Origin: Minisyncoccota bacterium | GTDB taxonomy: Bacteria > Patescibacteriota > Minisyncoccia > Phycocordibacterales > UBA1550 | Length of the DNA stretch: 64,000 nucleotides | Assembly: GCA_023229865.1 (NCBI GenBank) | Contig: JALNYL010000002.1 | Coordinates: 27,577-91,576, forward strand | Reading direction: 5' to 3' | Shown here: positions 1 through 64,000 of the stretch, piece by piece | Position numbering within the stretch: position 1 is the first letter of the stretch | Layout: each line of letters starts with the position of its first letter | Notes under the pieces: model-generated | The model's input: only the letters and a program-made list of their open reading frames with translations | The model's database searches: none | What the model was told of the DNA's origin: nothing | Made by a program: the position numbers and the translations under genes

Positions 1-139
1 TGACACGTTTCTGTTTGGATTATCAGTTTTAGTGCTCGGCGACCCGAAGAAAACCCCGAATTTACAGACTTATATGCCCTGAGCGCGAGCTCTTGGGCAC
101 CCCCCCCTCCCAGCATTTCAAGGCTTTCCGAGTTAATTT

Positions 140-1672
140 ATGGACATTAATATTGCACTCACGCTTGGTGGCGTGATGGCAATTCTGGTCGGTGGAGCAC
201 TCGGTTACCTTTTGCGTTGGTTCATTTCGGTGAGCAAACGCGATTCAATCGAGATCGAAGTAAAGCAAGTTCTTCTTTCTGCAAAGGAAGAAGCGCAGAA
301 AATTATTGAGGAAGCCGACCGAAGGGCCGAAGTGTATGGTCGCGAACTTCACGAAGAAGACCGCGAACAAACCGAGCGCTTCAAAAAGATGGAGGAGCGC
401 CTCGTCAAAAAAGAAGAATTTCTTGATAGACGACAACTCGACATCGACAGCGAAGCAACACATATCAAAGAAAAAGCAGAGGAGCTCAAAGCTATTCGCG
501 AAAAAATAACCAAGGAAAAAGAATTGGCTCAAAGCGAGCTTGAGCGCATCGCGCACCTCGAGCGAGGGGAAGCAAAAGAGGAGCTCATCAAACGTGCAGA
601 GAAAACATACGAGGAAGACCTTCTTGCCCGCATGAAGAAGATTGAAGCTGACGGAGAAGAACGTCTTGCACGCACTGCGCGCGAGATTCTTGCAACATCG
701 ATTCAACGCCTCGCCACATCAACAGCAGCAGAAATGATGGCGACATCAGTCCCTATTGCGTCTGATGAAATCAAAGGAAAGATTATTGGAAAAGAAGGCC
801 GCAACATTCGCGCATTTGAACGCGTTGCGGGAGTTGAAGTTATTGTGGACGACACACCTGGCTCAATTCTCATTTCATCATTCGACCCAATCCGTCGTCA
901 AATTGCGCGCGTTGCCCTTGAGGCACTTATTGAAGACGGGCGCATCCAACCTGCAAAGATCGAGGAAGCGGTAGAAAAGGCACGTGAGGATATCGCAAAG
1001 ATTACCAAAGAGAAAGGCGAGCAAGCAGCGTATGAATGTGGTGTCTTCAATCTCGACCCACGCATCATCGCTATCCTTGGACGTCTTCATTTCCGCACAA
1101 GTTATGGGCAAAACGTCCTCCAACACTCGATAGAGATGGCTCACATTGCGGGGATGATTGCTGAAGAAATCGGCGCAAATGTTCCCGTCGCAAAGGCAGG
1201 TGCCCTCCTTCATGACCTCGGAAAGGCAGTCGATCACGAAGTTCAGGGAACTCACGTCGAGATCGGCCGCAAGATTCTTCAGAAGTTCGACACTGATCCA
1301 CGCATTATTCAAGCAATGCAGTCACATCACGAGGAATATCCTTATGAGACGCTCGAATCAATCATCGTACAGACTGCGGACGCAATTTCTGGTGGCCGCC
1401 CTGGGGCACGTCGCGACTCAGCCGAGAACTACATCAAGCGCCTCGAGGATCTCGAGAATATCGCAAAATCCTTCCCTGCCGTCGAAAAAACCTATGCAAT
1501 TCAAGCCGGAAGAGAACTTCGTGTGTTTGTGAAGCCAGAAGAAATCACAGACATTGAAGCAAAGACTCTCGCCCGAGAAATCGCACTCCGTGTAGAAAAA
1601 GAATTGAAATATCCAGGAGAAATCAGAGTGGCAGTAATCCGCGAATCTCGCGCAATCGAATACGCACGATAG
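140..1672 (+). CDS. rny: Ribonuclease Y (N-terminal TM helix, coiled coil, KH domain, HD domain)
   Basis: 510-aa ORF. KH motif GKEGRNIRAFERVAGVEVIVDD. HD region LLHDLGKAVDHEVQGTHVEIG. N-terminal hydrophobic helix followed by a long E/K-rich coiled coil, the standard RNase Y architecture. Confidence 0.9.
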   Translation: MDINIALTLGGVMAILVGGALGYLLRWFISVSKRDSIEIEVKQVLLSAKEEAQKIIEEADRRAEVYGRELHEEDREQTERFKKMEERLVKKEEFLDRRQLDIDSEATHIKEKAEELKAIREKITKEKELAQSELERIAHLERGEAKEELIKRAEKTYEEDLLARMKKIEADGEERLARTAREILATSIQRLATSTAAEMMATSVPIASDEIKGKIIGKEGRNIRAFERVAGVEVIVDDTPGSILISSFDPIRRQIARVALEALIEDGRIQPAKIEEAVEKAREDIAKITKEKGEQAAYECGVFNLDPRIIAILGRLHFRTSYGQNVLQHSIEMAHIAGMIAEEIGANVPVAKAGALLHDLGKAVDHEVQGTHVEIGRKILQKFDTDPRIIQAMQSHHEEYPYETLESIIVQTADAISGGRPGARRDSAENYIKRLEDLENIAKSFPAVEKTYAIQAGRELRVFVKPEEITDIEAKTLAREIALRVEKELKYPGEIRVAVIRESRAIEYAR

Positions 1673-1853
1673 TTCCGCGCCACACAATTAGACCGAGCAC
1701 AAGGGGATTCAGTGGGCAACCACCGAATCCCCTTGTATCTATTGCATAAAAAAACTCTGGGGAGTATACTTATTTGCAAGGGGGCTCGGGTGAGTCGCTC
1801 TCACCGCAGAACTCGCGTTTTAGTATTAAAAGTTAACGTTAACAAAAATAATT

Positions 1854-2129
1854 ATGAACAAAGCAGCTATCGCAGAAATCATCCACGAGAAAATGGGTGG
1901 AACAAAAGTATCAGCAGAGCAGACAGTTGAGGCTATCCTCGATGGAATGATTGCAACTCTTAAGAAGGGTGGCGAAGTTTCAATCGCAGGCCTCGGTATC
2001 TTCTCAGTAAAGCCACGCGCAGCACGTACAGCTCGCAACCCAAAGACTGGTGAGACCATTCAGGTAAAGGCGACAAAGGTTCCAAAGTTCCGCGCCGCAA
2101 AGGCCCTCAAGGACGCTGTAGCAAAGTAA
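1854..2129 (+). CDS. hup: DNA-binding protein HU
   Basis: 91-aa ORF. HU/IHF signature GLGIFSVKPRAARTARNPKTGETIQV, with the arm region and a C-terminal KFRAAKALKDAV tail. Confidence 0.9.
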   Translation: MNKAAIAEIIHEKMGGTKVSAEQTVEAILDGMIATLKKGGEVSIAGLGIFSVKPRAARTARNPKTGETIQVKATKVPKFRAAKALKDAVAK

Positions 2130-2147
2130 TAATTTACTTACTCTAAA

Positions 2148-2181
2148 TAAAAAACGCGCTCGGTACCGAGCGCGTTTTTTA
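2148..2181 (+). terminator. Rho-independent terminator after hup
   Basis: Hairpin aacgcgctcggtaccgagcgcgtt followed by a T-tract. Confidence 0.7.
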
Positions 2182-2186
2182 TTGCT

Positions 2187-2738
2187 TTGCAAACGACTCG
2201 CGCAAATGATATTCTCTCCTTAGACAGACCCAAGGAGATTATTGTGGAAAAATATCTCGTACCAAAAAGACTAACTCTTGCGAGTGTAACAAAATGTTTG
2301 AAGACCTATGAGGTTGATCACCTATTTATTCGACTCATGGGATCGAAGGGCGGCACGGTCAAAGCTGATGAGCGTCTCCAGGGGAAAAAACTTGTAGTGC
2401 TTCACAACAAATCAACAATTCGTTTCATTGTTAACAAAAAAGAAGTGTGCAGACTTCCTCTCAAAGAATTTCTTGAAGACATCGAGGACAGGCAGGGCCT
2501 TCAAGTTGCATACGAAAGATTTGACCGCAACAATAATATGGTTTTTCTCCCCACGGGAGTTGATCCTTACGACCCGAACCTTCTTGAACCTCGTCGTTCA
2601 ATATTGCGACTCGCCATTGATTGGCACTTGGTAGAAATTTATTTTAAAGGAAGAGTTCATCTTAAGTTTCACTCATGGTGGATCGAGCCTCACTTCGGCC
2701 TTTGGGCGATTATGGCTCCGGAAGAAATATCGAATTAG
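2187..2738 (+). CDS. Hypothetical protein
   Basis: 183-aa ORF with no recognisable motif. Followed by a hairpin terminator at 2744-2778 (cccctcgagaatattattctcgagggg + T-tract). Confidence 0.5.
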   Translation: MQTTRANDILSLDRPKEIIVEKYLVPKRLTLASVTKCLKTYEVDHLFIRLMGSKGGTVKADERLQGKKLVVLHNKSTIRFIVNKKEVCRLPLKEFLEDIEDRQGLQVAYERFDRNNNMVFLPTGVDPYDPNLLEPRRSILRLAIDWHLVEIYFKGRVHLKFHSWWIEPHFGLWAIMAPEEISN

Positions 2739-2792
2739 CATTTCCCCTCGAGAATATTATTCTCGAGGGGAGTTTTTATATGGGGCTCCAAA

Positions 2793-3395
2793 ATGTCTGC
2801 TCGTCTTGCTTTTTCACAGAAACAAAGTAGTATCAATCGTGGGTTCTTTACTTCACAAAACAAGGAGAGGAAAATGCTCAACACTCTGAAAGTCCTCTGG
2901 AATAAGTTATTTCCAGCAGATCCAGCTGACTTAACTGTCTTACAGAAATCACTTCCAAAAACAAAATCTCGCGTTCGGGGATTCACTATCGAAATACAAC
3001 GTGAGGATGGCTGCGCGTTGCGGTCTACTCAAGGAGACGCGCTTGTTGTTGATGGATATTTTAAGGTGATTGTTAAATATGACGGCTCAAACCCTCTTTA
3101 CCCCAACGAGAAACAAGATTCGAGGGTTGTTGCCTTGATGACAAATTCTCTGCATGACAAATGCGCGGGTTGGGCCAACGGGCTGTTCTACTCCCCTCGA
3201 GGAACAAAGTTTGCCTCAGTGGTGATTGAGGAAGAATACAGAGACGGAAGTGGGTTTGTTGATTGGCTTGGCAGTGGTCCGCCACCACGGATTACCCCTG
3301 GATACATGCTTTACGTGTGGGTCTACGACAAACACAAAGAGCGTCTATTCGGGTGTGGGATAGTGTCTCGTCCCGCAGAAAAGAAAAATATGTAA
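2793..3395 (+). CDS. Hypothetical protein (alternative start at 2871)
   Basis: 200-aa ORF with no recognised domain. Terminator hairpin at 3403-3433 (aaaagctccgcacgcggagctttt + T-tract). Confidence 0.45.
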   Translation: MSARLAFSQKQSSINRGFFTSQNKERKMLNTLKVLWNKLFPADPADLTVLQKSLPKTKSRVRGFTIEIQREDGCALRSTQGDALVVDGYFKVIVKYDGSNPLYPNEKQDSRVVALMTNSLHDKCAGWANGLFYSPRGTKFASVVIEEEYRDGSGFVDWLGSGPPPRITPGYMLYVWVYDKHKERLFGCGIVSRPAEKKNM

Positions 3396-3436
3396 TGTTT
3401 TTAAAAGCTCCGCACGCGGAGCTTTTTCTTTTTGGT

Positions 3437-3600
3437 GCGGGTACGGCTCTCGGTCACGAGTTACTAAGCGACTTCGTCGAGTACGACTCCCTCGCTAAGT
3501 ACTCTCGACCCCGGCTCGCTGACAAGCCCTCACTTCGTTCGTCTTGTGTACCAGCTCCGCCTTTCGATTCTCCGTACCCGCACAAAATGCAAAGCCGCCA
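3437..3600 (+). repeat. tRNA-Gly-associated repeat element, copy 1 (~165 bp; second copy at 9459-9670)
   Basis: Begins GGTGCGGGTACGGCTCTCGGTCACGAG and ends CCGTACCCGCAC, a terminal inverted repeat identical to the acceptor/T-stem of the adjacent tRNA-Gly. Shares a ~95-bp core with copy 2 at ~90% identity (ctcgctaag..ggctcgctgacaagc.ctcacttcgttcgtcttgt.taccagctccgcctttcgattctcc). Confidence 0.6.
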
Positions 3601-3628
3601 AAACAAAAGTTTTGGCGGCTGCATTTTG

Positions 3629-3699
3629 TGCGGGTACGGAGAATCGAACTCCGGTATACTGCTTGGAAGGCAGTCATTCTACCATTAAACTATACCCGC
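3629..3699 (-). tRNA. tRNA-Gly (anticodon UCC)
   Basis: Reverse complement reads GCGGGTATAGTTTAATGGTAGAATGACTGCCTTCCAAGCAGTATACCGGAGTTCGATTCTCCGTACCCGCA. The cloverleaf is intact with T-loop TTCGATT and anticodon loop CTTCCAA (anticodon TCC). CCA is not encoded. Confidence 0.85.
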
Positions 3700-3884
3700 A
3701 AGCGAGTGACAAAATGAAAAAGTTTACTTGTTCATTTTTCGCGAGCGCCGCGGGTATAAGTACTCTTATACCCGCAAACCTCACTCATATACCCGCGGCA
3801 CCTATTCAATACCTGCCTTTCAGCAAGTAACGACACAATAGCAGAAATCGTCCAATTTCGCAATTCCCAAAAGGCACTAATCCC

Positions 3885-4349
3885 CTAGATCAGCGAACGC
3901 ACCTTTGCCACGATTTCATCAAGCGTAAAATTTGCCTTGATCATAAAATCCGTTGCCCCAAGAGACTTTGCCTTCTCAAGGTCTTCTGCTTGTCCAAGAT
4001 TACTCAAGATAACAACGGGGATATCTGCCGTTTTTGGGTTCGACTTAATACGATGCAAAATCTCAAAGCCATCAACCCCAGGGAGAATAAGGTCACAGAG
4101 AATAATATTTGGCTTGCGATCCTCAAGAACAATAAAAGCCGACTGCGCATCCACGGCATTTTGCACATCAAAACCCTCTTTTGCAATCTTTTTAACAAGA
4201 AGTTCTTTCAAAAACTTGTCATCTTCAATAACAAGTACGAACGGCTTATTTTCTGGAGTTGCCGCTGTTTCTGGGGCAGGAGAAGCAACCGGAGCAGGAT
4301 TTGCTACAGGATTTACTGGTTCTGGGGTTGTTGTTGCTGTTTCTTCCAT
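3885..4349 (-). CDS. Stand-alone response-regulator receiver (REC) protein with Pro/Ala-rich N-terminus
   Basis: 154 aa. FVLVIEDD..CDLILPGVDGFEIL..IPVVILSNLGQ..KAKSLGATDF is a CheY-like receiver with phospho-acceptor Asp context. No DNA-binding output domain. Confidence 0.8.
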   Translation of the reverse strand: MEETATTTPEPVNPVANPAPVASPAPETAATPENKPFVLVIEDDKFLKELLVKKIAKEGFDVQNAVDAQSAFIVLEDRKPNIILCDLILPGVDGFEILHRIKSNPKTADIPVVILSNLGQAEDLEKAKSLGATDFMIKANFTLDEIVAKVRSLI

Positions 4350-4385
4350 GAGTTTATTTATTCTAGTACAAAACGACCATCTCTC

Positions 4386-6284
4386 CTAGGCTGTGGGCAC
4401 TTGGGAAGCAGGAGCCTCTTCTTGCTTTGGAAGGAGCTCTGGATTTGTAGGAATTACCACCGCCATTGTCGTACCCTTCCCTTCTTCAGAATCAACCCAG
4501 AGCTGTCCACCGTGGCGCACAATGATATTCTTCACAATGAAGAGACCGAGCCCTGAACCATCTGTCTGCAAGTGAATCACGTTCGCCGCGCGGAAGAATT
4601 TCGAGAAGAGTTTTGGAATCTCTGCTTTAGGAATACCGACACCCGTGTCAGAAACTTTCACCTCCACATAATCCCCTTGCCTCTCGACAACAATAGTCAC
4701 CTTACCACTAGGGAGCGTATACTTGATCGCATTGTCCACAATATTTTGAAGTGCGATAAGGAGTTTATCTTTATCAAAAACGAAATCAGGGATTGTTCCT
4801 GCGCGATTTTCAAAACGCACTTCGATATTGCGCTCACGTGAAGGGAGCACGGTGTTCTCAACAAGCGTACTCAAGAGTTTCATAAAATCATTCGTCTCGA
4901 GCTTGTAACCATACTTGTCGTTTTCAATGCGTGACACATTAAGAAGGTCATCAACGAGTTGTGACATCTTCACCCCTGTCTCATACCCACGCGTGAGCAT
5001 CCCCTTCTGCTCTTCAGTCACCTCACCGAGGTCGCCATCAAGAAGGAGCTTGAGCACCCATTTGATTCCCGAGAGCGGAGTACGGAGTTGGTGCGCCGCC
5101 ACAGAAATAAAATCAGATTTCATTTTGTCGAGCTCACGCAAGTTTGCGACCATGGAGTTAAAGACTTCACCGAAGCGACCAATCTCATCGTTCGAATGAT
5201 GTTCAACTTTCTGATTCAAATCTCCATCAGCAATCTTGCGCGCAACGAGTGAGTAACGACGAATAGGCCCCACGACTTCACGCTCAAGGATAATAGCAAG
5301 CACAACAGCGAGCACTGCAGTAAACACAATCCCTACACCAAACATACGAAGACGAAGTTCTCCCACACGTGACTCGTACGCATCCTTTGCGATATGGATT
5401 TCGATAAGGCCAATATTTTTTACAACGCCAGTTTTTTCATCGCGTGAAGGAATAGGTACCACGCGCATAATGATAGTCTTGCCATTTTCTACGCGCTCGA
5501 TTTCTCCAAAAGGATTCTTCCCTGCAAGCACATCTTCACGAACCTTCTTGTATTCAATAGGGTCATTAACAAATTTCTCCTTCCCGTCTCCCGTGTTTGC
5601 GATAACCGAAAGCTGACTATCAAAAACAACAAAGGCGTCAAAGAAATAAAAATGGGTAACATTATCAGTGATTTTCTGAAGCGCGGCAAAATCTTCATTT
5701 CTTGTCACAATGATCGCGCGCGCACTCTGCTCAACACTTGCAACGATAACCTGCAAAAGTTTTTCTGCCTCAGCTATGTCTGCGGCACTCTTTGAGCGCG
5801 TAGTGACTTCCACCTCAATAATATTAATAAGTTTTGATTGCTGATCGTTTGCGTCGATAAAGATAGGAATGTAACGCTCGAGGTCATAGTAATTTCCCGC
5901 GTCATCTTTTTTTGTAAAAGACACGCGCTTCGTCTTAATCTCTTCAATAGAAGCGAGGTCAGTCTGACTTATCCCCTGCCCAATGAGTGAATGATTTGTC
6001 GCTGCAATATATTTATTATCAACATCACTTACCGTCACATACTCCACGCCAGGGATCCTTCCTATTTCATCGACGATGTCTTGCAAGTATGTACTCTGTG
6101 CCTGAATCTGCGTAAACATACGCTCGATGTCCAATCGCAAAATATCGGTCACCGCATCTGCGTCGTTGACCACCTGGCTTTTAAGGTTCCTCCCTTCAAT
6201 GCTTATGATAATCCAAAAGGCAATCGTGAGCGTAACAGCAATCACAGCCACAAGCACAAGATTTATCTTTGTACCGAGTTTCAT
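4386..6284 (-). CDS. Sensor histidine kinase (2 TM, periplasmic sensor, HAMP, HisKA, HATPase_c)
   Basis: 632 aa. H-box SVAAHQLRTPLSGI. N/G1/G2 boxes DNAIKYT, DTGVGIP, GSGLGLFIVKNII. Sits immediately upstream of the REC gene in the same orientation. Confidence 0.85.
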   Translation of the reverse strand: MKLGTKINLVLVAVIAVTLTIAFWIIISIEGRNLKSQVVNDADAVTDILRLDIERMFTQIQAQSTYLQDIVDEIGRIPGVEYVTVSDVDNKYIAATNHSLIGQGISQTDLASIEEIKTKRVSFTKKDDAGNYYDLERYIPIFIDANDQQSKLINIIEVEVTTRSKSAADIAEAEKLLQVIVASVEQSARAIIVTRNEDFAALQKITDNVTHFYFFDAFVVFDSQLSVIANTGDGKEKFVNDPIEYKKVREDVLAGKNPFGEIERVENGKTIIMRVVPIPSRDEKTGVVKNIGLIEIHIAKDAYESRVGELRLRMFGVGIVFTAVLAVVLAIILEREVVGPIRRYSLVARKIADGDLNQKVEHHSNDEIGRFGEVFNSMVANLRELDKMKSDFISVAAHQLRTPLSGIKWVLKLLLDGDLGEVTEEQKGMLTRGYETGVKMSQLVDDLLNVSRIENDKYGYKLETNDFMKLLSTLVENTVLPSRERNIEVRFENRAGTIPDFVFDKDKLLIALQNIVDNAIKYTLPSGKVTIVVERQGDYVEVKVSDTGVGIPKAEIPKLFSKFFRAANVIHLQTDGSGLGLFIVKNIIVRHGGQLWVDSEEGKGTTMAVVIPTNPELLPKQEEAPASQVPTA

Positions 6285-6342
6285 TTCCTCTTAATTATAC
6301 ACCATTTGCATCCGTAAGGAGAATTGAAAATGTGGAAAACAA

Positions 6343-6368
6343 AAGGGCGGTCGCTTTGCGACCGCCCT
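6343..6368 (-). terminator. Terminator (minus strand) downstream of ORF 6381-6728
   Basis: Hairpin gggcggtcgc-tttg-cgaccgccc. On the minus strand it is followed by a T-tract. Confidence 0.55.
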
Positions 6369-6380
6369 AACTTCCAAACT

Positions 6381-6728
6381 TCAGAAATCCAATAGTTTCA
6401 ACGCGAGCTCCTTTGCTCGGTATGCGATAGCTTGTTCGGAGAGCCCGAGGTCCAAAAGTCTTCGATGAGCCTCATCAACACTCGAGGCAATAGAACTTCT
6501 TTCCTCATCAGAATACAGTTTGCCAACCCCCGAGTATTCATCAGCAAGGAGTAAAGCCTTCCCGCGGACATACGCACGGAGCACCTCTTCCCTCTTCCCC
6601 TCTCGAGAAGCTGAGCGCTTCCGAGAACCACCATTGTGATAAGTCATACAAACCTCCCACGAGATATATTGAGAAGAATTTCCTGTTTCTTCTTCAAAAC
6701 TAACTCTATTCTCTCCGAAAGTCAACAA
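6381..6728 (-). CDS. Hypothetical small protein
   Basis: 115-aa ORF. Has its own terminator and no recognisable motif. Confidence 0.35.
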   Translation of the reverse strand: MLTFGENRVSFEEETGNSSQYISWEVCMTYHNGGSRKRSASREGKREEVLRAYVRGKALLLADEYSGVGKLYSDEERSSIASSVDEAHRRLLDLGLSEQAIAYRAKELALKLLDF

Positions 6729-6805
6729 AATGTTACATGTGAAACACCGCCCAAAAGTACCAGTGTTCCTGAATTAGTAAATTCACGTCTTGGGCGCAGT
6801 GAAAC

Positions 6806-7852
6806 CTAGTTAATCTCAATATCTATATGGCGAACCGCAGGAATCTCCTGTTTAATGCGCTCTTCGAGCTCGTCAATACGTGTTCCGATCACGCGTGGCA
6901 CACGGTCAGTGTATTCAACACAAAAACGCACAAATTCCTGATAATCCTCTTTTACCGTTTCATAATCCTCTTTAAGCATCACGCCGTTTGAAACTTCCTT
7001 AAAAAGTGCCGTTCCATTGACCTCCACTTCACATTTTGCGCGATATTTCCCGAGTTCAACGGTCGCCGATTTAAAGTCATACACACGCTCAATCATGGGA
7101 TCTGCGACAAGAATCTCAATAATGCGCTCTTTAATTTCCTCCGGAATAGACTTTTCAACCAAAAAACGCTTATTTTTCACAATAAGAACCACAGCAACCC
7201 ACGCAAGGAGGGCACCAATAACGATAGAACCGACCGAGTCCCAGAGAGGATTTCCTGTCAAATACGAAAGTCCGACGGATACCGCAGCAAGAAAGACACC
7301 AAGAACAGCGACTCCATCTTCGTAAACCACCGCAAGTACCGTAGGATCCCCTTCTTCAAGCATCTCAAAAAACGTTTCATCCTCCCCTTTTTTACTCCAC
7401 AACTCACGAAAAGCAATAGAAAATGTGAAAAATTCAACAACAAACGATACGCCGAGGATCAAAAAGATAACCGGCTCAAAATCAAGATGATTTGGGTGTA
7501 AAAGCGTTGAAATACCATGATAGATGGTTACTCCCGCACCAACGAAGAACACGCCACAAGCTGAAATAAGGGCCCAAAAGAAGCGTTCTAGTCCATACCC
7601 ATAAGAAGATGCCTCGTCGGGAGCTCGTCGACTTTTTACAATACCAACAAGGAGGAGGGATTGATTTGCCGTGTCTGCAAGACTGTGAATCGCCTCAGAA
7701 AAGAGCGAGCTTGACCCAGAAACCATAAAACCGAAGGCTTTTAGGAGGGTTATAGTGAAATTACCAACGAGCGCCGCAATAACAGAAACAAAGCCGGGCT
7801 CTCTTTTGTAGCCAATTAGCTTAATTTCATTAGGTTTTTCGATGTTACTCAT
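6806..7852 (-). CDS. Cation diffusion facilitator (CDF) family metal efflux transporter
   Basis: TM helices with HSLADTANQ, followed by a cytoplasmic C-terminal domain. The start is trimmed to the internal ATG (MSNIEKP...) at 7850-7852 because the upstream ORF extension overlaps tRNA-Pro. Confidence 0.75.
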   Translation of the reverse strand: MSNIEKPNEIKLIGYKREPGFVSVIAALVGNFTITLLKAFGFMVSGSSSLFSEAIHSLADTANQSLLLVGIVKSRRAPDEASSYGYGLERFFWALISACGVFFVGAGVTIYHGISTLLHPNHLDFEPVIFLILGVSFVVEFFTFSIAFRELWSKKGEDETFFEMLEEGDPTVLAVVYEDGVAVLGVFLAAVSVGLSYLTGNPLWDSVGSIVIGALLAWVAVVLIVKNKRFLVEKSIPEEIKERIIEILVADPMIERVYDFKSATVELGKYRAKCEVEVNGTALFKEVSNGVMLKEDYETVKEDYQEFVRFCVEYTDRVPRVIGTRIDELEERIKQEIPAVRHIDIEIN

Positions 7853-7887
7853 GAAACGCCCATACGGGCAGTGGGTCAAAATCCTTG

Positions 7888-7960
7888 TCGGGGTGCCGAG
7901 AATCGAACTCGGCCTATCTGCTCCCAAAGCAGACGTACTACCGATATACTACACCCCGAC
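7888..7960 (-). tRNA. tRNA-Pro (anticodon UGG)
   Basis: Reverse complement reads GTCGGGGTGTAGTATATCGGTAGTACGTCTGCTTTGGGAGCAGATAGGCCGAGTTCGATTCTCGGCACCCCGACA. Anticodon loop TTTGGGA with G37. T-arm GCCGAG/TTCGATT/CTCGGC. Confidence 0.75.
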
Positions 7961-8065
7961 AAGAACTTCGACGCGTCCAAGACGTGAATTTGTTAATTCA
8001 GAAACTCAGGAGAATCATAGCACATATATCTTATTTTGCGAAGCCCAAACGAACAAAAGCGTATA

Positions 8066-8500
8066 TTAAAGCACAATATCCTCAATAAATTTAACTTTTG
8101 CTTGCTTGTTTTTAGTGTCAAGTCGCACCGTAATTGCGTCAAACTTCCATTCCGGCTCCCCTTTTGGGTATTTTTCAATTAAATATACCTGGATCGTCCG
8201 CGCTAACCTTTTCAACTTATATTCATGAATATTGTCCTCAGGGCGATAATTATCTGTTACATATGGAACACGTCCCTCCAAGCTATGAGAATCTAGCCCA
8301 ATTTCCAGCGATGTTTCATGTGTAACAGTTTTTACCTCAATAAAATGAAGGATTTTGCCTTTTTCGGCAATAATATCAATTTCCCCATATTTTTTACGAT
8401 AATTTAGGCATTTTATCGAAAAACCCTTATTTTCTAAGTATTTTTTGGCAATATCCTCACCAAGGCGCCCAATTTTCTGTTTTTGTGTGGGTTCTACCAT
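8066..8500 (-). CDS. YraN/UPF0102 family endonuclease-like protein
   Basis: 144 aa. GRLGEDIAKKYLENKGFSIKCLNYRKKYGEIDIIAE matches the YraN N-terminal core. Confidence 0.55.
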   Translation of the reverse strand: MVEPTQKQKIGRLGEDIAKKYLENKGFSIKCLNYRKKYGEIDIIAEKGKILHFIEVKTVTHETSLEIGLDSHSLEGRVPYVTDNYRPEDNIHEYKLKRLARTIQVYLIEKYPKGEPEWKFDAITVRLDTKNKQAKVKFIEDIVL

Positions 8501-8860
8501 TTTCAGCCCAATTATAGCAGGTTAGTCAGTATTTGTTTCATGAGTAACATAAATATGAGTCCAAAATTCTCTCACGTGAAACACTTTTGGCCTATTTTCT
8601 AGCGTTTTTCCCCACTTTTCCCAAAAAACCTATATTTATCAACGATAAAACACGAATCCAAGTCTTGTCTTTTATCGTTTTGGACATAAAATACGGACAA
8701 AATTGTGTCCTTTATCAACACTATCCACATAGTTATCCACAGTTTTTTGGAATTTTCCCCATATTTTGCCTATTTTCGCCGTTGACACCATGTGTCAAAA
8801 CAGTGCTTTGTGCTAAAAAATGTCCTTTACAAAAGAAATAGGTGTCCTTTATGTGACCCA
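8500..8860. promoter_or_regulatory. Intergenic regulatory region with two DnaA-box-like 9-mers and a triple TGTCCTTTA repeat
   Basis: cTATCCACA and TTATCCACA sit 4 bp apart at ~8726-8747. (T)GTCCTTTA(T/C) occurs three times (~8709, 8821, 8849). An inverted repeat aacgataaaa/ttttatcgtt and the palindrome ttgacaccatgtgtcaa are also present. Confidence 0.4.
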
Positions 8861-8892
8861 GAAAAGAAAAAGCCGAGGAGTCCTCGGCTTTT
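8860..8892 (-). terminator. Terminator after the Cys-rich ORF
   Basis: Hairpin aaaagccgaggagtcctcggctttt. The T-tract is on the minus strand. Confidence 0.6.
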
Positions 8893-8909
8893 AATGCTGT
8901 ATTGATTAC

Positions 8910-9320
8910 TTATTTTGTTGGAAAAACTTGCTTGGAAGGGAAACCTTCGTGATGATCCCAGACTGTAGCAAAAATTTCACTCTTGTTCACCCCTTCGTTA
9001 TCAATCATTTGGACGATCTGATCTCGCTGATTATGATTGTAGATGTATATCTCTTCACTACACATTGGACAAATCAAATGACAAACCCTTGTATCGTTCA
9101 TGCTGTGGTCGCCACCATCGCTACAGCCATGAGGCCTGTTGTATCGATGCTCTTGAACAAAACCCCAGTTCTTGAGCTGACACGCCGCATGGCACGAAGG
9201 ACAGCCAATAACTCTTTTTCTTATAACGGCAACTTTGCCTTCGTGGTTTTTTGCTTTAAACAACTCGAAGGCTCGAGTTTCGCGTTCGAGTTCGCGATTC
9301 AACTTCTGGAGCTTATTCAT
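8910..9320 (-). CDS. Cys/His-rich zinc-finger protein, possibly an HNH-type nuclease
   Basis: 136 aa. CPSCH..C at the N-terminal side and CHLICPMC at the C-terminal side bracket HRYNRPHGCSDGGDHSMND. The His/Asn/Asp spacing is reminiscent of HNH. The N-terminus is a coiled coil. Confidence 0.3.
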   Translation of the reverse strand: MNKLQKLNRELERETRAFELFKAKNHEGKVAVIRKRVIGCPSCHAACQLKNWGFVQEHRYNRPHGCSDGGDHSMNDTRVCHLICPMCSEEIYIYNHNQRDQIVQMIDNEGVNKSEIFATVWDHHEGFPSKQVFPTK

Positions 9321-9458
9321 TTCTGCCTCCTCTGAAATATTAATGGACGTGACCTAAGTCAAAATTACACCAAAGGGGAGGGGAAGTAAAGAGGGGGTGG
9401 ATGTCTAAGAGAAAACAGGGTAACAACATTGCTTTCACAATGTTGTTACCCTGTTCTA

Positions 9459-9670
9459 TGCGGGTAGGGCTCTCGGTCACGAGGGAAACACGAATCGTGC
9501 GCTACTCGCGCAAAGTTTACTTGTCGAGAAACAACAGGAGAATCGGGGTCAAGTTTCTAAGCTCGTAAACTCGCTAAGAACTTTCTCCCCGGGCTCGCTG
9601 ACAAGCACTCACTTCGTTCGTCTTGTATACCAGCTCCGCCTTTCGATTCTCCCTACCCGCTACAAAATGC
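9459..9670 (+). repeat. tRNA-Gly-associated repeat element, copy 2 (~212 bp)
   Basis: Begins ATGCGGGTAGGGCTCTCGGTCACGAG and ends CCCTACCCGC. These termini match the acceptor of the adjacent tRNA-Gly(GCC). Same conserved core as copy 1, with a longer internal insert. Confidence 0.6.
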
Positions 9671-9708
9671 AACAGCGCCGAAACATATGTTTCGGCGCTG
9701 GCGTTTTG

Positions 9709-9779
9709 TGCGGGTAGGGAGAATCGAACTCCCGTCTCGTCCTTGGCAAGGACGCATTCTACCACTAAACCATACCCGC
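9709..9779 (-). tRNA. tRNA-Gly (anticodon GCC)
   Basis: Reverse complement reads GCGGGTATGGTTTAGTGGTAGAATGCGTCCTTGCCAAGGACGAGACGGGAGTTCGATTCTCCCTACCCGCA. Anticodon loop TTGCCAA. Confidence 0.85.
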
Positions 9780-10124
9780 AAATTATCAATATCGTTTTAA
9801 AGTATAGGCTTTTCGCCAGCGCTTTATAACAATTCCTAGTATACAGATTTTTAAACTTTTTGGAAGAGGGGAGGGGGGTTTATGAGAAACACATGCGAAA
9901 TGTTTCATGAATAACATAGGGTTGCCAGGATTCGGCTCGCCTTACGGCCGAGACCATCCATTTTAATAGTCGTTGCACTCCTTTAAAATGGTGGGGTCAC
10001 GATAAATCTAGGACACTGCGATTTTAGCGGGTTGAGTACAACCCAAAAAAATCGGGAGCCTACGGTTCGAATCCTGGCGGGAGCACAAAAACGAAAAAAT
10101 CGCCATCGGGCGATTTCGTTTTTG

Positions 10125-10196
10125 TGCTCCCGCCAGGATTCGAACCTGGAATAACGGTTTCGAAGACCGTCGTGATATCCATTTCACTACAAGAGC
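10125..10196 (-). tRNA. tRNA-Arg (anticodon UCG)
   Basis: Reverse complement reads GCTCTTGTAGTGAAATGGATATCACGACGGTCTTCGAAACCGTTATTCCAGGTTCGAATCCTGGCGGGAGCA. Anticodon loop CTTCGAA. T-arm CCAGG/TTCGAAT/CCTGG. Confidence 0.75.
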
Positions 10197-10223
10197 AAGT
10201 GATATAGAGACTGTACCGTAAAA

Positions 10224-11744
10224 ATGGTCAAAAGGCAAAAAAAACGGTATGATTTCACATATAGCATTATGCACACTAAAATTTCATTTCAAATCCCTCC
10301 TGAGGTTTCACATGTAACAAGAACATTGCGGGCGACCGGGCACGAAGCGTATCTCGTGGGTGGTTGTGTGCGCGACATTCTACAGGGAATCAAGCCAAAG
10401 GATTGGGATATCACAACCAATGCAACACCGGAACAAATCCAGGCGCTTTTTGAAGATTCTTTTTATGAGAATGATTACGGCACTGTGGGGATCGTAAATG
10501 AAACAGACGATGAAACATTGAAAGTTGTTGAAGTAACTCCATACCGTACCGAAGGGACTTATACCGACAAACGCCGCCCCGACAGTGTTTCGTTTCACGC
10601 TTCACTTGAGGATGACTTGAAACGTCGCGATTTCACCATCAATGCTATTGCTTACGACGAATCTAAAGGACATCTAACGGACAATTTTGACGGTATAAAG
10701 GACATAAAGGACAAAGTTCTTCGCACCGTAGGTAATCCACAGGAGCGTTTTAATGAGGATGCTCTCCGCATCCTCCGCGCTGTCCGCCTTGCCACAGACC
10801 TTGGTTTCACAATTGAAGTCGAAACAATGAACGCAATCATTGAGAAAGCTGGCGATTTGAAGCACATCTCAATGGAGCGTATTCGTGACGAATTTACCAA
10901 AATGGTAATGACGAAGAATCCTATGATTGGCGTCGTAATGTGCCAGAAGTTTGGGCTTCTCAAATATATTGTTCCTGACCTCGAGAGGGGAATCGGCATT
11001 GAACAAAACGGTGACCATATTTATACTGTCTGGGAACACAATCTTCGCGCCCTTCAGCACTCAGCAGATCGTGAGTGGCCACTCCATGTGCGCCTCGGTG
11101 CTTTGTTTCACGATATTTCAAAACCAGAAACTCGTCGCTGGTCTGACGACAAAAACAACTGGACGTTCTACGGGCACGATGTTGTCGGCGGGCGTGTCGC
11201 AAAAAAGGCACTTGAGGATCTCAAGTATCCGAAAAAAATTGTTGATGTTGTTTCATCACTTGTGCGCTACCATTTGTTTTTCTCTGACATCGAAAAGATT
11301 ACACTCTCTGCTGTGCGTCGCATCGTAAGAAACGTCGGCCCCGACAATGTGTGGGACCTCATGAAAGTGCGTGCATGTGATCGTATCGGTATGGGTCGAC
11401 CAAAAGAAGCTCCTTATCGTCTCCGCAAGTATGAGTCAATGATTGAAGAAGCAATGCGTGCCCCTGTGTCAGTCGGCATGCTCAAAATTGATGGACAGAA
11501 GATCATGGAGGTTACTCGTGAAACACCAGGACCAAAACTTGGGTTCATTCTTCATGCGCTCCTCGAAGAAGTGCTCGACGATCCGGAACGCAACACAGAA
11601 GAGTTTCTCGTGAAACGCACACTCGAACTTGCGAAACTTCCGATTGATGAATTAAAAAAACTCGGCGAAGAAGGGAAAGAGAAAAAAGAAGAGGAAGAGG
11701 AAAAAGAACTCACCGAGATTCGCAAGAAGCACAACGTGAAGTAA
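10224..11744 (+). CDS. cca: CCA-adding enzyme / tRNA nucleotidyltransferase (PolyA_pol head + HD domain)
   Basis: GHEAYLVGGCVRDILQG..DWDITT nucleotidyltransferase head. HD motif LFHDISKP. K/E-rich C-terminal tail. An alternative start lies at 10269. Confidence 0.8.
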   Translation: MVKRQKKRYDFTYSIMHTKISFQIPPEVSHVTRTLRATGHEAYLVGGCVRDILQGIKPKDWDITTNATPEQIQALFEDSFYENDYGTVGIVNETDDETLKVVEVTPYRTEGTYTDKRRPDSVSFHASLEDDLKRRDFTINAIAYDESKGHLTDNFDGIKDIKDKVLRTVGNPQERFNEDALRILRAVRLATDLGFTIEVETMNAIIEKAGDLKHISMERIRDEFTKMVMTKNPMIGVVMCQKFGLLKYIVPDLERGIGIEQNGDHIYTVWEHNLRALQHSADREWPLHVRLGALFHDISKPETRRWSDDKNNWTFYGHDVVGGRVAKKALEDLKYPKKIVDVVSSLVRYHLFFSDIEKITLSAVRRIVRNVGPDNVWDLMKVRACDRIGMGRPKEAPYRLRKYESMIEEAMRAPVSVGMLKIDGQKIMEVTRETPGPKLGFILHALLEEVLDDPERNTEEFLVKRTLELAKLPIDELKKLGEEGKEKKEEEEEKELTEIRKKHNVK

Positions 11745-11746
11745 AT

Positions 11747-12169
11747 ATGAACGGAATCATTTTTGAATCTCAATATTGGAAAGTAGAACTTGCTGATGAA
11801 CAGCTCTATCTCGGAAGAGCGTATGTTGCGTGCAAGACAAAAAGGGAATCGCTTTCTGAACTCACAGATCTAGAATTTTCAGACTTGCACGAGGTAATAA
11901 AAAAGTATGAAACACTTCTCAAGAAAACGTTTGGTGCGACGTTATTCAATTGGTCGTGTCTCATGAACCATGCGTACCGCGAAAAACCTTATACACCTCA
12001 AGTACATTTTCATGTTCGGCCGCGATATGAAAATGATGTGATTGTTAACGGGGAAGTGTTTCACGATCCAAACTTCGGAGATCAAGCGCATCTCACTGCA
12101 ACGATGAGCAAGAAAGTTTCACCGGAAATGTTTACAGAGATTCTTGCGAAACTAAAATCTAATCTGTAA
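11747..12169 (+). CDS. HIT (histidine triad)-like family protein
   Basis: 140 aa. HxHxH-like motif VHFHVRPRY. Terminator hairpin at 12173-12206 (aaacgcctcggtgtgaaaccgaggcgttt). Confidence 0.55.
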   Translation: MNGIIFESQYWKVELADEQLYLGRAYVACKTKRESLSELTDLEFSDLHEVIKKYETLLKKTFGATLFNWSCLMNHAYREKPYTPQVHFHVRPRYENDVIVNGEVFHDPNFGDQAHLTATMSKKVSPEMFTEILAKLKSNL

Positions 12170-12275
12170 AAGAAAAACGCCTCGGTGTGAAACCGAGGCG
12201 TTTGATGTTATACATTACCAACAGTCAAAGAATTGTCGAGGGGTTATTAAGTGCGGAAGCCTGACGAAGACTAAA

Positions 12276-12767
12276 CTAGTCGCTATTTTTAACACGAGAC
12301 TGCTCACTCATCAGCGCAAAAGCACCCACTAATCCCTTTGCTGCCTTCATGGAGCGGTCGACTTCTACCTGCCGCAGTTCGGCTGAGGCAGCCTTCAATT
12401 GAGTATGAGCGCCGAGCACTGCGTGATGGTCAATCTGCGCAGCAGTCAACAAGTCGATCAGACTCTGCCCATGATAGTCCCTCAAGGGCATGCTGGGCCA
12501 GCGACCAGTCAAGGGCCCCAAGGACTTCCATTTGATTGCGAGCACATAGAGCTCCTTCATGCGCGCAAGGACGCTTTTTGCCCGTATTTGAGATATGTCA
12601 TCCAGGGAGCCCCAATGATAAATCGTCGGGCGGGTGACGAGAAAAACTCGTGCCGCATCGGCAACATTGAGAGCGAATGCATCCCTGACAGTGTTCAGCA
12701 TCTCGGCTGGAGTCAATACCCCCTGCGCGCCAGTCGTTTCATTGGGAACAGGAAAATTAACCTGCAT
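12276..12767 (-). CDS. Xre-like HTH / DUF2384 (Xre-MbcA-ParS C-terminal) antitoxin-like protein, orphan and GC-rich
   Basis: 163 aa. N-terminal ARVFLVTRPTIYHW HTH-like segment. C-terminal W..P...L.G.SLIDLL.T..G...V...L pattern typical of DUF2384. The ORF is visibly more GC-rich than its flanks. Confidence 0.45.
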   Translation of the reverse strand: MQVNFPVPNETTGAQGVLTPAEMLNTVRDAFALNVADAARVFLVTRPTIYHWGSLDDISQIRAKSVLARMKELYVLAIKWKSLGPLTGRWPSMPLRDYHGQSLIDLLTAAQIDHHAVLGAHTQLKAASAELRQVEVDRSMKAAKGLVGAFALMSEQSRVKNSD

Positions 12768-12996
12768 AGCAGTCTCCTTCTTTGTATAAAAAACAAACTC
12801 TGATTACCGAAAGGCAATCAGAGACCTAAAAACACACTACCTATAAAATAGTACCTTGTCAAGGTTACCACAAAATCACAACCTTCCGCGCGCCTCAGAT
12901 ACGAGGCGTAAACATATTGTTTTTTTGAGCCGTACTTTTGCTACGGTGAAACAAAACAATATGATTACAACAATGTAGATGAGGATGCGCGGAGGG

Positions 12997-13770
12997 TTAT
13001 TTCAACTCCAATACAATAGGGCAGTGGTCCGAACCATAAAAGTCCGTCATCATTGTGGCTTGTTTCACGCGAGGAAGCAGGTCAGATGTGATAAAGAAAT
13101 AATCAATGCGCCAGCCGACATTGCGATCGCGCGCACGAGTTTTCATATCCCAATAAGTATAGGCGTCTTTAGTATTGGGGTGGAGATGGCGGAAAATATC
13201 CACATAGCCATGATACACAAGCTCATCAATCCACGCACGCTCCTCGGGAAGGAAGCCTGTGTTTGTTTCATTGGCTTTTGGGCGCGCGAGGTCAATTTCC
13301 TCATGCGCTGTGTTTACGTCCCCACAAATAATTACTTTGTGGCCCTTTTTGCGAAGTTTCTCTGTGAAACCAAGGAATGCATCATAAAAATCGAGTTTAT
13401 ACTTGAGACGCTCTGGTCCACCTCCTCCGTTGGGGAAGTAGCAATTCAAAAGGACAAAGTCCTTGAAGTAAAGGACAAGAAGTCGCCCCTCCTGATCCAT
13501 GTCCTTTATGCCCATACCTTCTTCTACTTTCTCTGGCTCCTCTTTTGTGTACACAGCCACACCGCTATATCCTTTGCGCATTTTTGAATGCGAGAAATAT
13601 GCGTAATACCCTTTTGGAGAACGCACTTCTTCAGATAGCTGTTCGGCTTCAACTTTTGTTTCCTGCAAACACAAGATATCCGCATCCTTTTTCAAAATGT
13701 CAGCAAAGTTACCTTTCTTGTGGATAGCGCGAAGTCCGTTTACGTTCCATGAAACAATTCTCATATACAT
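12997..13770 (-). CDS. xth: Exodeoxyribonuclease III (AP endonuclease, EEP fold)
   Basis: 257 aa. MRIVSWNVNGLRA at the N-terminus. ILCLQETK and GDVNTAHEEID motifs. C-terminal SDHCPI. Confidence 0.85.
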   Translation of the reverse strand: MYMRIVSWNVNGLRAIHKKGNFADILKKDADILCLQETKVEAEQLSEEVRSPKGYYAYFSHSKMRKGYSGVAVYTKEEPEKVEEGMGIKDMDQEGRLLVLYFKDFVLLNCYFPNGGGGPERLKYKLDFYDAFLGFTEKLRKKGHKVIICGDVNTAHEEIDLARPKANETNTGFLPEERAWIDELVYHGYVDIFRHLHPNTKDAYTYWDMKTRARDRNVGWRIDYFFITSDLLPRVKQATMMTDFYGSDHCPIVLELK

Positions 13771-13862
13771 ATAGTATACAGCATGAAGGAGATTGCAAAA
13801 AAGGCGAAAAAGAGTAGTCTTGAAAAAGCATCATAGTTCAATCACAAGGAAAGGAGCTTGCT

Positions 13863-14129
13863 GTGTTTCCAACTAAACCAGGATGGTATTTGCGGTATCG
13901 AGTCTTCGGGAGAACCCTCCACGAGACCTTCAGTGAATCACTGAAGGCTACAACAGAAAAGGAAGCTGCAGAAGAAGCAACCCTTCTTTGGGAGCAAAAA
14001 GAAAAACGCTCAATGGGAGGCTACAATCTTCGCGGGGAGTGGGCGGAAGAAGTATTTCCCAACACCCCACAGCTTATATATTTCTCTGCAACCAAAATTG
14101 ACTGCGAGGTTCCAGATGAAGCCCATTAG
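13863..14129 (+). CDS. Hypothetical small ORF (possibly frame-disrupted with 14098-14328)
   Basis: 88-aa ORF. It overlaps a 76-aa ORF in another frame (14098-14328). Only the second ORF is followed by a hairpin terminator (14331-14361). Confidence 0.2.
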   Translation: MFPTKPGWYLRYRVFGRTLHETFSESLKATTEKEAAEEATLLWEQKEKRSMGGYNLRGEWAEEVFPNTPQLIYFSATKIDCEVPDEAH

Positions 14130-14362
14130 CATCTACGATCTTTCACGACGTCAGGAGGTTGAAGCCGTTGCGACGAAGCAAAAGTCCCAACAACTTCCTC
14201 TGCATCTTCAGATTGGAAGTGTGTACGACTTGAATCACACCAAAGCGGCCACTGAGCATTTCCAAACACAGCTTCGAGTACCACAACAAGAAGTTGCGAG
14301 CATCTACAATTGCTCGATCAAACATTAAAGCAAAGTGATACCGCAAGGTATCGCTTTTTTCT

Positions 14363-15349
14363 TTATTCCTCCCTGCTCTTCCCGTGAAACTTCTTGTGTA
14401 CGTTGCGAAGCTCACTATCCGTAACGTGTGTATATATCTGCGTCGTAGAAATATTTGAGTGGCCGAGCATCATTTGTACCGAGCGAATATCAGCGCCGTT
14501 ATAAAGAAGGTCGGTTGCAAACGAGTGACGCAAGATGTGGGGTGTCACCTTATCCATGATGCCAGCCTTTGCTGCATAGTGTTTCACCATACGTTCAATC
14601 GAGCGGGGAGTGAGACGAAGTGAGCCATCGTCTCGTGCCTTATCGCTCGCAAAAAGCGCATCGTCCATATCTTTTCTCTTTTTCAAATATGCTGCGATTG
14701 CAGTCTTTGCCTCATCAGAGAGAAACACCACGCGAACTTTCTCTCCCTTACCACGCACGGATATTTCATCGCGGGTAAGATCAATATCGCGCTGAAGCGC
14801 GCAAAGCTCTGAGAGACGAAGGCCGGTCGAGAAAAAGAGCTCGAGAATAGCCTTGTCGCGAAACTCTTTTACCGAGTCACCACTTGGTGCAGCGAGGAGG
14901 CGATGGAGGTCTTGAACACTCAGTAGGTCGATAGTGCGCTCTGCAACCTTCGCAAGTTCAATCTTTTCAGGCGAATACGACTCAACACCACGCTTGCGTA
15001 AATATTTGAGAAAGCTACGAATAGCAATCAAGTAATAGTTTTGAGTTTTCTTTTTGAGTGTTTCATGACGACCCTCGCGCACACCTGACTCTTGTCTGTT
15101 GAGCCAGAGACGGAAAGTACGAATGAGATCATCGGTAACATCGCTTGGCTCCTTCGCCCCACTCGCAGTGAGGAAGCGAGTGAGGTAGCGCTCGTAGTTC
15201 TCGATAGTCTTCAAGCTTCGCCCGCGCTCAATCTCCAAGTACTCAAGATACTGTCGTGCGTAGTTGCCGAGGGTGCTTTGAGGAATATTGTGCGACATAT
15301 ATATCATTATAGTACACTCACGCGCGCGAAGTAAGCAAACGTTTTGCAA
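14363..15349 (-). CDS. xerC: Tyrosine recombinase XerC/XerD family
   Basis: 328 aa. C-terminal catalytic region HILRHSFATDLLYNGADIRSVQMMLGHSNISTTQIYTHV carrying the R..H..R..Y residues. N-terminal SAM-like core-binding domain. Confidence 0.85.
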   Translation of the reverse strand: MQNVCLLRARECTIMIYMSHNIPQSTLGNYARQYLEYLEIERGRSLKTIENYERYLTRFLTASGAKEPSDVTDDLIRTFRLWLNRQESGVREGRHETLKKKTQNYYLIAIRSFLKYLRKRGVESYSPEKIELAKVAERTIDLLSVQDLHRLLAAPSGDSVKEFRDKAILELFFSTGLRLSELCALQRDIDLTRDEISVRGKGEKVRVVFLSDEAKTAIAAYLKKRKDMDDALFASDKARDDGSLRLTPRSIERMVKHYAAKAGIMDKVTPHILRHSFATDLLYNGADIRSVQMMLGHSNISTTQIYTHVTDSELRNVHKKFHGKSREE

Positions 15350-15377
15350 ATATTCTATAATGCGCTAAACTTCTCAT

Positions 15378-15629
15378 ATGACCTCACTAAATGACGACCT
15401 TCTTATGGATGAATCAGGAGAAATTGACGCAAGCTCATTTTCTACAGACGACGACTTCCGCAAAGAAGACGCAGACGCATCACTCCGCGCGCTCGAAGGA
15501 GAGGGGATTTCTATTGTTGAAGAAGAAACATTTTCTACGCTTTCAAGAGGAGAAGAGGGTTCACGCGACAGATTTTCTCAAGATCTCTTCAAAGAGGAGG
15601 GGATTGAGATTCTTTCAGACGAAGAGTAG
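15378..15629 (+). CDS. Hypothetical acidic protein
   Basis: 83-aa D/E-rich ORF. No homology recognised. Confidence 0.3.
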   Translation: MTSLNDDLLMDESGEIDASSFSTDDDFRKEDADASLRALEGEGISIVEEETFSTLSRGEEGSRDRFSQDLFKEEGIEILSDEE

Positions 15630-15808
15630 GGGATTCCCGGTGTTTAATGGGGCTTACTCCGTTAGAGATTGCGGTTGTTAAAGCAATATTCATTGCCAAC
15701 CAGTCAATGACTACTACGGTAATTTAGCAAATTAAGCATTTTTGGGGTGGAACCCCCTATCTCTAACGGGGCTTGCATTATTTGACAAGATATGCTAAAG
15801 TGCTAGCA
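15630..15808 (+). promoter_or_regulatory. Structured leader upstream of rpsO (candidate S15 autoregulatory element)
   Basis: Inverted repeats ggggcttactccgttagagat ... atctctaacggggcttgc lie directly upstream of the rpsO start. TTGACA is present at ~15783. Confidence 0.3.
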
Positions 15809-16072
15809 ATGATTACGACAAAGCAGAAGCAGACAATTATCAAGAAAGCGCAGATTCACGCGACCGACACTGGTTCTCCAGAGGCTCAGGTTGCTATTCT
15901 TTCGAAGAGTATTGATGAACTCGCTCTCCACTTGAAGAAAAACCACAAGGACAATCACTCACGTCGTGGTTTGCTCCAGATGGTTGCGGATCGCCGCACA
16001 CACTTGAATTACCTCAAGCGTAAGAGCAAGGATCGTTACGAGGCTCTCGTAAAGAAGATCGGCCTCAAGTAA
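15809..16072 (+). CDS. rpsO: 30S ribosomal protein S15
   Basis: MITTKQKQTIIKKAQIHATDTGSPEAQVAILS...HKDNHSRRGLLQMVADRR aligns along the full length with S15. The start is taken at the internal Met. Terminator at 16082-16117. Confidence 0.9.
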   Translation: MITTKQKQTIIKKAQIHATDTGSPEAQVAILSKSIDELALHLKKNHKDNHSRRGLLQMVADRRTHLNYLKRKSKDRYEALVKKIGLK

Positions 16073-16260
16073 AGCTTAAAAAGTCCCAAATCATAAAGAT
16101 TGGGGCTTTTTGTTTTTCGCTCGTCATGCGATACTTATTGAGGGCATACAAAACCTCTTTGTAATCATTTTTATAAATTAAGTAAACCAGTTAGGGACAT
16201 TGGAGCGGCCAGGGCTACCCCCTCGTCGCCAGTGGTCAATCCTTAACAACTTTTAATACA

Positions 16261-16863
16261 ATGGCAATTATCAAACAAAAAGAACAACGCGTTGCGATGT
16301 TCATTGATGCACAAAATCTTTATCACAGTGCACGCAATCTCTATGGAGCAAAAGTAAATTTCGGCGCAGTCCTTAAAGAGGCTATTGCAGGGAGACATCT
16401 CGTACGCGCAATCGCATACGTTATCACTACAGAAGGGGAGGAGGAGAAAAGTTTCTTTGACGCACTCAATAGTCTCGGTATTGAAACCAAAACAAAAGAC
16501 CTTCAAATATTCTTTGGCGGGGCAAAAAAGGCAGACTGGGACGTAGGTCTCGCAGTCGACGCTATTCGTCTCGGGTCAAAGGTGGATGCAGTAGTCCTCG
16601 CTTCGGGCGATGGCGATTTCGTTCCGCTCGTTGAGTACTTGAAGTTTATGGGCACACAAGTAGAAGTTATTACCTTTGGTCGCTCAGCTTCAGGGAAACT
16701 CCGCGAAGCAGCTGATGACTTTATCGACATGTGCGAGGATCAGCACAAATATCTTCTCGGCTCCCGCGGAGGAAGCGCGCGCGGAGGAGCCACACGACGT
16801 CCCGTACGCAAACAAACACAAAACCGCCGCAAGGTTGCACCGCCAAAACCCGAACAAGAATAA
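16261..16863 (+). CDS. NYN-domain (LabA-like, PIN-like) protein
   Basis: MFIDAQNLYHSARNLYG and VVLASGDGDF are hallmark NYN/LabA motifs. R/K-rich C-terminal tail. A bidirectional terminator follows at 16872-16908. Confidence 0.7.
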   Translation: MAIIKQKEQRVAMFIDAQNLYHSARNLYGAKVNFGAVLKEAIAGRHLVRAIAYVITTEGEEEKSFFDALNSLGIETKTKDLQIFFGGAKKADWDVGLAVDAIRLGSKVDAVVLASGDGDFVPLVEYLKFMGTQVEVITFGRSASGKLREAADDFIDMCEDQHKYLLGSRGGSARGGATRRPVRKQTQNRRKVAPPKPEQE

Positions 16864-16927
16864 AACATTCAATGAAAAAACCCGACGAATTTCGTCGGGT
16901 TTTTGTTTTGAAGCGATGAGGCTTGGG

Positions 16928-17170
16928 TCATGTGCGTGCGGCCATGATGACCCGCGCGGCGCGGTTAAGCCACTGAAGGGACTGTTGGTGCGCTTTTTTC
17001 TCGGTGTTCACAGGCTTGATCCGCTGATCTTCTGGAACCGTAGCGGTCGGGTGAGTTCCCAGGAACGAATCCTTGTTGTCATCCATTGCGCGCTGCTGCG
17101 CTAATCTGCGGCGGATTTCAAACGACGAATGGCCCCCCGTGGGACTATCTTTTCCTTTTCCTTGATCCAT
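16928..17170 (-). CDS. Hypothetical small protein, GC-rich
   Basis: 80 aa. SD-like AGAGG lies 9 nt upstream of the ATG. Followed by the bidirectional hairpin 16872-16908. GC content clearly exceeds that of the surrounding DNA. Confidence 0.35.
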   Translation of the reverse strand: MDQGKGKDSPTGGHSSFEIRRRLAQQRAMDDNKDSFLGTHPTATVPEDQRIKPVNTEKKAHQQSLQWLNRAARVIMAART

Positions 17171-17307
17171 CTTGCTTACCTCTTTCTTTTGTTGTTGTAC
17201 AAAAAACCAGCCCGTACACTAACACGACTCTGAAAAACTTGCAACCCCCCTTAAAAATATCTTTTTGAGGGGGGTGTATAAACAAATCCCCTATACGAAA
17301 CACGATA

Positions 17308-18336
17308 GTGAGGGTATACTATACTAATATTATGGAACCATCTCCTCTTTCAAAACTTGAACCTGGCGTCTATCAAGGAATCCCCGACAATCTCAAAGAG
17401 AAAAAGTCGGCGGCCCCACGCATTGTCCGCACTATGAAGAGTGACGTAGCAGAAGCAATCAGAGACCAGGAAGAAACAACGGTCAGTATTGCTGTGGCAG
17501 AACAAAAAAAGCGTGCGCGCCTTCAATCAGAAGCACAGCAGACCCAACAAGCATCTGGCGAACCAGCCCCCGCACCGAAGCGCATTGGCCGTTTTATTGT
17601 AATCATCATTGTTCTTATCCTCCTTGGGCTTCTCGGCGCTGCATACGTATTTGTGTTGCCCAAATTAAGCGCAATCAAACTCCCGAGCGTTTCTCTCCCT
17701 TCCTTCGGTAGTCCCGCGAATACAAATGTCGCAACAACAACAGCGCCGACGACCCCCGCACTCGCAAACTCTCTCATCCCCGCACAGAGCGAGAAGCGTT
17801 TCGACATTACGAAAGAAGCGCGCGGGCAAATTTCTAAAGACATCGCAAGTGAACTCACCACCGGCGACACAGCAGGAAATATTAAAAATCTTTTCTTTAT
17901 CGAAGAAAGCGCGGGGATTTTCAGTGAAATATCTGCAAATCGCCTCATTATGTTCTCAGGAGCAAGTGCGCCAGAGATTTTCACCCGATCTCTTGAAAAG
18001 GGATTCATGGTGGGACTTTTAGTAGAAAACGTTGGCGCTTCAACACCATTTATAGTTCTTAAGGTTTCCGAGCGAGAACTCGGCTTTGCAGGAATGCTCG
18101 AATGGGAAAAATCACTGCCAACATTTTTTGACAATATGTTTGGCACCAACATCGGCACAGGGATTCCCCCAGAAACACGCTTCCGTGATCTCGTTATCTC
18201 AGGGAAAGACGCTCGCATGATTGCCGATGGGATAGGTAGTGGTATCGCATATTCATTTGTAAACAACACAACAATCATAATTGCAGGAAGTCGCACTGCG
18301 CTTGAGACCCTCATCCCGCTTGCCTCTACAAAGTAA
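17308..18336 (+). CDS. Hypothetical membrane-anchored protein
   Basis: 342 aa. Single TM helix FIVIIIVLILLGLLGAAYVFVL after a ~90-aa cytoplasmic N-terminus. The antisense 263-aa ORF was rejected. Confidence 0.5.
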   Translation: MRVYYTNIMEPSPLSKLEPGVYQGIPDNLKEKKSAAPRIVRTMKSDVAEAIRDQEETTVSIAVAEQKKRARLQSEAQQTQQASGEPAPAPKRIGRFIVIIIVLILLGLLGAAYVFVLPKLSAIKLPSVSLPSFGSPANTNVATTTAPTTPALANSLIPAQSEKRFDITKEARGQISKDIASELTTGDTAGNIKNLFFIEESAGIFSEISANRLIMFSGASAPEIFTRSLEKGFMVGLLVENVGASTPFIVLKVSERELGFAGMLEWEKSLPTFFDNMFGTNIGTGIPPETRFRDLVISGKDARMIADGIGSGIAYSFVNNTTIIIAGSRTALETLIPLASTK

Positions 18337-18356
18337 ACAAGATAAACTACTTCTAT

Positions 18357-18719
18357 ATGACAACAAACAATTCTGAATTAAGAGGAATGCTTCTCGAGGA
18401 GAAGGCGCGTATCGAAGGACAGCTCGCAGGGGTAGGACACAAGAATCCCGACATCGCTGGCGACTGGGAGCCATCTGCTCCAGACCTGAACGACATCAAC
18501 GCTGATGTAAATGATGTTGCAACAGAGATTGAGGCCTTCGAAGGAAATGCGGCAATCGAAGTAGAGCTCGAAGCAAGACTCCTTGAAGTTGACGCCGCGC
18601 TCGCACGCATCGAAGTAGGAACCTATGGTATCTGTCGTGTATGTGGAAGCGCCATCGAAGACAATCGTCTTCATGCAAACCCCGCAGCACCAACCTGCAT
18701 CGCACACCGCGAGGGTTAG
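18357..18719 (+). CDS. DksA/TraR-family C4 zinc-finger protein
   Basis: 120 aa. Coiled-coil N-terminus. C-terminal CRVCGSAIEDNRLHANPAAPTCIAH (CxxC-17-C). Terminator at 18728-18768. Confidence 0.65.
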   Translation: MTTNNSELRGMLLEEKARIEGQLAGVGHKNPDIAGDWEPSAPDLNDINADVNDVATEIEAFEGNAAIEVELEARLLEVDAALARIEVGTYGICRVCGSAIEDNRLHANPAAPTCIAHREG

Positions 18720-18778
18720 AAAAAAGTGGAAAGACCAGTCTCATTGAGGGGCTGGTCTTTCTGTTTAAAATAGATCTT

Positions 18779-20317
18779 ATGCAATTTTCAAAATTATTTT
18801 CAGCACAAGTTGTCGGACTCGTCGCACATATTATCGACGTTGAAGTTGATCTTTCAAAAGGACTCAATGCCTTTGCCGTGGTAGGTCTCCCGAGTACCTC
18901 GGTCGACGAATCACGCGACCGCGTCAGTGCTGCAATAAAAAATTCAGGATTTGATTCTCCAAAACAGAAAAATCAAAAAGTGGTGATATCTCTCGCCCCC
19001 GCAGAACTCAAAAAAGAAGGTGCGCACTATGATCTCCCTATTGCTCTCGCATACCTCATCGCAGCAGGCGAAACTCGCTTTGATCCCGCGGGGAAACTTT
19101 TCCTTGGAGAACTCTCTCTTGATGGCGTCCTTCGTCCCGTGCGGGGGACACTCCTTCTTGCGAGCGCTGCGAAAAAGGCTGGCTTCACTGAAATCTTTTT
19201 GCCCATTGAGAATGCCGAGGAGGCTGCGCTTGTCGAAGGCATCATGGTGTACGGAGTGCGCAATCTCCGTGAAGCACTCGATCACCTCGATAAAAATAAT
19301 AAATTTTTGTTGACTCCCTGTCCCCGAGCAGAAGTTTGTGACGTGGGTGCTGTAAGCCGTCAAAACATCGTCGATCTTTCTCATATTAAAGGACAAGAAT
19401 TTGCAAAGCGCGCACTCGAGATCGCCGCAGCAGGGAACCACAACCTCGCAATGTGGGGACCACCAGGCACTGGAAAGACTATGCTCGCACAAGCGTTTCC
19501 ACACCTTCTCCCTGATTTACAAAACGATCACGCACTTGAAGTGACTGGTATTCACTCCGTCGCGGGCACGCTCCGCGAAAACATTATGACGCGACCACCA
19601 CTTCGGGCACCACACCACACTGCTTCATATCCAGCAGTGATCGGCGGAGGCTCCACACCAAAACCCGGCGAGATCACACTCGCACATCGTGGTGTACTTT
19701 TCTTAGATGAATTTCCTGAGTTTGATCGTCGCGTGATTGAGTCATTGCGCGAGCCACTCGAAGAAGGACACATCCGCATCACACGATCAAAAGGTCATGA
19801 CACTTTTCCCGCGCGATTCATCTTGCTCGCTGCGATGAATCCTTGCCCTTGTGGAAAGTACGGGAGCGAGGAGCGTTGTACTTGCATGCCAGGCACTCTC
19901 GCGTCATACACGCGCAAGCTCTCGGGTCCCATCGTTGATCGCATCGAACTCTGGGTAAAAGTTTCTCACATGAGTCACGACAAGCTCGCAGAAAAAAGTG
20001 TGAGTGAATCAACAGAAGAAGTTCGTAGCCGTATCGCAAACGCGCGCGCCATCCAACAAGCACGCTTCGCAAACCACGCACGCAAGATTACTACCAACAG
20101 CGAAATGCGCGCAGATGACATCGAAGCATTTATCGAGCTCACGCCGAAACTCCGCACGCTTTTCAATGCGGCAGCGGAACGTCTCAAGCTTTCTCCACGC
20201 GCGCATCACAAGACGATCAAGGTCGCTCGCACGATTGCCGACCTCGACGCATCAGACGAAATTGAGGAGAAACATTTACTCGAGGCACTCGCATATCGAC
20301 CGACGGAACTTAAGTAG
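18779..20317 (+). CDS. comM: YifB/ComM-family Mg-chelatase-like AAA+ ATPase
   Basis: The N-terminal Lon-like domain starts MQFSKLFSAQVVGLVAHIIDVEVDL. Walker A GPPGTGKT. Cys cluster CPCGKYGSEERCTC. The start is trimmed to the ATG at 18779, just after the preceding terminator. Confidence 0.85.
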   Translation: MQFSKLFSAQVVGLVAHIIDVEVDLSKGLNAFAVVGLPSTSVDESRDRVSAAIKNSGFDSPKQKNQKVVISLAPAELKKEGAHYDLPIALAYLIAAGETRFDPAGKLFLGELSLDGVLRPVRGTLLLASAAKKAGFTEIFLPIENAEEAALVEGIMVYGVRNLREALDHLDKNNKFLLTPCPRAEVCDVGAVSRQNIVDLSHIKGQEFAKRALEIAAAGNHNLAMWGPPGTGKTMLAQAFPHLLPDLQNDHALEVTGIHSVAGTLRENIMTRPPLRAPHHTASYPAVIGGGSTPKPGEITLAHRGVLFLDEFPEFDRRVIESLREPLEEGHIRITRSKGHDTFPARFILLAAMNPCPCGKYGSEERCTCMPGTLASYTRKLSGPIVDRIELWVKVSHMSHDKLAEKSVSESTEEVRSRIANARAIQQARFANHARKITTNSEMRADDIEAFIELTPKLRTLFNAAAERLKLSPRAHHKTIKVARTIADLDASDEIEEKHLLEALAYRPTELK

Positions 20318-20346
20318 TAAGTAGCCACTAGTTGTTAGCCAATAGA

Positions 20347-20383
20347 AATACAGAACGCGAGCCTACGGCTCGCGTTCTGTATT
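20347..20383. terminator. Bidirectional palindromic terminator between convergent comM and the M23 peptidase gene
   Basis: Perfect 18-bp-stem palindrome aaatacagaacgcgagcc-tac-ggctcgcgttctgtattt, flanked by further tagccactag/ctagtggcta repeats. Confidence 0.6.
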
Positions 20384-20419
20384 TACTAGACCCTAGTGGC
20401 TATTGGCTAATTACTGCCC

Positions 20420-21442
20420 CTAGAACGGATTCTTTGCTCCACGAACTTCGAAGTGAAGGTGTGGCCCTGTTGACTTACCAGTGTTACCAACTTCACCAAT
20501 CATCTGACCCTTATCAACACGCGCGCCCACAGGAGTAAACACTGAACTCAAGTGACCATATAATGTCTTTGTGCCGTTAGGGTGTTCGATAATGATGTAG
20601 TTACCATAACCACTAAACCATGGGTTCGACAATGTTCTGAAGTTACTTACGATCACAACACCAGAAGCTGCTGCATACACAGGAGTCCCGATTGGGGCAC
20701 CGTAGTCAACACCATTGTTTCCATGAACTCCTTGAGTTTTGTGCCCAGCAGGGACAGGGTGTGTATAGTAGCCTGAATAGACAGGGAGCTTTGAAGAAGA
20801 ACGAACGGGGCTCGTCAAAACAGGGGCTGAAGACGAAGATTCACGTGCGCCAGGAAGAATGAGGACATCCCCTACAGCAAGCTTCGCACCACTTGTAAGG
20901 TCGTTAATTTCGAGAATATCATCGAGCGCACCACCATGTCTCTTAATAATGCTCTGAATAGTGTCGCCCTTTTTCACAGTGTACTGGATACCGTCGACAG
21001 GGAGAATAATGAGCGTTTGGCCCTCACGCAAAGCCGCCTTTGGGGCGAGATCGTTTGCCCAAAGAATCGTGTTTACAGAAAGGTCAAACATTTTAGCCAC
21101 CTGAGCAATGGTGTCCCCCGCGCGAACTACGTAGAGACTTACGTTTGCCTGGCGGTTATTTGATTCAATGTCTACCATGGTTCCCGACGGACCAACCTCG
21201 GCAATAAGAGCCTTGTCGTCTACAACAGTGATGTCGCCACCACCCATCGCCTTCTTTGAGTCAAAATTGTTGGCTCCCTCCAAAAAAGAAATCGTCTGAG
21301 AATTTTGGGCCTCAGAACGAAAAGCAGTCTCTGTAGACTTGTCAGACTTGCCCCAGAAATAAGAAAAAACGCTCGCTTGTGCTGTGGCAAGAGGAGCGCC
21401 GACCCCAGAAGTAACAACAGCCAAAAGAAGCCCGTTGCTCAT
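20420..21442 (-). CDS. LysM-domain M23 family peptidoglycan metalloendopeptidase
   Basis: Signal/TM N-terminus. Two LysM-like segments (YTVKKGDTIQSI.., YVVRAGDTIAQVA..). C-terminal M23 motifs HNGVDYGAPIGTPVYAAASGVV and GPHLHFEV. The start is taken at the MSNGLLL Met. Confidence 0.8.
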   Translation of the reverse strand: MSNGLLLAVVTSGVGAPLATAQASVFSYFWGKSDKSTETAFRSEAQNSQTISFLEGANNFDSKKAMGGGDITVVDDKALIAEVGPSGTMVDIESNNRQANVSLYVVRAGDTIAQVAKMFDLSVNTILWANDLAPKAALREGQTLIILPVDGIQYTVKKGDTIQSIIKRHGGALDDILEINDLTSGAKLAVGDVLILPGARESSSSAPVLTSPVRSSSKLPVYSGYYTHPVPAGHKTQGVHGNNGVDYGAPIGTPVYAAASGVVIVSNFRTLSNPWFSGYGNYIIIEHPNGTKTLYGHLSSVFTPVGARVDKGQMIGEVGNTGKSTGPHLHFEVRGAKNPF

Positions 21443-21771
21443 GAGCTTTGTAAAATATGGGTATTTCGCCCAGCCTGTCTTCTCCCCGCGGCTGAGGTCC
21501 TGTAGTTTTGTAGAAATGTTTCTATGAGATAGGTATCGTGCTGGTCGTGCGGTCGTGACGGGAAAATATCTTCTGTTCGGCAAACCTGGGGCCAATCCCC
21601 GTGGTTATCTAAATGGTAGCACAAAGAGGTCCTTTCGGGTAGGGGGATGGGGAAATGCTGTGGATAACTCAAAACTGTTGACTTTTCGGTATAATTTTGG
21701 TGTAATATTTGTATCGAAGGAACTAATTCATTTGTGCGTAGACACAAAAGTGTGCGATAATTCAAAAAACA

Positions 21772-24700
21772 ATGGAACGTCCAGGAAATCCAAATTCTCA
21801 TCACGAAAACAGGGGTAACGTAGACTCCTCTCTTGGGGCACAACTCAAGGCAAAAGGCTATGTTATTGAAACCACCAAAATAGATCAAGACGAAAACCAG
21901 AAAGAAGAGCTAAAAAAGCTCCTTGAGGCAAAACTACGAGAAAAAACAAAGGGCGAGGATAGAAATCATGAAGGAAATGGCCGTCAGGCAGGACCTGAGC
22001 TTACCGCCGCCCTCAAAGAAGCGGGGGTTATTACCGCTGCGGAGCGCGCAAGCACTGTTGCTCAGTTCAATAAAGAAAGAAGTGTTCTTATTAACGAAAT
22101 CGCTGAGGCAAAAAACAACATAGTAGAAGCCTTAACAAAAAAGGAGGGGAGATTGGCCCACAACTGGGATATTCGCCTTAAAAAATCAAAGGATATTTTA
22201 CGTATTTACGAAGAAGCAGCTTCGCTTATTGACTCTGATGTGGGGAAACACGCCCTCGAAAGCGTGCGCGGATACGCAAAACTTCGATACAATCAAGCAG
22301 CAAAAGAGCTTGTGGCTGATAGTTTCGTGGAAACAGGGAAGTTTGTTGCGCAAAATCCTGCTTGGGTTCCAGCGGAAAAAATAAAGAAGGTTGAGAAGGA
22401 GCCCTCTTTTAAGGATGGCGTCCCTGTGCTCACAGGGTTTATTGATCCAAAAGAAATACGAACAGTCACAAAAGAACGAGGGGGTCGCGTTGAAACAAAA
22501 TACAAAGGCGACAATGAAATAACCCCGCCTGTTTTTGAAGAGGAAAAACTCACACCAAGTGAGCGTGTTTCACACCCTCAGGCTATCCCAACGGAAAGAG
22601 TTTCATACCCACGAGTCACACCAACAGAGAGGATTTCACACCCAGAAGAAACCCCATCAAAACTCACGCCGAGCGAAACAATTTCATCCCCAGAGAAAAA
22701 ACCAAGAGAAATTTCAAGAGTTGCTCCTGGTATCTATGACCTTGCCAAGAAAAACAAAGAGGAGGGCCAACGCGACATGGATGGGCTTTTCAAACTCACC
22801 CCAAGTGAAACCATCTCTTACCCAACAGAGGAAAAGCTGGCACCGAGCGAGAGTGTTTCATATCCACAAGAAGAATCTGTGGTAACATTAGTAGATAATC
22901 CTAGCGAAGAAACATCTATGAAAGAGAATTTTGAAGCACCAACAGGAGCAACTGCGGACAATTGGCAAGAGAGAGCTCTTGAGGCTTTTGAAAATGAGGG
23001 GGGTAAAATTGCTCACGAGAATATTCCTTCCGAGGAATCACCTATTATTAGTGCCTCAAACGAAGCCATCCTTAAGGAGGTTGAGGTTATTGCAAAAAGC
23101 GAGGCGGCGCCAGAGCTTAACATTCTTGAAGTTCCATTGTCTCCAGAGCAAGCAACTCTTCGTGAAAAACTTTTGAATAAAATTGGGGCAGCAAACGAAG
23201 CTGTAGACAAACGTGCAGAGAAACTCCCTTCATGGGCACTCGAAAAAGTTCGTTCACTTGGCGAAACCTGGAACAAAGTTCCTCTCCGTGAAAAACTTTT
23301 GATCTCTACGGGGATGATTATTTCGGGTTCAACGCTTGGACTCGGCGCCGCAGCAACTCCTGCGTTTATCGCCGCAAGCATCGCTCTTCGTAGCCTCGGC
23401 GGAGTGGGTATGTTTACAGCAATTGATCAGAAACTCAAAGAGCGATTTGAAACAAAGAACGGCACCGCGCGCTCACAAAAAGAGGAAGCAACTCATCTCG
23501 CCATTGCGGGAGGAATCGCAATTATTGTAGCAGGCGTTCTCCCTTCTATTGCGCGTGACTACGCACTCAATCATTGGTTCTCACCAGAGACTCCTGGGGC
23601 AGGGGCCACAACAACACCAGAAGGTGGCGCATCTGCTCCCACAAATCATATCGAGATTGCACAACCAGGCGACTCAGTATGGAAGATGGCAGAGCGCGGA
23701 CTCGCAGCAAGTCTTGGAGAAAAATTCACTGCGCTTTCAGCAGAACAGCAAACATATCTTATCGACGCGGTAAAAGATCAAGTAGTTGGGCACCCTGATC
23801 AGTTTGGACTCACTGATGCTAGTGCGCTTCAGGTTGGACAAGGTATCGACTTCGGAATTGTTTTAAACAATGGTGATTTCATAGAGGGAGCGCTCGCGGA
23901 AGCAAAAGGACTGAGCGCGGAAGATGTTGCAAACATCAAAGGGGGCGCAGCGGGAGCAGCTGAGACTGTCCCACAAGGAGCACACGCAGGAACACCTGAA
24001 GCGATTATTTCACCATCACACCCAACAGCAGAAGCTGCGGGACTCAAAGTAACATTCTCATACAACCCAGATGGAAGCATCAAGGGGTACTCAGCGAGCG
24101 AGGTTTCAAACTTTGTACAACACGCAGAAGCGGAGAAGCTTCTCAACGACAACTGGCGTGAGGTTGTACGCAATCACTCGCAAGCAGGGATGATGGGGCT
24201 TGATATTAGTTCCGTAAACACAACCGCAAATACTTTGTTCCAATATGATCAAGTATTGAATGCGCTCGAGCAAAAGGGTGCGGGCAATAGTCCTGAAGCA
24301 AACTTCCTCCGTGAACAACTTGAGAGACTCGTAGTTGATACAGAAAAAGAATATGGTGATGTGTTTAAGGACACCACAGAACTTTTCAAACCAGAGGCAG
24401 TATCTCCCACACTAGAGACACCACCCGTCGCAGCAGCGACCCCAGTACAAGAAGTTCTCTCTACTGATCCTAAAGTTCTCGAAGTTGCGGATAAGCAATT
24501 CCATAATCATGTCGACAATGTATTCGGCTCAAAAGGTTTCTTCGGGTTCGGCGCAGTAGACGGCACGACAACTCCAAACTGGAAAGACCCTGAAGTTGGT
24601 TTTGCAAACAAGACGATTGAAGAAATAATGGGGGCAAAACCAATCGTTCTCCCCGGAGAGGAGGTAGAGCATTTCGGCATCGAAGACCGCGCGGCGACAG

Positions 24701-24822
24701 AGAAAATGCAAGACTACCTTATGCGCACGTTCAATGAGACGGGGATCAAGGTGGAAAATGGAGAGACAGCAGAAAAGTATCTCAAGCGTGTATCAATGTT
24801 AAGTGTTATGCATAAAGGATAA
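21772..24822 (+). CDS. Large hypothetical repeat-containing membrane protein (1016 aa)
   Basis: Tandem degenerate ~13-aa repeats (TPSERVSHPQAIP / TERVSYPRVTP / TERISHPEETP / LTPSETISSPEKKP / LTPSETISYPTEEK / LAPSESVSYPQEE). Two central hydrophobic helices. Long C-terminal globular region. Confidence 0.6.
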   Translation: MERPGNPNSHHENRGNVDSSLGAQLKAKGYVIETTKIDQDENQKEELKKLLEAKLREKTKGEDRNHEGNGRQAGPELTAALKEAGVITAAERASTVAQFNKERSVLINEIAEAKNNIVEALTKKEGRLAHNWDIRLKKSKDILRIYEEAASLIDSDVGKHALESVRGYAKLRYNQAAKELVADSFVETGKFVAQNPAWVPAEKIKKVEKEPSFKDGVPVLTGFIDPKEIRTVTKERGGRVETKYKGDNEITPPVFEEEKLTPSERVSHPQAIPTERVSYPRVTPTERISHPEETPSKLTPSETISSPEKKPREISRVAPGIYDLAKKNKEEGQRDMDGLFKLTPSETISYPTEEKLAPSESVSYPQEESVVTLVDNPSEETSMKENFEAPTGATADNWQERALEAFENEGGKIAHENIPSEESPIISASNEAILKEVEVIAKSEAAPELNILEVPLSPEQATLREKLLNKIGAANEAVDKRAEKLPSWALEKVRSLGETWNKVPLREKLLISTGMIISGSTLGLGAAATPAFIAASIALRSLGGVGMFTAIDQKLKERFETKNGTARSQKEEATHLAIAGGIAIIVAGVLPSIARDYALNHWFSPETPGAGATTTPEGGASAPTNHIEIAQPGDSVWKMAERGLAASLGEKFTALSAEQQTYLIDAVKDQVVGHPDQFGLTDASALQVGQGIDFGIVLNNGDFIEGALAEAKGLSAEDVANIKGGAAGAAETVPQGAHAGTPEAIISPSHPTAEAAGLKVTFSYNPDGSIKGYSASEVSNFVQHAEAEKLLNDNWREVVRNHSQAGMMGLDISSVNTTANTLFQYDQVLNALEQKGAGNSPEANFLREQLERLVVDTEKEYGDVFKDTTELFKPEAVSPTLETPPVAAATPVQEVLSTDPKVLEVADKQFHNHVDNVFGSKGFFGFGAVDGTTTPNWKDPEVGFANKTIEEIMGAKPIVLPGEEVEHFGIEDRAATEKMQDYLMRTFNETGIKVENGETAEKYLKRVSMLSVMHKG

Positions 24823-24834
24823 ATTAAAATAATT

Positions 24835-25128
24835 ATGGAAAATCAAGAACTTCGCGAAATAATAATAAAAGAACTTGGCATTGAAATTTTGCCCGAGGCT
24901 GCACAAAATGAAATCATCGGGAAACTCGGGGAGGTCATTTTGAAATCTGTCACCATTGCCATCTTTGAAAAACTTTCAGAGGAAGGGCGCGCGGAGTTTG
25001 AGCGCATAAGCAAAGAGGACGAACCAGAACTCATTCAGCGCTTCCTTGAAGAGCAGGTCCCTGACATGCAGACACTCATGGAGGAAGAGGTAAAGAGAAC
25101 ACTCAAGAGTCTTGCGGAAAAGGAGTAG
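24835..25128 (+). CDS. Hypothetical small acidic helical protein
   Basis: 97 aa. Tightly coupled 12 nt after the giant ORF. Followed by a 28-bp-stem palindromic terminator at 25138-25198. Confidence 0.45.
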   Translation: MENQELREIIIKELGIEILPEAAQNEIIGKLGEVILKSVTIAIFEKLSEEGRAEFERISKEDEPELIQRFLEEQVPDMQTLMEEEVKRTLKSLAEKE

Positions 25129-25321
25129 GGGGTAGTCAAAAAATCACGGAAAAATGCGCGCGGGCACTAGTGCCCGCGCGCATTTTTCCGTGATTTTTTA
25201 ATCTATGGTAAAGTACAAACATAAATGATTAAATTCTCCTTACTCGTCATTGCGAGCGAAGCGAAGCAATCCTGGGCCCTGACTTTACAAACTTTCAACT
25301 TTTAAGCTTTACAAACTCATT

Positions 25322-27265
25322 ATGACCCACCTCGACCATCTGAACGACAAGCAAAAAGAAGCAGCCACTCACAAGGACGGTCCTATCCTCATCATCGCCG
25401 GCGCAGGTACGGGCAAGACCAGCACGCTCACGCATCGCATTCTCAACCTCGTAAAAGAAGGTGTGTCCCCGAGTGAAATCCTTGCGATCACCTTTACCAA
25501 CAAAGCAGCAAAAGAAATGCAGGAACGCGTGAATCATCTCCTTGAGAAGCATGGGTTTGACGCAGGAATGCGTTACGGCGATGCGCGACCATTCGTCGGG
25601 ACGTTTCACTCACTCGGTGTGTATATTCTCCGTGCACACGCGCAGGCTTTTGGTCTAAATAAACATTTCACGATTGTTGATAAAAATAGCGCGAGCTCTC
25701 TCATTAAAGAAGCAGTGAAGGAACAAGGGATTGATTCAAAACAATTTTCTCCTGACCGTATCGCCGGGGTCATCTCTCGTCAGAAAGGCGCGCTTGTCAC
25801 ACTCGCACAATACAAAGCAGACGTGGGCAACGCATACTTCCCGATGATTGTCGCCGCTGTGTGGGAACGCTACGAACGTTTACTCGCACGCGAAAGTGCG
25901 CTCGATTTCGACGACCTCATTTTGAAAACAGTACTCCTTCTTCGTGACCACCCAGAGATTCGACGCGAGTATCAAAATCGTTGGAAGTATATTCACATCG
26001 ACGAATACCAGGATACCAACGGCGTACAGTACGAAATGGCGCGCTTGCTTGCAGGCGAGACAATGAACATCTGTGCGGTGGGCGATGGTGATCAAAACAT
26101 TTACAGCTGGCGCGGCGCAAACCTCCAAAACATTTTAAATTTTGAAAAGGACTACAAGGGCGCACAAACGATTCTCCTCGAAGAAAACTATCGCTCAACG
26201 CAAACGATTCTCGCCGCAGCAAACGACGTCATAAAAAAGAACACCGTCCGCAAAGAGAAAAATCTTTTTACGCGTAATGGGGAAGGCGATAAAATATCTC
26301 TTATCGAAAGTTACGACGAGGGTGGGGAAGCACGCGCTATTGGAGAAAAAATAAAATCACTCATCGACAGTGGCACTGACCCCGAAGACATCGCGGTACT
26401 TTATCGTGCCAACTTCCAATCGCGCGCACTCGAAGAGGCATTTCTCATTATGGAGATTCCCTATCAGGTCCTCGGTGTACGATTCTTCGAGCGCAAAGAA
26501 GTGAAAGATATTCTTTCTTTTATACGTGCTGGGCTCAACCCCGAGAGTCTCTCTGATATCAAGCGCATCATCGACTCTCCTCCACGCGGCATCGGCAAGG
26601 CGACTCTCATGAAGATGTTTGCAAAAGAAGAAGACAGCCTAGCCCCAGCAGCACGAAAACGTGTTGCTGACTTCTGGGCACTCCTCGCATCAATCAAAGA
26701 GTATGCCCTCACGGAGAAAACTTCAAAGCTCATCCAGTTTGTTTCTGAAAAATCTGGCATTGAAAACTCGCTCAAGACAGGCAATGACGACGACAGCGAA
26801 CGCCTCGAAAACATTCACGAGCTCGTAACCCTCGCAACCAAGTACGATTTCCTTCCACCCGAAGAAGCGGTGGAGAAGCTCCTCGGTGACGCAGCGCTCG
26901 CAAGCGATCAAGACTCAATGATGAAGAGCGCGAGCGCAGTAAAGATGATGACCGTGCACGCAGCAAAAGGACTCGAGTTCCCCTATGTTTTTGTTACCGG
27001 TCTCGAGCAAGATCTTTTCCCTCACAAGAGAATGGGAGCAGGTCCTCAATCAAAAGAGGATAGTGAGGAAGAACGTCGTCTTTTCTACGTGGCTATCACG
27101 CGTGCAAAGAAGAAGCTTTTTCTTTCCTACGCATCTGTACGCACCATCTTTGGTCAGCGCCAAGTCAACCTGCCATCAGAATTCCTAAATGACATCGACG
27201 ATTCACTCACGGAGCACGAGACCGGAGACACCTCAAGCGAGCCTATCATCCGCCTCGACTGGTAA
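25322..27265 (+). CDS. pcrA: ATP-dependent DNA helicase, UvrD/PcrA/Rep family (SF1)
   Basis: Walker A AGAGTGKTSTLTHR. Motifs II HIDEYQDTN, VGDGDQNIYSWRGA, and a C-terminal YVAITRAKKKLFLSY. Confidence 0.9.
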   Translation: MTHLDHLNDKQKEAATHKDGPILIIAGAGTGKTSTLTHRILNLVKEGVSPSEILAITFTNKAAKEMQERVNHLLEKHGFDAGMRYGDARPFVGTFHSLGVYILRAHAQAFGLNKHFTIVDKNSASSLIKEAVKEQGIDSKQFSPDRIAGVISRQKGALVTLAQYKADVGNAYFPMIVAAVWERYERLLARESALDFDDLILKTVLLLRDHPEIRREYQNRWKYIHIDEYQDTNGVQYEMARLLAGETMNICAVGDGDQNIYSWRGANLQNILNFEKDYKGAQTILLEENYRSTQTILAAANDVIKKNTVRKEKNLFTRNGEGDKISLIESYDEGGEARAIGEKIKSLIDSGTDPEDIAVLYRANFQSRALEEAFLIMEIPYQVLGVRFFERKEVKDILSFIRAGLNPESLSDIKRIIDSPPRGIGKATLMKMFAKEEDSLAPAARKRVADFWALLASIKEYALTEKTSKLIQFVSEKSGIENSLKTGNDDDSERLENIHELVTLATKYDFLPPEEAVEKLLGDAALASDQDSMMKSASAVKMMTVHAAKGLEFPYVFVTGLEQDLFPHKRMGAGPQSKEDSEEERRLFYVAITRAKKKLFLSYASVRTIFGQRQVNLPSEFLNDIDDSLTEHETGDTSSEPIIRLDW

Positions 27266-27302
27266 ATTATTGTCCGGCAGTTCTATTTGCTATACTGTCA
27301 CT

Positions 27303-28916
27303 ATGTTAAAAAACCTAGTGAGCAAAATTCTTAAAGGCGATATCCCCAGCCCGAGTATCCCACAGTGGATTGCAGGGTTCACGGTTATTGTAATAATCCG
27401 CGCATTTCTTGAGATAAACGCAAACCCCCAAAATGCAGTTATTGGGATTGAAAACAGCAGCCGTGTTCATTTTGTTATTTTCTTTGCGCTCATTACTCTT
27501 TTATTTGCTCTTACTGTATCTATTTTTGCAAAACAACGAGGGAACACCGTTATCAACCTCGCCCTCTATGGGCTTCCGATTATCTTCATTGCCCCCATCG
27601 CGGACATTATGATTAGTGGGGGAAAAGGAGCTCATATGAGTTTTATTTTTGACACTGGATCAAAGCTTTTTAATGATTTTCTTCTTTTTGGAGGGGTAGG
27701 AAATGGGGCAAGCACAGGGATGCAGATTGAGGTGCTCCTGATTTTATCTGCCATTGGGTGGTATGTGTGGGCAAAAACAAAAAAGATTATGCTTGCGATT
27801 GGAGCAGTGCTTTCGTCATACACACTTCTTTTTATCGTTGCCGCTCTCCCAAGTGTTCTTTATATGATATCAGCATTAGGACAAGACGGGGCACTTGCGA
27901 CATACTCATATGATTTTATAGAAAAATCTGTAGTCGCATCAAATATCCCTACAAATATTCTCAATGAGGCACTCTCTTACCCGTCTCCAGCAAGACTTAT
28001 TACCCTCGGGACAACCGCTCTTTTTTCTCAAACACTTTTTATTCTTCTCTTTGTAGTTGGACTCGCTTGGTTTTGGTATGCACACTCAAGAATAGCAAAA
28101 GTTATTTTCAAGAATATCCGCACGTCGCGAATATTACTTGGGCTTGGACTTATCGCCCTCGGGGCATTTACCGCACACAGCGTGTTCTCTGTTGTGTTCA
28201 CGTGGGTTGATTGGGTTAGTCTCGCTGTTTTGGAAATCTCGTGGTTTGGCGCTTGTATGTATGCAATACACGTAAACGATATTGCCGACATAGAAATCGA
28301 CAAAATATCAAGCCCCGAAAGACCACTTCCAAAAGGAGATATCTCGATCAAGGAGATGCACGATATCGGTCTTGTGTGGCTTATCCTCTCTCTTGTTGGG
28401 GCATATCTTGTGGGATACCACGCATTCTTTATGAGCACTATTTTTACCAGTGCTTACTATCTCTACTCAGCACAGCCTCTTCGTCTCAAGCGCATACCAG
28501 TACTTTCTTCATTCCTTATTTCCATTGCGGTCCTCGTAACATTCCTTGCGGGATTCTTCTTTGCGTCTCCCGACAAATCAATCACAGAATTTCCCCTTCT
28601 TTACGCCCTTGGGATTATTATTGTTTTCACTCTTGGGGTTAACATCCGTGATATCAAAGACGTCGAGGGTGATCGCGCTGCAGGAATACAGACGCTCCCG
28701 GTAATTTTTGGGAAGCATGGGAGGCACATCGTTGGCGCACTTCTTGCTCTTAGTTTTATTTTGGCACCGCTCTTTCTTCCATTTTTCACTTCATACGCAG
28801 TGGCTATCCCTACAGCAATTGTCGGCTATTGGTTGTGTATAAAAAATCCATACGAAGAACATTATATTTTTATTCTCTTTTTCGTTTTCTGTGTTGCATC
28901 AATTCTTTTCCGTTAA
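27303..28916 (+). CDS. Polytopic membrane protein with C-terminal UbiA-family prenyltransferase domain
   Basis: ~14 predicted TM helices. NDIADIEIDKISSPERPLPKG is the UbiA Asp-rich NDxxDxxxD motif in the C-terminal half. The N-terminal half has no recognised domain. Start is at the ATG at 27303. Confidence 0.55.
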   Translation: MLKNLVSKILKGDIPSPSIPQWIAGFTVIVIIRAFLEINANPQNAVIGIENSSRVHFVIFFALITLLFALTVSIFAKQRGNTVINLALYGLPIIFIAPIADIMISGGKGAHMSFIFDTGSKLFNDFLLFGGVGNGASTGMQIEVLLILSAIGWYVWAKTKKIMLAIGAVLSSYTLLFIVAALPSVLYMISALGQDGALATYSYDFIEKSVVASNIPTNILNEALSYPSPARLITLGTTALFSQTLFILLFVVGLAWFWYAHSRIAKVIFKNIRTSRILLGLGLIALGAFTAHSVFSVVFTWVDWVSLAVLEISWFGACMYAIHVNDIADIEIDKISSPERPLPKGDISIKEMHDIGLVWLILSLVGAYLVGYHAFFMSTIFTSAYYLYSAQPLRLKRIPVLSSFLISIAVLVTFLAGFFFASPDKSITEFPLLYALGIIIVFTLGVNIRDIKDVEGDRAAGIQTLPVIFGKHGRHIVGALLALSFILAPLFLPFFTSYAVAIPTAIVGYWLCIKNPYEEHYIFILFFVFCVASILFR

Positions 28917-28922
28917 CCCTCT

Positions 28923-29705
28923 ATGATTCAAGCAAAAAAATCTCTCGGGCAAAACTTCCTCAACTCTAAAACAGTTGCGCGTGATATCGTGCGCGCAGCA
29001 TACCTCTCATCGTCTGACACCGTGCTTGAGATTGGTCCAGGGAAGGGGTTCCTCACATCAGAGCTTCTCGCATCGGGAGCGCATGTCATCGCTGTTGAAA
29101 AAGATGATCGCATGATTCCGCTTCTCTCGGAAAAATTTGCGGAGGAAATTGTGCAAAAAAAGTTTACTCTCATTCATGGGGATGTTCTCGAGGAGCTTGA
29201 GAAAAAAACTATTTCGCTTCCTGCTCAGTACAAACTTGTTGCAAATATTCCTTACTACCTTACCGGGCAAATCATTCGTACATTTCTTGAAGCAAAAAAC
29301 AAACCAATACAAATGGTTCTTATGGTTCAAAAAGAAGTAGCGACCCGCATCGTCGCACGCGACAAAAAAGAAAGCATTCTCTCAATCGCCGTAAAAGCCT
29401 TTGGCGACCCAAAGCTCATCAAAAAAGTTCCTGCGCGTTATTTCACCCCTGCACCAAAAGTAGACTCTGCAGTACTCTCTATTGAAAACATATCTGGGAA
29501 AAACTTCCCCACAAAAAAATCAGAGGAAAGATTTTTTGAAATCGTCCGCACTGGATTCGCACACAAAAGAAAAGTTCTCTCAGGAAACCTGAAAGAACTT
29601 TTTAGCGATGAAACTATCGAGATTCTTGCTTCTGCAAACATTAAAGACAAGACCCGCGCAGAAAATCTTGTTCTCAAGGACTGGCTCACGCTTTCAAAAA
29701 GCTAA
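28923..29705 (+). CDS. rsmA: 16S rRNA (adenine1518/1519-N6)-dimethyltransferase RsmA/KsgA
   Basis: LGQNFLNS..VLEIGPGKGFLT SAM-binding motif. NIPYY catalytic motif. Confidence 0.85.
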   Translation: MIQAKKSLGQNFLNSKTVARDIVRAAYLSSSDTVLEIGPGKGFLTSELLASGAHVIAVEKDDRMIPLLSEKFAEEIVQKKFTLIHGDVLEELEKKTISLPAQYKLVANIPYYLTGQIIRTFLEAKNKPIQMVLMVQKEVATRIVARDKKESILSIAVKAFGDPKLIKKVPARYFTPAPKVDSAVLSIENISGKNFPTKKSEERFFEIVRTGFAHKRKVLSGNLKELFSDETIEILASANIKDKTRAENLVLKDWLTLSKS

Positions 29706-30157
29706 ATATTTGTGGTAGCAGCCCCAAGAGATGTGCCGTATTGGAGAATGGTACCCATTGCTGGTGGCATTGAATAACAAGGCTCTCCAAGCATCATACA
29801 TCCAGCGCCAACTCCTGTAGAGTATGAACCCACCAACCATGGACCCGACGGTGTATTTACCCATGTATCTCCCTCAAAAGAGCCATTTGTCCCCCAAATA
29901 TCATAGTATTGAAAAGGCTCACTCAAAGCTTCCGTAAGAAGAAACTCTCCACCAGTCGGAGGCCCAAGAGAAACATAATAAGTTGGAAGCGTGGAACAAG
30001 TGCAGACAGTAACCGAAGCAACGTAACCACCAAAACCAAGCATTCCGAGAGCCTCACTCTTTTTCGCCTGAAATACGAGGGTCCCCACAGTCGCAGCGAC
30101 GAGGAAAATTGCGATAAGCAAGATTTTATATTTTTTAACAAAACTAAGTGCTTTCAT
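29702..30157 (-). CDS. Hypothetical secreted/membrane-anchored Cys-containing protein
   Basis: 151 aa. N-terminal TM/signal ILLIAIFLVAATVGTLVF. G/S/T-rich. Confidence 0.4.
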   Translation of the reverse strand: MKALSFVKKYKILLIAIFLVAATVGTLVFQAKKSEALGMLGFGGYVASVTVCTCSTLPTYYVSLGPPTGGEFLLTEALSEPFQYYDIWGTNGSFEGDTWVNTPSGPWLVGSYSTGVGAGCMMLGEPCYSMPPAMGTILQYGTSLGAATTNI

Positions 30158-30207
30158 TTCTTTAATTATTTCACACTATAGCACCATTAACAACCATTTT
30201 CTCAAAA

Positions 30208-31158
30208 CTACAGTGCGAGATTGAGTTTCCCCATATTACTTACTCCGTTTTCGTTAAGGACACGTATTGATATTGAAAATGACTGCTTCGTTGCTTTTGG
30301 AGAAAATTTTACCGGAAAAGCATTTTGGGGGACAACAAACGAAACTGATGTCCCGTCCGCGGATGATACATTTTCAAAAAGCCCAATACCACTTACCATT
30401 ATCGTGTTATTGTTTTTAAGGAAACCAGAACCATGGATCACTACAGTATCTCCACGAGAAACAGTACCTAGTTCAGTCTTCTCTATTTTGGGCTCTGGAG
30501 AAACACCGTCTGTCACGATAAACCATTGTTCTTTATTGCTCTCTCCTCGAGCGTTTTTAACCGAAAGATTATAGAGACCTTTTGGGATTTCGGGGATCTT
30601 GAATGTAATTGATTGCCCGCTCTGCGAAGACGCTTTTATCACTGCGTGCTTGGTCCCAAAATATATAGTATTGTCATTCGTCGTAAAGCCGGCCCCCAAA
30701 ACAGTAATCATCGTTCCCGCCTTCCCTGAGTACTGAGAGGGGAACATTAGATACACTTTTCCTTGTTCTGTCGTAATTTGCGGAATCTCTTTTAGCGCTG
30801 TTGCGTCCGTCTTTTGAGAAGAAGTCAGCAATGCGCTTATTTTCTCTCGTGTTTTTGGGCCAAAAACTCCCGTACCTGATGTCAGCCCCACTGGGATAAG
30901 CACCTCATTGCGATATTTTTCTTGGAATTTTATAAGTGCGCGCTTTGTGGCTGATCCAAAATAATCAGTTTCGTTCCCCAAGGAGCCTGCCCCTGTCTCG
31001 GCAACCCGTGTTTGTGCATCAGAATTCAAAAATTTTTGAAGCGCGCGCACATCTTCTCCGTGCGTCCCCACAAAAAGCGTGCGCGTAAAATCATTAGTTG
31101 CGCCCAGGGCAGCAAAAGGGAAACACAAAATCGCAAGAAAAACTACATATCGTTTCAT
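30208..31158 (-). CDS. Secreted protein with peptidoglycan-binding (PG_binding_1-like) domain and Ig-like repeats
   Basis: Signal peptide MKRYVVFLAILCFPFAALG. GEDVRALQKFLN..GSATKRALIKFQEKY is the PG-binding helical repeat. Followed by IPT/Ig-like beta-rich repeats. Confidence 0.55.
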   Translation of the reverse strand: MKRYVVFLAILCFPFAALGATNDFTRTLFVGTHGEDVRALQKFLNSDAQTRVAETGAGSLGNETDYFGSATKRALIKFQEKYRNEVLIPVGLTSGTGVFGPKTREKISALLTSSQKTDATALKEIPQITTEQGKVYLMFPSQYSGKAGTMITVLGAGFTTNDNTIYFGTKHAVIKASSQSGQSITFKIPEIPKGLYNLSVKNARGESNKEQWFIVTDGVSPEPKIEKTELGTVSRGDTVVIHGSGFLKNNNTIMVSGIGLFENVSSADGTSVSFVVPQNAFPVKFSPKATKQSFSISIRVLNENGVSNMGKLNLAL

Positions 31159-31238
31159 TCTTAAAGAATACCACAGGAAGATAATTTTGTACTTGTGCAA
31201 AACTTCACTAGGCAAAAAGTTGGCAGGGGAGTATACTT

Positions 31239-33284
31239 TTGGGTATGGACTTACAAAATTTTTTACAAGATGAAAGAAAGAAGAAGATTTTAATTATTAG
31301 CGGAATTGTATTGTTTGTTGTTTTAGGTTCAATTTTTATTTTTAGTCGAAATAATCCTGCCCCCGTGGACACGACAGGAGATGGACAAACTCAGCTTTTG
31401 GACGACCTCGCAGGGATTGCACCAAGAGATGGGGTTGCTCAGGACCAAAATCGTCTCGTCGCACCACTTGTTAAGGTTTCAGCGGATGTCCCCGTCGTTG
31501 CCCCAGGACAGCCTTCTGTGATTTCTTGGAATGCAACCAACGCGACAAGCTGTGTCGACGGCAGTGGTAATGCTATCCGCACAAGTGGTAGTCTCTCTAT
31601 CACTCCTACAGAAAACTACACCATGGATGTGGTTTGCACCAACCCAAAGGGTACAACCATTGAGTCTATTACGGTTGCTGTTACAACGACACCCATCATT
31701 ACCCTCAGCGCATCTCCCGAATCAGTTCTTGCAGGAGAGCAATCTTTCATCTCGTGGAACACCGTCAACACCACTCGCTGCACCGACAGTGCAGGAAAAA
31801 CACTTCGTTTGAGCGGCGGTATGCCCGTTGTGATTTCAAAGCCTTACACCTTTGAAATTAACTGTTCTGGCCCAAATGGCACCGACAAGAAATCGATAAC
31901 GGTGGGAATTTCTACGGTAAAGACCACTGAAAGCGAGCTTAAATATGTCTGGGTATTTAAATCAAAAGCAACGGCGACAAGCGCCTCAAAAACGTCCACG
32001 TTCCAGACAAGCGCTGGCTGCCAATCTGCATATGAAAATTCGACCGCATACTCAAAAACAGCTTGTACAAAGGTTCCCGTTGGCACAGCTGGGTCGACCA
32101 CAGTAAACGATAGCAACTCCGGAGGAACAGTAGGAGGAGAAGAGATTCTTGTCTGTATCACCCTCAACCAAACCCTTGAGCTAAACTCAACGGACGCCAA
32201 CGCAAACGGCGAAGTAACGGTTCTCCAGAAATTCCTTAATCGCAAAGGGTTCTTGAGTGCCGCACCATCAGGAAATTTTGGAAGTCTCACCGAAGACGCG
32301 GTTAAGCAATTCCAGATTTCTGAGGGGATCCCTGCAACTGGCAAAGTTGACGCAGAAACAAAAGTTAAAATCAAAAGCGTAAGCTGTGCAGACGCCGAAG
32401 CCGCGGCAAAAAAACTCGCGGACGAAATTAACGCAGGGAAAAAAGAAAATGAAACTACAACCGTAGGAGAAGGAACTCTTGGCCCAAAAATTAAACTCAC
32501 AATGTCTCCTGACACCATTGGTTTTGGACAGACAGCAGTGCTCACCTGGGAAATTGCTGACGCAGTGAGCTGTATTGTAAAACCGCTAGGAGGCAGCGCA
32601 ATTGCTGTTGTCGCCGGGAAAACGAGAGTTCTCGAAGAAGGGAAAGCATTTGCGATTCCTGACGACACAGGATTTTCTGGATCATATAGCCTGAAATTGA
32701 ACGGGGCAGATCTTAGTGTTAAGTTTGAATTTAAATGTAGTGGAGCTGGAATCACCGCAACCAACCAGAAAACTCTTTATTGGGATACGGCATCTGCTTC
32801 TTTTACAGAAGCAGCAACAATAGACGATCTTGAAGCAAGTCCTACAGCCATCGCAGAAGCTGCAATAGGAGCAGAATCCGAAGTAAGTTGGACCGCCTAC
32901 AACGCAACGAGTTGTAAAGTTAGTGGCGATGCTTACACAAGAATCCTCACCGATAGTGGCGAGTGGAAATCTCTTAAGGGCCTTGCTTCAGCAGCACCAA
33001 CAACAGGAGTAGTGCGTATTAAGCCAGGATTTGAAGGTTCTCAGGTGCCATACCACTCAGAGCAGGTCACTACAACATGTCCACCATATAGTGGTGACGG
33101 AGGAGATTACTGTATTCCAACAACAAGCACCGTGACATCAGGTGACGGCGCGCGTAAGGGCAACGAGACAGCAGTGGTTACGGTCTCATGTACGGGACCT
33201 ATTAAACCAGATCCAAAACCAAAGTCTGTGGCGATAACCATTACTCCAACCCCTCCTCCTTCTGGCGGTGGTGGAGGTTGGTAA
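31239..33284 (+). CDS. Large cell-surface protein with repeated Ig-like domains and a central peptidoglycan-binding domain
   Basis: TM anchor near the N-terminus. At least three repeats of SxISWNxxNATxC..G. PG-binding-like GEVTVLQKFLNRKGF..EDAVKQFQISEGIPATGKVD. C-terminal PPPSGGGGGW. Terminator at 33298-33338. Confidence 0.55.
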   Translation: MGMDLQNFLQDERKKKILIISGIVLFVVLGSIFIFSRNNPAPVDTTGDGQTQLLDDLAGIAPRDGVAQDQNRLVAPLVKVSADVPVVAPGQPSVISWNATNATSCVDGSGNAIRTSGSLSITPTENYTMDVVCTNPKGTTIESITVAVTTTPIITLSASPESVLAGEQSFISWNTVNTTRCTDSAGKTLRLSGGMPVVISKPYTFEINCSGPNGTDKKSITVGISTVKTTESELKYVWVFKSKATATSASKTSTFQTSAGCQSAYENSTAYSKTACTKVPVGTAGSTTVNDSNSGGTVGGEEILVCITLNQTLELNSTDANANGEVTVLQKFLNRKGFLSAAPSGNFGSLTEDAVKQFQISEGIPATGKVDAETKVKIKSVSCADAEAAAKKLADEINAGKKENETTTVGEGTLGPKIKLTMSPDTIGFGQTAVLTWEIADAVSCIVKPLGGSAIAVVAGKTRVLEEGKAFAIPDDTGFSGSYSLKLNGADLSVKFEFKCSGAGITATNQKTLYWDTASASFTEAATIDDLEASPTAIAEAAIGAESEVSWTAYNATSCKVSGDAYTRILTDSGEWKSLKGLASAAPTTGVVRIKPGFEGSQVPYHSEQVTTTCPPYSGDGGDYCIPTTSTVTSGDGARKGNETAVVTVSCTGPIKPDPKPKSVAITITPTPPPSGGGGGW

Positions 33285-33368
33285 AATATTAGTTTCCTAA
33301 AGGTCCCCTCGGTATATACCGAGGGGACCTTTATTTTCACTCATAACAATGTGGTAAACTGAAACAAT

Positions 33369-34391
33369 ATGAAGAGAAAAATTCTATTCATGAGTTTCAT
33401 GATTTTTGCACTGCTCGTAATCGCAAGCACTCTCTTCGTGTTGCCATCTCGCAACAAAATTAATGTTGTCGAACAAGGAATAAATTATATCGACAGACAC
33501 CAACTAGAAAACGGGCTTATTCCTTACACTTTTTGTTTTGATAAAAAACTCAATGAAAATTGTAAGCAAGGGAGAAATTATTATATAACCGCGTCCACTG
33601 TTTATTCTTTGGATAAAATTAGAAAAAATTATTCAAACGACAAACTAGACGACATCGTTGCAAAAAGTATAGGGTTACTAGGGGTTAATATGCCTCAAAA
33701 TGGTCTCTGGAAGTATGTTCCCATTGATGAGGATGCTGATATTTCAAAAATAGATCCCGACATAGACGACACCGTCTTGATTTCTTTTGTCTTAAACAAA
33801 CACGGATACACAACCAATAATCGTGCCGCCATCAGAAACAATAGGGATGGCAATGGATTATTTTACGAGTGGATCAGAGCCAGCAAAATTAACAATGAAG
33901 TAGACCCCATCGTTAACACAAATGCGGCATTGTACCTAAACGACAAAGAAATAAATCGGGTGATTTGTTCCGCCCTCTCAGGTGCCATAAAGAAAAATGA
34001 GGAATTATCAACTCAATCATATTCTGACAATAATTATGCTTTATATTATGCAATTTCAAGAGCTTACACAGAGGGGATTGACTGTTTTGGTACCGAAAAA
34101 GATTTAATTATCAAAAAAATAACCGCTGATCAACAAAAAACGGGACAGATTGGAGAAAACGAATTTACCACAGCCTTGGCCCTCAACACCCTTCTTCGCT
34201 TTGGACATGGCGACAAAGATTTCTACAACAAATCTTTTAACTACCTATTTAAAGGACAGCAGGAAGACGGAGGATGGGAACTGTATCCCTTTTATTGCGA
34301 AACAAGAGCGATGGTGTGGTGCTCGGGAAGTCGCTCTTACGCAACTGCCGTCGCCCTCGAAGCAATCACTCATTATTATTTCAAAAAATAG
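33369..34391 (+). CDS. Secreted protein with prenyltransferase/terpene-cyclase-like (alpha/alpha toroid, QxxDGGW) repeats; AT-rich
   Basis: Signal/TM FMIFALLVIASTLFVLP. QQEDGGWELYPFY and NRDGNGLFYEW match the Q-x2-DGGW repeat class of PFTB/squalene-cyclase domains. Codon usage is visibly AT-richer than the neighbours. Confidence 0.4.
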   Translation: MKRKILFMSFMIFALLVIASTLFVLPSRNKINVVEQGINYIDRHQLENGLIPYTFCFDKKLNENCKQGRNYYITASTVYSLDKIRKNYSNDKLDDIVAKSIGLLGVNMPQNGLWKYVPIDEDADISKIDPDIDDTVLISFVLNKHGYTTNNRAAIRNNRDGNGLFYEWIRASKINNEVDPIVNTNAALYLNDKEINRVICSALSGAIKKNEELSTQSYSDNNYALYYAISRAYTEGIDCFGTEKDLIIKKITADQQKTGQIGENEFTTALALNTLLRFGHGDKDFYNKSFNYLFKGQQEDGGWELYPFYCETRAMVWCSGSRSYATAVALEAITHYYFKK

Positions 34392-34472
34392 TAATGCCCT
34401 GTGCAAAAAAGCCCTCTATTTACTGTATTTTAAATATATTCTCTGGTACAATAAATACGAGGACTGCATATT

Positions 34473-35252
34473 ATGAACCCACTAGCCTGGCAATTTAAAA
34501 AAATTTTTTCTGTTCTGTTTGCAATCCTCGTTGGGCTAGGCATTATTTTCTTTGCGTGGAAAAGCACCGTTGCTCTCCCTGCAGAAAACACCCCAGAAAG
34601 TGAGGGGGGTGAGTGGAGAGATTCTCTAAGTGTCGTCCCTCAGGCGAGCTCAACAAAAACACTCGGGGCAGCAACACGGGGGGCTGAAGCAACGACGACA
34701 ACAGGGATCATCGCCCGCGAGCTCATGACAAACTATCTCGTCGCTCAAGACGGCACACCGTCCACAATGAGCGACGAGGATGCAGAACTTTTTGCACAAA
34801 AAGTTCTGGATAAAGGCACGCCAAGTTCTTCAATAAAAGAGTATACTCAAAAAGATTTTGTAGTCGTAGGGGCAAGCACCTCGACAGTTTCGCTTTATCA
34901 AAAAGAAATATCTCAAGCGATGAACACTCTTATGAAAGAGAATTCATTCAATGAGCTCCTCGTTGTTTCTAAGGCTATCGAAACAGGGGACCCCTCGGGG
35001 CTCAAGTCTTTAGACGGGGCAATCTCTAGCTATCAAAAACTCCTCAGGTCGCTTCTTTCTATAAAAGTTCCTCAAACATCGATTGCGCTTCATGTATACG
35101 TCACTCAGAGTTATGCGACGATTCTTTCTGGGGTTATTGATATGCAGAAAATTATTTCTGACCCCGTTATTGGGCTGCAGGGAATCGCAAAATACAACAA
35201 AGGAGTAGATATGCTTTCCCAAAGCAAAACACCATCTTCAACTATTAAATAA
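34473..35252 (+). CDS. Hypothetical membrane-anchored protein
   Basis: 259 aa. N-terminal TM helix then a soluble domain. Directly abuts the next ORF (stop at 35252, ATG at 35253). Confidence 0.45.
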   Translation: MNPLAWQFKKIFSVLFAILVGLGIIFFAWKSTVALPAENTPESEGGEWRDSLSVVPQASSTKTLGAATRGAEATTTTGIIARELMTNYLVAQDGTPSTMSDEDAELFAQKVLDKGTPSSSIKEYTQKDFVVVGASTSTVSLYQKEISQAMNTLMKENSFNELLVVSKAIETGDPSGLKSLDGAISSYQKLLRSLLSIKVPQTSIALHVYVTQSYATILSGVIDMQKIISDPVIGLQGIAKYNKGVDMLSQSKTPSSTIK

Positions 35253-36350
35253 TTGACTTGTATGAACTATCACAAAAAAAACAAAGCGCTCGCATTTCTC
35301 CTCCTTTTTTCACTTTTAAGTAGCTCTCTTTTTGTTCCTCAAGGTACCCGCGCAGCGACAACCTCTGGTTCTGCTTCGATTGACTGTGCAGAAGTAACAA
35401 CACTTGGGACAGAGATTCAAACAGTCGTCCAGGAGTGGGTAGCAGCAGCAGCGACAGAGATGGGAGCAAACGTAACATCTGTTCCTGTCCAAAACCCAGG
35501 GGCTGATACTTCAACAGCAGAAACCGCAGGGCAGACGACAGGCGAAACGACATGGCAGACGACAATAAAGGGCTTTTTAGATTGTGTTGTTTATAAAGCT
35601 GGGCAAATTGCTCTCGACAAACTCACCGATCAAACTATTACTTGGATCAAGGGGGGGATGAACGGGTCTCCTTATTACGCAATCGACCCTGCCCAATTTG
35701 AGCAAGACCTTATTGGTGCAGTTGCAGGCAATCTCTCTGCTCAAATCCGAGGACTTGAGCTTTGCGAATTCGACACAATGTTCAAAAACGACCTTGCCAA
35801 CTGGCTCGTCGTAGGGTCAACGGGGAACGCTGATTTAAAGTTTCAAAAAACCGTTGCCTGCCCATTTAAACAAATTAATGCTTCAGAGTTTTATAGTGGA
35901 GCGCAGGCCTTTACTTGGCAATACTTCGAGACGGCTCTCAATGATAGTGGTAATCCATTTGGAGTTTCCGTAGTTGCACAAAATGAATACACCAAGCAAC
36001 AAGCAGCGGAAGCAGCAAGGGCAAAACAACAACTTGATTGGGGCCAGGGATTCTTGAGTGTTGTAGACACAAGCGACTGTCAGTGGCCAGACGACATGAC
36101 AGAACAAGCGGTGGTGAATGGCGCCTCGTACAACGACGAGGGGGCAACACTTTCTGAGACAGAAATCGCCGCATATCAGCGAGCGTACTGCAAAAAAGTC
36201 ACCCCCGCACAACTCATCCAGAGCCAACTCACCAAATCAACAGAGAGTGAGTGGGATCGCCTTGGTTTTGCTGACAACCTCAACAAGATCATTAGTGCCT
36301 TTGTTACAAAAGTTTCTAATGACGCCGTAAAAGGTATTTTCAAAAAGTAA
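35253..36350 (+). CDS. Hypothetical secreted protein (T4SS-like cluster)
   Basis: 365 aa. Signal peptide ALAFLLLFSLLSSSLFVPQGTRA. Cys-containing soluble protein. 8-nt gap to the VirB6-like gene. Confidence 0.45.
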   Translation: MTCMNYHKKNKALAFLLLFSLLSSSLFVPQGTRAATTSGSASIDCAEVTTLGTEIQTVVQEWVAAAATEMGANVTSVPVQNPGADTSTAETAGQTTGETTWQTTIKGFLDCVVYKAGQIALDKLTDQTITWIKGGMNGSPYYAIDPAQFEQDLIGAVAGNLSAQIRGLELCEFDTMFKNDLANWLVVGSTGNADLKFQKTVACPFKQINASEFYSGAQAFTWQYFETALNDSGNPFGVSVVAQNEYTKQQAAEAARAKQQLDWGQGFLSVVDTSDCQWPDDMTEQAVVNGASYNDEGATLSETEIAAYQRAYCKKVTPAQLIQSQLTKSTESEWDRLGFADNLNKIISAFVTKVSNDAVKGIFKK

Positions 36351-36358
36351 TCACATAA

Positions 36359-38548
36359 ATGCATAATCTCTTCCCAAAACTTACAGCAATTCTCTTCGGG
36401 GCTGTTTTCTTGCTGGGAGGGGCGTCGATGGCGGGAGCTCAAGAGGCTTCCGTTATCTACTTTTATAAATTCAAAACAAACTCCGCAGAGAGCACTCCTT
36501 TCCAGTTTAAAGATTTTTCCACAGCAGCAGATTGTAATACCTCTCGAAGCACTGCCCCAACCTACGGACTATCCCCTTGTGTAGGGACCACAGTCGCGGG
36601 ACTTAACGCATTAAAACAAGCCGAGCAACAAAGAATGTCGTCTCTTGAAGCACGCGCTCGAAGTGCTGAAGAGAACGCTCTTTTTAAGAAGCTCAATTGT
36701 AACCCTGTTGGATCAATCATTGGGGGAGTTTTTGGTGGCGAAGGAACTCTTGCTGAGTGTGTCCCTGTTGTTACTTATTATGTAATCTACAAACCTGCCT
36801 CATGGCTCCTTATAGGTTCTGGTTTTATTTTTGACGCGATGCTTACATTGAGTATCGATAGCTCGTTTGTTAATCAAGAGTTTGTAGTAAGCACATGGAG
36901 TGTGGTGCGTGATTTCTCAAACATGCTCTTCATCTTCATCCTCCTTTATACAGGAGTGCAAACAGTCCTGGGAATAGGGAATTGGAGAAAGACAGTGCTT
37001 ATGGTCATCGTGATGGCACTCCTTATCAACTTCAGCCTCTTCTTTACTAAGGTTGTTATCGATGCGGGTAATGTGCTTGCGGTGGGAATATACAACAGCA
37101 TGGGAACTGAAAAGCCAACTGAGTTTCAGAGCTTTCAGAGCCCAGGGAAGGTCCACGAGCGTGACATTTCAGGTAGCCTTGCGGGGGCATTCCACCCAGA
37201 AAAATTCTTAAAGGTCTCAGGTGATGTCGATGCTCTTGATGCCACTATCGTATTCCTCATCGCAGCAATCGTCAGCGGTTACGCAGGATACATCTTTTTT
37301 AAAGCAGCACTCCTTTTTATTGGGCGTCTCGTAGCCTTTTGGTTCTTAATGATTGTCTCTCCGTTTGCATTTATTTCTATTGCCCTCCCCGCGGGAGCAA
37401 ACAAGTTCCAATCATGGCTTGACGAGCTGATTAGCCAAGCATTTATGGCGCCCGTATTCCTCTTCCTTATTTACCTCATTATGAAAGTCATTAGTGCGGG
37501 AGACGGCATCCTTGGGGCTCTTGTAAAACAGTCTGGCTCGAGCGTGGGAGCGTTTACTTTTGACAAAGTTCTTGCGCCCGTGATTATCGCCGCGATTCTT
37601 ATGTTCGCCCTTGAGCAAGCTTTTGGGTTTGCTAAAAAAATGTCAGGTGCCTTTGGTGAGTTTGGCTCAAGTCTCGGCGGGGCAGTAATGGGAATTGCAG
37701 GAGCAGGTCTTGTAGGGGGAGCAGCACGAGCTGGTCGCGTAGCTATTGGGGGGACAGCGCAGAGAATTTTGGATAGTGATAGACTTCAGGGCTTAGCGGC
37801 AAGTAAAAACACTTGGGCGCGCGCAACAGGAATCACCACCCTCGCACAAGGAGGAGTTCTTGCTGCAAACAAAGCAAAAGATGCTACTTACGATGTTCGC
37901 AATATCGGCGGAGCTATTGGAAAGGGAATCGGGACACTTGGAATGGGTAAGGGCGGGAAACTAAACTACGAAAAAGAAGAGGAGGCTTTTGTAAAAGAGC
38001 AGAAAAAACGCGCCGCAATGTTTGAGGTTGGTTCAGGGGCTGCACAAAAGGTCACCGTAGAAAAAACAAAAGAAACAGTCAAAGAAACTAAAGAGACTGT
38101 TAAAGAGCTCAAGGAGGTGAGAACGAAGGCGTCCGAAGAACTCAAGAAGGCAACCACAAAAGACACTGAGATGCGTAGCTCGGGGACATTTGACGAGGGG
38201 GTAAAGAGGGTTCTCGACGAGGCGAAGAGAAAGGACAAAGAAGCACAAGAGAGGCTTGAAGAGGCAGAGAAGAAAGCAGTTGAGGCAGAGCTTGCCGAAA
38301 AAGAAGCTTCCAAGGTTCTCAACACTGAGGATGAGCGCCGTCGAGGAGTACAGGGGAAGCAGGCTGCATTCTTCCATAAGCCATTCTCATCAGAAGAGAG
38401 AAAGAAGATTCGCGCAAAGATTCGCGAAGGAAAAACTTCAAAAGAAAAGGATGATGAAGACATAGCAAAAACACTCAAAAAGCTTGCGGAAAAGCTTCCA
38501 AAGGACGAAAAGGAGAAGGAAGAAAAGAAGGAAACTAGCGGACACTAA
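36359..38548 (+). CDS. VirB6/TrbL-like polytopic membrane protein with long charged coiled-coil C-terminus
   Basis: 729 aa. Signal peptide, ~130-aa periplasmic region, then 5-6 TM helices with large hydrophobic blocks (MLFIFILLYTGVQTVLGIG.., IVFLIAAIVSGYAGYIFFKAALLFIG..). C-terminal ~200 aa is K/E-rich coiled coil. Confidence 0.45.
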   Translation: MHNLFPKLTAILFGAVFLLGGASMAGAQEASVIYFYKFKTNSAESTPFQFKDFSTAADCNTSRSTAPTYGLSPCVGTTVAGLNALKQAEQQRMSSLEARARSAEENALFKKLNCNPVGSIIGGVFGGEGTLAECVPVVTYYVIYKPASWLLIGSGFIFDAMLTLSIDSSFVNQEFVVSTWSVVRDFSNMLFIFILLYTGVQTVLGIGNWRKTVLMVIVMALLINFSLFFTKVVIDAGNVLAVGIYNSMGTEKPTEFQSFQSPGKVHERDISGSLAGAFHPEKFLKVSGDVDALDATIVFLIAAIVSGYAGYIFFKAALLFIGRLVAFWFLMIVSPFAFISIALPAGANKFQSWLDELISQAFMAPVFLFLIYLIMKVISAGDGILGALVKQSGSSVGAFTFDKVLAPVIIAAILMFALEQAFGFAKKMSGAFGEFGSSLGGAVMGIAGAGLVGGAARAGRVAIGGTAQRILDSDRLQGLAASKNTWARATGITTLAQGGVLAANKAKDATYDVRNIGGAIGKGIGTLGMGKGGKLNYEKEEEAFVKEQKKRAAMFEVGSGAAQKVTVEKTKETVKETKETVKELKEVRTKASEELKKATTKDTEMRSSGTFDEGVKRVLDEAKRKDKEAQERLEEAEKKAVEAELAEKEASKVLNTEDERRRGVQGKQAAFFHKPFSSEERKKIRAKIREGKTSKEKDDEDIAKTLKKLAEKLPKDEKEKEEKKETSGH

Positions 38549-38555
38549 TTAAAAA

Positions 38556-39386
38556 ATGAACGAAGAAATTCAAAAAATCATTGAGGAACAACTCCCGAAA
38601 CTCCCAAAAGAAGTTGTGACTTTTTTGTCGTCAGCAAGTTGGGACGAGCACATACTGGAGATCAGCACGCTTTATAATCTCCCTGAAGATGAAGTAGCGA
38701 GTCTTAAAAATGAAGTAATTTTTGTTCTTATTGGACTAACGCCCCCTGATGAATTCAAAGAGATTCTTAGTGAGGAGACAGCTCTTCGAGGCTCTGTCCT
38801 TGATGCAGTCGTTTCTGCGGTGGAGAATAAAATCTTTGCTCCCGTTCGCCCCGCTCTTGCTGTGTTTTTTGAACAAGAAGCAGCACTTGCTACTGAATTC
38901 CCAGAAGAAGTATCTTTGGGGGTCGCAAAGGAGGCGACAGGAGAGGAGCCCCTTGCGGCACAAGGAGAGATAGTAGAAACACCGCAGGAAGCAGGGACTC
39001 TTCAGCTCGCGCCAACAACGGAGGAGATTATTCCTGCTCCATCAGTAGAAAAATTTACTTCACCCTTCTCCGCCATTATCCAACCAACACAAGTAAGAAC
39101 ATGGGAGAAAACCCCTGAGGTCGTCCCTGACAATCTTCCTACTGAGGACGCCGCGGAATCATTCTTGCCAAACCTTACCCCAAAAACTGTTGCGCAAACA
39201 GAAACTACTACAACCGCAGAACCAGAAGGGCACCCCTTTGAAGAAAAGATGAAGAAAGTATTTACCGCAGGACAGCAGTCGATGGGAGAGCTCGCTATTG
39301 AGCAAACAGTGCCGGCCACAAGCACCCCAGAGCGAAATGCTCCCCCCATTTATCACACAGACCCCTACCGCGAACCAATCGAATAG
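38556..39386 (+). CDS. Hypothetical acidic protein (T4SS-like cluster)
   Basis: 276 aa. E/P/T-rich, low complexity in the C-terminal half. Confidence 0.4.
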   Translation: MNEEIQKIIEEQLPKLPKEVVTFLSSASWDEHILEISTLYNLPEDEVASLKNEVIFVLIGLTPPDEFKEILSEETALRGSVLDAVVSAVENKIFAPVRPALAVFFEQEAALATEFPEEVSLGVAKEATGEEPLAAQGEIVETPQEAGTLQLAPTTEEIIPAPSVEKFTSPFSAIIQPTQVRTWEKTPEVVPDNLPTEDAAESFLPNLTPKTVAQTETTTTAEPEGHPFEEKMKKVFTAGQQSMGELAIEQTVPATSTPERNAPPIYHTDPYREPIE

Positions 39387-39444
39387 AACATTAAAAAGAA
39401 AAGGCCCTCATCACTGAGGGCCTTTGAGTTGTGTTTCGTTTCGA

Positions 39445-40197
39445 TTACTTCGCCGGAGATACAGCCGGAACGCCAGAAGCGGCGGCTGCATTCAGCTTGT
39501 CCATTGCGGGCACGAGCTTATTGAAGCCATCGGCGAACTCGGTTGCAATCACTTGCATGGAGATGTTTTTGCTGATCTCCCCCGACAAAACGTCAGGGGT
39601 ATCCACCGCCATGAGTGCAACGCCGAGATTGGTGTCGTCGCTCTTGGCCTGTCCGAGGACAGAAGCAATGGACTCGCCGGTCTCCATATCAACAACAGAC
39701 AGCGTAACCATAGCCTCAGTGAAACGCAGGTCATGCATCCCCCTCGACATTTCTTTTTGGGCGAGGAGTCCACCGAAAAGTGGGATTCGGCGGACGGCGC
39801 CAGCGGTTACAGCATTGTAGCTGTTCCCGATGACGGGTTGTGCCATTTCCATTTTCAGCTTGAATTTAACGCCGGCAGTGCCCGGTTCAACGAGAGTAAA
39901 GCAACCAGCCTGTTTTACCGCGTGACGGACAGTCACATCCACCATCGGGAAAGGGAGGCCGACACGGTTGAACATGAACGACAGCGATTTCGAAGAATTG
40001 TCCTCGAGAACCGCGCGGCCGTAGTTCTTGGCGCACTTGGAGAGCGCCGAAGCTGCTGGCTTCGCTGCTTCGGGAGCGGATGCCGCCGAAGGTGTTGCCG
40101 AGGTGCTGTTCACCAGATCGGTGATGTCAGCAGATGCGGAACCAACGAACAGAACGAACAGAAACAGGATCGAAACGAGATTTTGAATGAACTTCAT
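39445..40197 (-). CDS. Secreted protein (CsgG/LpoB-like fold suspected); GC-rich, opposite strand inside the T4SS-like cluster
   Basis: 250 aa. Clear signal peptide MKFIQNLVSILFLFVLFVGSASA. By eye the gene looks substantially more GC-rich than the window average. The overlapping plus-strand 269-aa ORF is an R/C-rich antisense artefact. Confidence 0.5.
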   Translation of the reverse strand: MKFIQNLVSILFLFVLFVGSASADITDLVNSTSATPSAASAPEAAKPAASALSKCAKNYGRAVLEDNSSKSLSFMFNRVGLPFPMVDVTVRHAVKQAGCFTLVEPGTAGVKFKLKMEMAQPVIGNSYNAVTAGAVRRIPLFGGLLAQKEMSRGMHDLRFTEAMVTLSVVDMETGESIASVLGQAKSDDTNLGVALMAVDTPDVLSGEISKNISMQVIATEFADGFNKLVPAMDKLNAAAASGVPAVSPAK

Positions 40198-40367
40198 GAT
40201 TGCTCTCCTTGTCTACGGTTGAGTTTCAAATGAGAAGAATAATGCTTTTCCCAAGTAACAGCATAGCAGATATTAAAATTTTGTCAACCCCCTAAATTAG
40301 TTCAATATTTTAAACAATAGAGTATAATACTCATACAGAAGGACGTATTTCCCAATATTCTACCCTC

Positions 40368-40829
40368 ATGCAATTTCACATCCCCCAGTACATCGATATC
40401 GAGGACAAGCTCTTTGGTCCACTTACTCTTAAGCAGGCGATTTATTTAGCTGGTGGCGCAGGTGGTATTTATTTGTTCTACCGCATTATCCCCTATATGT
40501 TTATCAAAGCGCCAATTATTTTGGCGATTGCGGTCCTCACGTGGGCACTCGCATTTTTCCCAAAAGAAAAACTAGGGAAACCATTTATCGATGTTCTTGA
40601 AGCAGCCTTTGCTTATATGCTCAAGGACAAGCTCTACACGTGGAAAAAAACAACGAAAGAGGCTGGTGCAAAAAAAGAAGAAGACTTTTTACCTTCTGTT
40701 CCAATAGCGACCCCTTCGGTCTCTGTGGGGAAACTCTCTAGCGCTTCGTTTGATCTCGACGTTCGCGGAGCCCAAAAAGGAGTGGAGGAACAAGACAAAA
40801 CGGGGAAAGATAGTGATATACTAAAGTAA
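40368..40829 (+). CDS. PrgI/VirB3-like small membrane protein
   Basis: 153 aa. DKLFGPLTLKQAIYLAGGAGGIYLFY resembles the PrgI-family fGpLTxrQ signature, followed by two TM helices. Confidence 0.45.
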   Translation: MQFHIPQYIDIEDKLFGPLTLKQAIYLAGGAGGIYLFYRIIPYMFIKAPIILAIAVLTWALAFFPKEKLGKPFIDVLEAAFAYMLKDKLYTWKKTTKEAGAKKEEDFLPSVPIATPSVSVGKLSSASFDLDVRGAQKGVEEQDKTGKDSDILK

Positions 40830-40833
40830 TACC

Positions 40834-41487
40834 ATGGCAGTTAAATCAAAAGCAGCACAAGATTTTGTTCCCATTAAAGAAATCCGCGACGGTGTCGTGA
40901 TTTTAAAAGACGGAACCATCCGTATGCTTCTTATGGCATCTTCGGTCAACCTCGCCCTCAAGTCTTCAGATGAGCAACAGGCGGTTTTGATGCAGTTCCA
41001 AAGTTTTTTGAACTCCCTAGAATTTTCAACTCAGGTATTTATCCAATCACGCCGTCTCGACATTCGCCCCTACCTTATTCTTCTTGAAGAGCGCCTCCAT
41101 GAGGAAGTCAACGATCTTCTTAAAATTCAGATTCGCGAATATATGGGCTTCGTAAAAACCATTGCTCAGTCCACCAATATTATGAGCAAGCTCTTTATTA
41201 TTGTTGTTCCTTACGCGCCACCAAAATCAGTTACGAGCTCTTCGTCATCAAGTGGGGGATTTAGCCTCTTTGGAGGGAAGAAGGACACAAGCAGCACTCC
41301 ATCGCAAAGCGCCGTCGAGGCTTTTGAGGAGGCACGCACACAGCTCGAGCAGCGCGCAGGTATTATCAGTCAAGGGCTCGCGCGCACGGGGGTTCGCGTG
41401 GTTCCCCTTGGTACTGAGGAGCTCACCGAGCTTTACTATCGCCTATTCAACCCAGGAGAGGTAGAGAAGAAGGTCGACGTAAGATAA
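40834..41487 (+). CDS. VirB4/TrbE-family ATPase, N-terminal domain fragment (separate ORF)
   Basis: 217 aa. AQDFVPIKEIRDGVVILKDGTIRMLLMASSVNL is the characteristic N-terminus of Gram-positive-type VirB4/TcpF/PrgJ ATPases. It ends 14 nt before, and in a different frame from, the ATPase ORF. Confidence 0.6.
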   Translation: MAVKSKAAQDFVPIKEIRDGVVILKDGTIRMLLMASSVNLALKSSDEQQAVLMQFQSFLNSLEFSTQVFIQSRRLDIRPYLILLEERLHEEVNDLLKIQIREYMGFVKTIAQSTNIMSKLFIIVVPYAPPKSVTSSSSSSGGFSLFGGKKDTSSTPSQSAVEAFEEARTQLEQRAGIISQGLARTGVRVVPLGTEELTELYYRLFNPGEVEKKVDVR

Positions 41488-41500
41488 CAAAACTATTTTT

Positions 41501-43342
41501 ATGATTAATTTTTTTGGAAACAAACAACCAACAACTACAGAGGCAGAAAAAAATTCTGTCCCCGTACTCCCTCAAGACCTTTACGCTGATACAGGCCTCA
41601 ACCTCGCTGATGTTATTGCTCCTTCTGCCGTAAAAATAGAATCCAAAGAACTCATCCTGGGAGAAAAGGTTGTGCGCTCATTTTTCATCACCTCATATCC
41701 AAGCGTTGTCACCGACAACTGGCTTTCTCCGCTCATCAACCTCGACAAAGTTTTTGATATTGCGATTTATATCCACCCTGTCGACACAGCAGACATAATG
41801 AAGAAGTTTGAAAAGAAGGTTGCTGAGGTTCAAAGCCAGATCAATGTCCGCGAAAGTAAGGGTTTTGTCCGTGACCCAATGCTCGAGTCAGCATATCGCG
41901 ATCTCGAAGAGCTTCGTGATCGTCTCCAGCAAGCGCAGGAAAAAATGTTTGACGTAGGACTTTATATAACCCTTTACGCTGACAGTGAGGAGGAGCTCAA
42001 TCATGCCGAAGCAGAGATCAAGTCAATGCTCGAGTCACGTCTTATCTACATTCGCCCAGCACTCTTTCAACAAGAAGAAGCTTTTCAAAGTATTATTCCG
42101 GTCAACAGTGACAAGATCGCGGTCACAAAAAAGATTAACTCGGAGCCACTCTCGAGCTTCTTCCCGTTTGTGTCATTCGACCTCACATCAGACAAAGGGA
42201 TTCTCTATGGTATCAACCGTCACAACTCTTCGCTTGTTCTCTTCGACCGCTTCTCTCTCGAGAACTACAATTCGGTTACTTTTGCGAAGTCTGGTTCTGG
42301 TAAATCATTTGCAACAAAGCTCGAAATTTTGCGTAGTTTGATGTTTGATATCGATGTCATCGTTATCGACCCAGAGCGTGAATATGAGTCAATGGCCGAA
42401 GCAGTGGGTGGCCGTTATTTCAATATTTCTCTCAACTCCGAACACCACATCAACCCATTTGACCTTCCTGTTCCTCGCGAAGATGAATCTCCTGCGGATG
42501 TTCTTCGTGCAAACATCATTTCTCTTGTTGGACTCTTCCGTATCATGCTTTCAGGACTCAGCCCGGAGGAGGATGCTATCGTCGACCGCGCGATCTCAGA
42601 AACATACGCACTTAAAGACATTACTCCTGACTCAGACTTCTCTGCGATAGAGCCACCACTTCTCTCTGACTTTGAAATGGTGCTTTCAGGAATGGAGGGA
42701 GCAGAAGGTATTCTTACTAAGCTCACCAAATACACCCGCGGATCATGGGCAGGATTCATCAATAATCCTTCAAACGTCGACATCAACCGTAAATTCATCG
42801 TCTTCTCAGTGCGCGACATGGAAGACGACTTGAAGCCTGTGGCAATGTACCTCGTGACACACTTTATTTGGAACGCAGTGCGTCGCACACTCAGAAAGCG
42901 TCTCCTTGTGGTGGATGAGGCTTGGTGGATGATGAAGTCCGAAGACACGGCCGCCTTCCTCTATGCGCTCGCAAAACGTGGCCGTAAATACTACCTCGGA
43001 ATCGCGACGATCACCCAGGACGTAAACGACTTCTTGAAATCCCCATACGGCTTGCCAATTATGACCAACTCGTCAATTCAGATTCTTCTTAAGCAGTCGC
43101 CGACATCAATCGATGCCGTCCAAAAAGCTTTCAACCTTACTGACGAGGAGAAATTCTTGCTTCTTGAGTCAGGAGTAGGGGAGGGCATCTTCTTTGCCGG
43201 AATGAAGCACGTGGCTATCCGTTCTATTGCTTCCTACACCGAGGAACAAATCATCACCTCAGACCCAGGGCAGATCCTCGCTATCAAAAAAGCAAAGCGC
43301 GAACTCGCGGAAGCAGAAGCATCAGGAGGGGGAAGTATCTAA
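41501..43342 (+). CDS. VirB4/TrbE/CagE-family type IV secretion ATPase (ATPase domain)
   Basis: 613 aa. Walker A FAKSGSGKSF. Walker B LLVVDEAWWM. C-terminal GIATITQDV..TNSSIQILLKQS motif block typical of VirB4. Confidence 0.8.
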   Translation: MINFFGNKQPTTTEAEKNSVPVLPQDLYADTGLNLADVIAPSAVKIESKELILGEKVVRSFFITSYPSVVTDNWLSPLINLDKVFDIAIYIHPVDTADIMKKFEKKVAEVQSQINVRESKGFVRDPMLESAYRDLEELRDRLQQAQEKMFDVGLYITLYADSEEELNHAEAEIKSMLESRLIYIRPALFQQEEAFQSIIPVNSDKIAVTKKINSEPLSSFFPFVSFDLTSDKGILYGINRHNSSLVLFDRFSLENYNSVTFAKSGSGKSFATKLEILRSLMFDIDVIVIDPEREYESMAEAVGGRYFNISLNSEHHINPFDLPVPREDESPADVLRANIISLVGLFRIMLSGLSPEEDAIVDRAISETYALKDITPDSDFSAIEPPLLSDFEMVLSGMEGAEGILTKLTKYTRGSWAGFINNPSNVDINRKFIVFSVRDMEDDLKPVAMYLVTHFIWNAVRRTLRKRLLVVDEAWWMMKSEDTAAFLYALAKRGRKYYLGIATITQDVNDFLKSPYGLPIMTNSSIQILLKQSPTSIDAVQKAFNLTDEEKFLLLESGVGEGIFFAGMKHVAIRSIASYTEEQIITSDPGQILAIKKAKRELAEAEASGGGSI

Positions 43343-43412
43343 AAACAAAAGTCCACAAAAAGATCCTTCTTTTTGTGGACTTTTGCTGAATATTCGCGGT
43401 ATAATAAAATAT

Positions 43413-44534
43413 ATGTATCAAAGGCAGACACTACTCCTTGGTGCTCTTGTAAGCATTTTTTGTGTGCCTCTTTTTGTTTTTGCACAGACATCAACGACAA
43501 CAGCGGAACAACCAAACGCAAGTGATGCATTTCAACAAAAAATCAACGAGCTTATTCAGCGACAACTCGACGCTGCTCCAACAGCAGAAGAAATTCTCAT
43601 AAAAGCAGTTGCCGACAACCTTGAAGTAAAAACGGTTCCATCAAAACCAAGCCCCAACGAATCTGTAAAAGTGTCTATCCAAAGCTATCTCATTGATCTC
43701 AATAAAGCATCAATTGTGTGGACCCTCAATGGGAAAGTGGCACTAAGTGGTGTCGGAGAAAAAGTATTTACATTCACCACGGGGAACAGTGGAGAAACAA
43801 CGACACTTCTTGTTTCCATGACGGCGAACACAGGGGAGGTAATAACTAAAGAATTTTCTTGGACCCCTGTTGGGGTTACTCTCTTTTGGGAAGCGGACAC
43901 ATACACCCCTCCTTTTTATAAAGGGAAGCCACTTCTTTCCTACGAGGCAAAAGTAACGGTTATAGCAACCCCCGACAACACAGACTCAAAAAATGCACTC
44001 AGTGCAGGAAATCTTGTTTACACTTGGAAGAAAAAAGGGATGACAGACGCCAGTGTTTCTGGGTATGGGAAAAATTCATTTTCTTTTACAGGACCAAGAC
44101 CATTCAGCACAACCAATGCTAGTGTCTTGGTATCCTCTGTTGATGATGCAATTAATTCTGAAGCAAAGGTTAATCTTTCTCTTTCAACCCCCTTTATTCT
44201 TTTTTACGAAAATCATCCACTCTTAGGGACTCTTTACAATAAACCATTTGGAAAAGGAATGAGTCTCTCAAGTAAGGAGCTTTCGATAAGCGCTGCTCCT
44301 TACTTCTTCTCAAAAGAGCCGGCAACAACACAAACAATGCAATATAACTGGACAACAAACGGAAGACCTGTTCAGAACGAAGGAAAAAACATTACGCTTC
44401 GTAACGAAAAAGGAGAGGTTGGGTCTGCCGAAGTTTCTCTGTCAGTAAGGGGTCTCCGCCAAACTTTCCAAACAGCTAGTCAAAACCTTCGCATTGATTT
44501 TACAGAAGACACGTCAAATAAGCCTTTATTTTAA
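43413..44534 (+). CDS. Hypothetical secreted protein (T4SS-like cluster)
   Basis: Signal peptide MYQRQTLLLGALVSIFCVPLFVFAQ. Beta-rich S/T-rich body. The start is taken at the ATG at 43413. Confidence 0.45.
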   Translation: MYQRQTLLLGALVSIFCVPLFVFAQTSTTTAEQPNASDAFQQKINELIQRQLDAAPTAEEILIKAVADNLEVKTVPSKPSPNESVKVSIQSYLIDLNKASIVWTLNGKVALSGVGEKVFTFTTGNSGETTTLLVSMTANTGEVITKEFSWTPVGVTLFWEADTYTPPFYKGKPLLSYEAKVTVIATPDNTDSKNALSAGNLVYTWKKKGMTDASVSGYGKNSFSFTGPRPFSTTNASVLVSSVDDAINSEAKVNLSLSTPFILFYENHPLLGTLYNKPFGKGMSLSSKELSISAAPYFFSKEPATTQTMQYNWTTNGRPVQNEGKNITLRNEKGEVGSAEVSLSVRGLRQTFQTASQNLRIDFTEDTSNKPLF

Positions 44535-44537
44535 ATT

Positions 44538-45557
44538 ATGAAAAAATACTTTTTACCAGCGGTCGTCTCTTTCTTTCTCCTCTTTTCAGTAGGGGTGCTC
44601 TCTGCGTACGCTCAAGTAGAGGCAAACTACACCCCCCTCGCCCCCCTGCCAGGAACAACAATTCAGAGTGGTGACGGAGCTGGCACAACAAACATCTCAA
44701 CGTACGTTGCAGGAATGATCAAGCTCCTTGTTGCTCTCGGAGCGGCGCTTGCCGTCCTCTTTGCGATTATTGGTGGGACGCAGTATGTCGCCGCAAGTAT
44801 CAACCCCGCAGCAAAGGCTGGAGCACTTGAGCGCATCCAAAACTCTCTTGTTGGCTTGGCAATTATTCTCTCTTCGTATCTTGTTTTAAACTCTATCAAC
44901 CCAGACTTAGTAAACTTTAAACTTGAACTTCCCCCTGTTACGGTACGACATGAGGTAAATGTTACCGCAGGAGGTTCAACAATAGATGATGCTGGGTGCC
45001 CCACCATCACCACCCCTTCTGTTCTTTTAAATTCGACAGAGTCTCAACAACTAGAATCTGGAGCAACGGTTGTTTTCACGGCAAGCGATGCAACTGCAGA
45101 CGTACAGGCCAACCTACAAACACTGCAAGGGGAATCAAATAAACTAATCCTTGCCCTCCCACAACTTAACTCTGGGATAAAGGCCACCGTTACCTCTGCA
45201 TACCGCCCATATGTATATCAAAAACATTTGTATGAAATATATGACACATGGGTCAAAAAAGATCTAAAAAACAACACCAACCCGGCCTGCGCCGCAAACA
45301 AAACCTTCGTTGGGGCCGAATCAACAAAACACTTTGGCCCTAATGGTCCCGGACTCGTTGCGAACCCAGACGGACAAATCGCTCCTCACACAAAAGGCAC
45401 AGGGATCGATATTAAATTAGAGGGGATTGAGTATGGGAATTTTACGGCTTATGGGTACGCTGATATTAACGATTTTATGGTCCACAACGGTATTTATCTC
45501 AGCTGGCAAGGTCTCCAGAATGACAAGGTTCACTTTAACTTGAGAAGTAGGCCATAA
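44538..45557 (+). CDS. Putative VirB2/TrbC-like pilin-domain protein with C-terminal extension
   Basis: Signal peptide then two hydrophobic helices separated by a short loop (MIKLLVALGAALAVLFAIIGGTQYV / LVGLAIILSSYLVLNSINP), as in T4SS pilins. Followed by a ~200-aa soluble domain. Confidence 0.3.
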   Translation: MKKYFLPAVVSFFLLFSVGVLSAYAQVEANYTPLAPLPGTTIQSGDGAGTTNISTYVAGMIKLLVALGAALAVLFAIIGGTQYVAASINPAAKAGALERIQNSLVGLAIILSSYLVLNSINPDLVNFKLELPPVTVRHEVNVTAGGSTIDDAGCPTITTPSVLLNSTESQQLESGATVVFTASDATADVQANLQTLQGESNKLILALPQLNSGIKATVTSAYRPYVYQKHLYEIYDTWVKKDLKNNTNPACAANKTFVGAESTKHFGPNGPGLVANPDGQIAPHTKGTGIDIKLEGIEYGNFTAYGYADINDFMVHNGIYLSWQGLQNDKVHFNLRSRP

Positions 45558-45566
45558 CCAAAAACA

Positions 45567-46943
45567 ATGAGCAAACGAAATTTAATAATTATCACAGTTG
45601 TCATTCTCTCTCTTCTTGGAGGAGGAGCTTACTGGTACTACTCTCAAAAAGGCGCTCTTCCTGGAGGTGATATATTATTTCCAGGAGGAAGTGGTACCCG
45701 AACGGATGGGGGAGGTACGACCACAGAGCAGCCAACAGACGAAGATACCTTTACTCCAGGAGTAGACACGAGACTTCCTCGCCTCTACCAGCTCCACATC
45801 ACTCCCACTTCTGGTGTTGGCTTTTTTGAAGCAAAAGACAAAAAGGGTGTCGTAACCAACAGAACCGTGCGCTATGTCGAACGTGGACTTGGACACATTT
45901 TTGAAACACAGCTTTCTACTTATGTTGAATCACGTATTGTAAACGAAACTCGCCCTCGCATTTCAGAAGCACTCTGGGGAAACAGTGGAAACAGTGTGGT
46001 TTTTCGATTCCTTGATACAACGGAAGGGGCGACAATAAAGACACGCATCATAAACCTTTCGTCTCCTTTTGCAACTTCTTCGTCAGAATTTTTAACAACG
46101 GAAGAGCTTTACCTTCCTGACTCGATTCCTTTTATGGCGACAGCAGAGGATGGAACCAACGGATTGTTCTACCTCGCTGAAAAAGACGGGACTTTCACAA
46201 CGTTCCAAAACCTTAACGCCTCAAAAATATTTAACTCTGTATTTACTGAGTGGCTCCCCCAGTTCCCAAGCCAAAAACTTGTAACGCTCACTTCACGACC
46301 ATCTGAAAAAGTTCCTGGGCACATGTTCTTCCTTGACCCAAAAACAAAAGCGGTGACAAAGATTCTTGGCAACATTAACGGCCTCACCACGCTCACAAGC
46401 CACGATGGAAAATTTGTTCTTGCTTCCGAATCAAGAAATGGGGCACCAGAACTTTCAGTGTACGACGTTACCAAGAAAACAATGCTTCCTATTTATTTGC
46501 GCGGTCTCCCTGAGAAGTGCGTATGGGGGACAAAGAACCCAACATTAGTGTACTGCGGGGTCCCCGAGGCGCTTACAAACGCTAGTTACCCAGATCAGTG
46601 GTACCAAGGGGTTGTCTCTTTTTCTGACTCACTCTGGGAGATCAACGCGGAAACTCTTGCTGTTCGCAAAGTTTTCACTCCAAAAGATTTCAAAGCCCCT
46701 GCTCTTGATATGACCAATCTCTCCCTTTCTTCGGATGATGCGTATCTTGTGTTTATCAACAAACTAACGAGCACGCCATGGGTGTACAGTATCGTTGAAC
46801 CACTTCCACCACCTACTCCTATCACTGTTCCCGTGGCGGGAACAAGCACTCCAGTAGGGAGCACCTCGACATTGACAGGAACAACCACAAGGGCTGCAGT
46901 TCCTCCTTCAGTAGTAACCTCCGACATGCAGAAGCTCAAGTAG
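45567..46943 (+). CDS. Hypothetical membrane-anchored secreted protein (beta-propeller-like?)
   Basis: 458 aa. N-terminal TM IIITVVILSLLGGGAYWYY. G/T-rich linker. C-terminal T/P/S-rich tail. Confidence 0.4.
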   Translation: MSKRNLIIITVVILSLLGGGAYWYYSQKGALPGGDILFPGGSGTRTDGGGTTTEQPTDEDTFTPGVDTRLPRLYQLHITPTSGVGFFEAKDKKGVVTNRTVRYVERGLGHIFETQLSTYVESRIVNETRPRISEALWGNSGNSVVFRFLDTTEGATIKTRIINLSSPFATSSSEFLTTEELYLPDSIPFMATAEDGTNGLFYLAEKDGTFTTFQNLNASKIFNSVFTEWLPQFPSQKLVTLTSRPSEKVPGHMFFLDPKTKAVTKILGNINGLTTLTSHDGKFVLASESRNGAPELSVYDVTKKTMLPIYLRGLPEKCVWGTKNPTLVYCGVPEALTNASYPDQWYQGVVSFSDSLWEINAETLAVRKVFTPKDFKAPALDMTNLSLSSDDAYLVFINKLTSTPWVYSIVEPLPPPTPITVPVAGTSTPVGSTSTLTGTTTRAAVPPSVVTSDMQKLK

Positions 46944-47004
46944 CCACATTATAAAAACCGCCGAGCACCTGTCTGGTGCTCGGCGGTTTTTATAATGTGG
47001 CTAC
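46940..47004. terminator. Stop-to-stop perfect palindrome / bidirectional terminator between convergent ORF 45567-46943 and yidC
   Basis: gTAGccacattataaaaaccgccgagcacc-tgtc-tggtgctcggcggtttttataatgtggCTAc. A perfect ~30-bp arm palindrome that includes both genes' stop codons. Confidence 0.65.
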
Positions 47005-47729
47005 TTAATAGCCTCTTTCGCCATCTTCTTTACATAGAGCTCATGAGCAATCGAGAACATGTTGCTTGTTGCCCAATAAAGCGCGATTGCCGCTGAAATA
47101 GAGTACGAGATACCAAACACGATCACGGGAAGCACGTAGCGCATCTGAACATTCATGCTGCGCGCAAAGTCATCCTTGAATGATGGTTTCGCATCCTTGT
47201 CGGCCGGAGCCATTGGAGGAATAGAGAGTTTGATTTGATAATACTGCGTAACGGCTGCGAGAAGAGCAAGGACGCCACTCTTTGCCGAAAGCAAAACCCC
47301 CAAGAACATCATGCTTATTGCCTCAGGAAGGTGAATGAATGAGTAAAGATGTTCCGCGTTAAGATTGGGGAGTCCTTTAAAGAACACAAAGTAGAGCGCA
47401 AAGATAATAGGGAGCTGTACCACGATGAGAAGACAGCCGGAAAGGGGATTAACTCCATGTTCCTTGTAAAACTCCATCATCTTGCGCGCCTGTTCTTGCT
47501 TGTCGTCCTTGTGCTTTTCCTTGATCTTCTCAAGGTGTGGCGCGAGTTCGCGCATCTTTGCCTGAGAAACAACTTGCTTGTGTGAAAGAGGGAGGAGTGC
47601 TCCGCGGACTACAATTGTTAATAAAATAATCGCAACACCAACGTTTGCTCCCGGGACGGTCGAGATAATAAAAACGAGGGTGTTATAAAGTGGCTGATAT
47701 AAAAATGTTGAAAAAATTCCTGGTTCCAT
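47001..47729 (-). CDS. yidC: Membrane protein insertase YidC (short Oxa1-type)
   Basis: 242 aa, 5 TM helices. Conserved order yidC-yidD-rnpA-rpmH. Confidence 0.8.
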   Translation of the reverse strand: MEPGIFSTFLYQPLYNTLVFIISTVPGANVGVAIILLTIVVRGALLPLSHKQVVSQAKMRELAPHLEKIKEKHKDDKQEQARKMMEFYKEHGVNPLSGCLLIVVQLPIIFALYFVFFKGLPNLNAEHLYSFIHLPEAISMMFLGVLLSAKSGVLALLAAVTQYYQIKLSIPPMAPADKDAKPSFKDDFARSMNVQMRYVLPVIVFGISYSISAAIALYWATSNMFSIAHELYVKKMAKEAIK

Positions 47730-47761
47730 TCGAGTATCTTACCGCGAATAACCCCTCTTTG

Positions 47762-47992
47762 CTAGGGGAGTGGATCTATGTGATTCTTTTGCCAAGGGTG
47801 ACAGCGGAGGATACGACGCGCCCCCAGGAAAACGCCCTTAAAAACACCGTATTTCAAAACCGCCTGCTTGGTATACTCAGAGCACGTAGGATAAAAAACG
47901 CAGGTCGTTCCTTTTTTAAGAGAAAACATCCCCGTATCGAGGGATAGATATTTTTGGTAGAAATTAATGAGAAAAACGACAAAATTACGCAT
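47762..47992 (-). CDS. yidD: Membrane protein insertion efficiency factor YidD
   Basis: 76 aa. CVFYPTCSEYTKQAVLKYG and RILRCHPW are YidD hallmarks. Confidence 0.85.
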   Translation of the reverse strand: MRNFVVFLINFYQKYLSLDTGMFSLKKGTTCVFYPTCSEYTKQAVLKYGVFKGVFLGARRILRCHPWQKNHIDPLP

Positions 47993-48002
47993 AAAATGAG
48001 GT

Positions 48003-48374
48003 CTATTTGAGCAGATTGGCTGTTTTAAACGCTTTTTCCATCTCTGCTTTAAGGTTTTGGAAGGTTTCTTTCTTTGCTTCTATTTTTGGATAGATAACAA
48101 CAGTTGTGGAACCTTCAATTTGCTTTAAAATAGGGGCTACGAGGTCATAAAAGCGCCTGCGGAGAGTATTTCTGTCTACTGCTGTCTTGGCTGTCTTTTT
48201 TGAAACAACAACAGAAACACGGCTTATTTCTGACTCTTTTCCTCCCTTTTTATAGAAAACAGCGGTAAAAAGCTTTTTGTCTACGTCCGAAACGCGCTTC
48301 TGGGAAAGCGGAAATCCCTTCACGTTCTGTGAAGGGAATTCTTTTCTAGATATACGGTTCTTACGGGGAAGCAT
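48003..48374 (-). CDS. rnpA: Ribonuclease P protein component
   Basis: 123 aa. Basic protein with KNRISRKEF and RNTLRRRFYD RnpA motifs. Confidence 0.85.
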   Translation of the reverse strand: MLPRKNRISRKEFPSQNVKGFPLSQKRVSDVDKKLFTAVFYKKGGKESEISRVSVVVSKKTAKTAVDRNTLRRRFYDLVAPILKQIEGSTTVVIYPKIEAKKETFQNLKAEMEKAFKTANLLK

Positions 48375-48394
48375 AGTGTTACCCCAAAAAGGGA

Positions 48395-48532
48395 CTAAAC
48401 TGTTGTGAGACGCTTGCGACCCTTTTGGCGGCGAGCTTTCAAAACATCACGTCCACTTTTGGTTTCTGAACGAACGAGAAAACCATGCGTTGTTGCGCGC
48501 TTTTTCTTCTTTGGCTGATATGTTTGAGACAT
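48395..48532 (-). CDS. rpmH: 50S ribosomal protein L34
   Basis: Not in the ORF track because it is 45 aa. Reverse-complement translation [45 protein letters not shown] matches the L34 consensus. Confidence 0.85.
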
Positions 48533-48784
48533 AGTAGAGATACCATACACCATATCTCAAAAAAAATCCAGCCCACCATTCAAAAACACCAAATTATCAA
48601 GAATTTCTTAAACTGGAGCCTTTGTCGTATAATGCGCTAACTGAGGAGCGTAAATTCTCTGTAAACATTGAGGGGAAACGCTGTCCACAAGTTATCCACA
48701 CCCTATTAACCAACTCATCCACCTCAACCCTTTCTGTATTTCTTTAACTCAGAATATAATGGAGGAACGAATTTAAATAACCGT

Positions 48785-50143
48785 ATGCAAAACAACGCAC
48801 AACTCTGGGAAAAAGCTCTTTTTGCACTCGAAGGTGAGCTTTCTCGCGCAAACTTCAGCACGTGGTTCAAAAACACCGCCATCATCAAGCAAGATGATGG
48901 GACGATCGTTATTGGTGTTCCTAATGAGTTTGTAAAGGACTGGCTCCAGAACAAATTTCACAAAACAATTCTTCATTCTCTTCGCAATCTTTCGGAGAAC
49001 GTGCGTGCGGTTGAATATTCTGTGTGCAAAATAGAGGAACCAAAAACAGAAAAGAAGTCTGTTGAAGCTCCAAAGTCCGCTCCTGTAGCAGAGCTTCCTC
49101 TTTCAAATCTTTATGTAAACAGAGAGGACGGATTAAATCCTCGCTATACTTTTGATGATTTTATTATTGGTGCGTTTAACGAACTCGCCTACGCAGCATC
49201 TCAGGCTATTCTTAAAAAAGTGGGGACCAACGTTTACAACCCTCTCTTTATCTATGGAAATACCGGGCTCGGCAAAACACACCTCATTCAAGCAATCGGT
49301 AATGAGGTAAAGAAACACTATCCTAATAAACGCGTGTTTTACACGACGTCTGAAAAATTTTCTGTTGACTACATCAACTCAGTAGGGCAGGGGTCAAAAG
49401 CTATGGCGGCATTTAAAAACAAGTACCGCGTGTATGATCTTTTGATTATGGATGACATTCAATTTTTGTCGAACAAAGAAAAAACTCAGGAAGAGCTTTT
49501 CCATATTTTTAATGAGCTCTATCACAACAATAAGCAGATTATTTTCTCATCTGATAAACACCCTAATTACATCCCAGCTCTTGAGTCACGTCTCAAGTCT
49601 CGTTTTAGTGCGGGAATGATTGTTGATGTTCAGGAACCAGAATATGAATCACGCCTCGCTATTCTTCGTGCGAAAGCAGAGACACAAAAGTTTTTCCCTC
49701 CTCAAGAAATTATTGAGTATCTCGCTTCTTCCGTTCAGGGAAACATTCGTGAACTCGAAGGACTTTTGAATGGCATCGTTTGTCAGTCAGAACTTAAAAA
49801 CAGAAATCTCACCCTTAATGAGATAAAACCTTTTATCAAAAATACCTCAAAGCCTAAAAAACTCTTGTCAGTAAAGGAGATTGTAAAGGTTATTTCTGAT
49901 TTCTATAACATTGAAGAATCTTTCGTCTATGATAAAACGAGACGAAAGGAGGTTTTGAAGCCTCGACAAATTGCGATGTTTATTCTTCGCGAAGACTTCA
50001 ATATCTCATACCCAACAATAGGACAGAAGCTCGGTGGGCGAGATCATACCACCGTGATGCACTCCTGTGAGAAAGTGAAAGAGGATATTAAAAATGATCT
50101 CTCTCTTATGCAGGAAGTGGATCAGATACGCGCAATGTTTTAA
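48785..50143 (+). CDS. dnaA: Chromosomal replication initiator protein DnaA
   Basis: 452 aa. AAA+ Walker A GNTGLGKTHLIQAIGN. Sensor/box motifs. C-terminal DNA-binding domain GQKLGGRDHTTVMHSCEKV. Confidence 0.95.
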   Translation: MQNNAQLWEKALFALEGELSRANFSTWFKNTAIIKQDDGTIVIGVPNEFVKDWLQNKFHKTILHSLRNLSENVRAVEYSVCKIEEPKTEKKSVEAPKSAPVAELPLSNLYVNREDGLNPRYTFDDFIIGAFNELAYAASQAILKKVGTNVYNPLFIYGNTGLGKTHLIQAIGNEVKKHYPNKRVFYTTSEKFSVDYINSVGQGSKAMAAFKNKYRVYDLLIMDDIQFLSNKEKTQEELFHIFNELYHNNKQIIFSSDKHPNYIPALESRLKSRFSAGMIVDVQEPEYESRLAILRAKAETQKFFPPQEIIEYLASSVQGNIRELEGLLNGIVCQSELKNRNLTLNEIKPFIKNTSKPKKLLSVKEIVKVISDFYNIEESFVYDKTRRKEVLKPRQIAMFILREDFNISYPTIGQKLGGRDHTTVMHSCEKVKEDIKNDLSLMQEVDQIRAMF

Positions 50144-50399
50144 TTTATTATTTTAAACCCTGTGTACTACTTGTGGATAAATTTAAAAACGAGTGTGAAT
50201 AAATCCTCATAACATTTATAAAAAACATTATGAAAAAAGTTTATAAACAATTCCAAAAAAGTTATCCACAGAAATTGATAATGGATGTAGTTAAAATAAG
50301 TAGTAAACAAAAGGAAATTAAAGAGTTATCCACTTATCCACATCTATAGTATTAAAAATAAGTATTTATATAAATAATAATAAACACCTTTAAAAGAAT
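50144..50399. promoter_or_regulatory. Putative oriC (dnaA-dnaN intergenic): DnaA-box cluster plus AT-rich unwinding element
   Basis: TGTGGATAA at 50173 (reverse-complement TTATCCACA). GTTATCCACA at 50263. Tandem GTTATCCACTTATCCACA at ~50328. Followed by a highly AT-rich stretch atagtattaaaaataagtatttatataaataataataaacacc. Additional boxes lie upstream of dnaA (TGTCCACAAGTTATCCACA at ~48683). Confidence 0.65.
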
Positions 50400-51500
50400 A
50401 TGAACTTCACTTGTAATAGAGAAACTCTTCAAAAATATATAACCAACGCCGAGAGGGTTACAGGGAAGAATTCATCACTTCCTATTCTCAGTTCTGTTTT
50501 GATTGCTACAAATGGGAAGTCTTTAGTTATTCGTTCAACCAATCTCGAAGTAGGAGTTGAGTTTCAAATTCCTGCTGAAATAAAAGAAGAAGGAAGTGTT
50601 GCTGTTTCAGGATCTCTTTTTTCAAATATTCTTATGAGTATTCCTGATGAAGAATCAGTTACCGTTTCTGTAAAAGATAGTGTTTGTAAAATAATAACCA
50701 AAACAAAAAATATCACGGTCAAAGGACTTCTTCCTGATGATTTTCCTACTATCCCGGTGATTAATGAAGGAGAAAGTTTTACGATTCAATCACAGGTTTT
50801 TATTCAAGGAGTTAAATCAGTTCTTATGAGTGCTGCTATTTCTGATATTAAACCAGAGATTTCAAGCGTATATGTGTATCAAAAAGAGAAGAGCTTGGTA
50901 TTTGTCGCTACGGACTCTTTCCGTCTCGCTGAGAAGAAAATAGACTACAACGGAGAGGAACTTTCTCAAGGAGTTATTATTCCTGTAAAAAATATTATGG
51001 AAATAGTAAAACTTTTTGATGGAGTTATGGAAAACATACTCTTTAAAATAACAAAAACACAGATTTCTTGTGTTAGTAAATCGGTATATGTAACATCACG
51101 CGTTATTCAAGGGGTTTATCCAGACTATGAACAGATTCTTCCTAAAAATAACACTACGGAAATAGTGATGTTAAAACAAGATCTTATTAATACTCTTAAA
51201 CTCTCAACTCTTTTTTCGGATAAATTTAATAAAATTCAGTTTATTGTTGAACCATCTCAGAAAAAATGTTTAGTTTTTACAAAAAATTCTGATATTGGAG
51301 AAACAGAGTCAAATCTTACAGTGACGATGTCGGGAGAACCAATAGAAATATCATTAAATGGGAAACATCTCTTTGATTGTCTCAGTGTTATCGCGGAAGA
51401 TAGTATTGTAATGCAGTGTAATGGTTCAAATAAACCAGCAGTGATTCGTGGTCTTGGAGATAACTCATTTGTGTATCTCACTATGCCACTTACTAAATAA
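50400..51500 (+). CDS. dnaN: DNA polymerase III beta subunit (sliding clamp)
   Basis: 366 aa. Three-domain beta-clamp pattern. Sits immediately downstream of dnaA/oriC. Confidence 0.9.
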   Translation: MNFTCNRETLQKYITNAERVTGKNSSLPILSSVLIATNGKSLVIRSTNLEVGVEFQIPAEIKEEGSVAVSGSLFSNILMSIPDEESVTVSVKDSVCKIITKTKNITVKGLLPDDFPTIPVINEGESFTIQSQVFIQGVKSVLMSAAISDIKPEISSVYVYQKEKSLVFVATDSFRLAEKKIDYNGEELSQGVIIPVKNIMEIVKLFDGVMENILFKITKTQISCVSKSVYVTSRVIQGVYPDYEQILPKNNTTEIVMLKQDLINTLKLSTLFSDKFNKIQFIVEPSQKKCLVFTKNSDIGETESNLTVTMSGEPIEISLNGKHLFDCLSVIAEDSIVMQCNGSNKPAVIRGLGDNSFVYLTMPLTK

Positions 51501-51505
51501 ACATT

Positions 51506-51760
51506 ATGATTCCTTTAAACCAACTTCTTAATCGGTTTAAAAACCTCACTAATAGCGAAAAGGTTAAAAAACAACTTGTGGTAGAAATTTTAACAAACAA
51601 AAAAATTCCTATTACGATTGATCAAATTTCTATTTCAAAAACCACCGTTTTTACAAAAGTTCCTCCTATTATAAAAACAGAACTTCTTTTCCAGAAAGAA
51701 GAAATATTAAAAGAAATACAAAAAATTTCCGGACTTACTACGATATCAAATATTCAGTAA
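51506..51760 (+). CDS. Hypothetical small protein downstream of dnaN (possibly DUF721/DciA-like)
   Basis: 84 aa. The assignment rests on its position after dnaN and on its basic/hydrophobic pattern. No firm motif. Confidence 0.3.
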   Translation: MIPLNQLLNRFKNLTNSEKVKKQLVVEILTNKKIPITIDQISISKTTVFTKVPPIIKTELLFQKEEILKEIQKISGLTTISNIQ

Positions 51761-51813
51761 TCCATTAAAAAAGCGCGCGGCACAAAGTGCCGCGCGCTTT
51801 TTTAATGGATTAC
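51757..51813. terminator. Stop-to-stop perfect palindrome / bidirectional terminator
   Basis: gTAAtccattaaaaaagcgcgcggcac-aaa-gtgccgcgcgcttttttaatggaTTAc. Includes the stop codons of both convergent genes. Confidence 0.65.
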
Positions 51814-54341
51814 TCTTCAGAGATAAGAAGTTGTGCAGACCCGGTCCCCTTATTAAGAATAGAATCATACACCACCGCAGTAAGAGAATTGTACGTAGTA
51901 AGAGAACCAAAATCTTGCGGTGTAAAAGAGAAAACAAAAGGTTCTGCAGTTTTTTTGCCGACAAGCTCGCCATTCAAAAATAATTCAACACGAGAAACAG
52001 GGTAGCGACTCATTGTTGATACGGAAAGCGTTATAACCTCGTCAGGTTTATGAGAAAGGGTAATATCTGTGCCGCTTAAGGTAACAGAAGAGACTGCATC
52101 ACTACTGTGATTGTTGTCATACTCCGTCGGAATGCCACTACGGTCGCCCTCAGCGATATTTTTTGAGGCAACCCAAGCGCGGACAGGAATTTCCCAAAGA
52201 GAGTACTGAGAGTCATTCTGAGGGTTTATAGGAGGGGTCCCTCGTGGTTCAGTTTTGTTTACCCAATGGAGAATAGTATGAACCTCAGGAACAACAATCG
52301 TTCCTTTCATTTCAGCTGGAGTCAGCGCCGTTGCGAGCTTCCCCGAAGAACGATCTATTACATATCTATCACCTCCTTGCCAAATCCCCTGAAGAGGAGC
52401 AGGAAGAATGGTTAAATCTTCTTTTTCTGGAGCAATAAATTTTTCATTTGGGGAAACCTTCATTGCTTCAGCCATAAATGCGTGCCAAATCGGCGTAATA
52501 ATAAATCCCGCAATATTTTTTTGGAGAGGAGTGTTGTCGTTGTTTCCTGCCCACATACCAACAGCGATGTTTGGAGTGTATCCTACTGTCCATACATCAC
52601 GGAAGTCGTTGGTGGTACCTGTTTTAACCGCGACGTCTTTGCCGGGGAAATACAGTGCTGAGTTTGCACCGAACTCTGGAGTACGCGCGACGTTGTCGGC
52701 GAGAATATTAGTAACCTTGCGCGCAATTTCAGAAGGGAAGACTTGCTCACTTGTTTGTTTAAATTCTTCTACAACAGTTCCATCTTTCGCTTCTATGCGA
52801 AGAATGGCGGTGTTGGGATTTCTTGTACCGTCGTTTGCAAAAACACCATAGGCCCCCGTGAGATCAAGGAGAGAAACTTCGCCGCCTCCAAGCACAAGGG
52901 TAAGTCCATACTGATTTGCACTACCAAGACTTTCTATCCCCATACGGCGCGCGGTTGTGAGAGAATCGTTGATCCCTGCAAGATACAATGTTTTTACTGC
53001 GGGGATGTTGAGAGATTGTGCGAGTGCATCACGCATCGAAATAGGGCCACGATATTTCCCATCGTAGTTTTCTGGCATATAACAATCCTCGGGTTTAATT
53101 TTTGGAGAGTAGGGAACACCCTGTGCATCACAGTTGGTACTGAAATTTGTCTTGAGGTCAAAGAGTACTGTCTCGGGTGTATATCCCTTCATAAACGCCG
53201 TCCCGTAAACGAACGGCTTAAAAGTAGAACCTGGCTGACGATGCGCGAGCGCAACGTTGAAGTTACCTTCTTTTTTAACATCAAAATAATCACGCGACCC
53301 CACCATCGAGAGAACCTGGCCATTTGTAGGATCTACGGCAACGAGCGCCATGTTTGAAGCGTTGAAGTTTTTCTCGAGGTCAGGAGCGGCGTTTGTAATG
53401 ATTTCCTCAGCTTTCTTTTGAAGGTCGTAATTCAATGTCGTGATGACGCGGTAACCATTTTCTTGTACCGCAAGTTCTCCATATTTATTGGCGAGATATT
53501 CTTTTACCCACTCAACAAAGTGAGGGGCTTTGATTCCCGTCGGCTCCTTAGGAAGAAACTCAATTTTTTCTGCGCGCGCAGCCACGAGCTCCTCGCTCGT
53601 AATATAGCCGAGCTCGTTCATGCGACGAAGTACGAGATTTTTGCGTTCGTCGAGTTTATCGCGATGATTGCCGTACGGAGAGTAGTATGTGGGAGCGTTG
53701 GGGATAGCGGCGAGATATGCAGACTCTGCGAGGGTAAGATCCTTCGCCTCTTTTCCAAAAAATGTTTTGGTTGCCTCCCCGATGCCGTAGATGCTGCCAC
53801 CGTAAGGAATCTCATTTAAATAAAGAGCAAGAATCTCGTCTTTTTCAAAAGCCCCCTCAAGGCGGAAGGAAAGAAGAATCTCTTTTAGTTTGCGTGTGAT
53901 GAGCTTTTCATCGGTGAGCATGGTCTTCTTGATCACCTGCTGAGTAATTGTTGAGCCACCACCACGTGTTCCTCCGTAAATAATCGCGCGAGCGACCCCA
54001 CGGAAACTAACTCCGTGATGTTCGTAAAAAGCCGAGTCCTCAATAGAGATAACCGCCTTTTTTACCCAAGGAGAAATATCAGCAAAGGGAACAATCGTGC
54101 GCTTTACATTTTGGTGCACATCATAGAGAAGGATTTTCCCCGTGCGGTCGTAGATTTTTGTGGATTGCGCAACCTTGCGGTCGTGGAATTCAGTAAAATC
54201 AGGAAGCTTCATAAAAGAAGTCCAAAGAATGAGCACTCCCGCAAAAAGAAAAGCACCACCGACAAAGAAAAGAGCCACCGCTTTCCAGTGGTTTAAAATG
54301 TAACGCAATTTTGATTTGTGTGAGCGGGCGCGTCGCACCAT
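51810..54341 (-). CDS. Class A penicillin-binding protein (PBP1A-type glycosyltransferase + transpeptidase) with C-terminal extension
   Basis: 843 aa. N-terminal TM. GT51 motifs ISIEDSAFYEHHGV and GGSTITQQVIK. Transpeptidase SxxK-context STFKPFVY, SLN and KTGTT. Confidence 0.9.
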   Translation of the reverse strand: MVRRARSHKSKLRYILNHWKAVALFFVGGAFLFAGVLILWTSFMKLPDFTEFHDRKVAQSTKIYDRTGKILLYDVHQNVKRTIVPFADISPWVKKAVISIEDSAFYEHHGVSFRGVARAIIYGGTRGGGSTITQQVIKKTMLTDEKLITRKLKEILLSFRLEGAFEKDEILALYLNEIPYGGSIYGIGEATKTFFGKEAKDLTLAESAYLAAIPNAPTYYSPYGNHRDKLDERKNLVLRRMNELGYITSEELVAARAEKIEFLPKEPTGIKAPHFVEWVKEYLANKYGELAVQENGYRVITTLNYDLQKKAEEIITNAAPDLEKNFNASNMALVAVDPTNGQVLSMVGSRDYFDVKKEGNFNVALAHRQPGSTFKPFVYGTAFMKGYTPETVLFDLKTNFSTNCDAQGVPYSPKIKPEDCYMPENYDGKYRGPISMRDALAQSLNIPAVKTLYLAGINDSLTTARRMGIESLGSANQYGLTLVLGGGEVSLLDLTGAYGVFANDGTRNPNTAILRIEAKDGTVVEEFKQTSEQVFPSEIARKVTNILADNVARTPEFGANSALYFPGKDVAVKTGTTNDFRDVWTVGYTPNIAVGMWAGNNDNTPLQKNIAGFIITPIWHAFMAEAMKVSPNEKFIAPEKEDLTILPAPLQGIWQGGDRYVIDRSSGKLATALTPAEMKGTIVVPEVHTILHWVNKTEPRGTPPINPQNDSQYSLWEIPVRAWVASKNIAEGDRSGIPTEYDNNHSSDAVSSVTLSGTDITLSHKPDEVITLSVSTMSRYPVSRVELFLNGELVGKKTAEPFVFSFTPQDFGSLTTYNSLTAVVYDSILNKGTGSAQLLISEE

Positions 54342-54412
54342 AGAGTACTTATATCATACAATAAAAAGAGTGGGTAGGCGAGCGCGGTGTCCTGTGATAA
54401 AATAGTTTTAAT

Positions 54413-55597
54413 ATGACAAACGAAGAGAAAATCGATGAAATATTGACGCGTGGTGTTGCAGAAGTTATCCACAAGGATGACCTGCGCGCAAAACTCCTCA
54501 AAGGGGAACCCCTTCGTATTAAATTTGGGACTGATCCTACAAGCCCCAATATTCACCTCGGTCGCGCAACGTCGATTTGGAAACTCCGCGAACTCCAAGA
54601 CCTCGGACACACCATTGTTTTTATTATTGGCGATTTTACGGGGGTTATCGGTGATACTTCCGACAAAGACAGCGAGCGCCCAATGCTTTCTCGTGAGGCA
54701 GTAGAAAAGAACCTCGAAACTTACTTTGAGCAGGTTGGGAAAATCCTCGATATGAGTAAGGTGGAAAAACACCGAAATACCGAGTGGCTCGAAAAACTTA
54801 ATTACCGAGAAATCACCGAACACGCAGACGTTTTTTCTCTTTCTGATTTTATTTCTCGCGAAAACATCAAAAAGCGCCTCGATGAAGGAAAGCGCGTTTC
54901 GCTTCGCGAACTTTTGTACCCACTTATGCAGGGGTATGACAGTGTTGCTATTGATGCAGATCTCGAAATCGGCGGGACCGATCAAAAGTTTAATCTCCTT
55001 GCCGGACGTAAACTTCAGGAGCGTTTCAATAAGGAGCCACAGAACATCATGATGCTTAATATCATCGAAGGCCTCGATGGTCGCAAGATGAGTTCAAGTT
55101 GGGGAAACACTATTAATCTCACTGACACCGCAAACGATATATTTGGAAAGGTGATGAGTTTGCGCGATGAGCTCATCGTGAAATATTTTGAACACGCAAC
55201 ACGTGTGCCGATGGAGCGCGTACAAGAAGCAGAAGCAGCGCTCGGTCGCGGAGAGAATCCTCGCGATGTGAAACTCGACCTCGCAGAAGAAATCGTCGCA
55301 ATGTATTACGGACGTGACGAAGCGCTTCGCGCACGTGAATCATTTCTCGCGACGTTTCAGAAAAAAGAAATTCCTGACGACATCGAAGAAATAAAAGGAG
55401 AAGGAAAACTCGGAGAACTTTTAAAAGCAAAAGAAATTGTTTCGTCGATGACTGACTGGCGTCGTCTTGTGGGAGAAGGTGCGGTAAAGATTCTTAAAGA
55501 AGGTGGTGTTGAAGAAAAAATCACCGACGATACCGTTCTCGCAACTCCTGGTGTATACAAAATAGGGAAGCGAAGATTTGTGAAGATTGTTGAGTAA
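54413..55597 (+). CDS. tyrS: Tyrosyl-tRNA synthetase (archaeal/eukaryal-like type)
   Basis: 394 aa. Class-I HIGH-like NIHLGRA. KMSSS motif (KMSSSWGN), as in archaeal-type TyrRS. C-terminal extension. Confidence 0.65.
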   Translation: MTNEEKIDEILTRGVAEVIHKDDLRAKLLKGEPLRIKFGTDPTSPNIHLGRATSIWKLRELQDLGHTIVFIIGDFTGVIGDTSDKDSERPMLSREAVEKNLETYFEQVGKILDMSKVEKHRNTEWLEKLNYREITEHADVFSLSDFISRENIKKRLDEGKRVSLRELLYPLMQGYDSVAIDADLEIGGTDQKFNLLAGRKLQERFNKEPQNIMMLNIIEGLDGRKMSSSWGNTINLTDTANDIFGKVMSLRDELIVKYFEHATRVPMERVQEAEAALGRGENPRDVKLDLAEEIVAMYYGRDEALRARESFLATFQKKEIPDDIEEIKGEGKLGELLKAKEIVSSMTDWRRLVGEGAVKILKEGGVEEKITDDTVLATPGVYKIGKRRFVKIVE

Positions 55598-55653
55598 TTA
55601 AAAAGAAAAAGCGCGCGACCAAAATTGGTCGCGCGCTTTTTCTTTTTAATTAC
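55596..55653. terminator. Stop-to-stop perfect palindrome / bidirectional terminator
   Basis: TAAttaaaaagaaaaagcgcgcgacc-aaaatt-ggtcgcgcgctttttctttttaaTTA. Overlaps the tyrS stop and the stop of the acidic minus-strand ORF. Confidence 0.65.
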
Positions 55654-55814
55654 TCAATCTCGCTTGAAGCAAATTCTTCCCCCATACCCATTTCCTCGTC
55701 TTCAACCAAAAGGTCGTCATCAAGGTCAAGATCGAGAGCATCATCGCCGAAATCGAGATCATCGTCACCGAGATCGATCATTGCATCATCAAGTACTTCT
55801 TCTTCGTCGGACAT
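55650..55814 (-). CDS. Small highly acidic protein (54 aa)
   Basis: Not in the ORF track. Reverse-complement translation MSDEEEVLDDAMIDLGDDDLDFGDDALDLDLDDDLLVEDEEMGMGEEFASSEIE. Starts at 55812-55814 and ends at the palindromic terminator. Confidence 0.4.
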   Translation of the reverse strand: MSDEEEVLDDAMIDLGDDDLDFGDDALDLDLDDDLLVEDEEMGMGEEFASSEIE

Positions 55815-55996
55815 AGTTTGTATTTAAATTAAGAGCCCGAGCCCTCTTAAATCCAGGAACGGGTACCCATAGTTGTAACAAAAAGTTTTTTTCTGTGCAA
55901 CCCTATTTTTTTGAATATGTGGATAACTTGTGGAAAGAGAAAAACTCCCAAAATACCATTGCAAAACATAGACATTTTCAGTCTCTTTGTTTGGAG

Positions 55997-56482
55997 CTAG
56001 TGAGTATTTGTTGGGCGTGAGTACGCAAAGTGGGTTAGTCCAATAGCAATCGCGTCCATTTCGTCGTCTTGTTTGATGTTTTCAGCCCCCATAACGAGTT
56101 TTTTGACCATTGTCATTACCTGAATCTTTGTTGCTTTACCATACCCCGTTGTGGCCACTTTGATTTGGAGGGGGGTATATTCATAAATTTCAAGACCAGA
56201 CTTTTTTGCTTGATAGAGAATCGCTCCGCGCGCCTCCGCAACGCGCATCGCTGTCTTTTGATTGGTTTCAATAAAAAGATTTTCAATAGCAAGAGCCTTT
56301 GGCTCGTACTCATTAATGACACGCTCAACCTCGCCGCCTAAAAGTAGAAGACGCTCAAAAAAAGAAAGAGATGCTTTTGTTTTAAAACATTCAGAAAAAA
56401 GTAAAATTTCTTTACCGTTTATTTTTTCGAGAACAGCGATACCAATACGCTCGTATCCTGGGTCAATAGAAATGATTCTCAT
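55997..56482 (-). CDS. ruvC: Crossover junction endodeoxyribonuclease RuvC
   Basis: 161 aa. MRIISIDPGYERIGIAVLE (catalytic Asp7/Glu). LLGGEVERVINEYEP. Confidence 0.85.
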   Translation of the reverse strand: MRIISIDPGYERIGIAVLEKINGKEILLFSECFKTKASLSFFERLLLLGGEVERVINEYEPKALAIENLFIETNQKTAMRVAEARGAILYQAKKSGLEIYEYTPLQIKVATTGYGKATKIQVMTMVKKLVMGAENIKQDDEMDAIAIGLTHFAYSRPTNTH

Positions 56483-56539
56483 GGTTTAATTTTAACATAA
56501 AACAAAAAATCCGAGCGTGTCTCGGATTTTTTATATTAC

Positions 56540-57070
56540 TTAGTCTGCGTTTGTGTACACCTCTTGGATGTCATCATGATCGTCAAGTTCCTCAAGGAGG
56601 CTGCCGAGAGATTCACCGTCTTCGTCAGAGAGAGGAGTGATTGTGTTTGGCTCATACCCTTCAGCTGTTTTGGTAAATGCCCACACCGCAGCCCCTTGTC
56701 CTGCGAGGGCGAGTCCGCGTTTTGAGAAAATGTGTTTCACTTCAGCGACGGTGCGATTTTTGTTGTCAGTGAGACCTTCCATTACGATTGCGCATCCACC
56801 GGGACCATATGCTTCAAAAAGTACTGGCTCCATGTTTCCCGCATCACCACCCGCTCCTTTTTTAACAGCGCGCTCAATGAGCTCTTTTTGCATGTTTTCT
56901 TTCTTTGCACGCTCAATGACCGCGGCAAGCCCAGGAGAACTAAGGTTCCCCTCAGCCTTCTTTGACTCGAGTGCAATAAGTTTTGAGTACTTTCCAAAGA
57001 TTTTACTGCGCTTTCCGTCGGTTACCGCCTTTTTATTCTTGATCTGTGACCACTTATTATGTCCTGACAT
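56540..57070 (-). CDS. YebC/PmpR-family protein, short form (lacks central domain)
   Basis: MSGHNKWSQIKNKKAVTDGKRSKIF and C-terminal DDIQEVYTNAD match the YebC termini. 176 aa versus ~240 typical. Confidence 0.6.
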   Translation of the reverse strand: MSGHNKWSQIKNKKAVTDGKRSKIFGKYSKLIALESKKAEGNLSSPGLAAVIERAKKENMQKELIERAVKKGAGGDAGNMEPVLFEAYGPGGCAIVMEGLTDNKNRTVAEVKHIFSKRGLALAGQGAAVWAFTKTAEGYEPNTITPLSDEDGESLGSLLEELDDHDDIQEVYTNAD

Positions 57071-57192
57071 GTTATTTTTCGAATTATTCCCCTAGCATAC
57101 CCGAAACTAAAAAAAATAAAACCCCTGCATTATACACACCGTTATGTCACAAGACTCTTGCAGGGGGAGGTAATCAAAGGTAAACTAATCTT

Positions 57193-57534
57193 GTGGAACC
57201 AGAACAAACAAGTAAGAAGTTTTTAGTAATTCCCCTTGGCGTGGTCGTGCTCATTGTTGCAGCATTGGTGGTTCTTTGGACCAACAGCGCAGATGCTCCT
57301 CTTAATACAGAAACCAAGGAAGAAGTAGTCATTCCTAAAGTAGAAAGAATCTACACCGAAGCAGAAAAGCTACAAATCCTCGCCGACATCGCATCTTCAT
57401 CACAAAAAGACACAACCACCACAGCACAAGACCTCAAAACACTTCAAAATCTTTCAAAAACAGCCCCTCCTGACAAAACGTCAACCGAGGAAAAGCTCCG
57501 CATCCTCGAGTCCCTTAGTTCTGGTTCAAACTAA
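57193..57534 (+). CDS. Hypothetical single-TM protein
   Basis: 113 aa. TM FLVIPLGVVVLIVAALVVLW. Immediately upstream of the tail-collar protein. Confidence 0.4.
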   Translation: MEPEQTSKKFLVIPLGVVVLIVAALVVLWTNSADAPLNTETKEEVVIPKVERIYTEAEKLQILADIASSSQKDTTTTAQDLKTLQNLSKTAPPDKTSTEEKLRILESLSSGSN

Positions 57535-57552
57535 TTAATTAATTCAACAATC

Positions 57553-58677
57553 ATGAAACATCAAATTGCCACCGTCCTCAAAATCTCATCACTTGCGCTC
57601 GTTCTTTCCCTTGGTCTTTCCTACGCTCTCGCCTGGACTCCACCTACTTCAAACCCACCAAGTGGCAACGTTGCTGCCCCTATCAACGCAAGTGCAACCG
57701 CACAAGAAAAGCTTGGTGACCTTACCCTCAGCAGACTCTTCACAACCGCTTCTTCAAGTATTGGTACTACGGCACAGACACAGACACTCACGGTTGCAGG
57801 AACCATTGGTGCGACAGGAGATATTTGTACGGCGGTGGGCGGAGGATCGTGTTTGAGTACGGCGGGAGGAGGGCTTATTGACCCAACACCAATCGGCTCC
57901 GTGGCTTCATTCGCAGGCTCAGTTGCTCCAAGTGGCTACCTCATCTGTGATGGTACTGCAGTATCTCGTACTACCTACGCGTCACTCTTTGCGGTGATTG
58001 GTACAACATATGGTGCAGGCAACGGCTCAACCACTTTCAACCTCCCTGATCTTCGAGGAGAGTTTATTCGTGGGCTTGATAAAGGTCGTGGAATTGATGC
58101 GGGGCGTGCGCTCGGTAGCTGGCAGGCTGATTTACTCAAGAGTCATACCCATACCGCATACGTTATTGCGCCAGGAGGTGGTTATGGTCCGTATTCTAAC
58201 ATTATGGGGCCTCAAACAATCACCACTTCTGCTACGGGGGGAGCTGAAACTCGCCCTCGCAACGTTGCGATGAACTATGTGATTAAGGCCCTCAACAACA
58301 GTGAGATGGTGCTCATGGCTACATCAACGGTCGCTTCACTTATTCCTGCAGGTGCGGTTATGCATTTCGACCTTGCAACGTGTCCTACTGGGTGGTTGCC
58401 CGCAAACGGAACAGGAGGAACGGTAGATCTCCGTGGAGAGTTCATCCGCGGTCTCGATAGTGGGCGTGGGGTGGATGCTGGGCGTACCCTTGCGAGTGCA
58501 CAAGGACAAGCTATTCAGAGTCACACCCACACATTTACAGCACAGATTTCTGGTATCTATACATACTCAAATGTTGGAGGAACGCAGGGGACCCAACAAG
58601 GAGGCACGACTGCGGCTACTGGCGGCACGGAAACTCGCCCTCGCAACGTTGCACTCCTTGCGTGTGTGAAGTCGTAG
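57553..58677 (+). CDS. Secreted protein with two phage tail-collar (MdpB-like) domains
   Basis: Signal peptide. Repeat 1: GYLICDGTAVSRTTYASLFAVIGTTYGAGNGSTTFNLPDLRGEFIRGLDKGRG. Repeat 2: GWLPANGTGGTVDLRGEFIRGLDSGRGVDAGRTLASAQGQAIQSHTH. Both are the classic Phage_tail_collar pattern. Confidence 0.75.
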   Translation: MKHQIATVLKISSLALVLSLGLSYALAWTPPTSNPPSGNVAAPINASATAQEKLGDLTLSRLFTTASSSIGTTAQTQTLTVAGTIGATGDICTAVGGGSCLSTAGGGLIDPTPIGSVASFAGSVAPSGYLICDGTAVSRTTYASLFAVIGTTYGAGNGSTTFNLPDLRGEFIRGLDKGRGIDAGRALGSWQADLLKSHTHTAYVIAPGGGYGPYSNIMGPQTITTSATGGAETRPRNVAMNYVIKALNNSEMVLMATSTVASLIPAGAVMHFDLATCPTGWLPANGTGGTVDLRGEFIRGLDSGRGVDAGRTLASAQGQAIQSHTHTFTAQISGIYTYSNVGGTQGTQQGGTTAATGGTETRPRNVALLACVKS

Positions 58678-58683
58678 TTAAAA

Positions 58684-58750
58684 TCTAAGTAAATACAAAA
58701 AGAGGGGGCGGTCGCATAGCGACCGCCCCCTCTTTTTGTATTTACTTAGA
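58684..58750. terminator. Palindromic bidirectional terminator (33-bp arms)
   Basis: tctaagtaaatacaaaaagagggggcggtcgc-ata-gcgaccgccccctctttttgtatttacttaga. Confidence 0.65.
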
Positions 58751-58952
58751 TTACCTGAATCTTTGTGTGCTTTCCTACCTTCATGCACTTGGTGCAGATC
58801 TTGATACGTGAGCCATCAGCGAGAGGTGCCCACTGAAGATTAGGGTACTTACGCTTGTTTCCCGTAGGATTGAATTTTGTTGCGCGGACGCGATTTGAGT
58901 AGTGACCTACAATGATCGTACCCTTTCCGCAAGTTGGACAGACTTTTGCCAT
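58746..58952 (-). CDS. rpmB: 50S ribosomal protein L28
   Basis: 68 aa, basic. MAKVCPTCGKG..NRVRATKFNP..CTKCMK pattern of zinc-ribbon L28. Confidence 0.7.
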   Translation of the reverse strand: MAKVCPTCGKGTIIVGHYSNRVRATKFNPTGNKRKYPNLQWAPLADGSRIKICTKCMKVGKHTKIQVI

Positions 58953-59000
58953 AAATGTATTTATTAACTAGTCGGCTTATGCTATCATATATTTTACATT

Positions 59001-59627
59001 ATGCAAGTCGAAACACTCTTTTTTCTCATAATCCTCATATTTTCTATTATTATCCACGAGATTGCTCACGGATATATGGCCGAATGGTTTGGGGATCCGA
59101 CGGCTCGTCTTGCGGGACGCCTCACGCTCAACCCAGTTCCCCACATTGATCCTTTAGGCTCGATAATCCTCCCAGCCCTCATGCTTCTTGGCTCGGGTGG
59201 CTCTTTTGCCTTTGGTTGGGCGAAACCAGTGCCCTACAACCCTTATAACTTAAGGAATTTTAAGTGGGGGACGATTTTTGTGGGAGTTGCGGGGGTTCTT
59301 GCGAATCTCCTCCTTGCCCTCATTTTTGGCTTGATGCTCCGCTACAACGTTGAGCTCGGAATCGAAGTGGGGCCATTTACGCAAATGCTTGGCACTATTG
59401 TGTATCTCAATATTGTCCTCGCGGTCTTTAATATGATTCCATTCCCGCCACTCGACGGAGCGAAGGTGCTTTTTACCCTTCTTCCTTATCGTTTTCAGAA
59501 AATCCACGATTACTTGGAAGCAAATTGGCTCATTTTCATTGTTTTTGTAGTATTTTTTGCCTCAACGATAATTTCCCCCATCTCAAGTCTACTTTTTAGA
59601 GTGATTACGGGAGTGGGTTTGTTCTAG
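59001..59627 (+). CDS. M50-family (site-2 protease-like) membrane metallopeptidase
   Basis: 208 aa. HExxH HEIAHGYMAEWFGD followed by LNPVPHIDPLG. Multiple TM helices. Confidence 0.75.
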   Translation: MQVETLFFLIILIFSIIIHEIAHGYMAEWFGDPTARLAGRLTLNPVPHIDPLGSIILPALMLLGSGGSFAFGWAKPVPYNPYNLRNFKWGTIFVGVAGVLANLLLALIFGLMLRYNVELGIEVGPFTQMLGTIVYLNIVLAVFNMIPFPPLDGAKVLFTLLPYRFQKIHDYLEANWLIFIVFVVFFASTIISPISSLLFRVITGVGLF

Positions 59628-59717
59628 AGTTTTTGCTTTTGACTTGCAATTTTTCCAGCGCCATAGTAGAGTAGTCAGCACATGAGCCGTCTGATAGGCG
59701 GTTCCTTAATTTAACAT

Positions 59718-60149
59718 ATGCCAACAGTAAATCAGCTCGTAAAGAACCCTCGCAAGACACTTCGCAAGAAGAGTCGTTCTATTGCGCTTGGAAAAAGCTT
59801 CAACAGCATTTTGAACAAGCCAGTTTTCCACAACTCACCATTTAAGCGTGGTGTTTGCACAAAGGTAACAACCACAACCCCAAAGAAGCCTAACTCAGCG
59901 CTTCGTAAGATTGCCCGCGTTCGCCTTACCAACGGTATGGAAGTAACCGCGTACATTCCAGGTATGGGTCACAAGCTCCAGGAACACTCAGTGGTTATGA
60001 TCCGTGGAGGTCGCGTAAAGGACCTTGGTGGAGTTCGTTACCACATCGTTCGTGGTGTCCTCGACGCAACACCAGTTGAAAAGCGTATGAAGGGACGCAG
60101 CCAGTACGGTGCAAAGCGCCCAAAGGCAGGAGCAGCAGCAAAGAAGTAA
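59718..60149 (+). CDS. rpsL: 30S ribosomal protein S12 (with C-terminal basic extension)
   Basis: [38 protein letters not shown]. Followed by the terminator hairpin at 60158-60200. Confidence 0.95.
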
Positions 60150-60407
60150 ATCTCAGGTAAAAGTAAAGAGCGGCCGCAAGGCCGCTCTTTACTTTTTGGG
60201 GCTTCTGAGGTAGTATCTCCTTACTCTTTAGTTTAGAGTATGCAGGCACTTACTGGAATAAACATTTTGTGGAGTACCCTTGCTTGCGGGAATAGCACAC
60301 AAAAGTAGTCACTAGAAGTTAGGTCTTAGTAAATAGAGAAAATTCGTTAAGCGGATTTTTCGGTATTAACTATTTGCTATCTACTATTGGCTAATAACTA
60401 ATTAAAC

Positions 60408-60878
60408 ATGCGAAGAAAAGTAAAAAATCGAAATATTCCTGGCGAGGACCTCGTGTACAAGTCAGAGAAAGTTTCAAAGCTCATCAACTATGTGATGGAG
60501 CGTGGAAAGAAGAACACCGCACGTACTATTGTGTACAGTGCTTTTGATATCCTTAAGGCAAAGAAGCCAGAGCTCGAACCACTTGAGGTTTTTGAACTCG
60601 CGCTCAAGAACACAGGTCCTCTTATGGAGATTCGTTCACGCCGTGTGGGTGGAGCAAACTATCAGGTGCCTCACGAGGTTCGCCCAGAGCGCCGCTTCGC
60701 ACTCTCAATGCGATGGGTTCTTGCTGCTGCAAAGGCAAAGAAGGGTCGCCCAATGCACGAGAAGCTCGCAGATGAGATTCTCGCAGCAAGTAACAACGAA
60801 GGCGAGGCAGTGAAGAAGAAGGACAACGTGCACAAGATGGCAGAGGCTAACAAGGCCTTCGCTCACTTCGCTTGGTAG
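60408..60878 (+). CDS. rpsG: 30S ribosomal protein S7
   Basis: 156 aa. VMERGKKNTARTIVYSA..GGANYQVPHEVRPERR. Confidence 0.95.
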   Translation: MRRKVKNRNIPGEDLVYKSEKVSKLINYVMERGKKNTARTIVYSAFDILKAKKPELEPLEVFELALKNTGPLMEIRSRRVGGANYQVPHEVRPERRFALSMRWVLAAAKAKKGRPMHEKLADEILAASNNEGEAVKKKDNVHKMAEANKAFAHFAW

Positions 60879-61073
60879 TCAGCTTTTAATTTTGACGCAT
60901 TGCTTTGTTGCCTGCGCATGCGAACTCACTCGTAGTACTGATGTACAACTCGCGAGTATCACACGCTAGGCGCCTCGCACTGTATTCAAAATAAAAAGCT
61001 TTGAATTTTTGTGTCGACAATTAATATTTGTCATTCAAACTTAAAAATTAATTAAAAGATAATACCTATTATT

Positions 61074-63218
<2,145 letters not shown>

Positions 63219-63353
63219 TCTCAATTTACACAAAAAAACCGCCATCGAAAGATGGCGGTTTTTTTTGTTGGTTATCCACAGGAGTTTTGCTTCCTCGCTT
63301 TATTTTTTACCCACTGTGCTACAATAAGATTATTATATAATCAAAATACCGAT

Positions 63354-63728
63354 ATGACTGAACTAAACAAAAAATTGCTGATTGTTGAAGATGACGAGCA
63401 TGTAGCAAAGGTCTACGATGTAAAATTCTCTAAAGAAGGATATCAGACAGTTTTTGCTACCAACGGCGAAGACGCAATCGCAAAAATAACTACCGAAAAG
63501 CCCGACCTCATTATTCTCGACCTTATGATGCCCCTAAAGGATGGTTTTGGCGTTCTTGAAGAAATCAAGAAAAACCCAGACCTTGCAAGGATTCCTGTCA
63601 TTGTTCTCTCAAATCTTGGACAGCCGTCTGATCAAGAGCGAGCTCTCGCACTAGGAGCGAATGAATATTTGGTAAAAGTAAATTATTCAATGCAGGAAGT
63701 GGTAGACAAGGTAAAAAGTTATTTATAG
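63354..63728 (+). CDS. Stand-alone response-regulator receiver (REC) protein
   Basis: KKLLIVEDD..DLIILDLMMPLKDGFGV..IPVIVLSNLGQ. Paralogous to the REC at 3885-4349. A DnaA-box-like GGTTATCCACAGG lies ~80 nt upstream. Start is at the ATG at 63354. Confidence 0.8.
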   Translation: MTELNKKLLIVEDDEHVAKVYDVKFSKEGYQTVFATNGEDAIAKITTEKPDLIILDLMMPLKDGFGVLEEIKKNPDLARIPVIVLSNLGQPSDQERALALGANEYLVKVNYSMQEVVDKVKSYL

Positions 63729-63751
63729 AGATATTATTAACAACAACGAAT

Positions 63752-64000
63752 ATGAAAATATTGGCATCAACTATTGAAAAATTATTCACACCGTACGTGC
63801 TTATTGCGCTTAACGTTGCAATAATTCTCCTTGCTGAATTTGCTGGTGGAGGCACATTTTTTGCGGCGACAGGACTCGCATATCTTATCGCCGTTCTTTT
63901 TGTTGGGCTCATTATTGTTCGTATTTTTTCGGACTACGCCTTTAGTGACTATATTCTTAAGGGGTTTTTAAAGATTCAGCTCACATTCCTCCTCTTTTTA
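63752..64000 (+). CDS. Hypothetical membrane protein, 5' part (runs off the window)
   Basis: MKILASTIEKLFTPYVLIALNVAIILLAEF... is hydrophobic and continues in frame to the window end. Confidence 0.35.
   Translation, partial: MKILASTIEKLFTPYVLIALNVAIILLAEFAGGGTFFAATGLAYLIAVLFVGLIIVRIFSDYAFSDYILKGFLKIQLTFLLFL

Follow-up and report, generated by a model that had tools for sequence, protein, structure and literature searches.

The minus-strand gene at positions 39445-40197 of the window (the whole 64-kb stretch of DNA that was analysed) encodes a 250-residue protein that, judging from transitive profile matches and a predicted fold, belongs to the CsgG superfamily as a divergent member without a lipid anchor. 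We think it rather probable that the gene belongs to a self-contained, horizontally acquired cassette and supplies an optional CsgG-fold envelope factor. The cassette extends from promoter to terminator over approximately 0.9 kb (39400-40287, minus strand) and sits at the boundary of two T4SS transcription units, after a gene for a 276-residue protein and before a PrgI-VirB4 unit. The features of the region are as follows.

38556-39386, plus strand: upstream neighbour, conserved T4SS-cluster protein of 276 residues with the C-terminus DPYREPIE; orthologues in related CPR loci.
39400-39425, both strands: bidirectional hairpin terminator with an 11-bp stem, from downstream alignments.
39424-40233, plus strand: spurious antisense ORF of 269 residues, codon-aligned reverse frame of the gene.
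39445-40197, minus strand: CDS of the 250-residue protein, putatively secreted and of the CsgG superfamily (NCBI locus tag M0P64_01165, annotated as hypothetical).
39478-40044, minus strand: predicted CsgG-like alpha/beta domain, residues 52-240, with invariant Cys55 and Cys99.
40045-40128, minus strand: low-complexity Ala/Ser/Pro-rich linker, residues 24-51, with a conserved AASAPEAAKP motif (alignment A1; pLDDT 30-51 in both models).
40129-40197, minus strand: putative signal peptide of the signal peptidase I type, residues 1-23 (MKFIQNLVSILFLFVLFVGSASA, followed by D), read from the sequence.
40203-40210, minus strand: Shine-Dalgarno site AAGGAGAG, with the ATG 5 nt further on; kept in the upstream alignment.
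40229-40236, minus strand: conserved 5'-leader motif TTCTCATT, from comparison of upstream regions.
40260-40287, minus strand: sigma-70-type promoter, TTGACA-16 nt-TG-n-TATGCT, kept in most low-GC copies (upstream alignment).
40368-40829, plus strand: downstream neighbour, PrgI/VirB3-like (Pfam PrgI, 3e-09).
40834-41487, plus strand: TrsD/VirB4 N-terminal region (family profile match).
41501-43342, plus strand: VirB4 ATPase (NCBIfam CD1110-type VirB4, 3e-111).

The minus-strand ORF at 39445-40197 is a real gene, with a promoter, a Shine-Dalgarno site and a terminator of its own. An identical 250-residue protein is recorded as a hypothetical protein in a Candidatus Pacebacteria MAG. All other genes across 31239-46943 lie on the plus strand, in agreement with the initial annotation, which had described this as the only minus-strand gene of the cluster. 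The overlapping ORF on the plus strand is longer and would be chosen by a naive longest-ORF rule. It has no homologues or family matches, and is interrupted in several homologous loci; every one of the homologues has an intact sense ORF. The gene contains not a single TTA, CTA or TCA codon; stops in the antisense frame require these codons on the sense strand, and their absence thus accounts for the open frame. We therefore rejected the plus-strand ORF as a real gene, and its earlier description as a spurious product of high GC content holds. A reading in which this ORF is real after all, or in which the GC-rich segment derives from a chimeric assembly or contamination, was also rejected and receives almost no credence from us. 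The promoter, ribosome-binding site, terminator, signal peptide, conservation and dN/dS all agree with the minus strand. Since an identical arrangement, with the same junctions, was assembled independently in a 784-kb JGI contig, a 349-kb ENA contig and Logan contigs, the cassette is not an assembly artefact.

The near-consensus promoter would allow the gene to be transcribed independently of its neighbours. The window contains a single instance of the promoter motif GGTTGACAAA-N9-TCTGCTA (0 expected), and among the 92 loci retrieved at that stage the motif was found exclusively upstream of family copies. The leader motif TTCTCATT lies about 35-45 nt before the ATG in most of the CPR and Betaproteobacterial copies. 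As a candidate regulatory RNA it was rejected, as it corresponds to no Rfam family and its single match was far under the threshold. The hairpin at 39400-39425 closes the cassette on the minus strand and the gene for the 276-residue protein on the plus strand, and a homologous hairpin is present 3' of the copy on a Gallionellaceae contig (L003). The 276-residue protein, which has no Pfam match, is encoded by the final gene of the upstream transcription unit, and the PrgI/VirB3-like gene opens the unit that follows (PrgI, VirB4 N-domain, VirB4 ATPase; 40368-43342). As the cassette brings its own promoter and terminator, insertion in either orientation without polar effects would be possible.

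Concerning base composition, the gene has a GC content of 0.551, compared with 0.452 over the window as a whole, and ranks first among 56 genes (z = 2.4); the elevation that had been estimated by eye was thus confirmed by windowed GC. The 753-bp segment with the highest GC in the entire 64 kb begins at 39401, and 0.19% of all 753-bp segments attain the GC of the gene. GC3 is 0.629 (mean 0.434, z = 3.2), only one gene of the window departs further from typical codon usage, the z of the tetranucleotide distance is 2.25, and CTG accounts for 9 of 22 Leu codons, compared with approximately 3% elsewhere. The compositional discontinuity proposed earlier is therefore real, the gene being unlike its flanking genes in both composition and codon usage. 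When Gallionellaceae and CPR codon tables were compared by log-likelihood ratio, the gene scored +0.10 and native CPR genes -0.3 to -0.55. In seven of eight low-GC contexts, family copies exceed their flanks in GC by 0.09 to 0.15, whereas in five Betaproteobacterial contexts the difference is -0.04 to +0.04. The GC of the cassette, 50-57%, fits Betaproteobacterial genomes and is 9-15 points above that of CPR genomes.

The gene could instead be native to the CPR, its high GC reflecting selection through amino-acid content or high-expression codon bias. Two CPR genomes retain GC3 values of 0.60-0.63 for the gene, with dS saturated across the genes that they share, and a simple lack of amelioration does not explain the persistence of GC3 near 0.6 in genomes so diverged. 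In the window, GC3 is also raised in the ribosomal genes for S7 (0.54) and S15 (0.55), and the deepest branches of the subfamily lie in low-GC contexts that share a conserved CPR-type promoter. Against this, the gene ranks 33rd of 56 on a ribosomal/EF-G codon index and favours CTG, GCC, GGC, TCG and CCG, codons avoided by that set; high-expression codon bias was rejected as the source of high GC3 on this rank. Because GC3 is the most deviant of the codon positions, amino-acid content is not the cause of the high GC. Taking into account also the related loci that lack the gene, with clean empty sites, and the position of the window copy in the tree (both described below), we judge a native origin to be very improbable.

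The family is tiny, with about 20 known sequences. With tblastn and three HMM profiles, no member was found in any of 80 related CPR T4SS loci, whose VirB4 proteins are 71-94% identical. These loci include sister genomes inside the same clade (L005 and L006), and the empty sites in L005, L006 and L007 measure 115-405 bp. Because 80 related clusters are without it, the cassette has been inserted into the T4SS cluster and is no part of it. Four CPR genomes carry a family member in the same gap between the gene for the 276-residue protein and PrgI, namely that of the window, L001, L086 and L089, the L089 copy being in sense orientation and 27% identical. Minus-strand ORFs at the same place in L014, L041, L058, L079 and L080 were set aside, as they are of low complexity and look spurious. 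The low-GC contigs L088, L090, L092 and L094 carry the family at a different site, flanked by pth and an MFS gene. Betaproteobacterial members are found on L003, a contig of Gallionellaceae whose PpsR shares 95% identity with the one in a MAG of that family, and on Rugosibacter-like contigs (L004, L091 and L093). Among contexts with assignable taxonomy, which leaves the pth/MFS-site contigs unassigned, the subfamily was found only in Yonathbacteria-like CPR and Gallionellaceae/Rugosibacter-like Betaproteobacteria. The best homologue comes from another phylum, being that of the Gallionellaceae contig, with 61-64% amino acid identity; neither of the two outcomes named earlier as refuting a foreign origin was observed.

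A metagenome scan with the family returned the already-known contig alone. Plasmids, phages and IMG/VR viral contigs gave no match, no PHROG family corresponded to the protein, and no recombinase adjoins the cassette in any locus examined. Toxin-antitoxin pairs (ParE, HicAB) adjoin only the Gallionellaceae copies. These pairs led us to consider an integron cassette for the Gallionellaceae copies, which was set aside; no GTTRRRY core site was seen by eye, nor an integrase within the contigs. A Gly-rich lipoprotein that adjoins the gene in the Rugosibacter-like contigs was discarded as a partner, having no homologue in the CPR loci.

The T4SS cluster adjoins yidC, rnpA, dnaA and dnaN. It matches the Patescibacteria T4SS, an MPF-FATA-like chromosomal cluster near dnaA (PMC12102498), in having PrgI, the VirB4 N-domain and ATPase, a pilin-like protein and a peptidoglycan-binding protein; no relaxase was seen. 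That publication names no CsgG-like component. The position of the gene might nevertheless reflect function, with the protein a true accessory part of the CPR T4SS, for instance a ring or cap that surrounds the channel on the outside of the cell, or a surface-exclusion factor like TraT. The occupation of the same gap in four CPR genomes, including the oppositely oriented and strongly divergent allele, would agree with this, as recurrence with very different alleles could stem from a tie in function and not from a site that tolerates insertion, and the gene is under purifying selection. What speaks against it, besides the absence from all 80 related loci including the same-clade sisters, is that four low-GC copies reside at the pth/MFS site and that the gene has its own transcription outside the T4SS operons. 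Moreover, the five Betaproteobacterial copies have no T4SS genes in their neighbourhood, so that the check for a linkage of homologues in other phyla to secretion systems came out negative, and the protein matches neither TraT nor any other T4SS family. The earlier suggestion of a cargo or accessory factor is thereby weakened. We regard a role as a T4SS component as possible but doubtful, and favour an optional envelope factor that would be retained by selection outside the core of the system.

Phylogenetic analysis grouped the window copy with the Gallionellaceae copy (97% bootstrap) and the pth/MFS-site copy L088 with the Rugosibacter-like copy L091 (100% bootstrap). The CPR copies are not monophyletic and are interleaved with Betaproteobacterial copies. 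Together with the foreign composition, the patchy distribution and the nearest relative in Gallionellaceae, horizontal transfer is supported, and the family would have crossed several times between groundwater Betaproteobacteria (of the Gallionellaceae and Rugosibacter-like) and CPR bacteria resembling Yonathbacteria. The initial annotation had proposed a recent horizontal acquisition; the transfer stands and its recency does not, because synonymous sites are saturated. Between the window copy and L003, dS is 1.85 with 67% nucleotide identity, and dS is saturated against every known relative, the only exception being between the two closest CPR copies. The insertion site is common to the window and L001, a genome pair whose core genes have a dS of 1.3-1.9, and neither near-identical donor DNA nor low synonymous divergence was found. 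For the single unsaturated pair, dN/dS is 0.27, and the gene is under purifying selection. In terms of the direction of transfer, composition favours the Betaproteobacterial pool, and the shape of the tree and the common promoter agree just as well with the CPR pool, in which case the gene would have passed from CPR to Betaproteobacteria. Transfers of individual genes have been described for aquifer Patescibacteria, both into the group and within it, most of them not recent and with Pseudomonadota as rare partners (PMC12455944). The present case fits that picture, and differs from it in that a single small family was exchanged on several separate occasions, involving two lineages of Betaproteobacteria, and carried its own promoter and terminator along.

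The primary structure of the protein was consistent with the earlier proposal of a secreted protein with a signal peptide. Following the AxA rule, signal peptidase I would cleave after Ala23 (ASA|D), and the protein would be exported by Sec. A CsgG/LpoB-like lipoprotein had been proposed, of which the relation to the CsgG superfamily is upheld by profile matches and fold, while the lipoprotein and LpoB assignments are not. A lipobox is absent, with no Cys before residue 55 in the protein or in any of 15 subfamily members. Lipoboxes do occur in the remote relatives P0011, P0016, P0026, P0027 and P0031. The protein does not match Pfam CsgG (PF03783) even at E <= 10, and the best scores within the subfamily, 14.3 bits for P0012 and 12.7 bits for P0013, are under the gathering score of 20.8 bits. 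The family profile (A1) found 103 relatives among 1.84 billion representatives; in 69 remote relatives that were scanned, Pfam CsgG matched 48 and LpoB weakly matched 20. A1 matches P0011 (3.6e-31), P0016 (2.5e-16) and P0026 (1.1e-08), which score 23.4, 39.2 and 51.5 bits on PF03783, above the gathering threshold, linking the family to CsgG at the superfamily level. When searched against PDB sequences, A1 gave nothing meaningful, and the only real match of a wider profile (A2) was E. coli CsgG (E = 0.012). AlphaFold2 monomer models contain the CsgG alpha/beta core fold, with pLDDT values of 72 and 81.

CsgG, the curli secretion channel (PDB 6lqh, 4q79 and 3x2r), is likewise a Sec-exported envelope protein of approximately 250 residues. 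Two hairpins per CsgG subunit build a 36-strand barrel in a nonamer. In our protein, the equivalent segments (around residues 126-156 and 186-211) are shorter and charged, have low model confidence (pLDDT 48-72 for the first) and are not clearly amphipathic. Unlike CsgG, the protein has no lipid anchor, and it lacks some 25 residues that follow the second strand (segment ER..L...G..GQ). The conserved Cys pair is peculiar to this branch. The curli genes csgA/B/E/F were found neither near the gene in the window nor among the neighbours in any related locus, and the CPR are thought to lack an outer membrane. LpoB (PF13036; PDB 4q6l), the activator of penicillin-binding protein 1B, is organised in the same way: an export signal precedes a long flexible low-complexity linker and a small alpha/beta domain whose fold belongs to the same class. 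Our protein, in contrast, has no match to PF13036 at the gathering score, its structural match to LpoB is clearly weaker than that to CsgG, and a penicillin-binding protein 1B partner is without support. PelC, LptE, TraT, HpaA and the flagellar LPHT-ring basal-body protein are outer-membrane-associated lipoproteins with the same core fold. These are lipoproteins of two-membrane bacteria and have no sequence-level relation to our protein; the fold score of TraT was well under that of CsgG. From these comparisons, the CsgG-fold domain would be held on its flexible Ala/Ser/Pro linker outside the cytoplasmic membrane, probably stabilised by a possible Cys55-Cys99 disulfide. By analogy with its structural relatives CsgG, PelC and TraT, it may well form a ring-shaped oligomer that serves as an envelope or surface scaffold.

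We also considered a host-interaction factor swapped between episymbiont and host. In this reading, the CPR cell would bring a periplasmic or outer-membrane protein of host type to the point of contact, where it might act in the Betaproteobacterial envelope, for instance as a pore or a mimic. The members of the CsgG superfamily are otherwise lipoproteins of outer-membrane bacteria, an envelope that the CPR are thought not to have, and the restriction of the subfamily, among contexts of assignable taxonomy, to two groups of organisms, with copies interleaved in the tree, would agree with such an exchange. In addition, the Patescibacteria T4SS is reported to be essential for epibiotic growth in Saccharimonadia (PMC12102498). 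On the other hand, a physical association of the CPR and Betaproteobacterial lineages is without support, the signs of secretion stop at the Sec signal peptide, the hairpin equivalents lack clear amphipathicity, and a common aquifer habitat would permit gene exchange without symbiosis. We regard this explanation as unlikely. Equally little weight is placed on its specific form, a partnership of Yonathbacteria-like CPR with iron-oxidising or aromatic-degrading Betaproteobacteria (Gallionellaceae, Rugosibacter), of which the cassette would be a record and perhaps an active part. An outer-membrane-type protein would then have been swapped repeatedly, and the CPR cell would use it where it touches the host, next to the T4SS, for example by placing a ring or pore into the host envelope or against it.

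If the protein is related neither to the T4SS nor to a host, it would be an ordinary orphan transferred gene. In the account that we favour, the boundary of two T4SS operons takes a complete promoter-to-terminator unit in either orientation, which bears on how gene order in such clusters is read. A CsgG-superfamily protein that has lost its lipid anchor, under purifying selection in a bacterium thought to be single-membraned, prompts one to ask about the function of the fold in such a cell. To our knowledge, the hosts of most groundwater Paceibacteria are unknown; among assignable contexts, the family shows no fewer than three separate exchanges that connect one CPR group with two lineages of Betaproteobacteria, and these would provide a concrete host hypothesis.

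The gene at 39445-40197 has the full complement of expression signals on the minus strand, and we refer to its promoter-to-terminator unit (39400-40287) as the cassette:

39445-40197, minus strand, coding sequence, an ORF of 250 residues
40287-40260, minus strand, TG-extended promoter TTGACA-16-TATGCT
5 nt before the ATG, minus strand, Shine-Dalgarno site AAGGAGAG
39425-39400, minus strand, hairpin with an 11-bp stem followed by a T-run (terminator)

As the hairpin is symmetrical, it also terminates the upstream plus-strand gene. We confirmed that this is the only minus-strand gene in the cluster, since all others from 31239 to 46943 lie on the plus strand. An identical protein is on record as a hypothetical protein from a Candidatus Pacebacteria MAG. 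Independent assemblies from several data sets show this gene order too, so that it is no assembly artefact, and the minus-strand gene is real.

The surrounding genes constitute a chromosomal type IV secretion system (T4SS), already known as such from Patescibacteria (PMC12102498):

31239-33284, plus strand, peptidoglycan-binding protein
40368-40829, plus strand, PrgI/VirB3-like protein
40834-41487, plus strand, separate VirB4 N-terminal-domain protein
41501-43342, plus strand, CD1110-type VirB4 ATPase (NCBIfam, 3e-111)
44538-45557, plus strand, T4SS-pilin-like protein

The cluster also holds several proteins, secreted or membrane-bound, that match no family, and it adjoins yidC, rnpA, dnaA and dnaN, as do the T4SS clusters of Paceibacteria (PMC12102498). 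A passage of the same paper describes T4SS genes as essential for the epibiotic growth of Saccharimonadia (PMC12102498). VirB4 is divided into a 217-aa TraC/TrsD-like N-terminal protein (40834-41487) and a 613-aa ATPase (41501-43342), a split kept in the CPR locus L001 and related CPR loci. The TTG start of the following 435-aa ORF (43227-44534) falls within the 3' end of VirB4; its orthologue in L001 starts at MYQRQTLLLGAL, and the real start is therefore probably an ATG near 43404. The 276-aa protein upstream of the cassette (38556-39386) shares 30-58% overall identity with its orthologues in L001, L005, L006, L086 and L089, all of which invariably end in the motif (D)PYREPIE.

The primary structure of the 250-residue protein was then considered. 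At its N-terminus lies a typical Sec signal peptide with ASA|D at its end, followed by a low-complexity Ala/Ser/Pro linker (residues 24-51) and a compact domain with two invariant cysteines, Cys55 and Cys99. Pfam, NCBIfam and PHROG models gave no direct match. On the other hand, a family profile search among 1.84 billion representative proteins retrieved 103 relatives; of 69 scanned, 48 matched Pfam CsgG and 20 LpoB. The profile matched three homologues (P0011, 3.6e-31; P0016, 2.5e-16; P0026, 1.1e-08) that all exceed the CsgG gathering threshold, and the single meaningful match of a wider profile to PDB sequences was E. coli CsgG (E = 0.012). Profile comparison thus places the protein in the CsgG superfamily despite the absence of a direct model match. 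In the remote relatives, which are lipoproteins of the classical kind, Gly-rich segments stand where CsgG has its membrane hairpins. The target subfamily has lost the lipobox along with some 25 residues following the second strand, and its hairpin-equivalent segments are shorter. Neither the target nor any of the 15 subfamily members has a lipobox or a cysteine before residue 55. The initial annotation as a CsgG/LpoB-like lipoprotein therefore holds for the fold but not for the lipid anchor. In an alignment of P0001-P0018, 13 of the 15 subfamily members end in lysine (..AK, ..TK, ..KK), the remaining two in Phe and Arg.

The family is very small, with 7 clusters among 5.8 billion in a word-based search and 15 representatives at E <= 1e-10, and 13 genomic contexts were recovered. 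At the CPR T4SS site, L001 (identical in L002 and L085) and L086 hold the gene between the 276-aa gene and the PrgI gene, also antisense, and L089 has a 27% identical copy in the same gap in sense orientation. In the low-GC genomes L088, L090, L092 and L094 the gene is found elsewhere, flanked by pth and an MFS transporter; this second site was pieced together from contigs, with pth upstream in L092 and L090 and a downstream membrane protein common to all four. Other copies are Betaproteobacterial. L003 is from Gallionellaceae, its PpsR sharing 95% identity with PpsR from a MAG of that family, and shares an upstream region with L087. Toxin-antitoxin pairs lie alongside the gene in both; beside the same upstream sequence the pairs differ, ParE with its antitoxin in L003 (7077-7579) and HicA/HicB in L087 (3-345), which is typical of a variable genomic region. 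L004, L091 and L093 are Rugosibacter-like, with common neighbours at 75-89% identity, and one neighbouring protein in L004 shares its 90%-identity cluster with a protein of Rugosibacter. In L004 (7495-8307) and L091 (1836-2549) a Gly-rich lipoprotein is paired with the CsgG-like gene, with a 4-bp overlap in L004, and an Amidase_2 cell-wall amidase lies near the pair, suggesting that an envelope-related operon holds the CsgG-like gene in this lineage.

The composition of the gene was clearly unusual. As initially noted by eye, its GC content is high: at 0.551 (window, 0.452) it ranks first among the 56 genes (z = 2.4). Third codon positions deviate as well (GC3 0.629, mean 0.434, z = 3.2). No other 753-bp stretch of the 64 kb is as GC-rich as the one starting at 39401, and only one ORF in the window has more atypical codon usage; CTG encodes 9 of 22 leucines, against ~3% elsewhere. 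TTA, CTA and TCA, the sole codons that create stops in the codon-aligned reverse frame, are absent, which accounts for the 269-aa plus-strand ORF at 39424-40233; this ORF has no homologues, is interrupted in several homologous loci, and was rejected as a gene. Other parts of the window also deviate. The most atypical codon usage belongs to a 163-aa minus-strand ORF without family match (12276-12767; GC 0.54, GC3 0.585), ~1.6 kb from a minus-strand tyrosine recombinase (Phage_integrase, 14363-15349); the region may be another small acquired element. A 374-aa protein with a phage tail collar domain (57553-58677; Pfam Collar, 1.7e-28) has an unusually high second-codon-position GC of 0.59. At 50400-51760, dnaN, with all three DNA polymerase III beta domains (GC 0.33, GC3 0.22), and the 84-aa ORF that follows (GC 0.27) both lie well under the 0.45 average of the window and show its strongest tetranucleotide deviation, a foreign-looking composition for a core replication gene adjoining dnaA.

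In seven of eight low-GC contexts, gene GC is 9-15 points above the flanks; in the five Betaproteobacterial contexts it is within 4 points. On a log-likelihood ratio of Gallionellaceae to CPR codon tables, native CPR genes scored -0.3 to -0.55, a native Gallionellaceae gene +0.49, and family copies between -0.17 and +0.17 regardless of host, the exception being L090 (-0.46), whose copy looks fully adapted. A neighbour-joining tree joined the window copy with the Gallionellaceae copy (97% bootstrap) and L088 with the Rugosibacter-like L091 (100%); CPR copies were not monophyletic, indicating at least three transfers between CPR and Betaproteobacterial lineages. As composition differs from the flanks and the closest relative lies outside the lineage, neither of the refuting outcomes named at the start was observed, and the proposed horizontal acquisition is supported; single-gene transfer in aquifer Patescibacteria is already known (PMC12455944). 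A recent date, however, is not supported: synonymous divergence is saturated in all pairs save L001 and L086 (window against L003: dS 1.85, 67% nucleotide identity). The insertion is common to the window and L001, whose core genes also show dS of 1.3-1.9, and GC3 is still 0.60-0.63 in both copies. Selection for high expression was rejected as the cause, as codon choice ranks 33 of 56 on a ribosomal and EF-G gene index; either repeated allele replacement from a more GC-rich pool or composition held otherwise would explain it. Composition favours a Betaproteobacterial pool as the source, but the deepest branches lie in low-GC genomes.

Homology between copies extends from just upstream of the -35 box to past the terminator T-run. 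A single copy of the promoter motif GGTTGACAAA-N9-TCTGCTA is present in the window (0 expected by chance); among 92 loci, the motif is found solely upstream of family copies, including the 27% identical copy in L089 and that in L092 at the second site; L094, outside this set, has the same promoter. The terminator hairpin has a homologue behind the Gallionellaceae copy, and most copies share the leader motif TTCTCAT(T/C). These shared boundaries indicate that promoter, gene and terminator travel together. Neither an integrase or transposase nor terminal repeats were found with the cassette, and no copy was found in the plasmids, phages and viral contigs searched. The ORF is intact in 13 of 13 contexts, dN/dS is 0.27 in the sole unsaturated comparison, and the promoter is kept even where the protein is down to 27% identity; a decaying passenger is unlikely.

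Concerning its position, the main rival is that the protein is a true T4SS accessory, as initially suggested. Copies do recur at one gap, but family members also occupy non-T4SS contexts, and none was detected (tblastn; three HMM profiles) in any of the T4SS neighbourhoods of 80 species-representative CPR genomes, those with the most similar VirB4 (71-94% identity), several Candidatus Yonathbacteria among them. L005, L006 and L007 have nothing in this gap (115-405 bp) but a terminator and the PrgI promoter. A T4SS-protein tree paired the window with L001 (100% bootstrap) within one clade with the cassette-less L005 and L006 and with L089 (100%), so that cassette presence is patchy. We favour a permissive site: in every related genome this gap falls between operons, with a promoter following a terminator, and it accepts either cassette orientation. 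In L001 it also accepts an unrelated extra gene, for a 231-aa Cys-rich (CxxC repeat) protein between cassette and PrgI (9116-9811); with a second extra gene, a 469-aa FAD_binding_4 protein (16917-18326), this indicates that the cluster accepts other insertions as well.

In the most likely mechanism, the gene would be transcribed independently from its near-consensus promoter and the product exported by Sec, with predicted cleavage after Ala23. The CsgG-fold domain, with a putative disulfide, would lie outside the cytoplasmic membrane on its flexible linker. By likeness to CsgG, PelC and TraT, which are ring-shaped envelope or surface scaffolds, it would probably form a ring-shaped assembly with a similar role. 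A more speculative alternative is that the protein acts at the interface with Betaproteobacterial hosts and has been exchanged with them. No top-ranked paper in the literature search mentions CsgG in connection with CPR bacteria. Lacking a lipid anchor and unusual in its distribution, which is confined to two lineages, the cassette forms a new branch of the CsgG superfamily. It is of value chiefly because it may lead to the hosts of these CPR bacteria.

Follow-up and report, generated by a model that had tools for sequence, protein, structure and literature searches.

Introduction

The N-terminal domains of VirB4 connect the protomers of this ATPase, are membrane-embedded, and make contact with both VirB3 and VirB8 (PMC12857230). 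In Patescibacteria, a separate protein, TrsD, has been described as remotely homologous to the N-terminus of VirB4 (Quinonero-Coronel et al. 2025, PMC12102498; here and below, statements from this paper refer to the available part of its text). According to the same source, TrsD is the most abundant component of the patescibacterial T4SS, with 1,664 copies adjoining virB4, Ca. Southlakia epibionticum has a homologue that is essential, and the T4SS sits near dnaA/dnaN/rnpA/ksgA. The available part of that text does not state that the adjacent VirB4 lacks exactly the TrsD segment and mentions no re-fusions; the words "split" and "truncated" do not occur in it. TrsD is not named in the main text of Guglielmini et al. 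2014 (PMC4027160), and its homology to the VirB4 N-terminus is therefore cited from PMC12102498. A paper on the pELF plasmid (PMC13492992) was set aside as irrelevant, since the TraD in it is a VirD4-like protein.

A split state is also found on a conjugative plasmid. In Staphylococcus plasmid pTZ24, trsD (227 aa) is followed, after a 20-nt spacer, by a 670-aa DUF87/VirB4 gene. The gene just upstream of trsD is small and annotated as hypothetical, and its position suggests that it might have a virB3-like role.

The T4SS locus

The window (the whole stretch of 64,000 nucleotides analysed, from the contig JALNYL010000002.1 of a Minisyncoccota bacterium) contains a T4SS locus that adjoins yidC-rnpA / dnaA-dnaN and ksgA. 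The following features are relevant:

36359..38548, + strand: upstream ORF, conserved in the locus, 729 aa
40368..40829, + strand: prgI / virB3-like small membrane protein gene, 153 aa (Pfam PrgI PF12666, E 3e-9, 37.7 bits against a cutoff of 27)
40834..41487, + strand: trsD-like gene (ORF1), 217 aa, MAVKSKAAQDFVPIKEIRDGVVILKDGTIRML..., stand-alone homologue of VirB4 positions 1 to ~180
41488..41500, no strand: intergenic spacer, 13 nt, A/T-rich, caaaactattttt, without a Shine-Dalgarno sequence and without a slippery site
41501..43342, + strand: virB4 ATPase gene (ORF2), 613 aa, without the TrsD-equivalent N-terminus
43413..44534, + strand: downstream ORF, conserved, ~373 aa from the Met preceding a signal peptide
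44538..45557, + strand: pilin-like (VirB2-like) protein gene with a C-terminal extension, for which all pilin matches are below cutoff

The initial annotation had read ORF1 and ORF2 as a VirB4 encoded in two different frames, and this holds: ORF1 begins 4 nt after the prgI stop codon and ends with TAA at 41485-41487, while ORF2, which is in the +1 frame with respect to ORF1, opens with its own ATG. The gap between them, previously given as 14 nt, is actually 13 nt (41488-41500, from stop codon to ATG). Together, the two proteins amount to 830 aa. Absence of a Shine-Dalgarno sequence before ORF2 was rejected as an argument against independent initiation; it carries no weight because genes in the window hardly ever have one (an SD-like motif precedes only ~4 of 33).

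The remaining genes are less well defined. The 729-aa ORF has no Pfam or NCBIfam match, and hydrophobic stretches seen by eye in its translation make it only a candidate for a VirB6-like channel subunit; the downstream ORF (43413..44534) likewise matches no family in Pfam or NCBIfam. Each has homologues in 64 of the 80 related loci, for the 729-aa ORF within the flank available. The pilin-like protein scores 24.1 bits against Pfam T4SS_pilin PF18895 (cutoff 26.6) and 19.6 bits against the NCBIfam Mbov_0395 pilin-like model, also below cutoff.

ORF1 and ORF2 as complementary parts of VirB4

ORF1 is a protein of the ~200-230 aa class, and its gene is flanked by a small gene upstream and a short virB4 downstream. 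Its residues 9-123 correspond to positions 2-118 of the 752-position model of CD1110-type VirB4. Against the TrsD/TraD model NF041427 it scores 28.5 bits, far below the curated cutoff of 200, and because this score indicates remote homology only, the protein is called TrsD-like and is placed outside the staphylococcal/enterococcal subfamily defined by NCBI. Within its wider family, 78 of 92 members match NF041427 at E<1e-3 (best 8.5e-13). In hhalign comparisons, the profile of these 92 sequences (the diverse alignment A2) aligned end to end with a bona fide full-length TrsD, that of S. capitis pTZ24 (175 columns, 81% probability, E 1.2e-5), whereas the shallow alignment A1 gave only a weak match to staphylococcal TrsD (49 columns, E 0.0036). 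Neither alignment matched the N-terminus of the fused Lactococcus CD1110 VirB4 significantly; the link to single-chain VirB4 thus rests on the NCBIfam HMM matches, the fused homologues from Patescibacteria, and fold matches. As to the latter, the top structural match of the predicted ORF1 model is TrwK/VirB4 of plasmid R388; a profile search of ORF1 relatives (A1) against PDB sequences returned nothing, even at E 10. PF26593 (TraC-like) appears in the precomputed annotation of P0001, a protein 100% identical to ORF1, and of all 120 close homologues; the Pfam copy searched here gave no such match for ORF1, and the model is possibly absent from that copy. Local Pfam matches of ORF1 to Post_transc_reg and Herpes_UL92 were both below cutoff and were dismissed as noise. 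Residues ~137-153 form a variable, Ser/Gly-rich loop.

ORF2 can be assigned directly. It scores 372.9 bits against the NCBIfam CD1110-type VirB4 model (NF045971), above the curated cutoff of 325, and its residues 28-572 correspond to positions 180-733 of the 752. The match starts at 180, i.e., the complete N-terminal region (model positions 1-179) is not on this chain. As the initial annotation had claimed, the 613-aa ORF carries the ATPase motifs: Walker A (KSGSGKS) and Walker B (LLVVDEAW) can both be read from its translation. Residues 231-586 match the crystal structure of the VirB4 C-terminal domain (4AG5, E 3.3e-42), and the ATPase domain matches TrwK 446-741 (E 2.6e-6). In Pfam, P-loop_TraG is matched at 1.1e-25 (90.6 bits, cutoff 25.8), alongside AAA_10, DUF87, and CagE_TrbE_VirB. 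The last of these, a family of N-terminal domains, is matched at its end by residues 129-204. By these matches, the predicted ORF2 protein retains the distal part of the N-terminal domain in addition to the Walker A/B C-terminal domain, and the cut between ORF1 and ORF2 therefore falls inside the classical N-terminal domain. The earlier description of ORF1 as the VirB4 N-terminal domain was correct in treating it as a separate 217-aa protein, but not in assigning the whole domain to it.

That the two proteins together equal a full-length monoderm-type VirB4 (~830 aa) is confirmed by natural fusions. Two rare fused proteins, of 797 and 898 aa, are both colinear with ORF1 plus ORF2, and the concatenated ORFs align to the 797-aa protein in a single HSP (1-812 to 1-791, 48% identity). 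The fused P0318 is colinear with ORF1 plus ORF2, and P0355, likewise fused, is encoded on 5 contigs that come from 3 or more samples and has PrgI upstream. An unbootstrapped NJ tree suggests that the fused forms in Patescibacteria may be two independent re-fusions.

Conservation of the two-gene arrangement

The locus was compared with 80 species-level relatives; counts over 81 genomes include the window. The close homologues come from Paceibacteria, Yonathbacteria, and Parcubacteria MAGs. In all 80 relatives, the TrsD-like ORF is closed by a stop codon after ~198-227 aa and the ATPase ORF starts from a separate ATG, so the arrangement, recurring in every related genome examined, is far beyond chance. 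In 79 of 80 loci, the TrsD-like gene has a PrgI homologue upstream of it, and the order virB3-like / TrsD-like / virB4 is likewise kept in 79 of 80. The nearest 120 homologues of ORF1 are all 208-222 aa long and those of ORF2 all 541-626 aa. The VirB4 of relative L028 has 603 aa, a normal size. The initial annotation had left it to a comparison of orthologues whether the gene was split in all relatives or fused in some, and in this set the two-gene structure is universal. Of the four readings it offered, a genuine split gene is the right one.

A single-base sequencing or assembly indel that broke one gene in this MAG is refuted by this comparison. The derivation of the window from a metagenome assembly is the sole point in its favour; against it, the same stop and restart is present in all 80 relatives, which are independent assemblies from many projects and technologies and include one complete genome (CP174359.1), and all close homologues have the sizes of the split proteins.

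Programmed decoding of both ORFs into one VirB4 of ~835 aa, by +1 ribosomal frameshifting or stop-codon bypass, is effectively refuted as well. Fused homologues do exist in nature, and a frameshift is geometrically possible, although only at GTA AGA TAA C (41479-41488), which holds the 5 nt that are open in both frames: a TAA at 41480-82 closes the ORF2 frame upstream, leaving 41483-41487 as the only joint stretch. The initial annotation had suggested looking for a slippery heptamer around the junction; this overlap contains no slippery site. Moreover, an ATG of its own opens ORF2 both in the window and in all relatives, and the frame offset is distributed almost evenly, with 25, 31, and 25 of 81 genomes at 0, +1, and +2, respectively, and differs even between relatives with 87-91% identity in ORF1. 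In the 25 genomes in which both genes share a frame, the ORF1 stop codon remains in frame between them. The spacer varies from 1 to 565 nt (median 9, 81 genomes), and at least four relatives (L032, L056, L060, and L079) have a 23S_rRNA_IVP gene inserted between the TrsD-like gene and virB4. Because frame relation and spacer vary so freely, each piece is translated from its own ATG. Reassignment of the stop codon (UGA, code 25) was ruled out, as the ORF1 stop is TAA; across the 81 genomes, 68 stops are TAA, 12 are TAG, and one is TGA.

Finally, recent pseudogenisation, in which a broken VirB4 gene is decaying, had been considered and is refuted. Both ORFs are intact with conserved motifs, dN/dS is 0.03-0.075 for ORF1 and 0.015-0.04 for ORF2 at saturated synonymous sites, and the split is seen to below 40% identity, with the stand-alone TrsD-like form of ~200-260 aa found down to 36%. 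For a cultivated relative, epibiotic growth is reported to require the TrsD homologue along with further T4SS genes (PMC12102498, available text). The data establish that an ancient gene fission, or an inherited pGO1-like split state, detached the N-terminal ~180 residues from the remainder of VirB4, and that selection has kept both pieces since.

A possible role for the TrsD-like protein

ORF1 and ORF2 are very probably two real, co-transcribed T4SS genes that represent an ancient split under selection; colinearity and the rare fusions suggest that the TrsD-like protein completes VirB4 in trans. They belong to the chromosomal T4SS of a Paceibacteria-type Patescibacterium, with the order prgI (virB3-like) - trsD-like - virB4. 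Within this context, the TrsD-like protein might serve as the N-terminal module of VirB4 that lies close to the membrane and to VirB3 and that, in solved diderm T4SSs, joins VirB4 protomers and docks them on VirB3/VirB8. The 24-kDa TrsD-like protein would then bind the 70-kDa ATPase non-covalently to give a complete VirB4 protomer. In a host that hardly uses Shine-Dalgarno sites, the narrow gaps between the three genes, 4 nt and then 13 nt, would promote equimolar and co-localised synthesis.

It is conceivable, although unlikely, that the TrsD-like protein, while derived from the N-terminus of VirB4, has since acquired an independent function, such as that of an adaptor, an assembly chaperone, or a regulator whose stoichiometry is its own, and is not simply the missing VirB4 module. 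Among the best 150 cluster representatives of ORF1 (50% identity), 111 are no longer than 260 aa, two are fused, and 37 have 261-500 aa, with low-complexity C-terminal tails in the three that were read; these longer forms hint that TrsD may have roles beyond completing VirB4. TrsD-like proteins also evolve faster than VirB4 (median identity across loci 57% vs. 73%; higher dN/dS), TrsD of Gracilibacteria is reported to be unlinked to virB4 (PMC12102498, available text), and the literature assigns TrsD no function, the pGO1 system included. Against this stand the correspondence between the piece present in TrsD and the piece missing from VirB4, the toleration of independent re-fusions, and the nearly universal location between virB3-like and virB4.

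One unlikely possibility is that the fission was not neutral, i.e., that with a separate, faster-evolving N-terminal module Patescibacteria and pGO1-type plasmids could adjust its stoichiometry or control how the ATPase docks onto the VirB3/VirB6 translocon. If this were true, the TrsD-like subunit, which is longer in many lineages, would be a detachable factor for assembly or gating in a T4SS on which the epibiotic lifestyle depends. The complementary pieces, the rare re-fusions, and the unrelated genes tolerated between the two now make a VirB4 N-terminal module acting in trans a directly testable hypothesis. For annotation, the two genes should be kept as trsD-like and virB4; they should be neither merged nor flagged as a frameshifted pseudogene or labelled as an assembly error.

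Comparison with known systems

Among the systems compared, TrwK/VirB4 of plasmid R388 (cryo-EM structures 7O41-7O43, 8RTB, and 8RTD) is the structure that the ORF1 model matches best and has an ATPase domain akin to that of ORF2. However, it belongs to a diderm system and is a single chain of 823 aa, and identity is 13-16%. The single-chain monoderm VirB4 of the CD1110 family (PrgJ-type) is spanned by ORF1 plus ORF2 (2-118 and 180-733 of the same 752-position model). In Lactococcus pSD96_03, PrgI is encoded directly upstream of VirB4, as in the window, but VirB4 is one polypeptide of 740 aa, whereas the window has two.

The staphylococcal pGO1/pSK41-type (and pIP501-type) plasmids, with TrsD/TraD and TrsE/TraE, share the gene order of the window. 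Nonetheless, the sequences are very distant (~20% identity), and the pGO1-type system is plasmid-borne and conjugative, whereas the patescibacterial one is chromosomal and needed for epibiotic growth (PMC12102498, available text; PMC12857230). The initial annotation did not recognise this known TrsD/TraD-plus-VirB4 arrangement.

The closest described system is the chromosomal, MPF_FATA-related T4SS of Patescibacteria (CPR) (PMC12102498; Wang et al. 2023, Ca. Southlakia epibionticum), which has the same phylum-level source and the same PrgI/VirB3 - TrsD - VirB4 triad. As far as the available text of PMC12102498 describes that system, the window conforms to it, with TrsD and PrgI/VirB3 beside VirB4, a pilin-like gene, and the dnaA/dnaN/rnpA/ksgA neighbourhood, and differs from it in nothing substantive. 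The two-gene TrsD and VirB4 arrangement in Patescibacteria is therefore already known, and the window is an ordinary example of it.

Layout and identity of the two genes

The VirB4 locus of the window consists of two consecutive genes behind a gene for PrgI:

PrgI (VirB3-like) gene, 153 aa, ending 4 nt before ORF1
40834..41487, + strand: ORF1, trsD-like gene, 217 aa, TAA stop at 41485-87
41501..43342, + strand: ORF2, virB4 ATPase gene, 613 aa, own ATG, +1 frame relative to ORF1

The initial annotation, which had described VirB4 as two ORFs, was accurate except for the spacer between the ORF1 stop and the ORF2 ATG, which is 13 nt, not 14. Because a TAA at 41480-82 closes the ORF2 frame, only 5 nt (GTA AGA TAA C) are open in both frames simultaneously, and this stretch contains no slippery motif. 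The missing Shine-Dalgarno sequence before ORF2 is uninformative, since only about 4 of the 33 window genes whose starts were checked have such a motif; the leaders are A/T-rich, and the organism evidently relies on Shine-Dalgarno-independent initiation.

ORF2 is a VirB4-type ATPase. It carries both Walker A and Walker B motifs, matches P-loop_TraG, AAA_10 and DUF87 in Pfam, and resembles the crystallised VirB4 C-terminal domain (4AG5; 3e-42) and TrwK, the VirB4 of plasmid R388 (2.6e-6). Its match to the NCBIfam CD1110-family VirB4 model (372.9 bits, cutoff 325) is confined to profile positions 180-733 of 752, and its match to the N-terminal-domain family CagE_TrbE_VirB (Pfam) covers the last 80 positions. 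Residues 9-123 of ORF1 correspond to CD1110 positions 2-118; further matches are to the mycoplasma VirB4 model (positions 101-220) and to the TrsD/TraD family (NF041427), and all three score far below the respective curated cutoff. Among 92 diverse members of the ORF1 family, the mycoplasma VirB4, TrsD/TraD and CD1110 models are matched by 91, 78 and 65 proteins, respectively (best E-values, 7e-15 and 8.5e-13). The precomputed Pfam label of a database protein identical to ORF1 is PF26593, 'TraC-like', and the AlphaFold2 model of ORF1 (mean pLDDT 74.5) has a disordered loop at residues 137-153. Taken together, the model matches of the two ORFs identify ORF1 as a homologue of the initial part of VirB4 and place the split point within the classical VirB4 N-terminal domain rather than where this domain meets the C-terminal one. 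The TrsD-like and VirB4 pieces are complementary.

Conservation of the split

In public databases, a Candidatus Pacebacteria MAG has both exact proteins as the products of two separate genes, under the names 'hypothetical protein M0P64_01175' (ORF1) and 'DUF87 domain-containing protein' (ORF2). The 120 closest homologues of ORF1 (74-100% identity) are all 208-222 aa long; those of ORF2, also 120, span 541-626 aa, and none approaches 830 aa. The locus was then compared across 80 species-level genomes (Paceibacteria, Yonathbacteria, Nomurabacteria, Taylorbacteria, Adlerbacteria and others; one of them complete), 79 of which contain the prgI-trsD-virB4 block. The genes are split in all 80 relatives. 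With the window included (n=81), the TrsD-like ORF invariably ends at a stop after 198-227 aa (TAA in 68 genomes, TAG in 12 and TGA in one), and the ATPase ORF always begins with an ATG of its own. Frame offsets of 0, +1 and +2 occur in 25, 31 and 25 genomes, respectively, all three of them even among relatives 87-91% identical in ORF1, and the spacer varies from 1 to 565 nt (median 9). Pairwise dN/dS against 13 relatives, at saturated synonymous sites, is 0.03-0.075 for ORF1 and 0.015-0.04 for ORF2.

These observations decide between the four readings offered initially. A sequencing or assembly error is excluded by the recurrence of the two-gene junction and the homologue sizes, a conserved programmed frameshift by the varying frame and spacer and the lack of a slippery motif, and recent pseudogenisation by the low dN/dS. 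Only a genuine split gene is left: the two ORFs are separately translated genes under selection in a conserved block.

Some relatives carry additional sequence at this locus. Inserts lie between trsD and virB4 in the loci L032 (4637..5047), L056 (4616..5047), L060 (4616..5099) and L079 (3177..3646). Each of these spacers holds a complete 23S_rRNA_IVP/four-helix-bundle (bAvd-like) gene of 118-131 aa, present in part in the L040 spacer too; to judge by their divergent sequences, these genes seem to have been inserted independently. In addition, virB4 of L043 (4652..8446), L079 (from 3647) and L040 (from 2193) has an insertion of ~650 aa exactly at the Walker A motif (GSGK|S...HN|S-YATK). In L043 it matches Intein_splicing and LAGLIDADG_3 homing endonuclease domains (Pfam), whereas the window virB4 has no intein.

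Fused and longer forms

When 1.84 billion cluster representatives were searched exhaustively with HMMER, 2,161 relatives of ORF1 emerged. Among the best 150 of these (36-66% identity), 111 are no longer than 260 aa, and about a quarter (37, including P0283, P0303 and P0332) measure 261-500 aa. In these three proteins, the ones inspected, the TrsD domain is followed by a low-complexity C-terminal tail of 50-250 residues rich in Pro/Ala/Gln/Thr. Only two of the 150 are long forms, P0318 (797 aa) and P0355 (898 aa), and both are genuine TrsD-VirB4 fusions. Concatenated ORF1+ORF2 aligns with P0318 in a single HSP (1-812 to 1-791, 48% identity), and the P0318 gene lies downstream of a PrgI gene and adjoins yidC/rnpA/dnaA/dnaN. 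P0355, likewise preceded by PrgI, occurs on five contigs from at least three samples; its TrsD and ATPase parts are joined by a low-complexity linker of ~80 aa, of the same kind as the tails. In a rough neighbour-joining tree of TrsD domains without bootstrap, which is indicative only, the two nest separately among stand-alone proteins, which suggests that the fusions are independent and secondary. Re-fusion of TrsD and VirB4 is tolerated. Such fusions are classic 'Rosetta stone' evidence that two pieces work jointly.

It is reasonable to assume that the TrsD-like protein binds the short VirB4 non-covalently and would provide the VirB3- and membrane-proximal N-terminal module, so that the resulting unit may be functionally equivalent to full-length VirB4 at the translocon base; short spacers would favour coupled, equimolar synthesis. 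In R388, according to a 2025 review, the VirB4 N-terminal domains link the two protomers within a dimer, are embedded in the membrane and touch VirB3 (inner ring) and VirB8 (outer ring) (PMC12857230). Alternatively, TrsD might have gained an independent role as an adaptor or regulator, for which the longer, tailed forms, the faster evolution of TrsD and, in Gracilibacteria, the absence of linkage between trsD and virB4 could speak; we consider this improbable and favour the two-piece VirB4.

Genomic neighbourhood

Several further genes surround the locus:

28923..29705: KsgA
31239..33284, + strand: 681-aa ORF, PG_binding_1 (peptidoglycan-binding domain; 5.5e-15)
39445..40197, - strand: 250-aa ORF with signal peptide
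44538..45557, + strand: 339-aa protein, weakly pilin-like
47001..47729, - strand: YidC
48003..48374, - strand: RnpA
48785..50143, + strand: DnaA
50400..51500, + strand: DnaN

The yidC-dnaN genes (47001..51500) lie directly 3' of the T4SS block, which places the block at the presumed origin of replication. This neighbourhood, with ksgA, is exactly that described in the Patescibacteria survey by Quinonero-Coronel et al. 2025, where dnaA, dnaN, rnpA and ksgA are often near the T4SS and an origin-type location near dnaA/dnaN/rnpA is reported for most classes (PMC12102498).

The 250-aa ORF, flanked by T4SS genes of the other strand, resembles foreign DNA inserted into this block: its GC content is 0.54-0.55 (0.42-0.48 in the surroundings), it has an AGGAG Shine-Dalgarno sequence, rare in the window, it matches no Pfam or NCBIfam family, and none of the 80 related loci has a homologue at the same place. 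Residues ~50-120 of the 339-aa protein weakly resemble T4SS pilin families (PF18895, 24.1 bits; NF045849, Mbov_0395 pilin-like, 19.6 bits); its extension of ~200 aa matches no family, and homologues occur in only 23 of the 80 loci. The 681-aa ORF, separated by a few genes from the T4SS genes downstream of it, is a possible candidate for cell-wall remodelling (a VirB1-like role).

Comparison with characterised systems

The window shares its layout with the Staphylococcus capitis plasmid pTZ24 (pGO1/pSK41 type), in which trsA, a CagC-family gene, a small hypothetical gene and trsD (227 aa) are followed, 20 nt after trsD, by a 670-aa DUF87/VirB4 gene. In a Lactococcus plasmid, by contrast, PrgI precedes a one-piece CD1110-family VirB4 of 740 aa. 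A profile of diverse TrsD-like proteins aligned end-to-end with staphylococcal TrsD (175 columns, 81% probability, E 1.2e-5); its alignment with the Lactococcus VirB4 N-terminus was not significant. In the same survey, Patescibacteria VirB4 is monophyletic and nests within MPF_FATA, TrsD is described as distantly homologous to the VirB4 N-terminus and as the commonest T4SS component, TrsD elsewhere is confined to the pGO1 subclass, 1,664 of 2,272 TrsD homologues adjoin virB4, with Gracilibacteria as an exception, and the TrsD homologue is on the essential list of Ca. Southlakia epibionticum (PMC12102498). What the window shows is the standard TrsD + VirB4 organisation, already published for Patescibacteria and pGO1-type plasmids. 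To this picture we add that the VirB4 adjoining trsD lacks exactly the TrsD-equivalent segment, that the frame relation is randomised among relatives, that genes have been inserted between the halves, and that rare natural re-fusions occur.

Follow-up and report, generated by a model that had tools for sequence, protein, structure and literature searches.

A tail-collar protein with a predicted signal peptide, encoded among cellular genes of a CPR bacterium, as a candidate surface fibre

INTRODUCTION

The locus analysed here raises the question of whether a gene resembling those of phage tail fibres is the relic of a phage or serves the cell in whose genome it resides. It is located in a 64-kb stretch of DNA, referred to below as the window, which an earlier note had attributed to a CPR organism; in agreement with this, NCBI assigns a 100% identical protein (P0001) to Candidatus Pacebacteria and names it "phage tail protein," whereas JGI names it "microcystin-dependent protein." According to two papers, the identification of hosts by episymbionts and the mechanisms of binding are largely unknown (PMC9894109, PMC12206443). 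A literature search on tail collars or tail fibres in Patescibacteria or Parcubacteria returned nothing relevant. We know of no host for most Parcubacteria and of none for any of the Pacebacteria.

RESULTS

Export signal, handle, and linker

Two open reading frames on the plus strand form the cassette, a small gene followed by the gene of a 374-aa collar protein (Table 1). The collar protein starts with a predicted Sec-type signal peptide, which was called by eye and from hydropathy rather than by a dedicated predictor. K2 and K10 are followed by a hydrophobic stretch (Kyte-Doolittle maximum for 15 residues of 2.05, at residues 8 to 22), AlphaFold2 predicts a helix at residues 2 to 27, and signal peptidase I is predicted to cleave at ALA/W (A25-L26-A27/W28; the slash marks the site). 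The proposal of a signal peptide ahead of the collar domains is thereby borne out. An AxA-type site just upstream of a conserved tryptophan is also kept in distant relatives (AQA/EW, VQA/AW, and AHA/AW). The mature protein begins with a handle that is the signature of a CPR leader family (see below) and continues into a linker that AlphaFold2 models with a pLDDT of <50. Downstream of the signal peptide, one more hydropathy window passes the cut-off (start at residue 252); no membrane segment was seen.

Table 1. Features of the cassette and its downstream border (nucleotide positions in the window)
Feature	Position	Strand	Basis
Single-pass membrane protein gene, 113 aa	57193-57534	+	ORF; hydropathy
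Membrane segment of the small protein, residues ~10-29	57220-57279	+	Kyte-Doolittle 3.15
Three ~14-aa repeats of the small protein, [ST]xxEKLxILxxLS type	57352-57393, 57415-57456, 57478-57519	+	
Exported tail-fibre-like protein gene (predicted export), 374 aa	57553-58677	+	ORF, Pfam, PHROG
Predicted signal peptide, residues 1-27 (MKHQIATVLKISSLALVLSLGLSYALA)	57553-57633	+	Sequence reading, hydropathy, predicted helix
N-terminal handle of the mature protein, residues 28-59 (WTPPTSNPPSGNVAAPINASATAQEKLGDLTL)	57634-57729	+	Alignment A1, profile search
Variable Thr/Gly/Ala-rich linker, residues 60-108; C92, C101	57730-57876	+	Orthologue/paralogue alignment
Unit 1, complete tail-collar/knob, residues 109-247	57877-58293	+	Pfam, alignments, structure matches
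PF07484 core of unit 1, residues 115-172	57895-58068	+	Pfam
H198-x-H200 of unit 1	58144-58152	+	Alignment
Unit 2, terminal short-collar head, residues 256-374	58318-58674	+	Internal repeat, profile, model
SHTH of unit 2, residues 324-326	58522-58530	+	
Palindrome, 34-nt perfect arms, 3-nt loop	58682-58752	.	Inverted-repeat search
Convergent gene, 68 aa	58746-58952	-	Stop codon overlapped by the palindrome

One complete collar domain and one short-collar head

The collar protein matches PHROG tail-fibre families down to E = 3e-75, and its unit 1 matches PF07484 (Collar) with 98.7 bits against a cut-off of 24 (E = 1.7e-28), the core spanning positions 1 to 57 of the 57-position profile. Unit 1 carries DLRGEF at residue 166, a variable loop at 201 to 228, and GGAETRPRNVA at 229 to 239; H198, H200, E232, P235, R236, and N237 are invariant among 70 aligned sequences. 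The AlphaFold2 model reaches a pLDDT of ~90 at residues 110 to 150. The excursions of the protein from HxH to ETRPRN are short, about 28 to 30 aa.

Unit 2 follows a junction, NNSEMVLM (residues 248 to 255), and reads IPAGAVMHFDLATCPTGWLPANGTGGTVDLRGEF, SHTH, a variable loop, and GGTETRPRNVALLACVKS up to the end, with two cysteines (C275 and C371). It is homologous to unit 1, as found by an internal repeat search (42% identity; E = 8e-22), but has LPANGTGGTVDLRG in place of LICDG...FNLPDLRG and is 26 residues shorter; the one helix of the Collar domain is among the residues missing. When residues 248 to 374 were scanned alone, no Pfam family was matched at E ≤ 1e-3; the two stretches of PF07484 obtained with the full-length protein are counted at E ≤ 1. 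Of the two complete collar domains described in the earlier note, the first is thus confirmed over the full profile, while the second is a homologous but shortened unit.

The closest relatives of unit 2 also lack a precomputed PF07484 annotation, and the same type of unit constitutes the sole, C-terminal head of the CPR proteins P0027, P0261, P0019, P0017, P0195, and P0266. A gap is fixed at 4 aa in short-type units compared with 30 aa in the full type, and the cysteine of CPxGW is present in 23/23 short-type but only 4/112 full-type proteins. In short-collar heads, the stretch from HxH to GGxETRPRN forms a loop that is hypervariable both in its sequence and in its length. Decay of a tandem duplicate was considered as the origin of unit 2 and rejected, its identity to other CPR heads (up to 64%) exceeding the 42% to unit 1.

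The protein alignment shows that the C-terminal module is swapped between orthologues, with a fixed junction at NNSEMVL. At the DNA level, homology to the orthologous locus L001 ends at position 58311 and picks up again at 58734.

Matches to solved structures

The nearest solved structures by sequence are the long tail fibre of cyanophage A-1(L) (8kec; 2e-8) and T4 gp12 (3e-8). Foldseek searches with the full-length model retrieved 8kec, the T4 gp37 tip (2xgf), and gp12; this monomer model is of low confidence (mean pLDDT of 62), and both it and the model of unit 2 were used for fold matching only. The best match of the unit 2 model (AlphaFold2; pLDDT of 70.7) is 6ov6 (probability of 1.00; E = 6e-4), which was hit with three chains (A, B, and C), the low TM-scores being attributable to the comparison of a monomer model with an intertwined chain. 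This structure represents C24, the putative receptor-binding tip of a long tail fibre from a temperate phage of Bizionia argentinensis (PMC11821841). The Photorhabdus eCIS fibre 8on5 was not matched significantly (E = 0.34; Foldseek).

A leader family of Patescibacteria

A word-index search with the N-terminal 112 aa returned one protein, and it was an exhaustive profile search that revealed the leader family. Its members share, within about the first 60 residues, a signal peptide followed by W-[TS]-x-P-[TS]-x-x-P-P-x-x-N-V-x-A-P-[IL]-N ... Q-x-K-x-G-x-L. Alignment A1, whose first row is the window protein itself (3e-44 against the profile), has invariant columns at W28, T29, P31, T32, P35, N39, V40, A42, P43, N45, Q51, K53, G55, and L57. 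At E ≤ 1e-3, the profile retrieved 7,560 cluster representatives; the stricter limit of E ≤ 1e-10 left 1,377 (50%-identity clusters). In all of the best 150 of the listed matches, the leader falls within the N-terminal ~40 residues. In GTDB it was located in 80 loci of Patescibacteria, with several copies per genome, from Yonath-, Nomura-, Taylor-, Kaiser-, Nealson-, and Tagabacteria and Paceibacterota. The proteins are mostly 150 to 650 aa long and end in modules such as Collar, Peptidase_S74, collagen, Gp53-like tail fibre, Kelch, or Gly_rich_2; proteins with GWAWSENIGW repeats are frequently encoded next to them. The leader has no Pfam or NCBIfam model, and a search of viral contigs (IMG/VR) detected no relative. 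The collar protein matches 1,477 phage records; among the 15 best listed, none extends upstream of residue 112. Judged from sequence, the leader family is specific to Patescibacteria, large, and varied in its fibre-like C-termini.

The small membrane protein and the downstream palindrome

The upstream gene encodes, as had been suggested, a small protein with a single strong membrane segment, which is preceded by a short N-terminal tail (MEPEQTSKK). Its GTG start codon is supported by a conserved MEPE N-terminus in the homologues. The spacer to the collar gene comprises 18 nt, retains the frame, and contains no terminator. A homologue is situated directly upstream of a leader-family gene in 17/80 GTDB loci and anywhere in 25 loci; counted per gene, 17 of 90 leader-family genes have the partner directly upstream, which is therefore not obligatory. 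The small protein has no significant match in Pfam, NCBIfam, PHROG, or PADLOC. Weak matches below the threshold, obtained with Pfam and PHROG but not with NCBIfam or PADLOC, to DUF5989 (2.8e-4, driven by the membrane segment), an Rz-like spanin (0.024), and superinfection exclusion (0.06) were dismissed as noise. The most informative features of the locus, namely, that the leader family is CPR specific and that the partner gene is conserved, had been overlooked by the earlier reader.

The palindrome downstream of the collar gene had been listed among the longest of the window and is in fact the longest inverted repeat of the 64 kb. Four more palindromes with perfect arms of 28 to 33 nt suggest that long palindromes are a genome-wide style. 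It reads as a bidirectional intrinsic terminator, serving the collar gene on the plus strand and the 68-aa gene on the minus strand.

A cellular neighbourhood

Pfam searches of ~50 ORFs across the window detected no capsid, terminase, portal, sheath, tube, or baseplate gene, neither of a phage nor, for the last three, of a tailocin or eCIS; the single family with a "phage" label is that of a Xer-type tyrosine recombinase (positions 14363 to 15349). All Pfam-matched flanking genes of two orthologous loci (L001 and L002) are cellular and none is phage structural, and a fibre chaperone gene is lacking among the scanned window ORFs as well as among the precomputed Pfam hits of these loci. L001 and L002 have kept the pair of small membrane protein and collar protein directly upstream of an M50 peptidase gene, an arrangement thus present in three genomes in all. 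Beyond the M50 gene, L001 runs on into rpsL-rpsG-fusA, while the L002 contig stops. The GC3 of the collar gene (0.427) resembles that of the neighbouring genes, and horizontal acquisition as judged by base composition was rejected on these grounds; the higher overall GC (0.529 versus 0.452) fits a sequence rich in Gly, Ala, Thr, and Pro. The description as a gene in a housekeeping neighbourhood free of other phage structural genes holds, and the data support a cellular rather than a prophage gene, since Pfam recognised capsid, terminase, sheath, or baseplate genes in neither the 64 kb nor the two orthologous loci.

DISCUSSION

A putative binding fibre of the cell

On balance, we lean towards the view that the 374-aa product is the cell's own exported, phage-tail-fibre-tip-like protein and a member of a large modular family of Patescibacteria. 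Together with the small membrane partner, it probably forms surface fibres for the binding of other cells, and a cell-borne trimeric fibre that works like the MAT fibres of Bdellovibrio is the best reading by analogy. A binding role outside the cytoplasm would be the most economical explanation of a fold that matches receptor-binding tips of phages and of a C-terminal module that is exchanged between orthologues. Attachment to a host is a plausible hypothesis. The more general statement of the earlier note, by which tail-collar domains that do not belong to prophages act as carbohydrate-binding adhesins, is not established. We know of no function for the free-standing bacterial collar proteins that carry the MdpB label, a name without a mechanism, so that a non-adhesive role of the collar protein is conceivable.

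The small spacer without a terminator and the strong terminator behind the collar gene suggest that the two genes are co-transcribed. The collar protein would then be exported by Sec and cleaved after Ala27, as its N-terminal sequence predicts. By homology to the solved relatives, all of which are trimers, it should assemble into a homotrimer, in which the two HxH motifs may form rings of histidines around metal ions on the three-fold axis. Conserved gene adjacency suggests that the fibre is held at the cell envelope through the conserved N-terminus of the mature protein (WTxPT..PP..NVxAPIN..QxKxGxL) and that the single-pass protein, with three EKLxIL repeats predicted outside the cytoplasm, probably acts as an anchor or assembly factor. 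Two stacked knobs, the distal one being the short-collar unit, would present their HxH-to-GGxETRPRN variable loops to an external ligand, most likely a surface glycan or an envelope component of another cell. The observed exchange of the C-terminal module would alter the specificity.

A more far-reaching proposal is that the cassette represents one copy of a modular surface-fibre system of Patescibacteria that serves as the host or partner recognition repertoire of Parcubacteria and is the counterpart of MAT; this we put forward tentatively and regard as rather doubtful. Its parts would be the Sec leader with the ~32-aa handle, swappable heads (full collar, short collar, S74, collagen, Kelch, and others), the three-repeat membrane partner, the frequent GWAWSENIGW neighbours, and, in some lineages, a location inside type IV pilus loci, and its specificity would be changed by exchange of the tips.

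Alternative explanations

Leader-family proteins might instead be accessories of type IV pili that are brought to the pilus or displayed along with it, for instance, as tip or sheath adhesins, with the small protein as a part of the machinery. A PilB-type ATPase gene is found within ~4 kb of a leader-family gene in 9/80 loci. Locus L062 has the order PilB-PilC-pilin-PilD-leader gene-GWAWSENIGW protein, L069 has the same ORF layout, and L043 and L030 have the order leader gene-GWAW-PilB. Moreover, two metagenomic proteins (P0054 and P0081) combine a pilin N-methylation motif with triple collar repeats, and type IV pili are, according to the respective papers, the experimentally supported organ by which cultivated Saccharibacteria attach to their hosts (PMC9894109, PMC12206443). 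The adjacency to PilB is nevertheless limited to about 11% of the loci, and several of these share the same gene layout and are perhaps not independent. The window protein has a Sec-type AxA signal (ALA/WT) and not a class III signal (G/F-x-x-x-E, e.g., G/FTLIE), no N_methyl match (PF07963) was obtained with Pfam at E ≤ 1, and Pfam recognised neither pilus genes in the 64-kb window nor other surface-organelle genes adjoining the cassette, the closest secretion genes being a T4SS-like cluster more than 10 kb away. A pilus accessory is accordingly judged unlikely for this locus.

To a similarly low degree, we consider a released soluble protein, such as a lectin, a bacteriocin-like factor, or a decoy that masks receptors and blocks, e.g., phage adsorption or competitors. 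The absence of a membrane segment beyond the signal peptide and of a visible lipobox or LPXTG-type anchor in the sequence would be compatible with release, as would the fact that most family members lack the partner gene, and some phage fibre proteins are reported to inhibit both the growth of bacteria and the formation of biofilm (PMC7582827). Against release speaks the strict conservation of the mature N-terminus across very different C-termini, which points to docking as a shared function and not to free diffusion. Pfam recognised no toxin or enzymatic domain in the collar protein, and neither it nor the small protein matched the defence-system models of PADLOC.

Still less probable is a purely structural protein of the envelope or associated with an S-layer, in which the collar units are trimerisation knobs without a specific external ligand. 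The shortness of the excursions would suit such a role, and the conserved collar domain of phage fibres is likely critical for stability, receptor binding being located in a separate, more variable region (PMC12724248). In contrast, orthologues that occupy the same locus exchange their C-terminal module, and the loop of the short-collar heads is hypervariable, which is the pattern of specificity determinants and not of a scaffold.

That the collar gene is a remnant of a prophage or tailocin, or still belongs to a phage or contractile injection system, is largely refuted and very improbable: the PHROG matches, the NCBI name, the identity of unit 1 of up to ~56% to annotated tail-fibre proteins (among the 1,477 phage records), and the ~46 kb of the 109,962-bp source contig that lie beyond the window are outweighed by the cellular surroundings in three genomes, the native GC3, the predicted signal peptide, and a leader that is common to >1,000 CPR protein clusters and lacks viral relatives in IMG/VR. 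To our knowledge, virion fibres are assembled in the cytoplasm and have no signal peptide.

Implications

If the protein is a binding fibre of the cell, the leader family, with receptor-binding modules of phages behind a common export and docking leader in more than 1,000 clusters, would provide concrete candidates for cell-cell recognition, and recombinant heads could serve as probes with which hosts are sought in the same samples. For annotation, the label "phage tail protein" in CPR genomes need not mean a prophage.

Comparison with known systems

The collar tips of phages, namely, T4 gp12 (1ocy and 1pdi), T4 gp37 (2xgf), and gp34 of A-1(L) (8kec), are the best matches in sequence and structure. 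The A-1(L) fibres are described as trimers (PMC10966104), and in gp37 a collar segment is followed by an excursion bearing the receptor-binding part and by a C-terminal strand leading back to the collar (PMC12724248). The same succession of collar segment, excursion, and returning strand is seen in the window protein, whose HxH aligns with SHQH of 8kec. It differs from the phage tips in having a predicted signal peptide and the CPR handle in place of the baseplate-attachment domain, a very short head excursion (~28 aa), two knobs in tandem, and a gene that is surrounded by housekeeping rather than virion genes. With C24 (6ov6), which is prophage borne, unit 2 shares ~20% identity.

The JGI name refers to MdpB, which we take to be COG4675. 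Many of the matches with this label are single-collar proteins of 140 to 210 aa with the motifs DLRG...HxH...ETRPRN, to which the window protein adds the export signal, the CPR handle, and the second, short-collar unit. The pilin-fused proteins P0054 and P0081 of uncultured bacteria (PF07963 N_methyl, three collar repeats, and PF21939) are further examples of exported tandem collar units; a surface scaffold is a feature of these two, and they use a class III prepilin signal, in contrast to the Sec-type signal and CPR handle of the window protein.

The closest functional parallel may be the MAT fibres of Bdellovibrio. These start with a signal peptide and an N-terminal domain that is invariant, and their trimeric tips, which can be swapped, attach to glycans of the prey; both their display at the surface and their binding of glycans have been demonstrated (PMC10769870). 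The CPR family likewise has a signal peptide, a common N-terminus, many paralogues, and exchangeable C-terminal tips including S74, features that are read here from the genes. The N-terminal domain of MAT is beta-rich and comprises ~130 aa, while the conserved CPR segment comprises just ~32 aa, which makes membership in the MAT superfamily unlikely; the CPR proteins are also much shorter and often accompanied by a gene for a small membrane partner. The likeness would thus be one of function and architecture. If true, the cassette would add to Bdellovibrio a second, independent example of phage fibre tips that are re-used by a cell dependent on other cells.

Gene pair and genomic context

The most informative part of the collar protein is its N terminus, and what appears undescribed is a CPR-wide family of such leaders together with its partner gene, whereas the collar gene itself has already been annotated. 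The identical protein record P0001, from a 109,962-bp contig, bears the title "MAG: phage tail protein [Candidatus Pacebacteria bacterium]" at NCBI and "microcystin-dependent protein" at JGI, so the domain had been annotated before, and the organism belongs to the CPR, as the earlier note had assumed. The leader family and the partner appear undescribed because no Pfam or NCBIfam model covers the leader module, the small partner protein has no family match in Pfam, PHROG, NCBIfam, or PADLOC, and literature searches on tail collar or tail fiber with Patescibacteria or Parcubacteria found nothing relevant.

The two genes are separated by 18 nt. The collar protein matches PF07484 (Collar; E=1.7e-28) over residues 115-172, which span all 57 profile positions, and tail-fiber families of PHROG (best E=3e-75), but no NCBIfam model. 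Its N terminus, read by eye as a putative signal peptide in agreement with the earlier note, consists of MKHQIATVLK, a hydrophobic stretch, and SYALA followed by WT; the hydropathy maximum lies at residues 8-22, and AlphaFold2 predicts a helix at residues 2-27.

Features of the collar locus, long palindromes, and dnaA region of the window
Feature	Position	Strand	Remark
Small protein	57193-57534	+	113 aa; GTG start
Collar protein	57553-58677	+	374 aa
Leader	residues 1-59		collar protein
Variable linker	residues 60-108		collar protein
Collar unit 1	residues 109-247		collar protein
Junction NNSEMVL	between unit 1 and C-terminal module		collar protein
C-terminal module	after NNSEMVL junction		collar protein; exchangeable
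Longest palindrome	58682-58752		34-nt arms, perfect; longest inverted repeat of the window; after collar gene
Four further palindromes	55590-55657, 46938-47006, 25138-25199, 51756-51814		28-33-nt arms, perfect
yidC	47001-47729	-
rnpA	48003-48374	-
dnaA	48785-50143	+
dnaN	50400-51500	+

Judged by the window and two orthologous loci, the collar gene does not represent a prophage remnant. About 50 open reading frames (ORFs) of the window were scanned with Pfam, which bore out the claimed absence of other phage genes and returned cellular functions only, including RNase Y, a two-component system, CCA-adding enzyme, exonuclease III, a ComM-like Mg-chelatase family ATPase, UvrD, KsgA, UbiA, YidC, RNase P protein, DnaA, DnaN, PBP1, RuvC, and YebC, as well as a type IV secretion system (T4SS)-like cluster and a Xer-type recombinase. 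The GC3 of the collar gene (0.427) is similar to that of its neighbors. Orthologs were found at loci L002 (P0002, 80% identity) and L001 (P0003, 77% identity over the first 70% of the protein), and at both the gene pair lies directly upstream of an M50 peptidase gene, which is followed in L001 by rpsL, rpsG, fusA, and the ribosomal-protein operon, while the L002 contig stops just after it. No phage structural gene was found among the Pfam-matched flanking genes of either locus. Phage records matching the collar protein number 1,477, with identities of up to ~56%; the best 15 listed all begin at residue 112 or later and cover less than 80% of the query.

In both relatives the stretch ahead of the cassette (L001 6637-9433, L002 6885-8687) encodes a ~600-aa Bact_surface_Ig-like protein, and in L001 also a second leader-family gene (8507-9433), so the relatives hold a small surface-protein island at the site where the window carries ruvC and yebC.

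Modular architecture and tip exchange

An alignment of orthologs and paralogs divides the collar protein into five parts (see table). The C-terminal module is a short-collar unit in P0001 and P0002, and TAGTGVTLSP repeats plus a Cys-rich domain in P0003 and P0004. The paralog P0006, reported from the same contig as P0003, combines these repeats with a QTWQNV...ELR domain, which directly follows the junction in P0005, and P0016 ends without a further module. When the DNA is compared, the window and L001 cease to be homologous at 58311 and become so again at 58734; L002 is colinear with the window throughout.

The earlier note had described two complete collar domains. This holds for unit 1, which carries the full PF07484 profile, but not for unit 2 (residues 256-374; 42% identity to unit 1, E=8e-22), which lacks 26 residues, the only helix of the Collar domain among them, and matches no Pfam family at E<=1e-3 when scanned alone. 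Unit 2 recurs elsewhere as an independent head: P0027, P0261, P0019, P0017, P0195, and P0266 (labeled Yonathbacteria "phage tail protein") consist of leader plus short-collar unit and end in ...LLAC[IV]KS. A segment that spans 30 aa in the full type is fixed at 4 aa in the short type, and the cysteine of CPxGW is present in 23/23 short-type versus 4/112 full-type proteins. The loop from SHTH to GGTETRPRN is hypervariable among short-collar heads. In sum, the earlier note described a real, cellular gene and rightly sensed a possible adhesin, but over-read its second domain.

Among solved structures, those nearest in sequence are the long tail fiber of cyanophage A-1(L) (8kec, 2e-8) and T4 gp12 (3e-8). 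Apart from a confident collar core, the full-length AlphaFold2 monomer model is poor (pLDDT 62); its Foldseek matches are 8kec, the T4 gp37 tip (2xgf), and gp12. Unit 2, modeled from a 71-sequence alignment (pLDDT 70.7), best matches 6ov6, the receptor-binding tip C24 from a temperate phage of Bizionia, as three chains and with a Foldseek probability of 1.00. H198/H200 of unit 1 are invariant in 70 homologs, and unit 2 has another HxH at 324-326. Zn in gp12 and Fe in gp37 are bound by rings of HxH motifs, and the metal-ring principle is likewise documented for the tail needles, also trimeric, of phages Sf14, Mu, and P2. The A-1(L) fibers have been described as trimers (PMC10966104).

Leader family and partner gene

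Seven relatives, aligned over their N-terminal ~95 residues, share the invariant pattern K-I..L......G.SY..AWT.PT..P...NV.AP.N.....Q.K.G.L. The resulting profile retrieved 7,560 proteins at E<=1e-3 from 1.84 billion cluster representatives and 1,377 at E<=1e-10, the latter count being safer since the weakest matches may be driven by the signal peptide. In each of the best 150 listed, proteins of 78-645 aa, the match starts no later than residue ~40. The module was located at 80 loci of GTDB species genomes, some genomes having three copies; a search of IMG/VR viral contigs returned no relative. Most loci are labeled Patescibacteria/Parcubacteria (Yonath-, Nomura-, Taylor-, Kaiser-, Nealson-, and Tagabacteria, Paceibacterota, Minisyncoccia), and about 20 bear automatically assigned TPA labels, e.g., Saccharibacteria, Gammaproteobacteria, or Hyphomicrobiales. 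Seven divergent loci, including all five with non-CPR labels, have a GC of 0.45 to 0.61, and four large proteins inspected at divergent loci keep the AxA site just ahead of the conserved W. The majority of 144 top representatives lack any Pfam domain; found on the others are Gly_rich_2 (12), Peptidase_S74 (2), collagen (2), Kelch, C4, a Gp53-like tail-fiber C terminus, fn3, or Collar, for the most part heads of fiber or trimer type.

The small upstream protein was correctly described as having a single transmembrane segment (residues ~10-29, strongly predicted), and the lysines ahead of it indicate that the C-terminal part should face outward. In L001, L002, and 17 of the 80 GTDB loci, a homolog immediately precedes a leader-family gene, the two being on one strand and about -40 to 200 nt apart; 25 loci contain a homolog at some position. 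Common to the homologs are a short MEPE...KKKF tail and a single membrane segment; three [ST]xxEKLxILxxLS repeats are present in most of the clearer ones and two in a few.

In some lineages, a link of the leader family to type IV pili, not applicable to the window, is suggested by PilB ATPase genes within ~4 kb (9/80 loci) and by gene order. By Pfam, L062 (16-4543) reads PilB (T2SSE)-PilC (T2SSF)-pilin (N_methyl)-PilD (A24)-leader gene-GWAW gene; the ORF layout of L069 (52-4492) is the same, the Pfam scan covering L062 only, and L043 (3992-8089) has leader gene, GWAW gene, and PilB. Secreted GWAWSENIGW-repeat (GWAW) proteins adjoin leader-family genes in 17/80 loci. Examples with GWAWSENIGW(I/K)F repeats are L043 4979-6235, L047 4582-6774, and L053 5042-5772; one protein of the family has an fn3 domain, the only Pfam match. 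The metagenomic proteins P0054, P0081, and P0014 (~620-636 aa) from outside the window have three tandem collar repeats plus PF21939, and the first two also an N-terminal pilin methylation motif (PF07963), so that phage collar modules appear displayed on pilin-like scaffolds.

Other features of the window

The terminator adjacent to the collar gene, noted earlier as one of the longest, is in fact the longest inverted repeat, and it lies between convergent genes. Together with four more long-arm palindromes it points to a genome-wide habit: all five (28-34-nt arms, 0-5-nt loops, GC-rich core with flanking A/T runs) resemble bidirectional terminators of unusual length that serve throughout the genome. 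Between an aminoacyl-tRNA synthetase-like gene (54413-55597) and ruvC lies an extremely acidic 54-aa ORF (55650-55814, minus strand; MSDEEEVLDDAMIDLGDDDLDFGDD...), which overlaps the palindrome with 33-nt arms at its right arm. The region from yidC to dnaN is likely the neighborhood of the replication origin; GC falls to 0.32-0.40 over 48-52 kb.

The T4SS-like cluster (~36359-45557) comprises a PrgI-family protein (40368-40829), a VirB4/TraG-type ATPase (41501-43342), a weak, sub-threshold T4SS_pilin match (44538-45557; 22.6 bits, cut-off 26.6), and several large proteins, secreted or membrane-bound, that have no Pfam match, e.g., 36359-38548. A 1,016-aa protein without Pfam match (21772-24822) has repeated "KLTPSE[TR][IV]S[YH]P"-type motifs and a central hydrophobic region. 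The mechanically called 373-aa cation-efflux ORF (6806-7927) overlaps tRNA-Pro (7887-7958); its true start is probably the internal methionine of MSNIEK....

Proposed function and comparison with known fibers

We propose that the collar protein would be exported by Sec, cleaved between A27 and W28, and assembled into a homotrimer whose axis carries metal sites. Retention of the fiber at the envelope would fall to the conserved N-terminal handle (residues 28-59), with the three-repeat membrane partner probably serving as anchor or assembly factor, and the two stacked knobs could bind ligands, the terminal short-collar head acting as a putative exchangeable specificity module. Of this picture, the domain identities, the conservation of leader family and gene pair, the exchange of tips, and the non-phage setting are observed, and export, cleavage, trimerization, metal binding, anchoring, and ligand are inferred.

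The closest precedent in function and architecture is the MAT fiber family of Bdellovibrio, in which membership is not claimed. MAT fibers are trimeric and phage-like and have a signal peptide, an invariant N-terminal domain believed to attach to the surface of the predator itself, and S74 and non-S74 tips for which "tip swapping" has been proposed; binding of prey glycans has been demonstrated (PMC10769870). Their N-terminal domain comprises ~130 aa versus ~32 aa of the CPR handle; the likeness is one of function and architecture.
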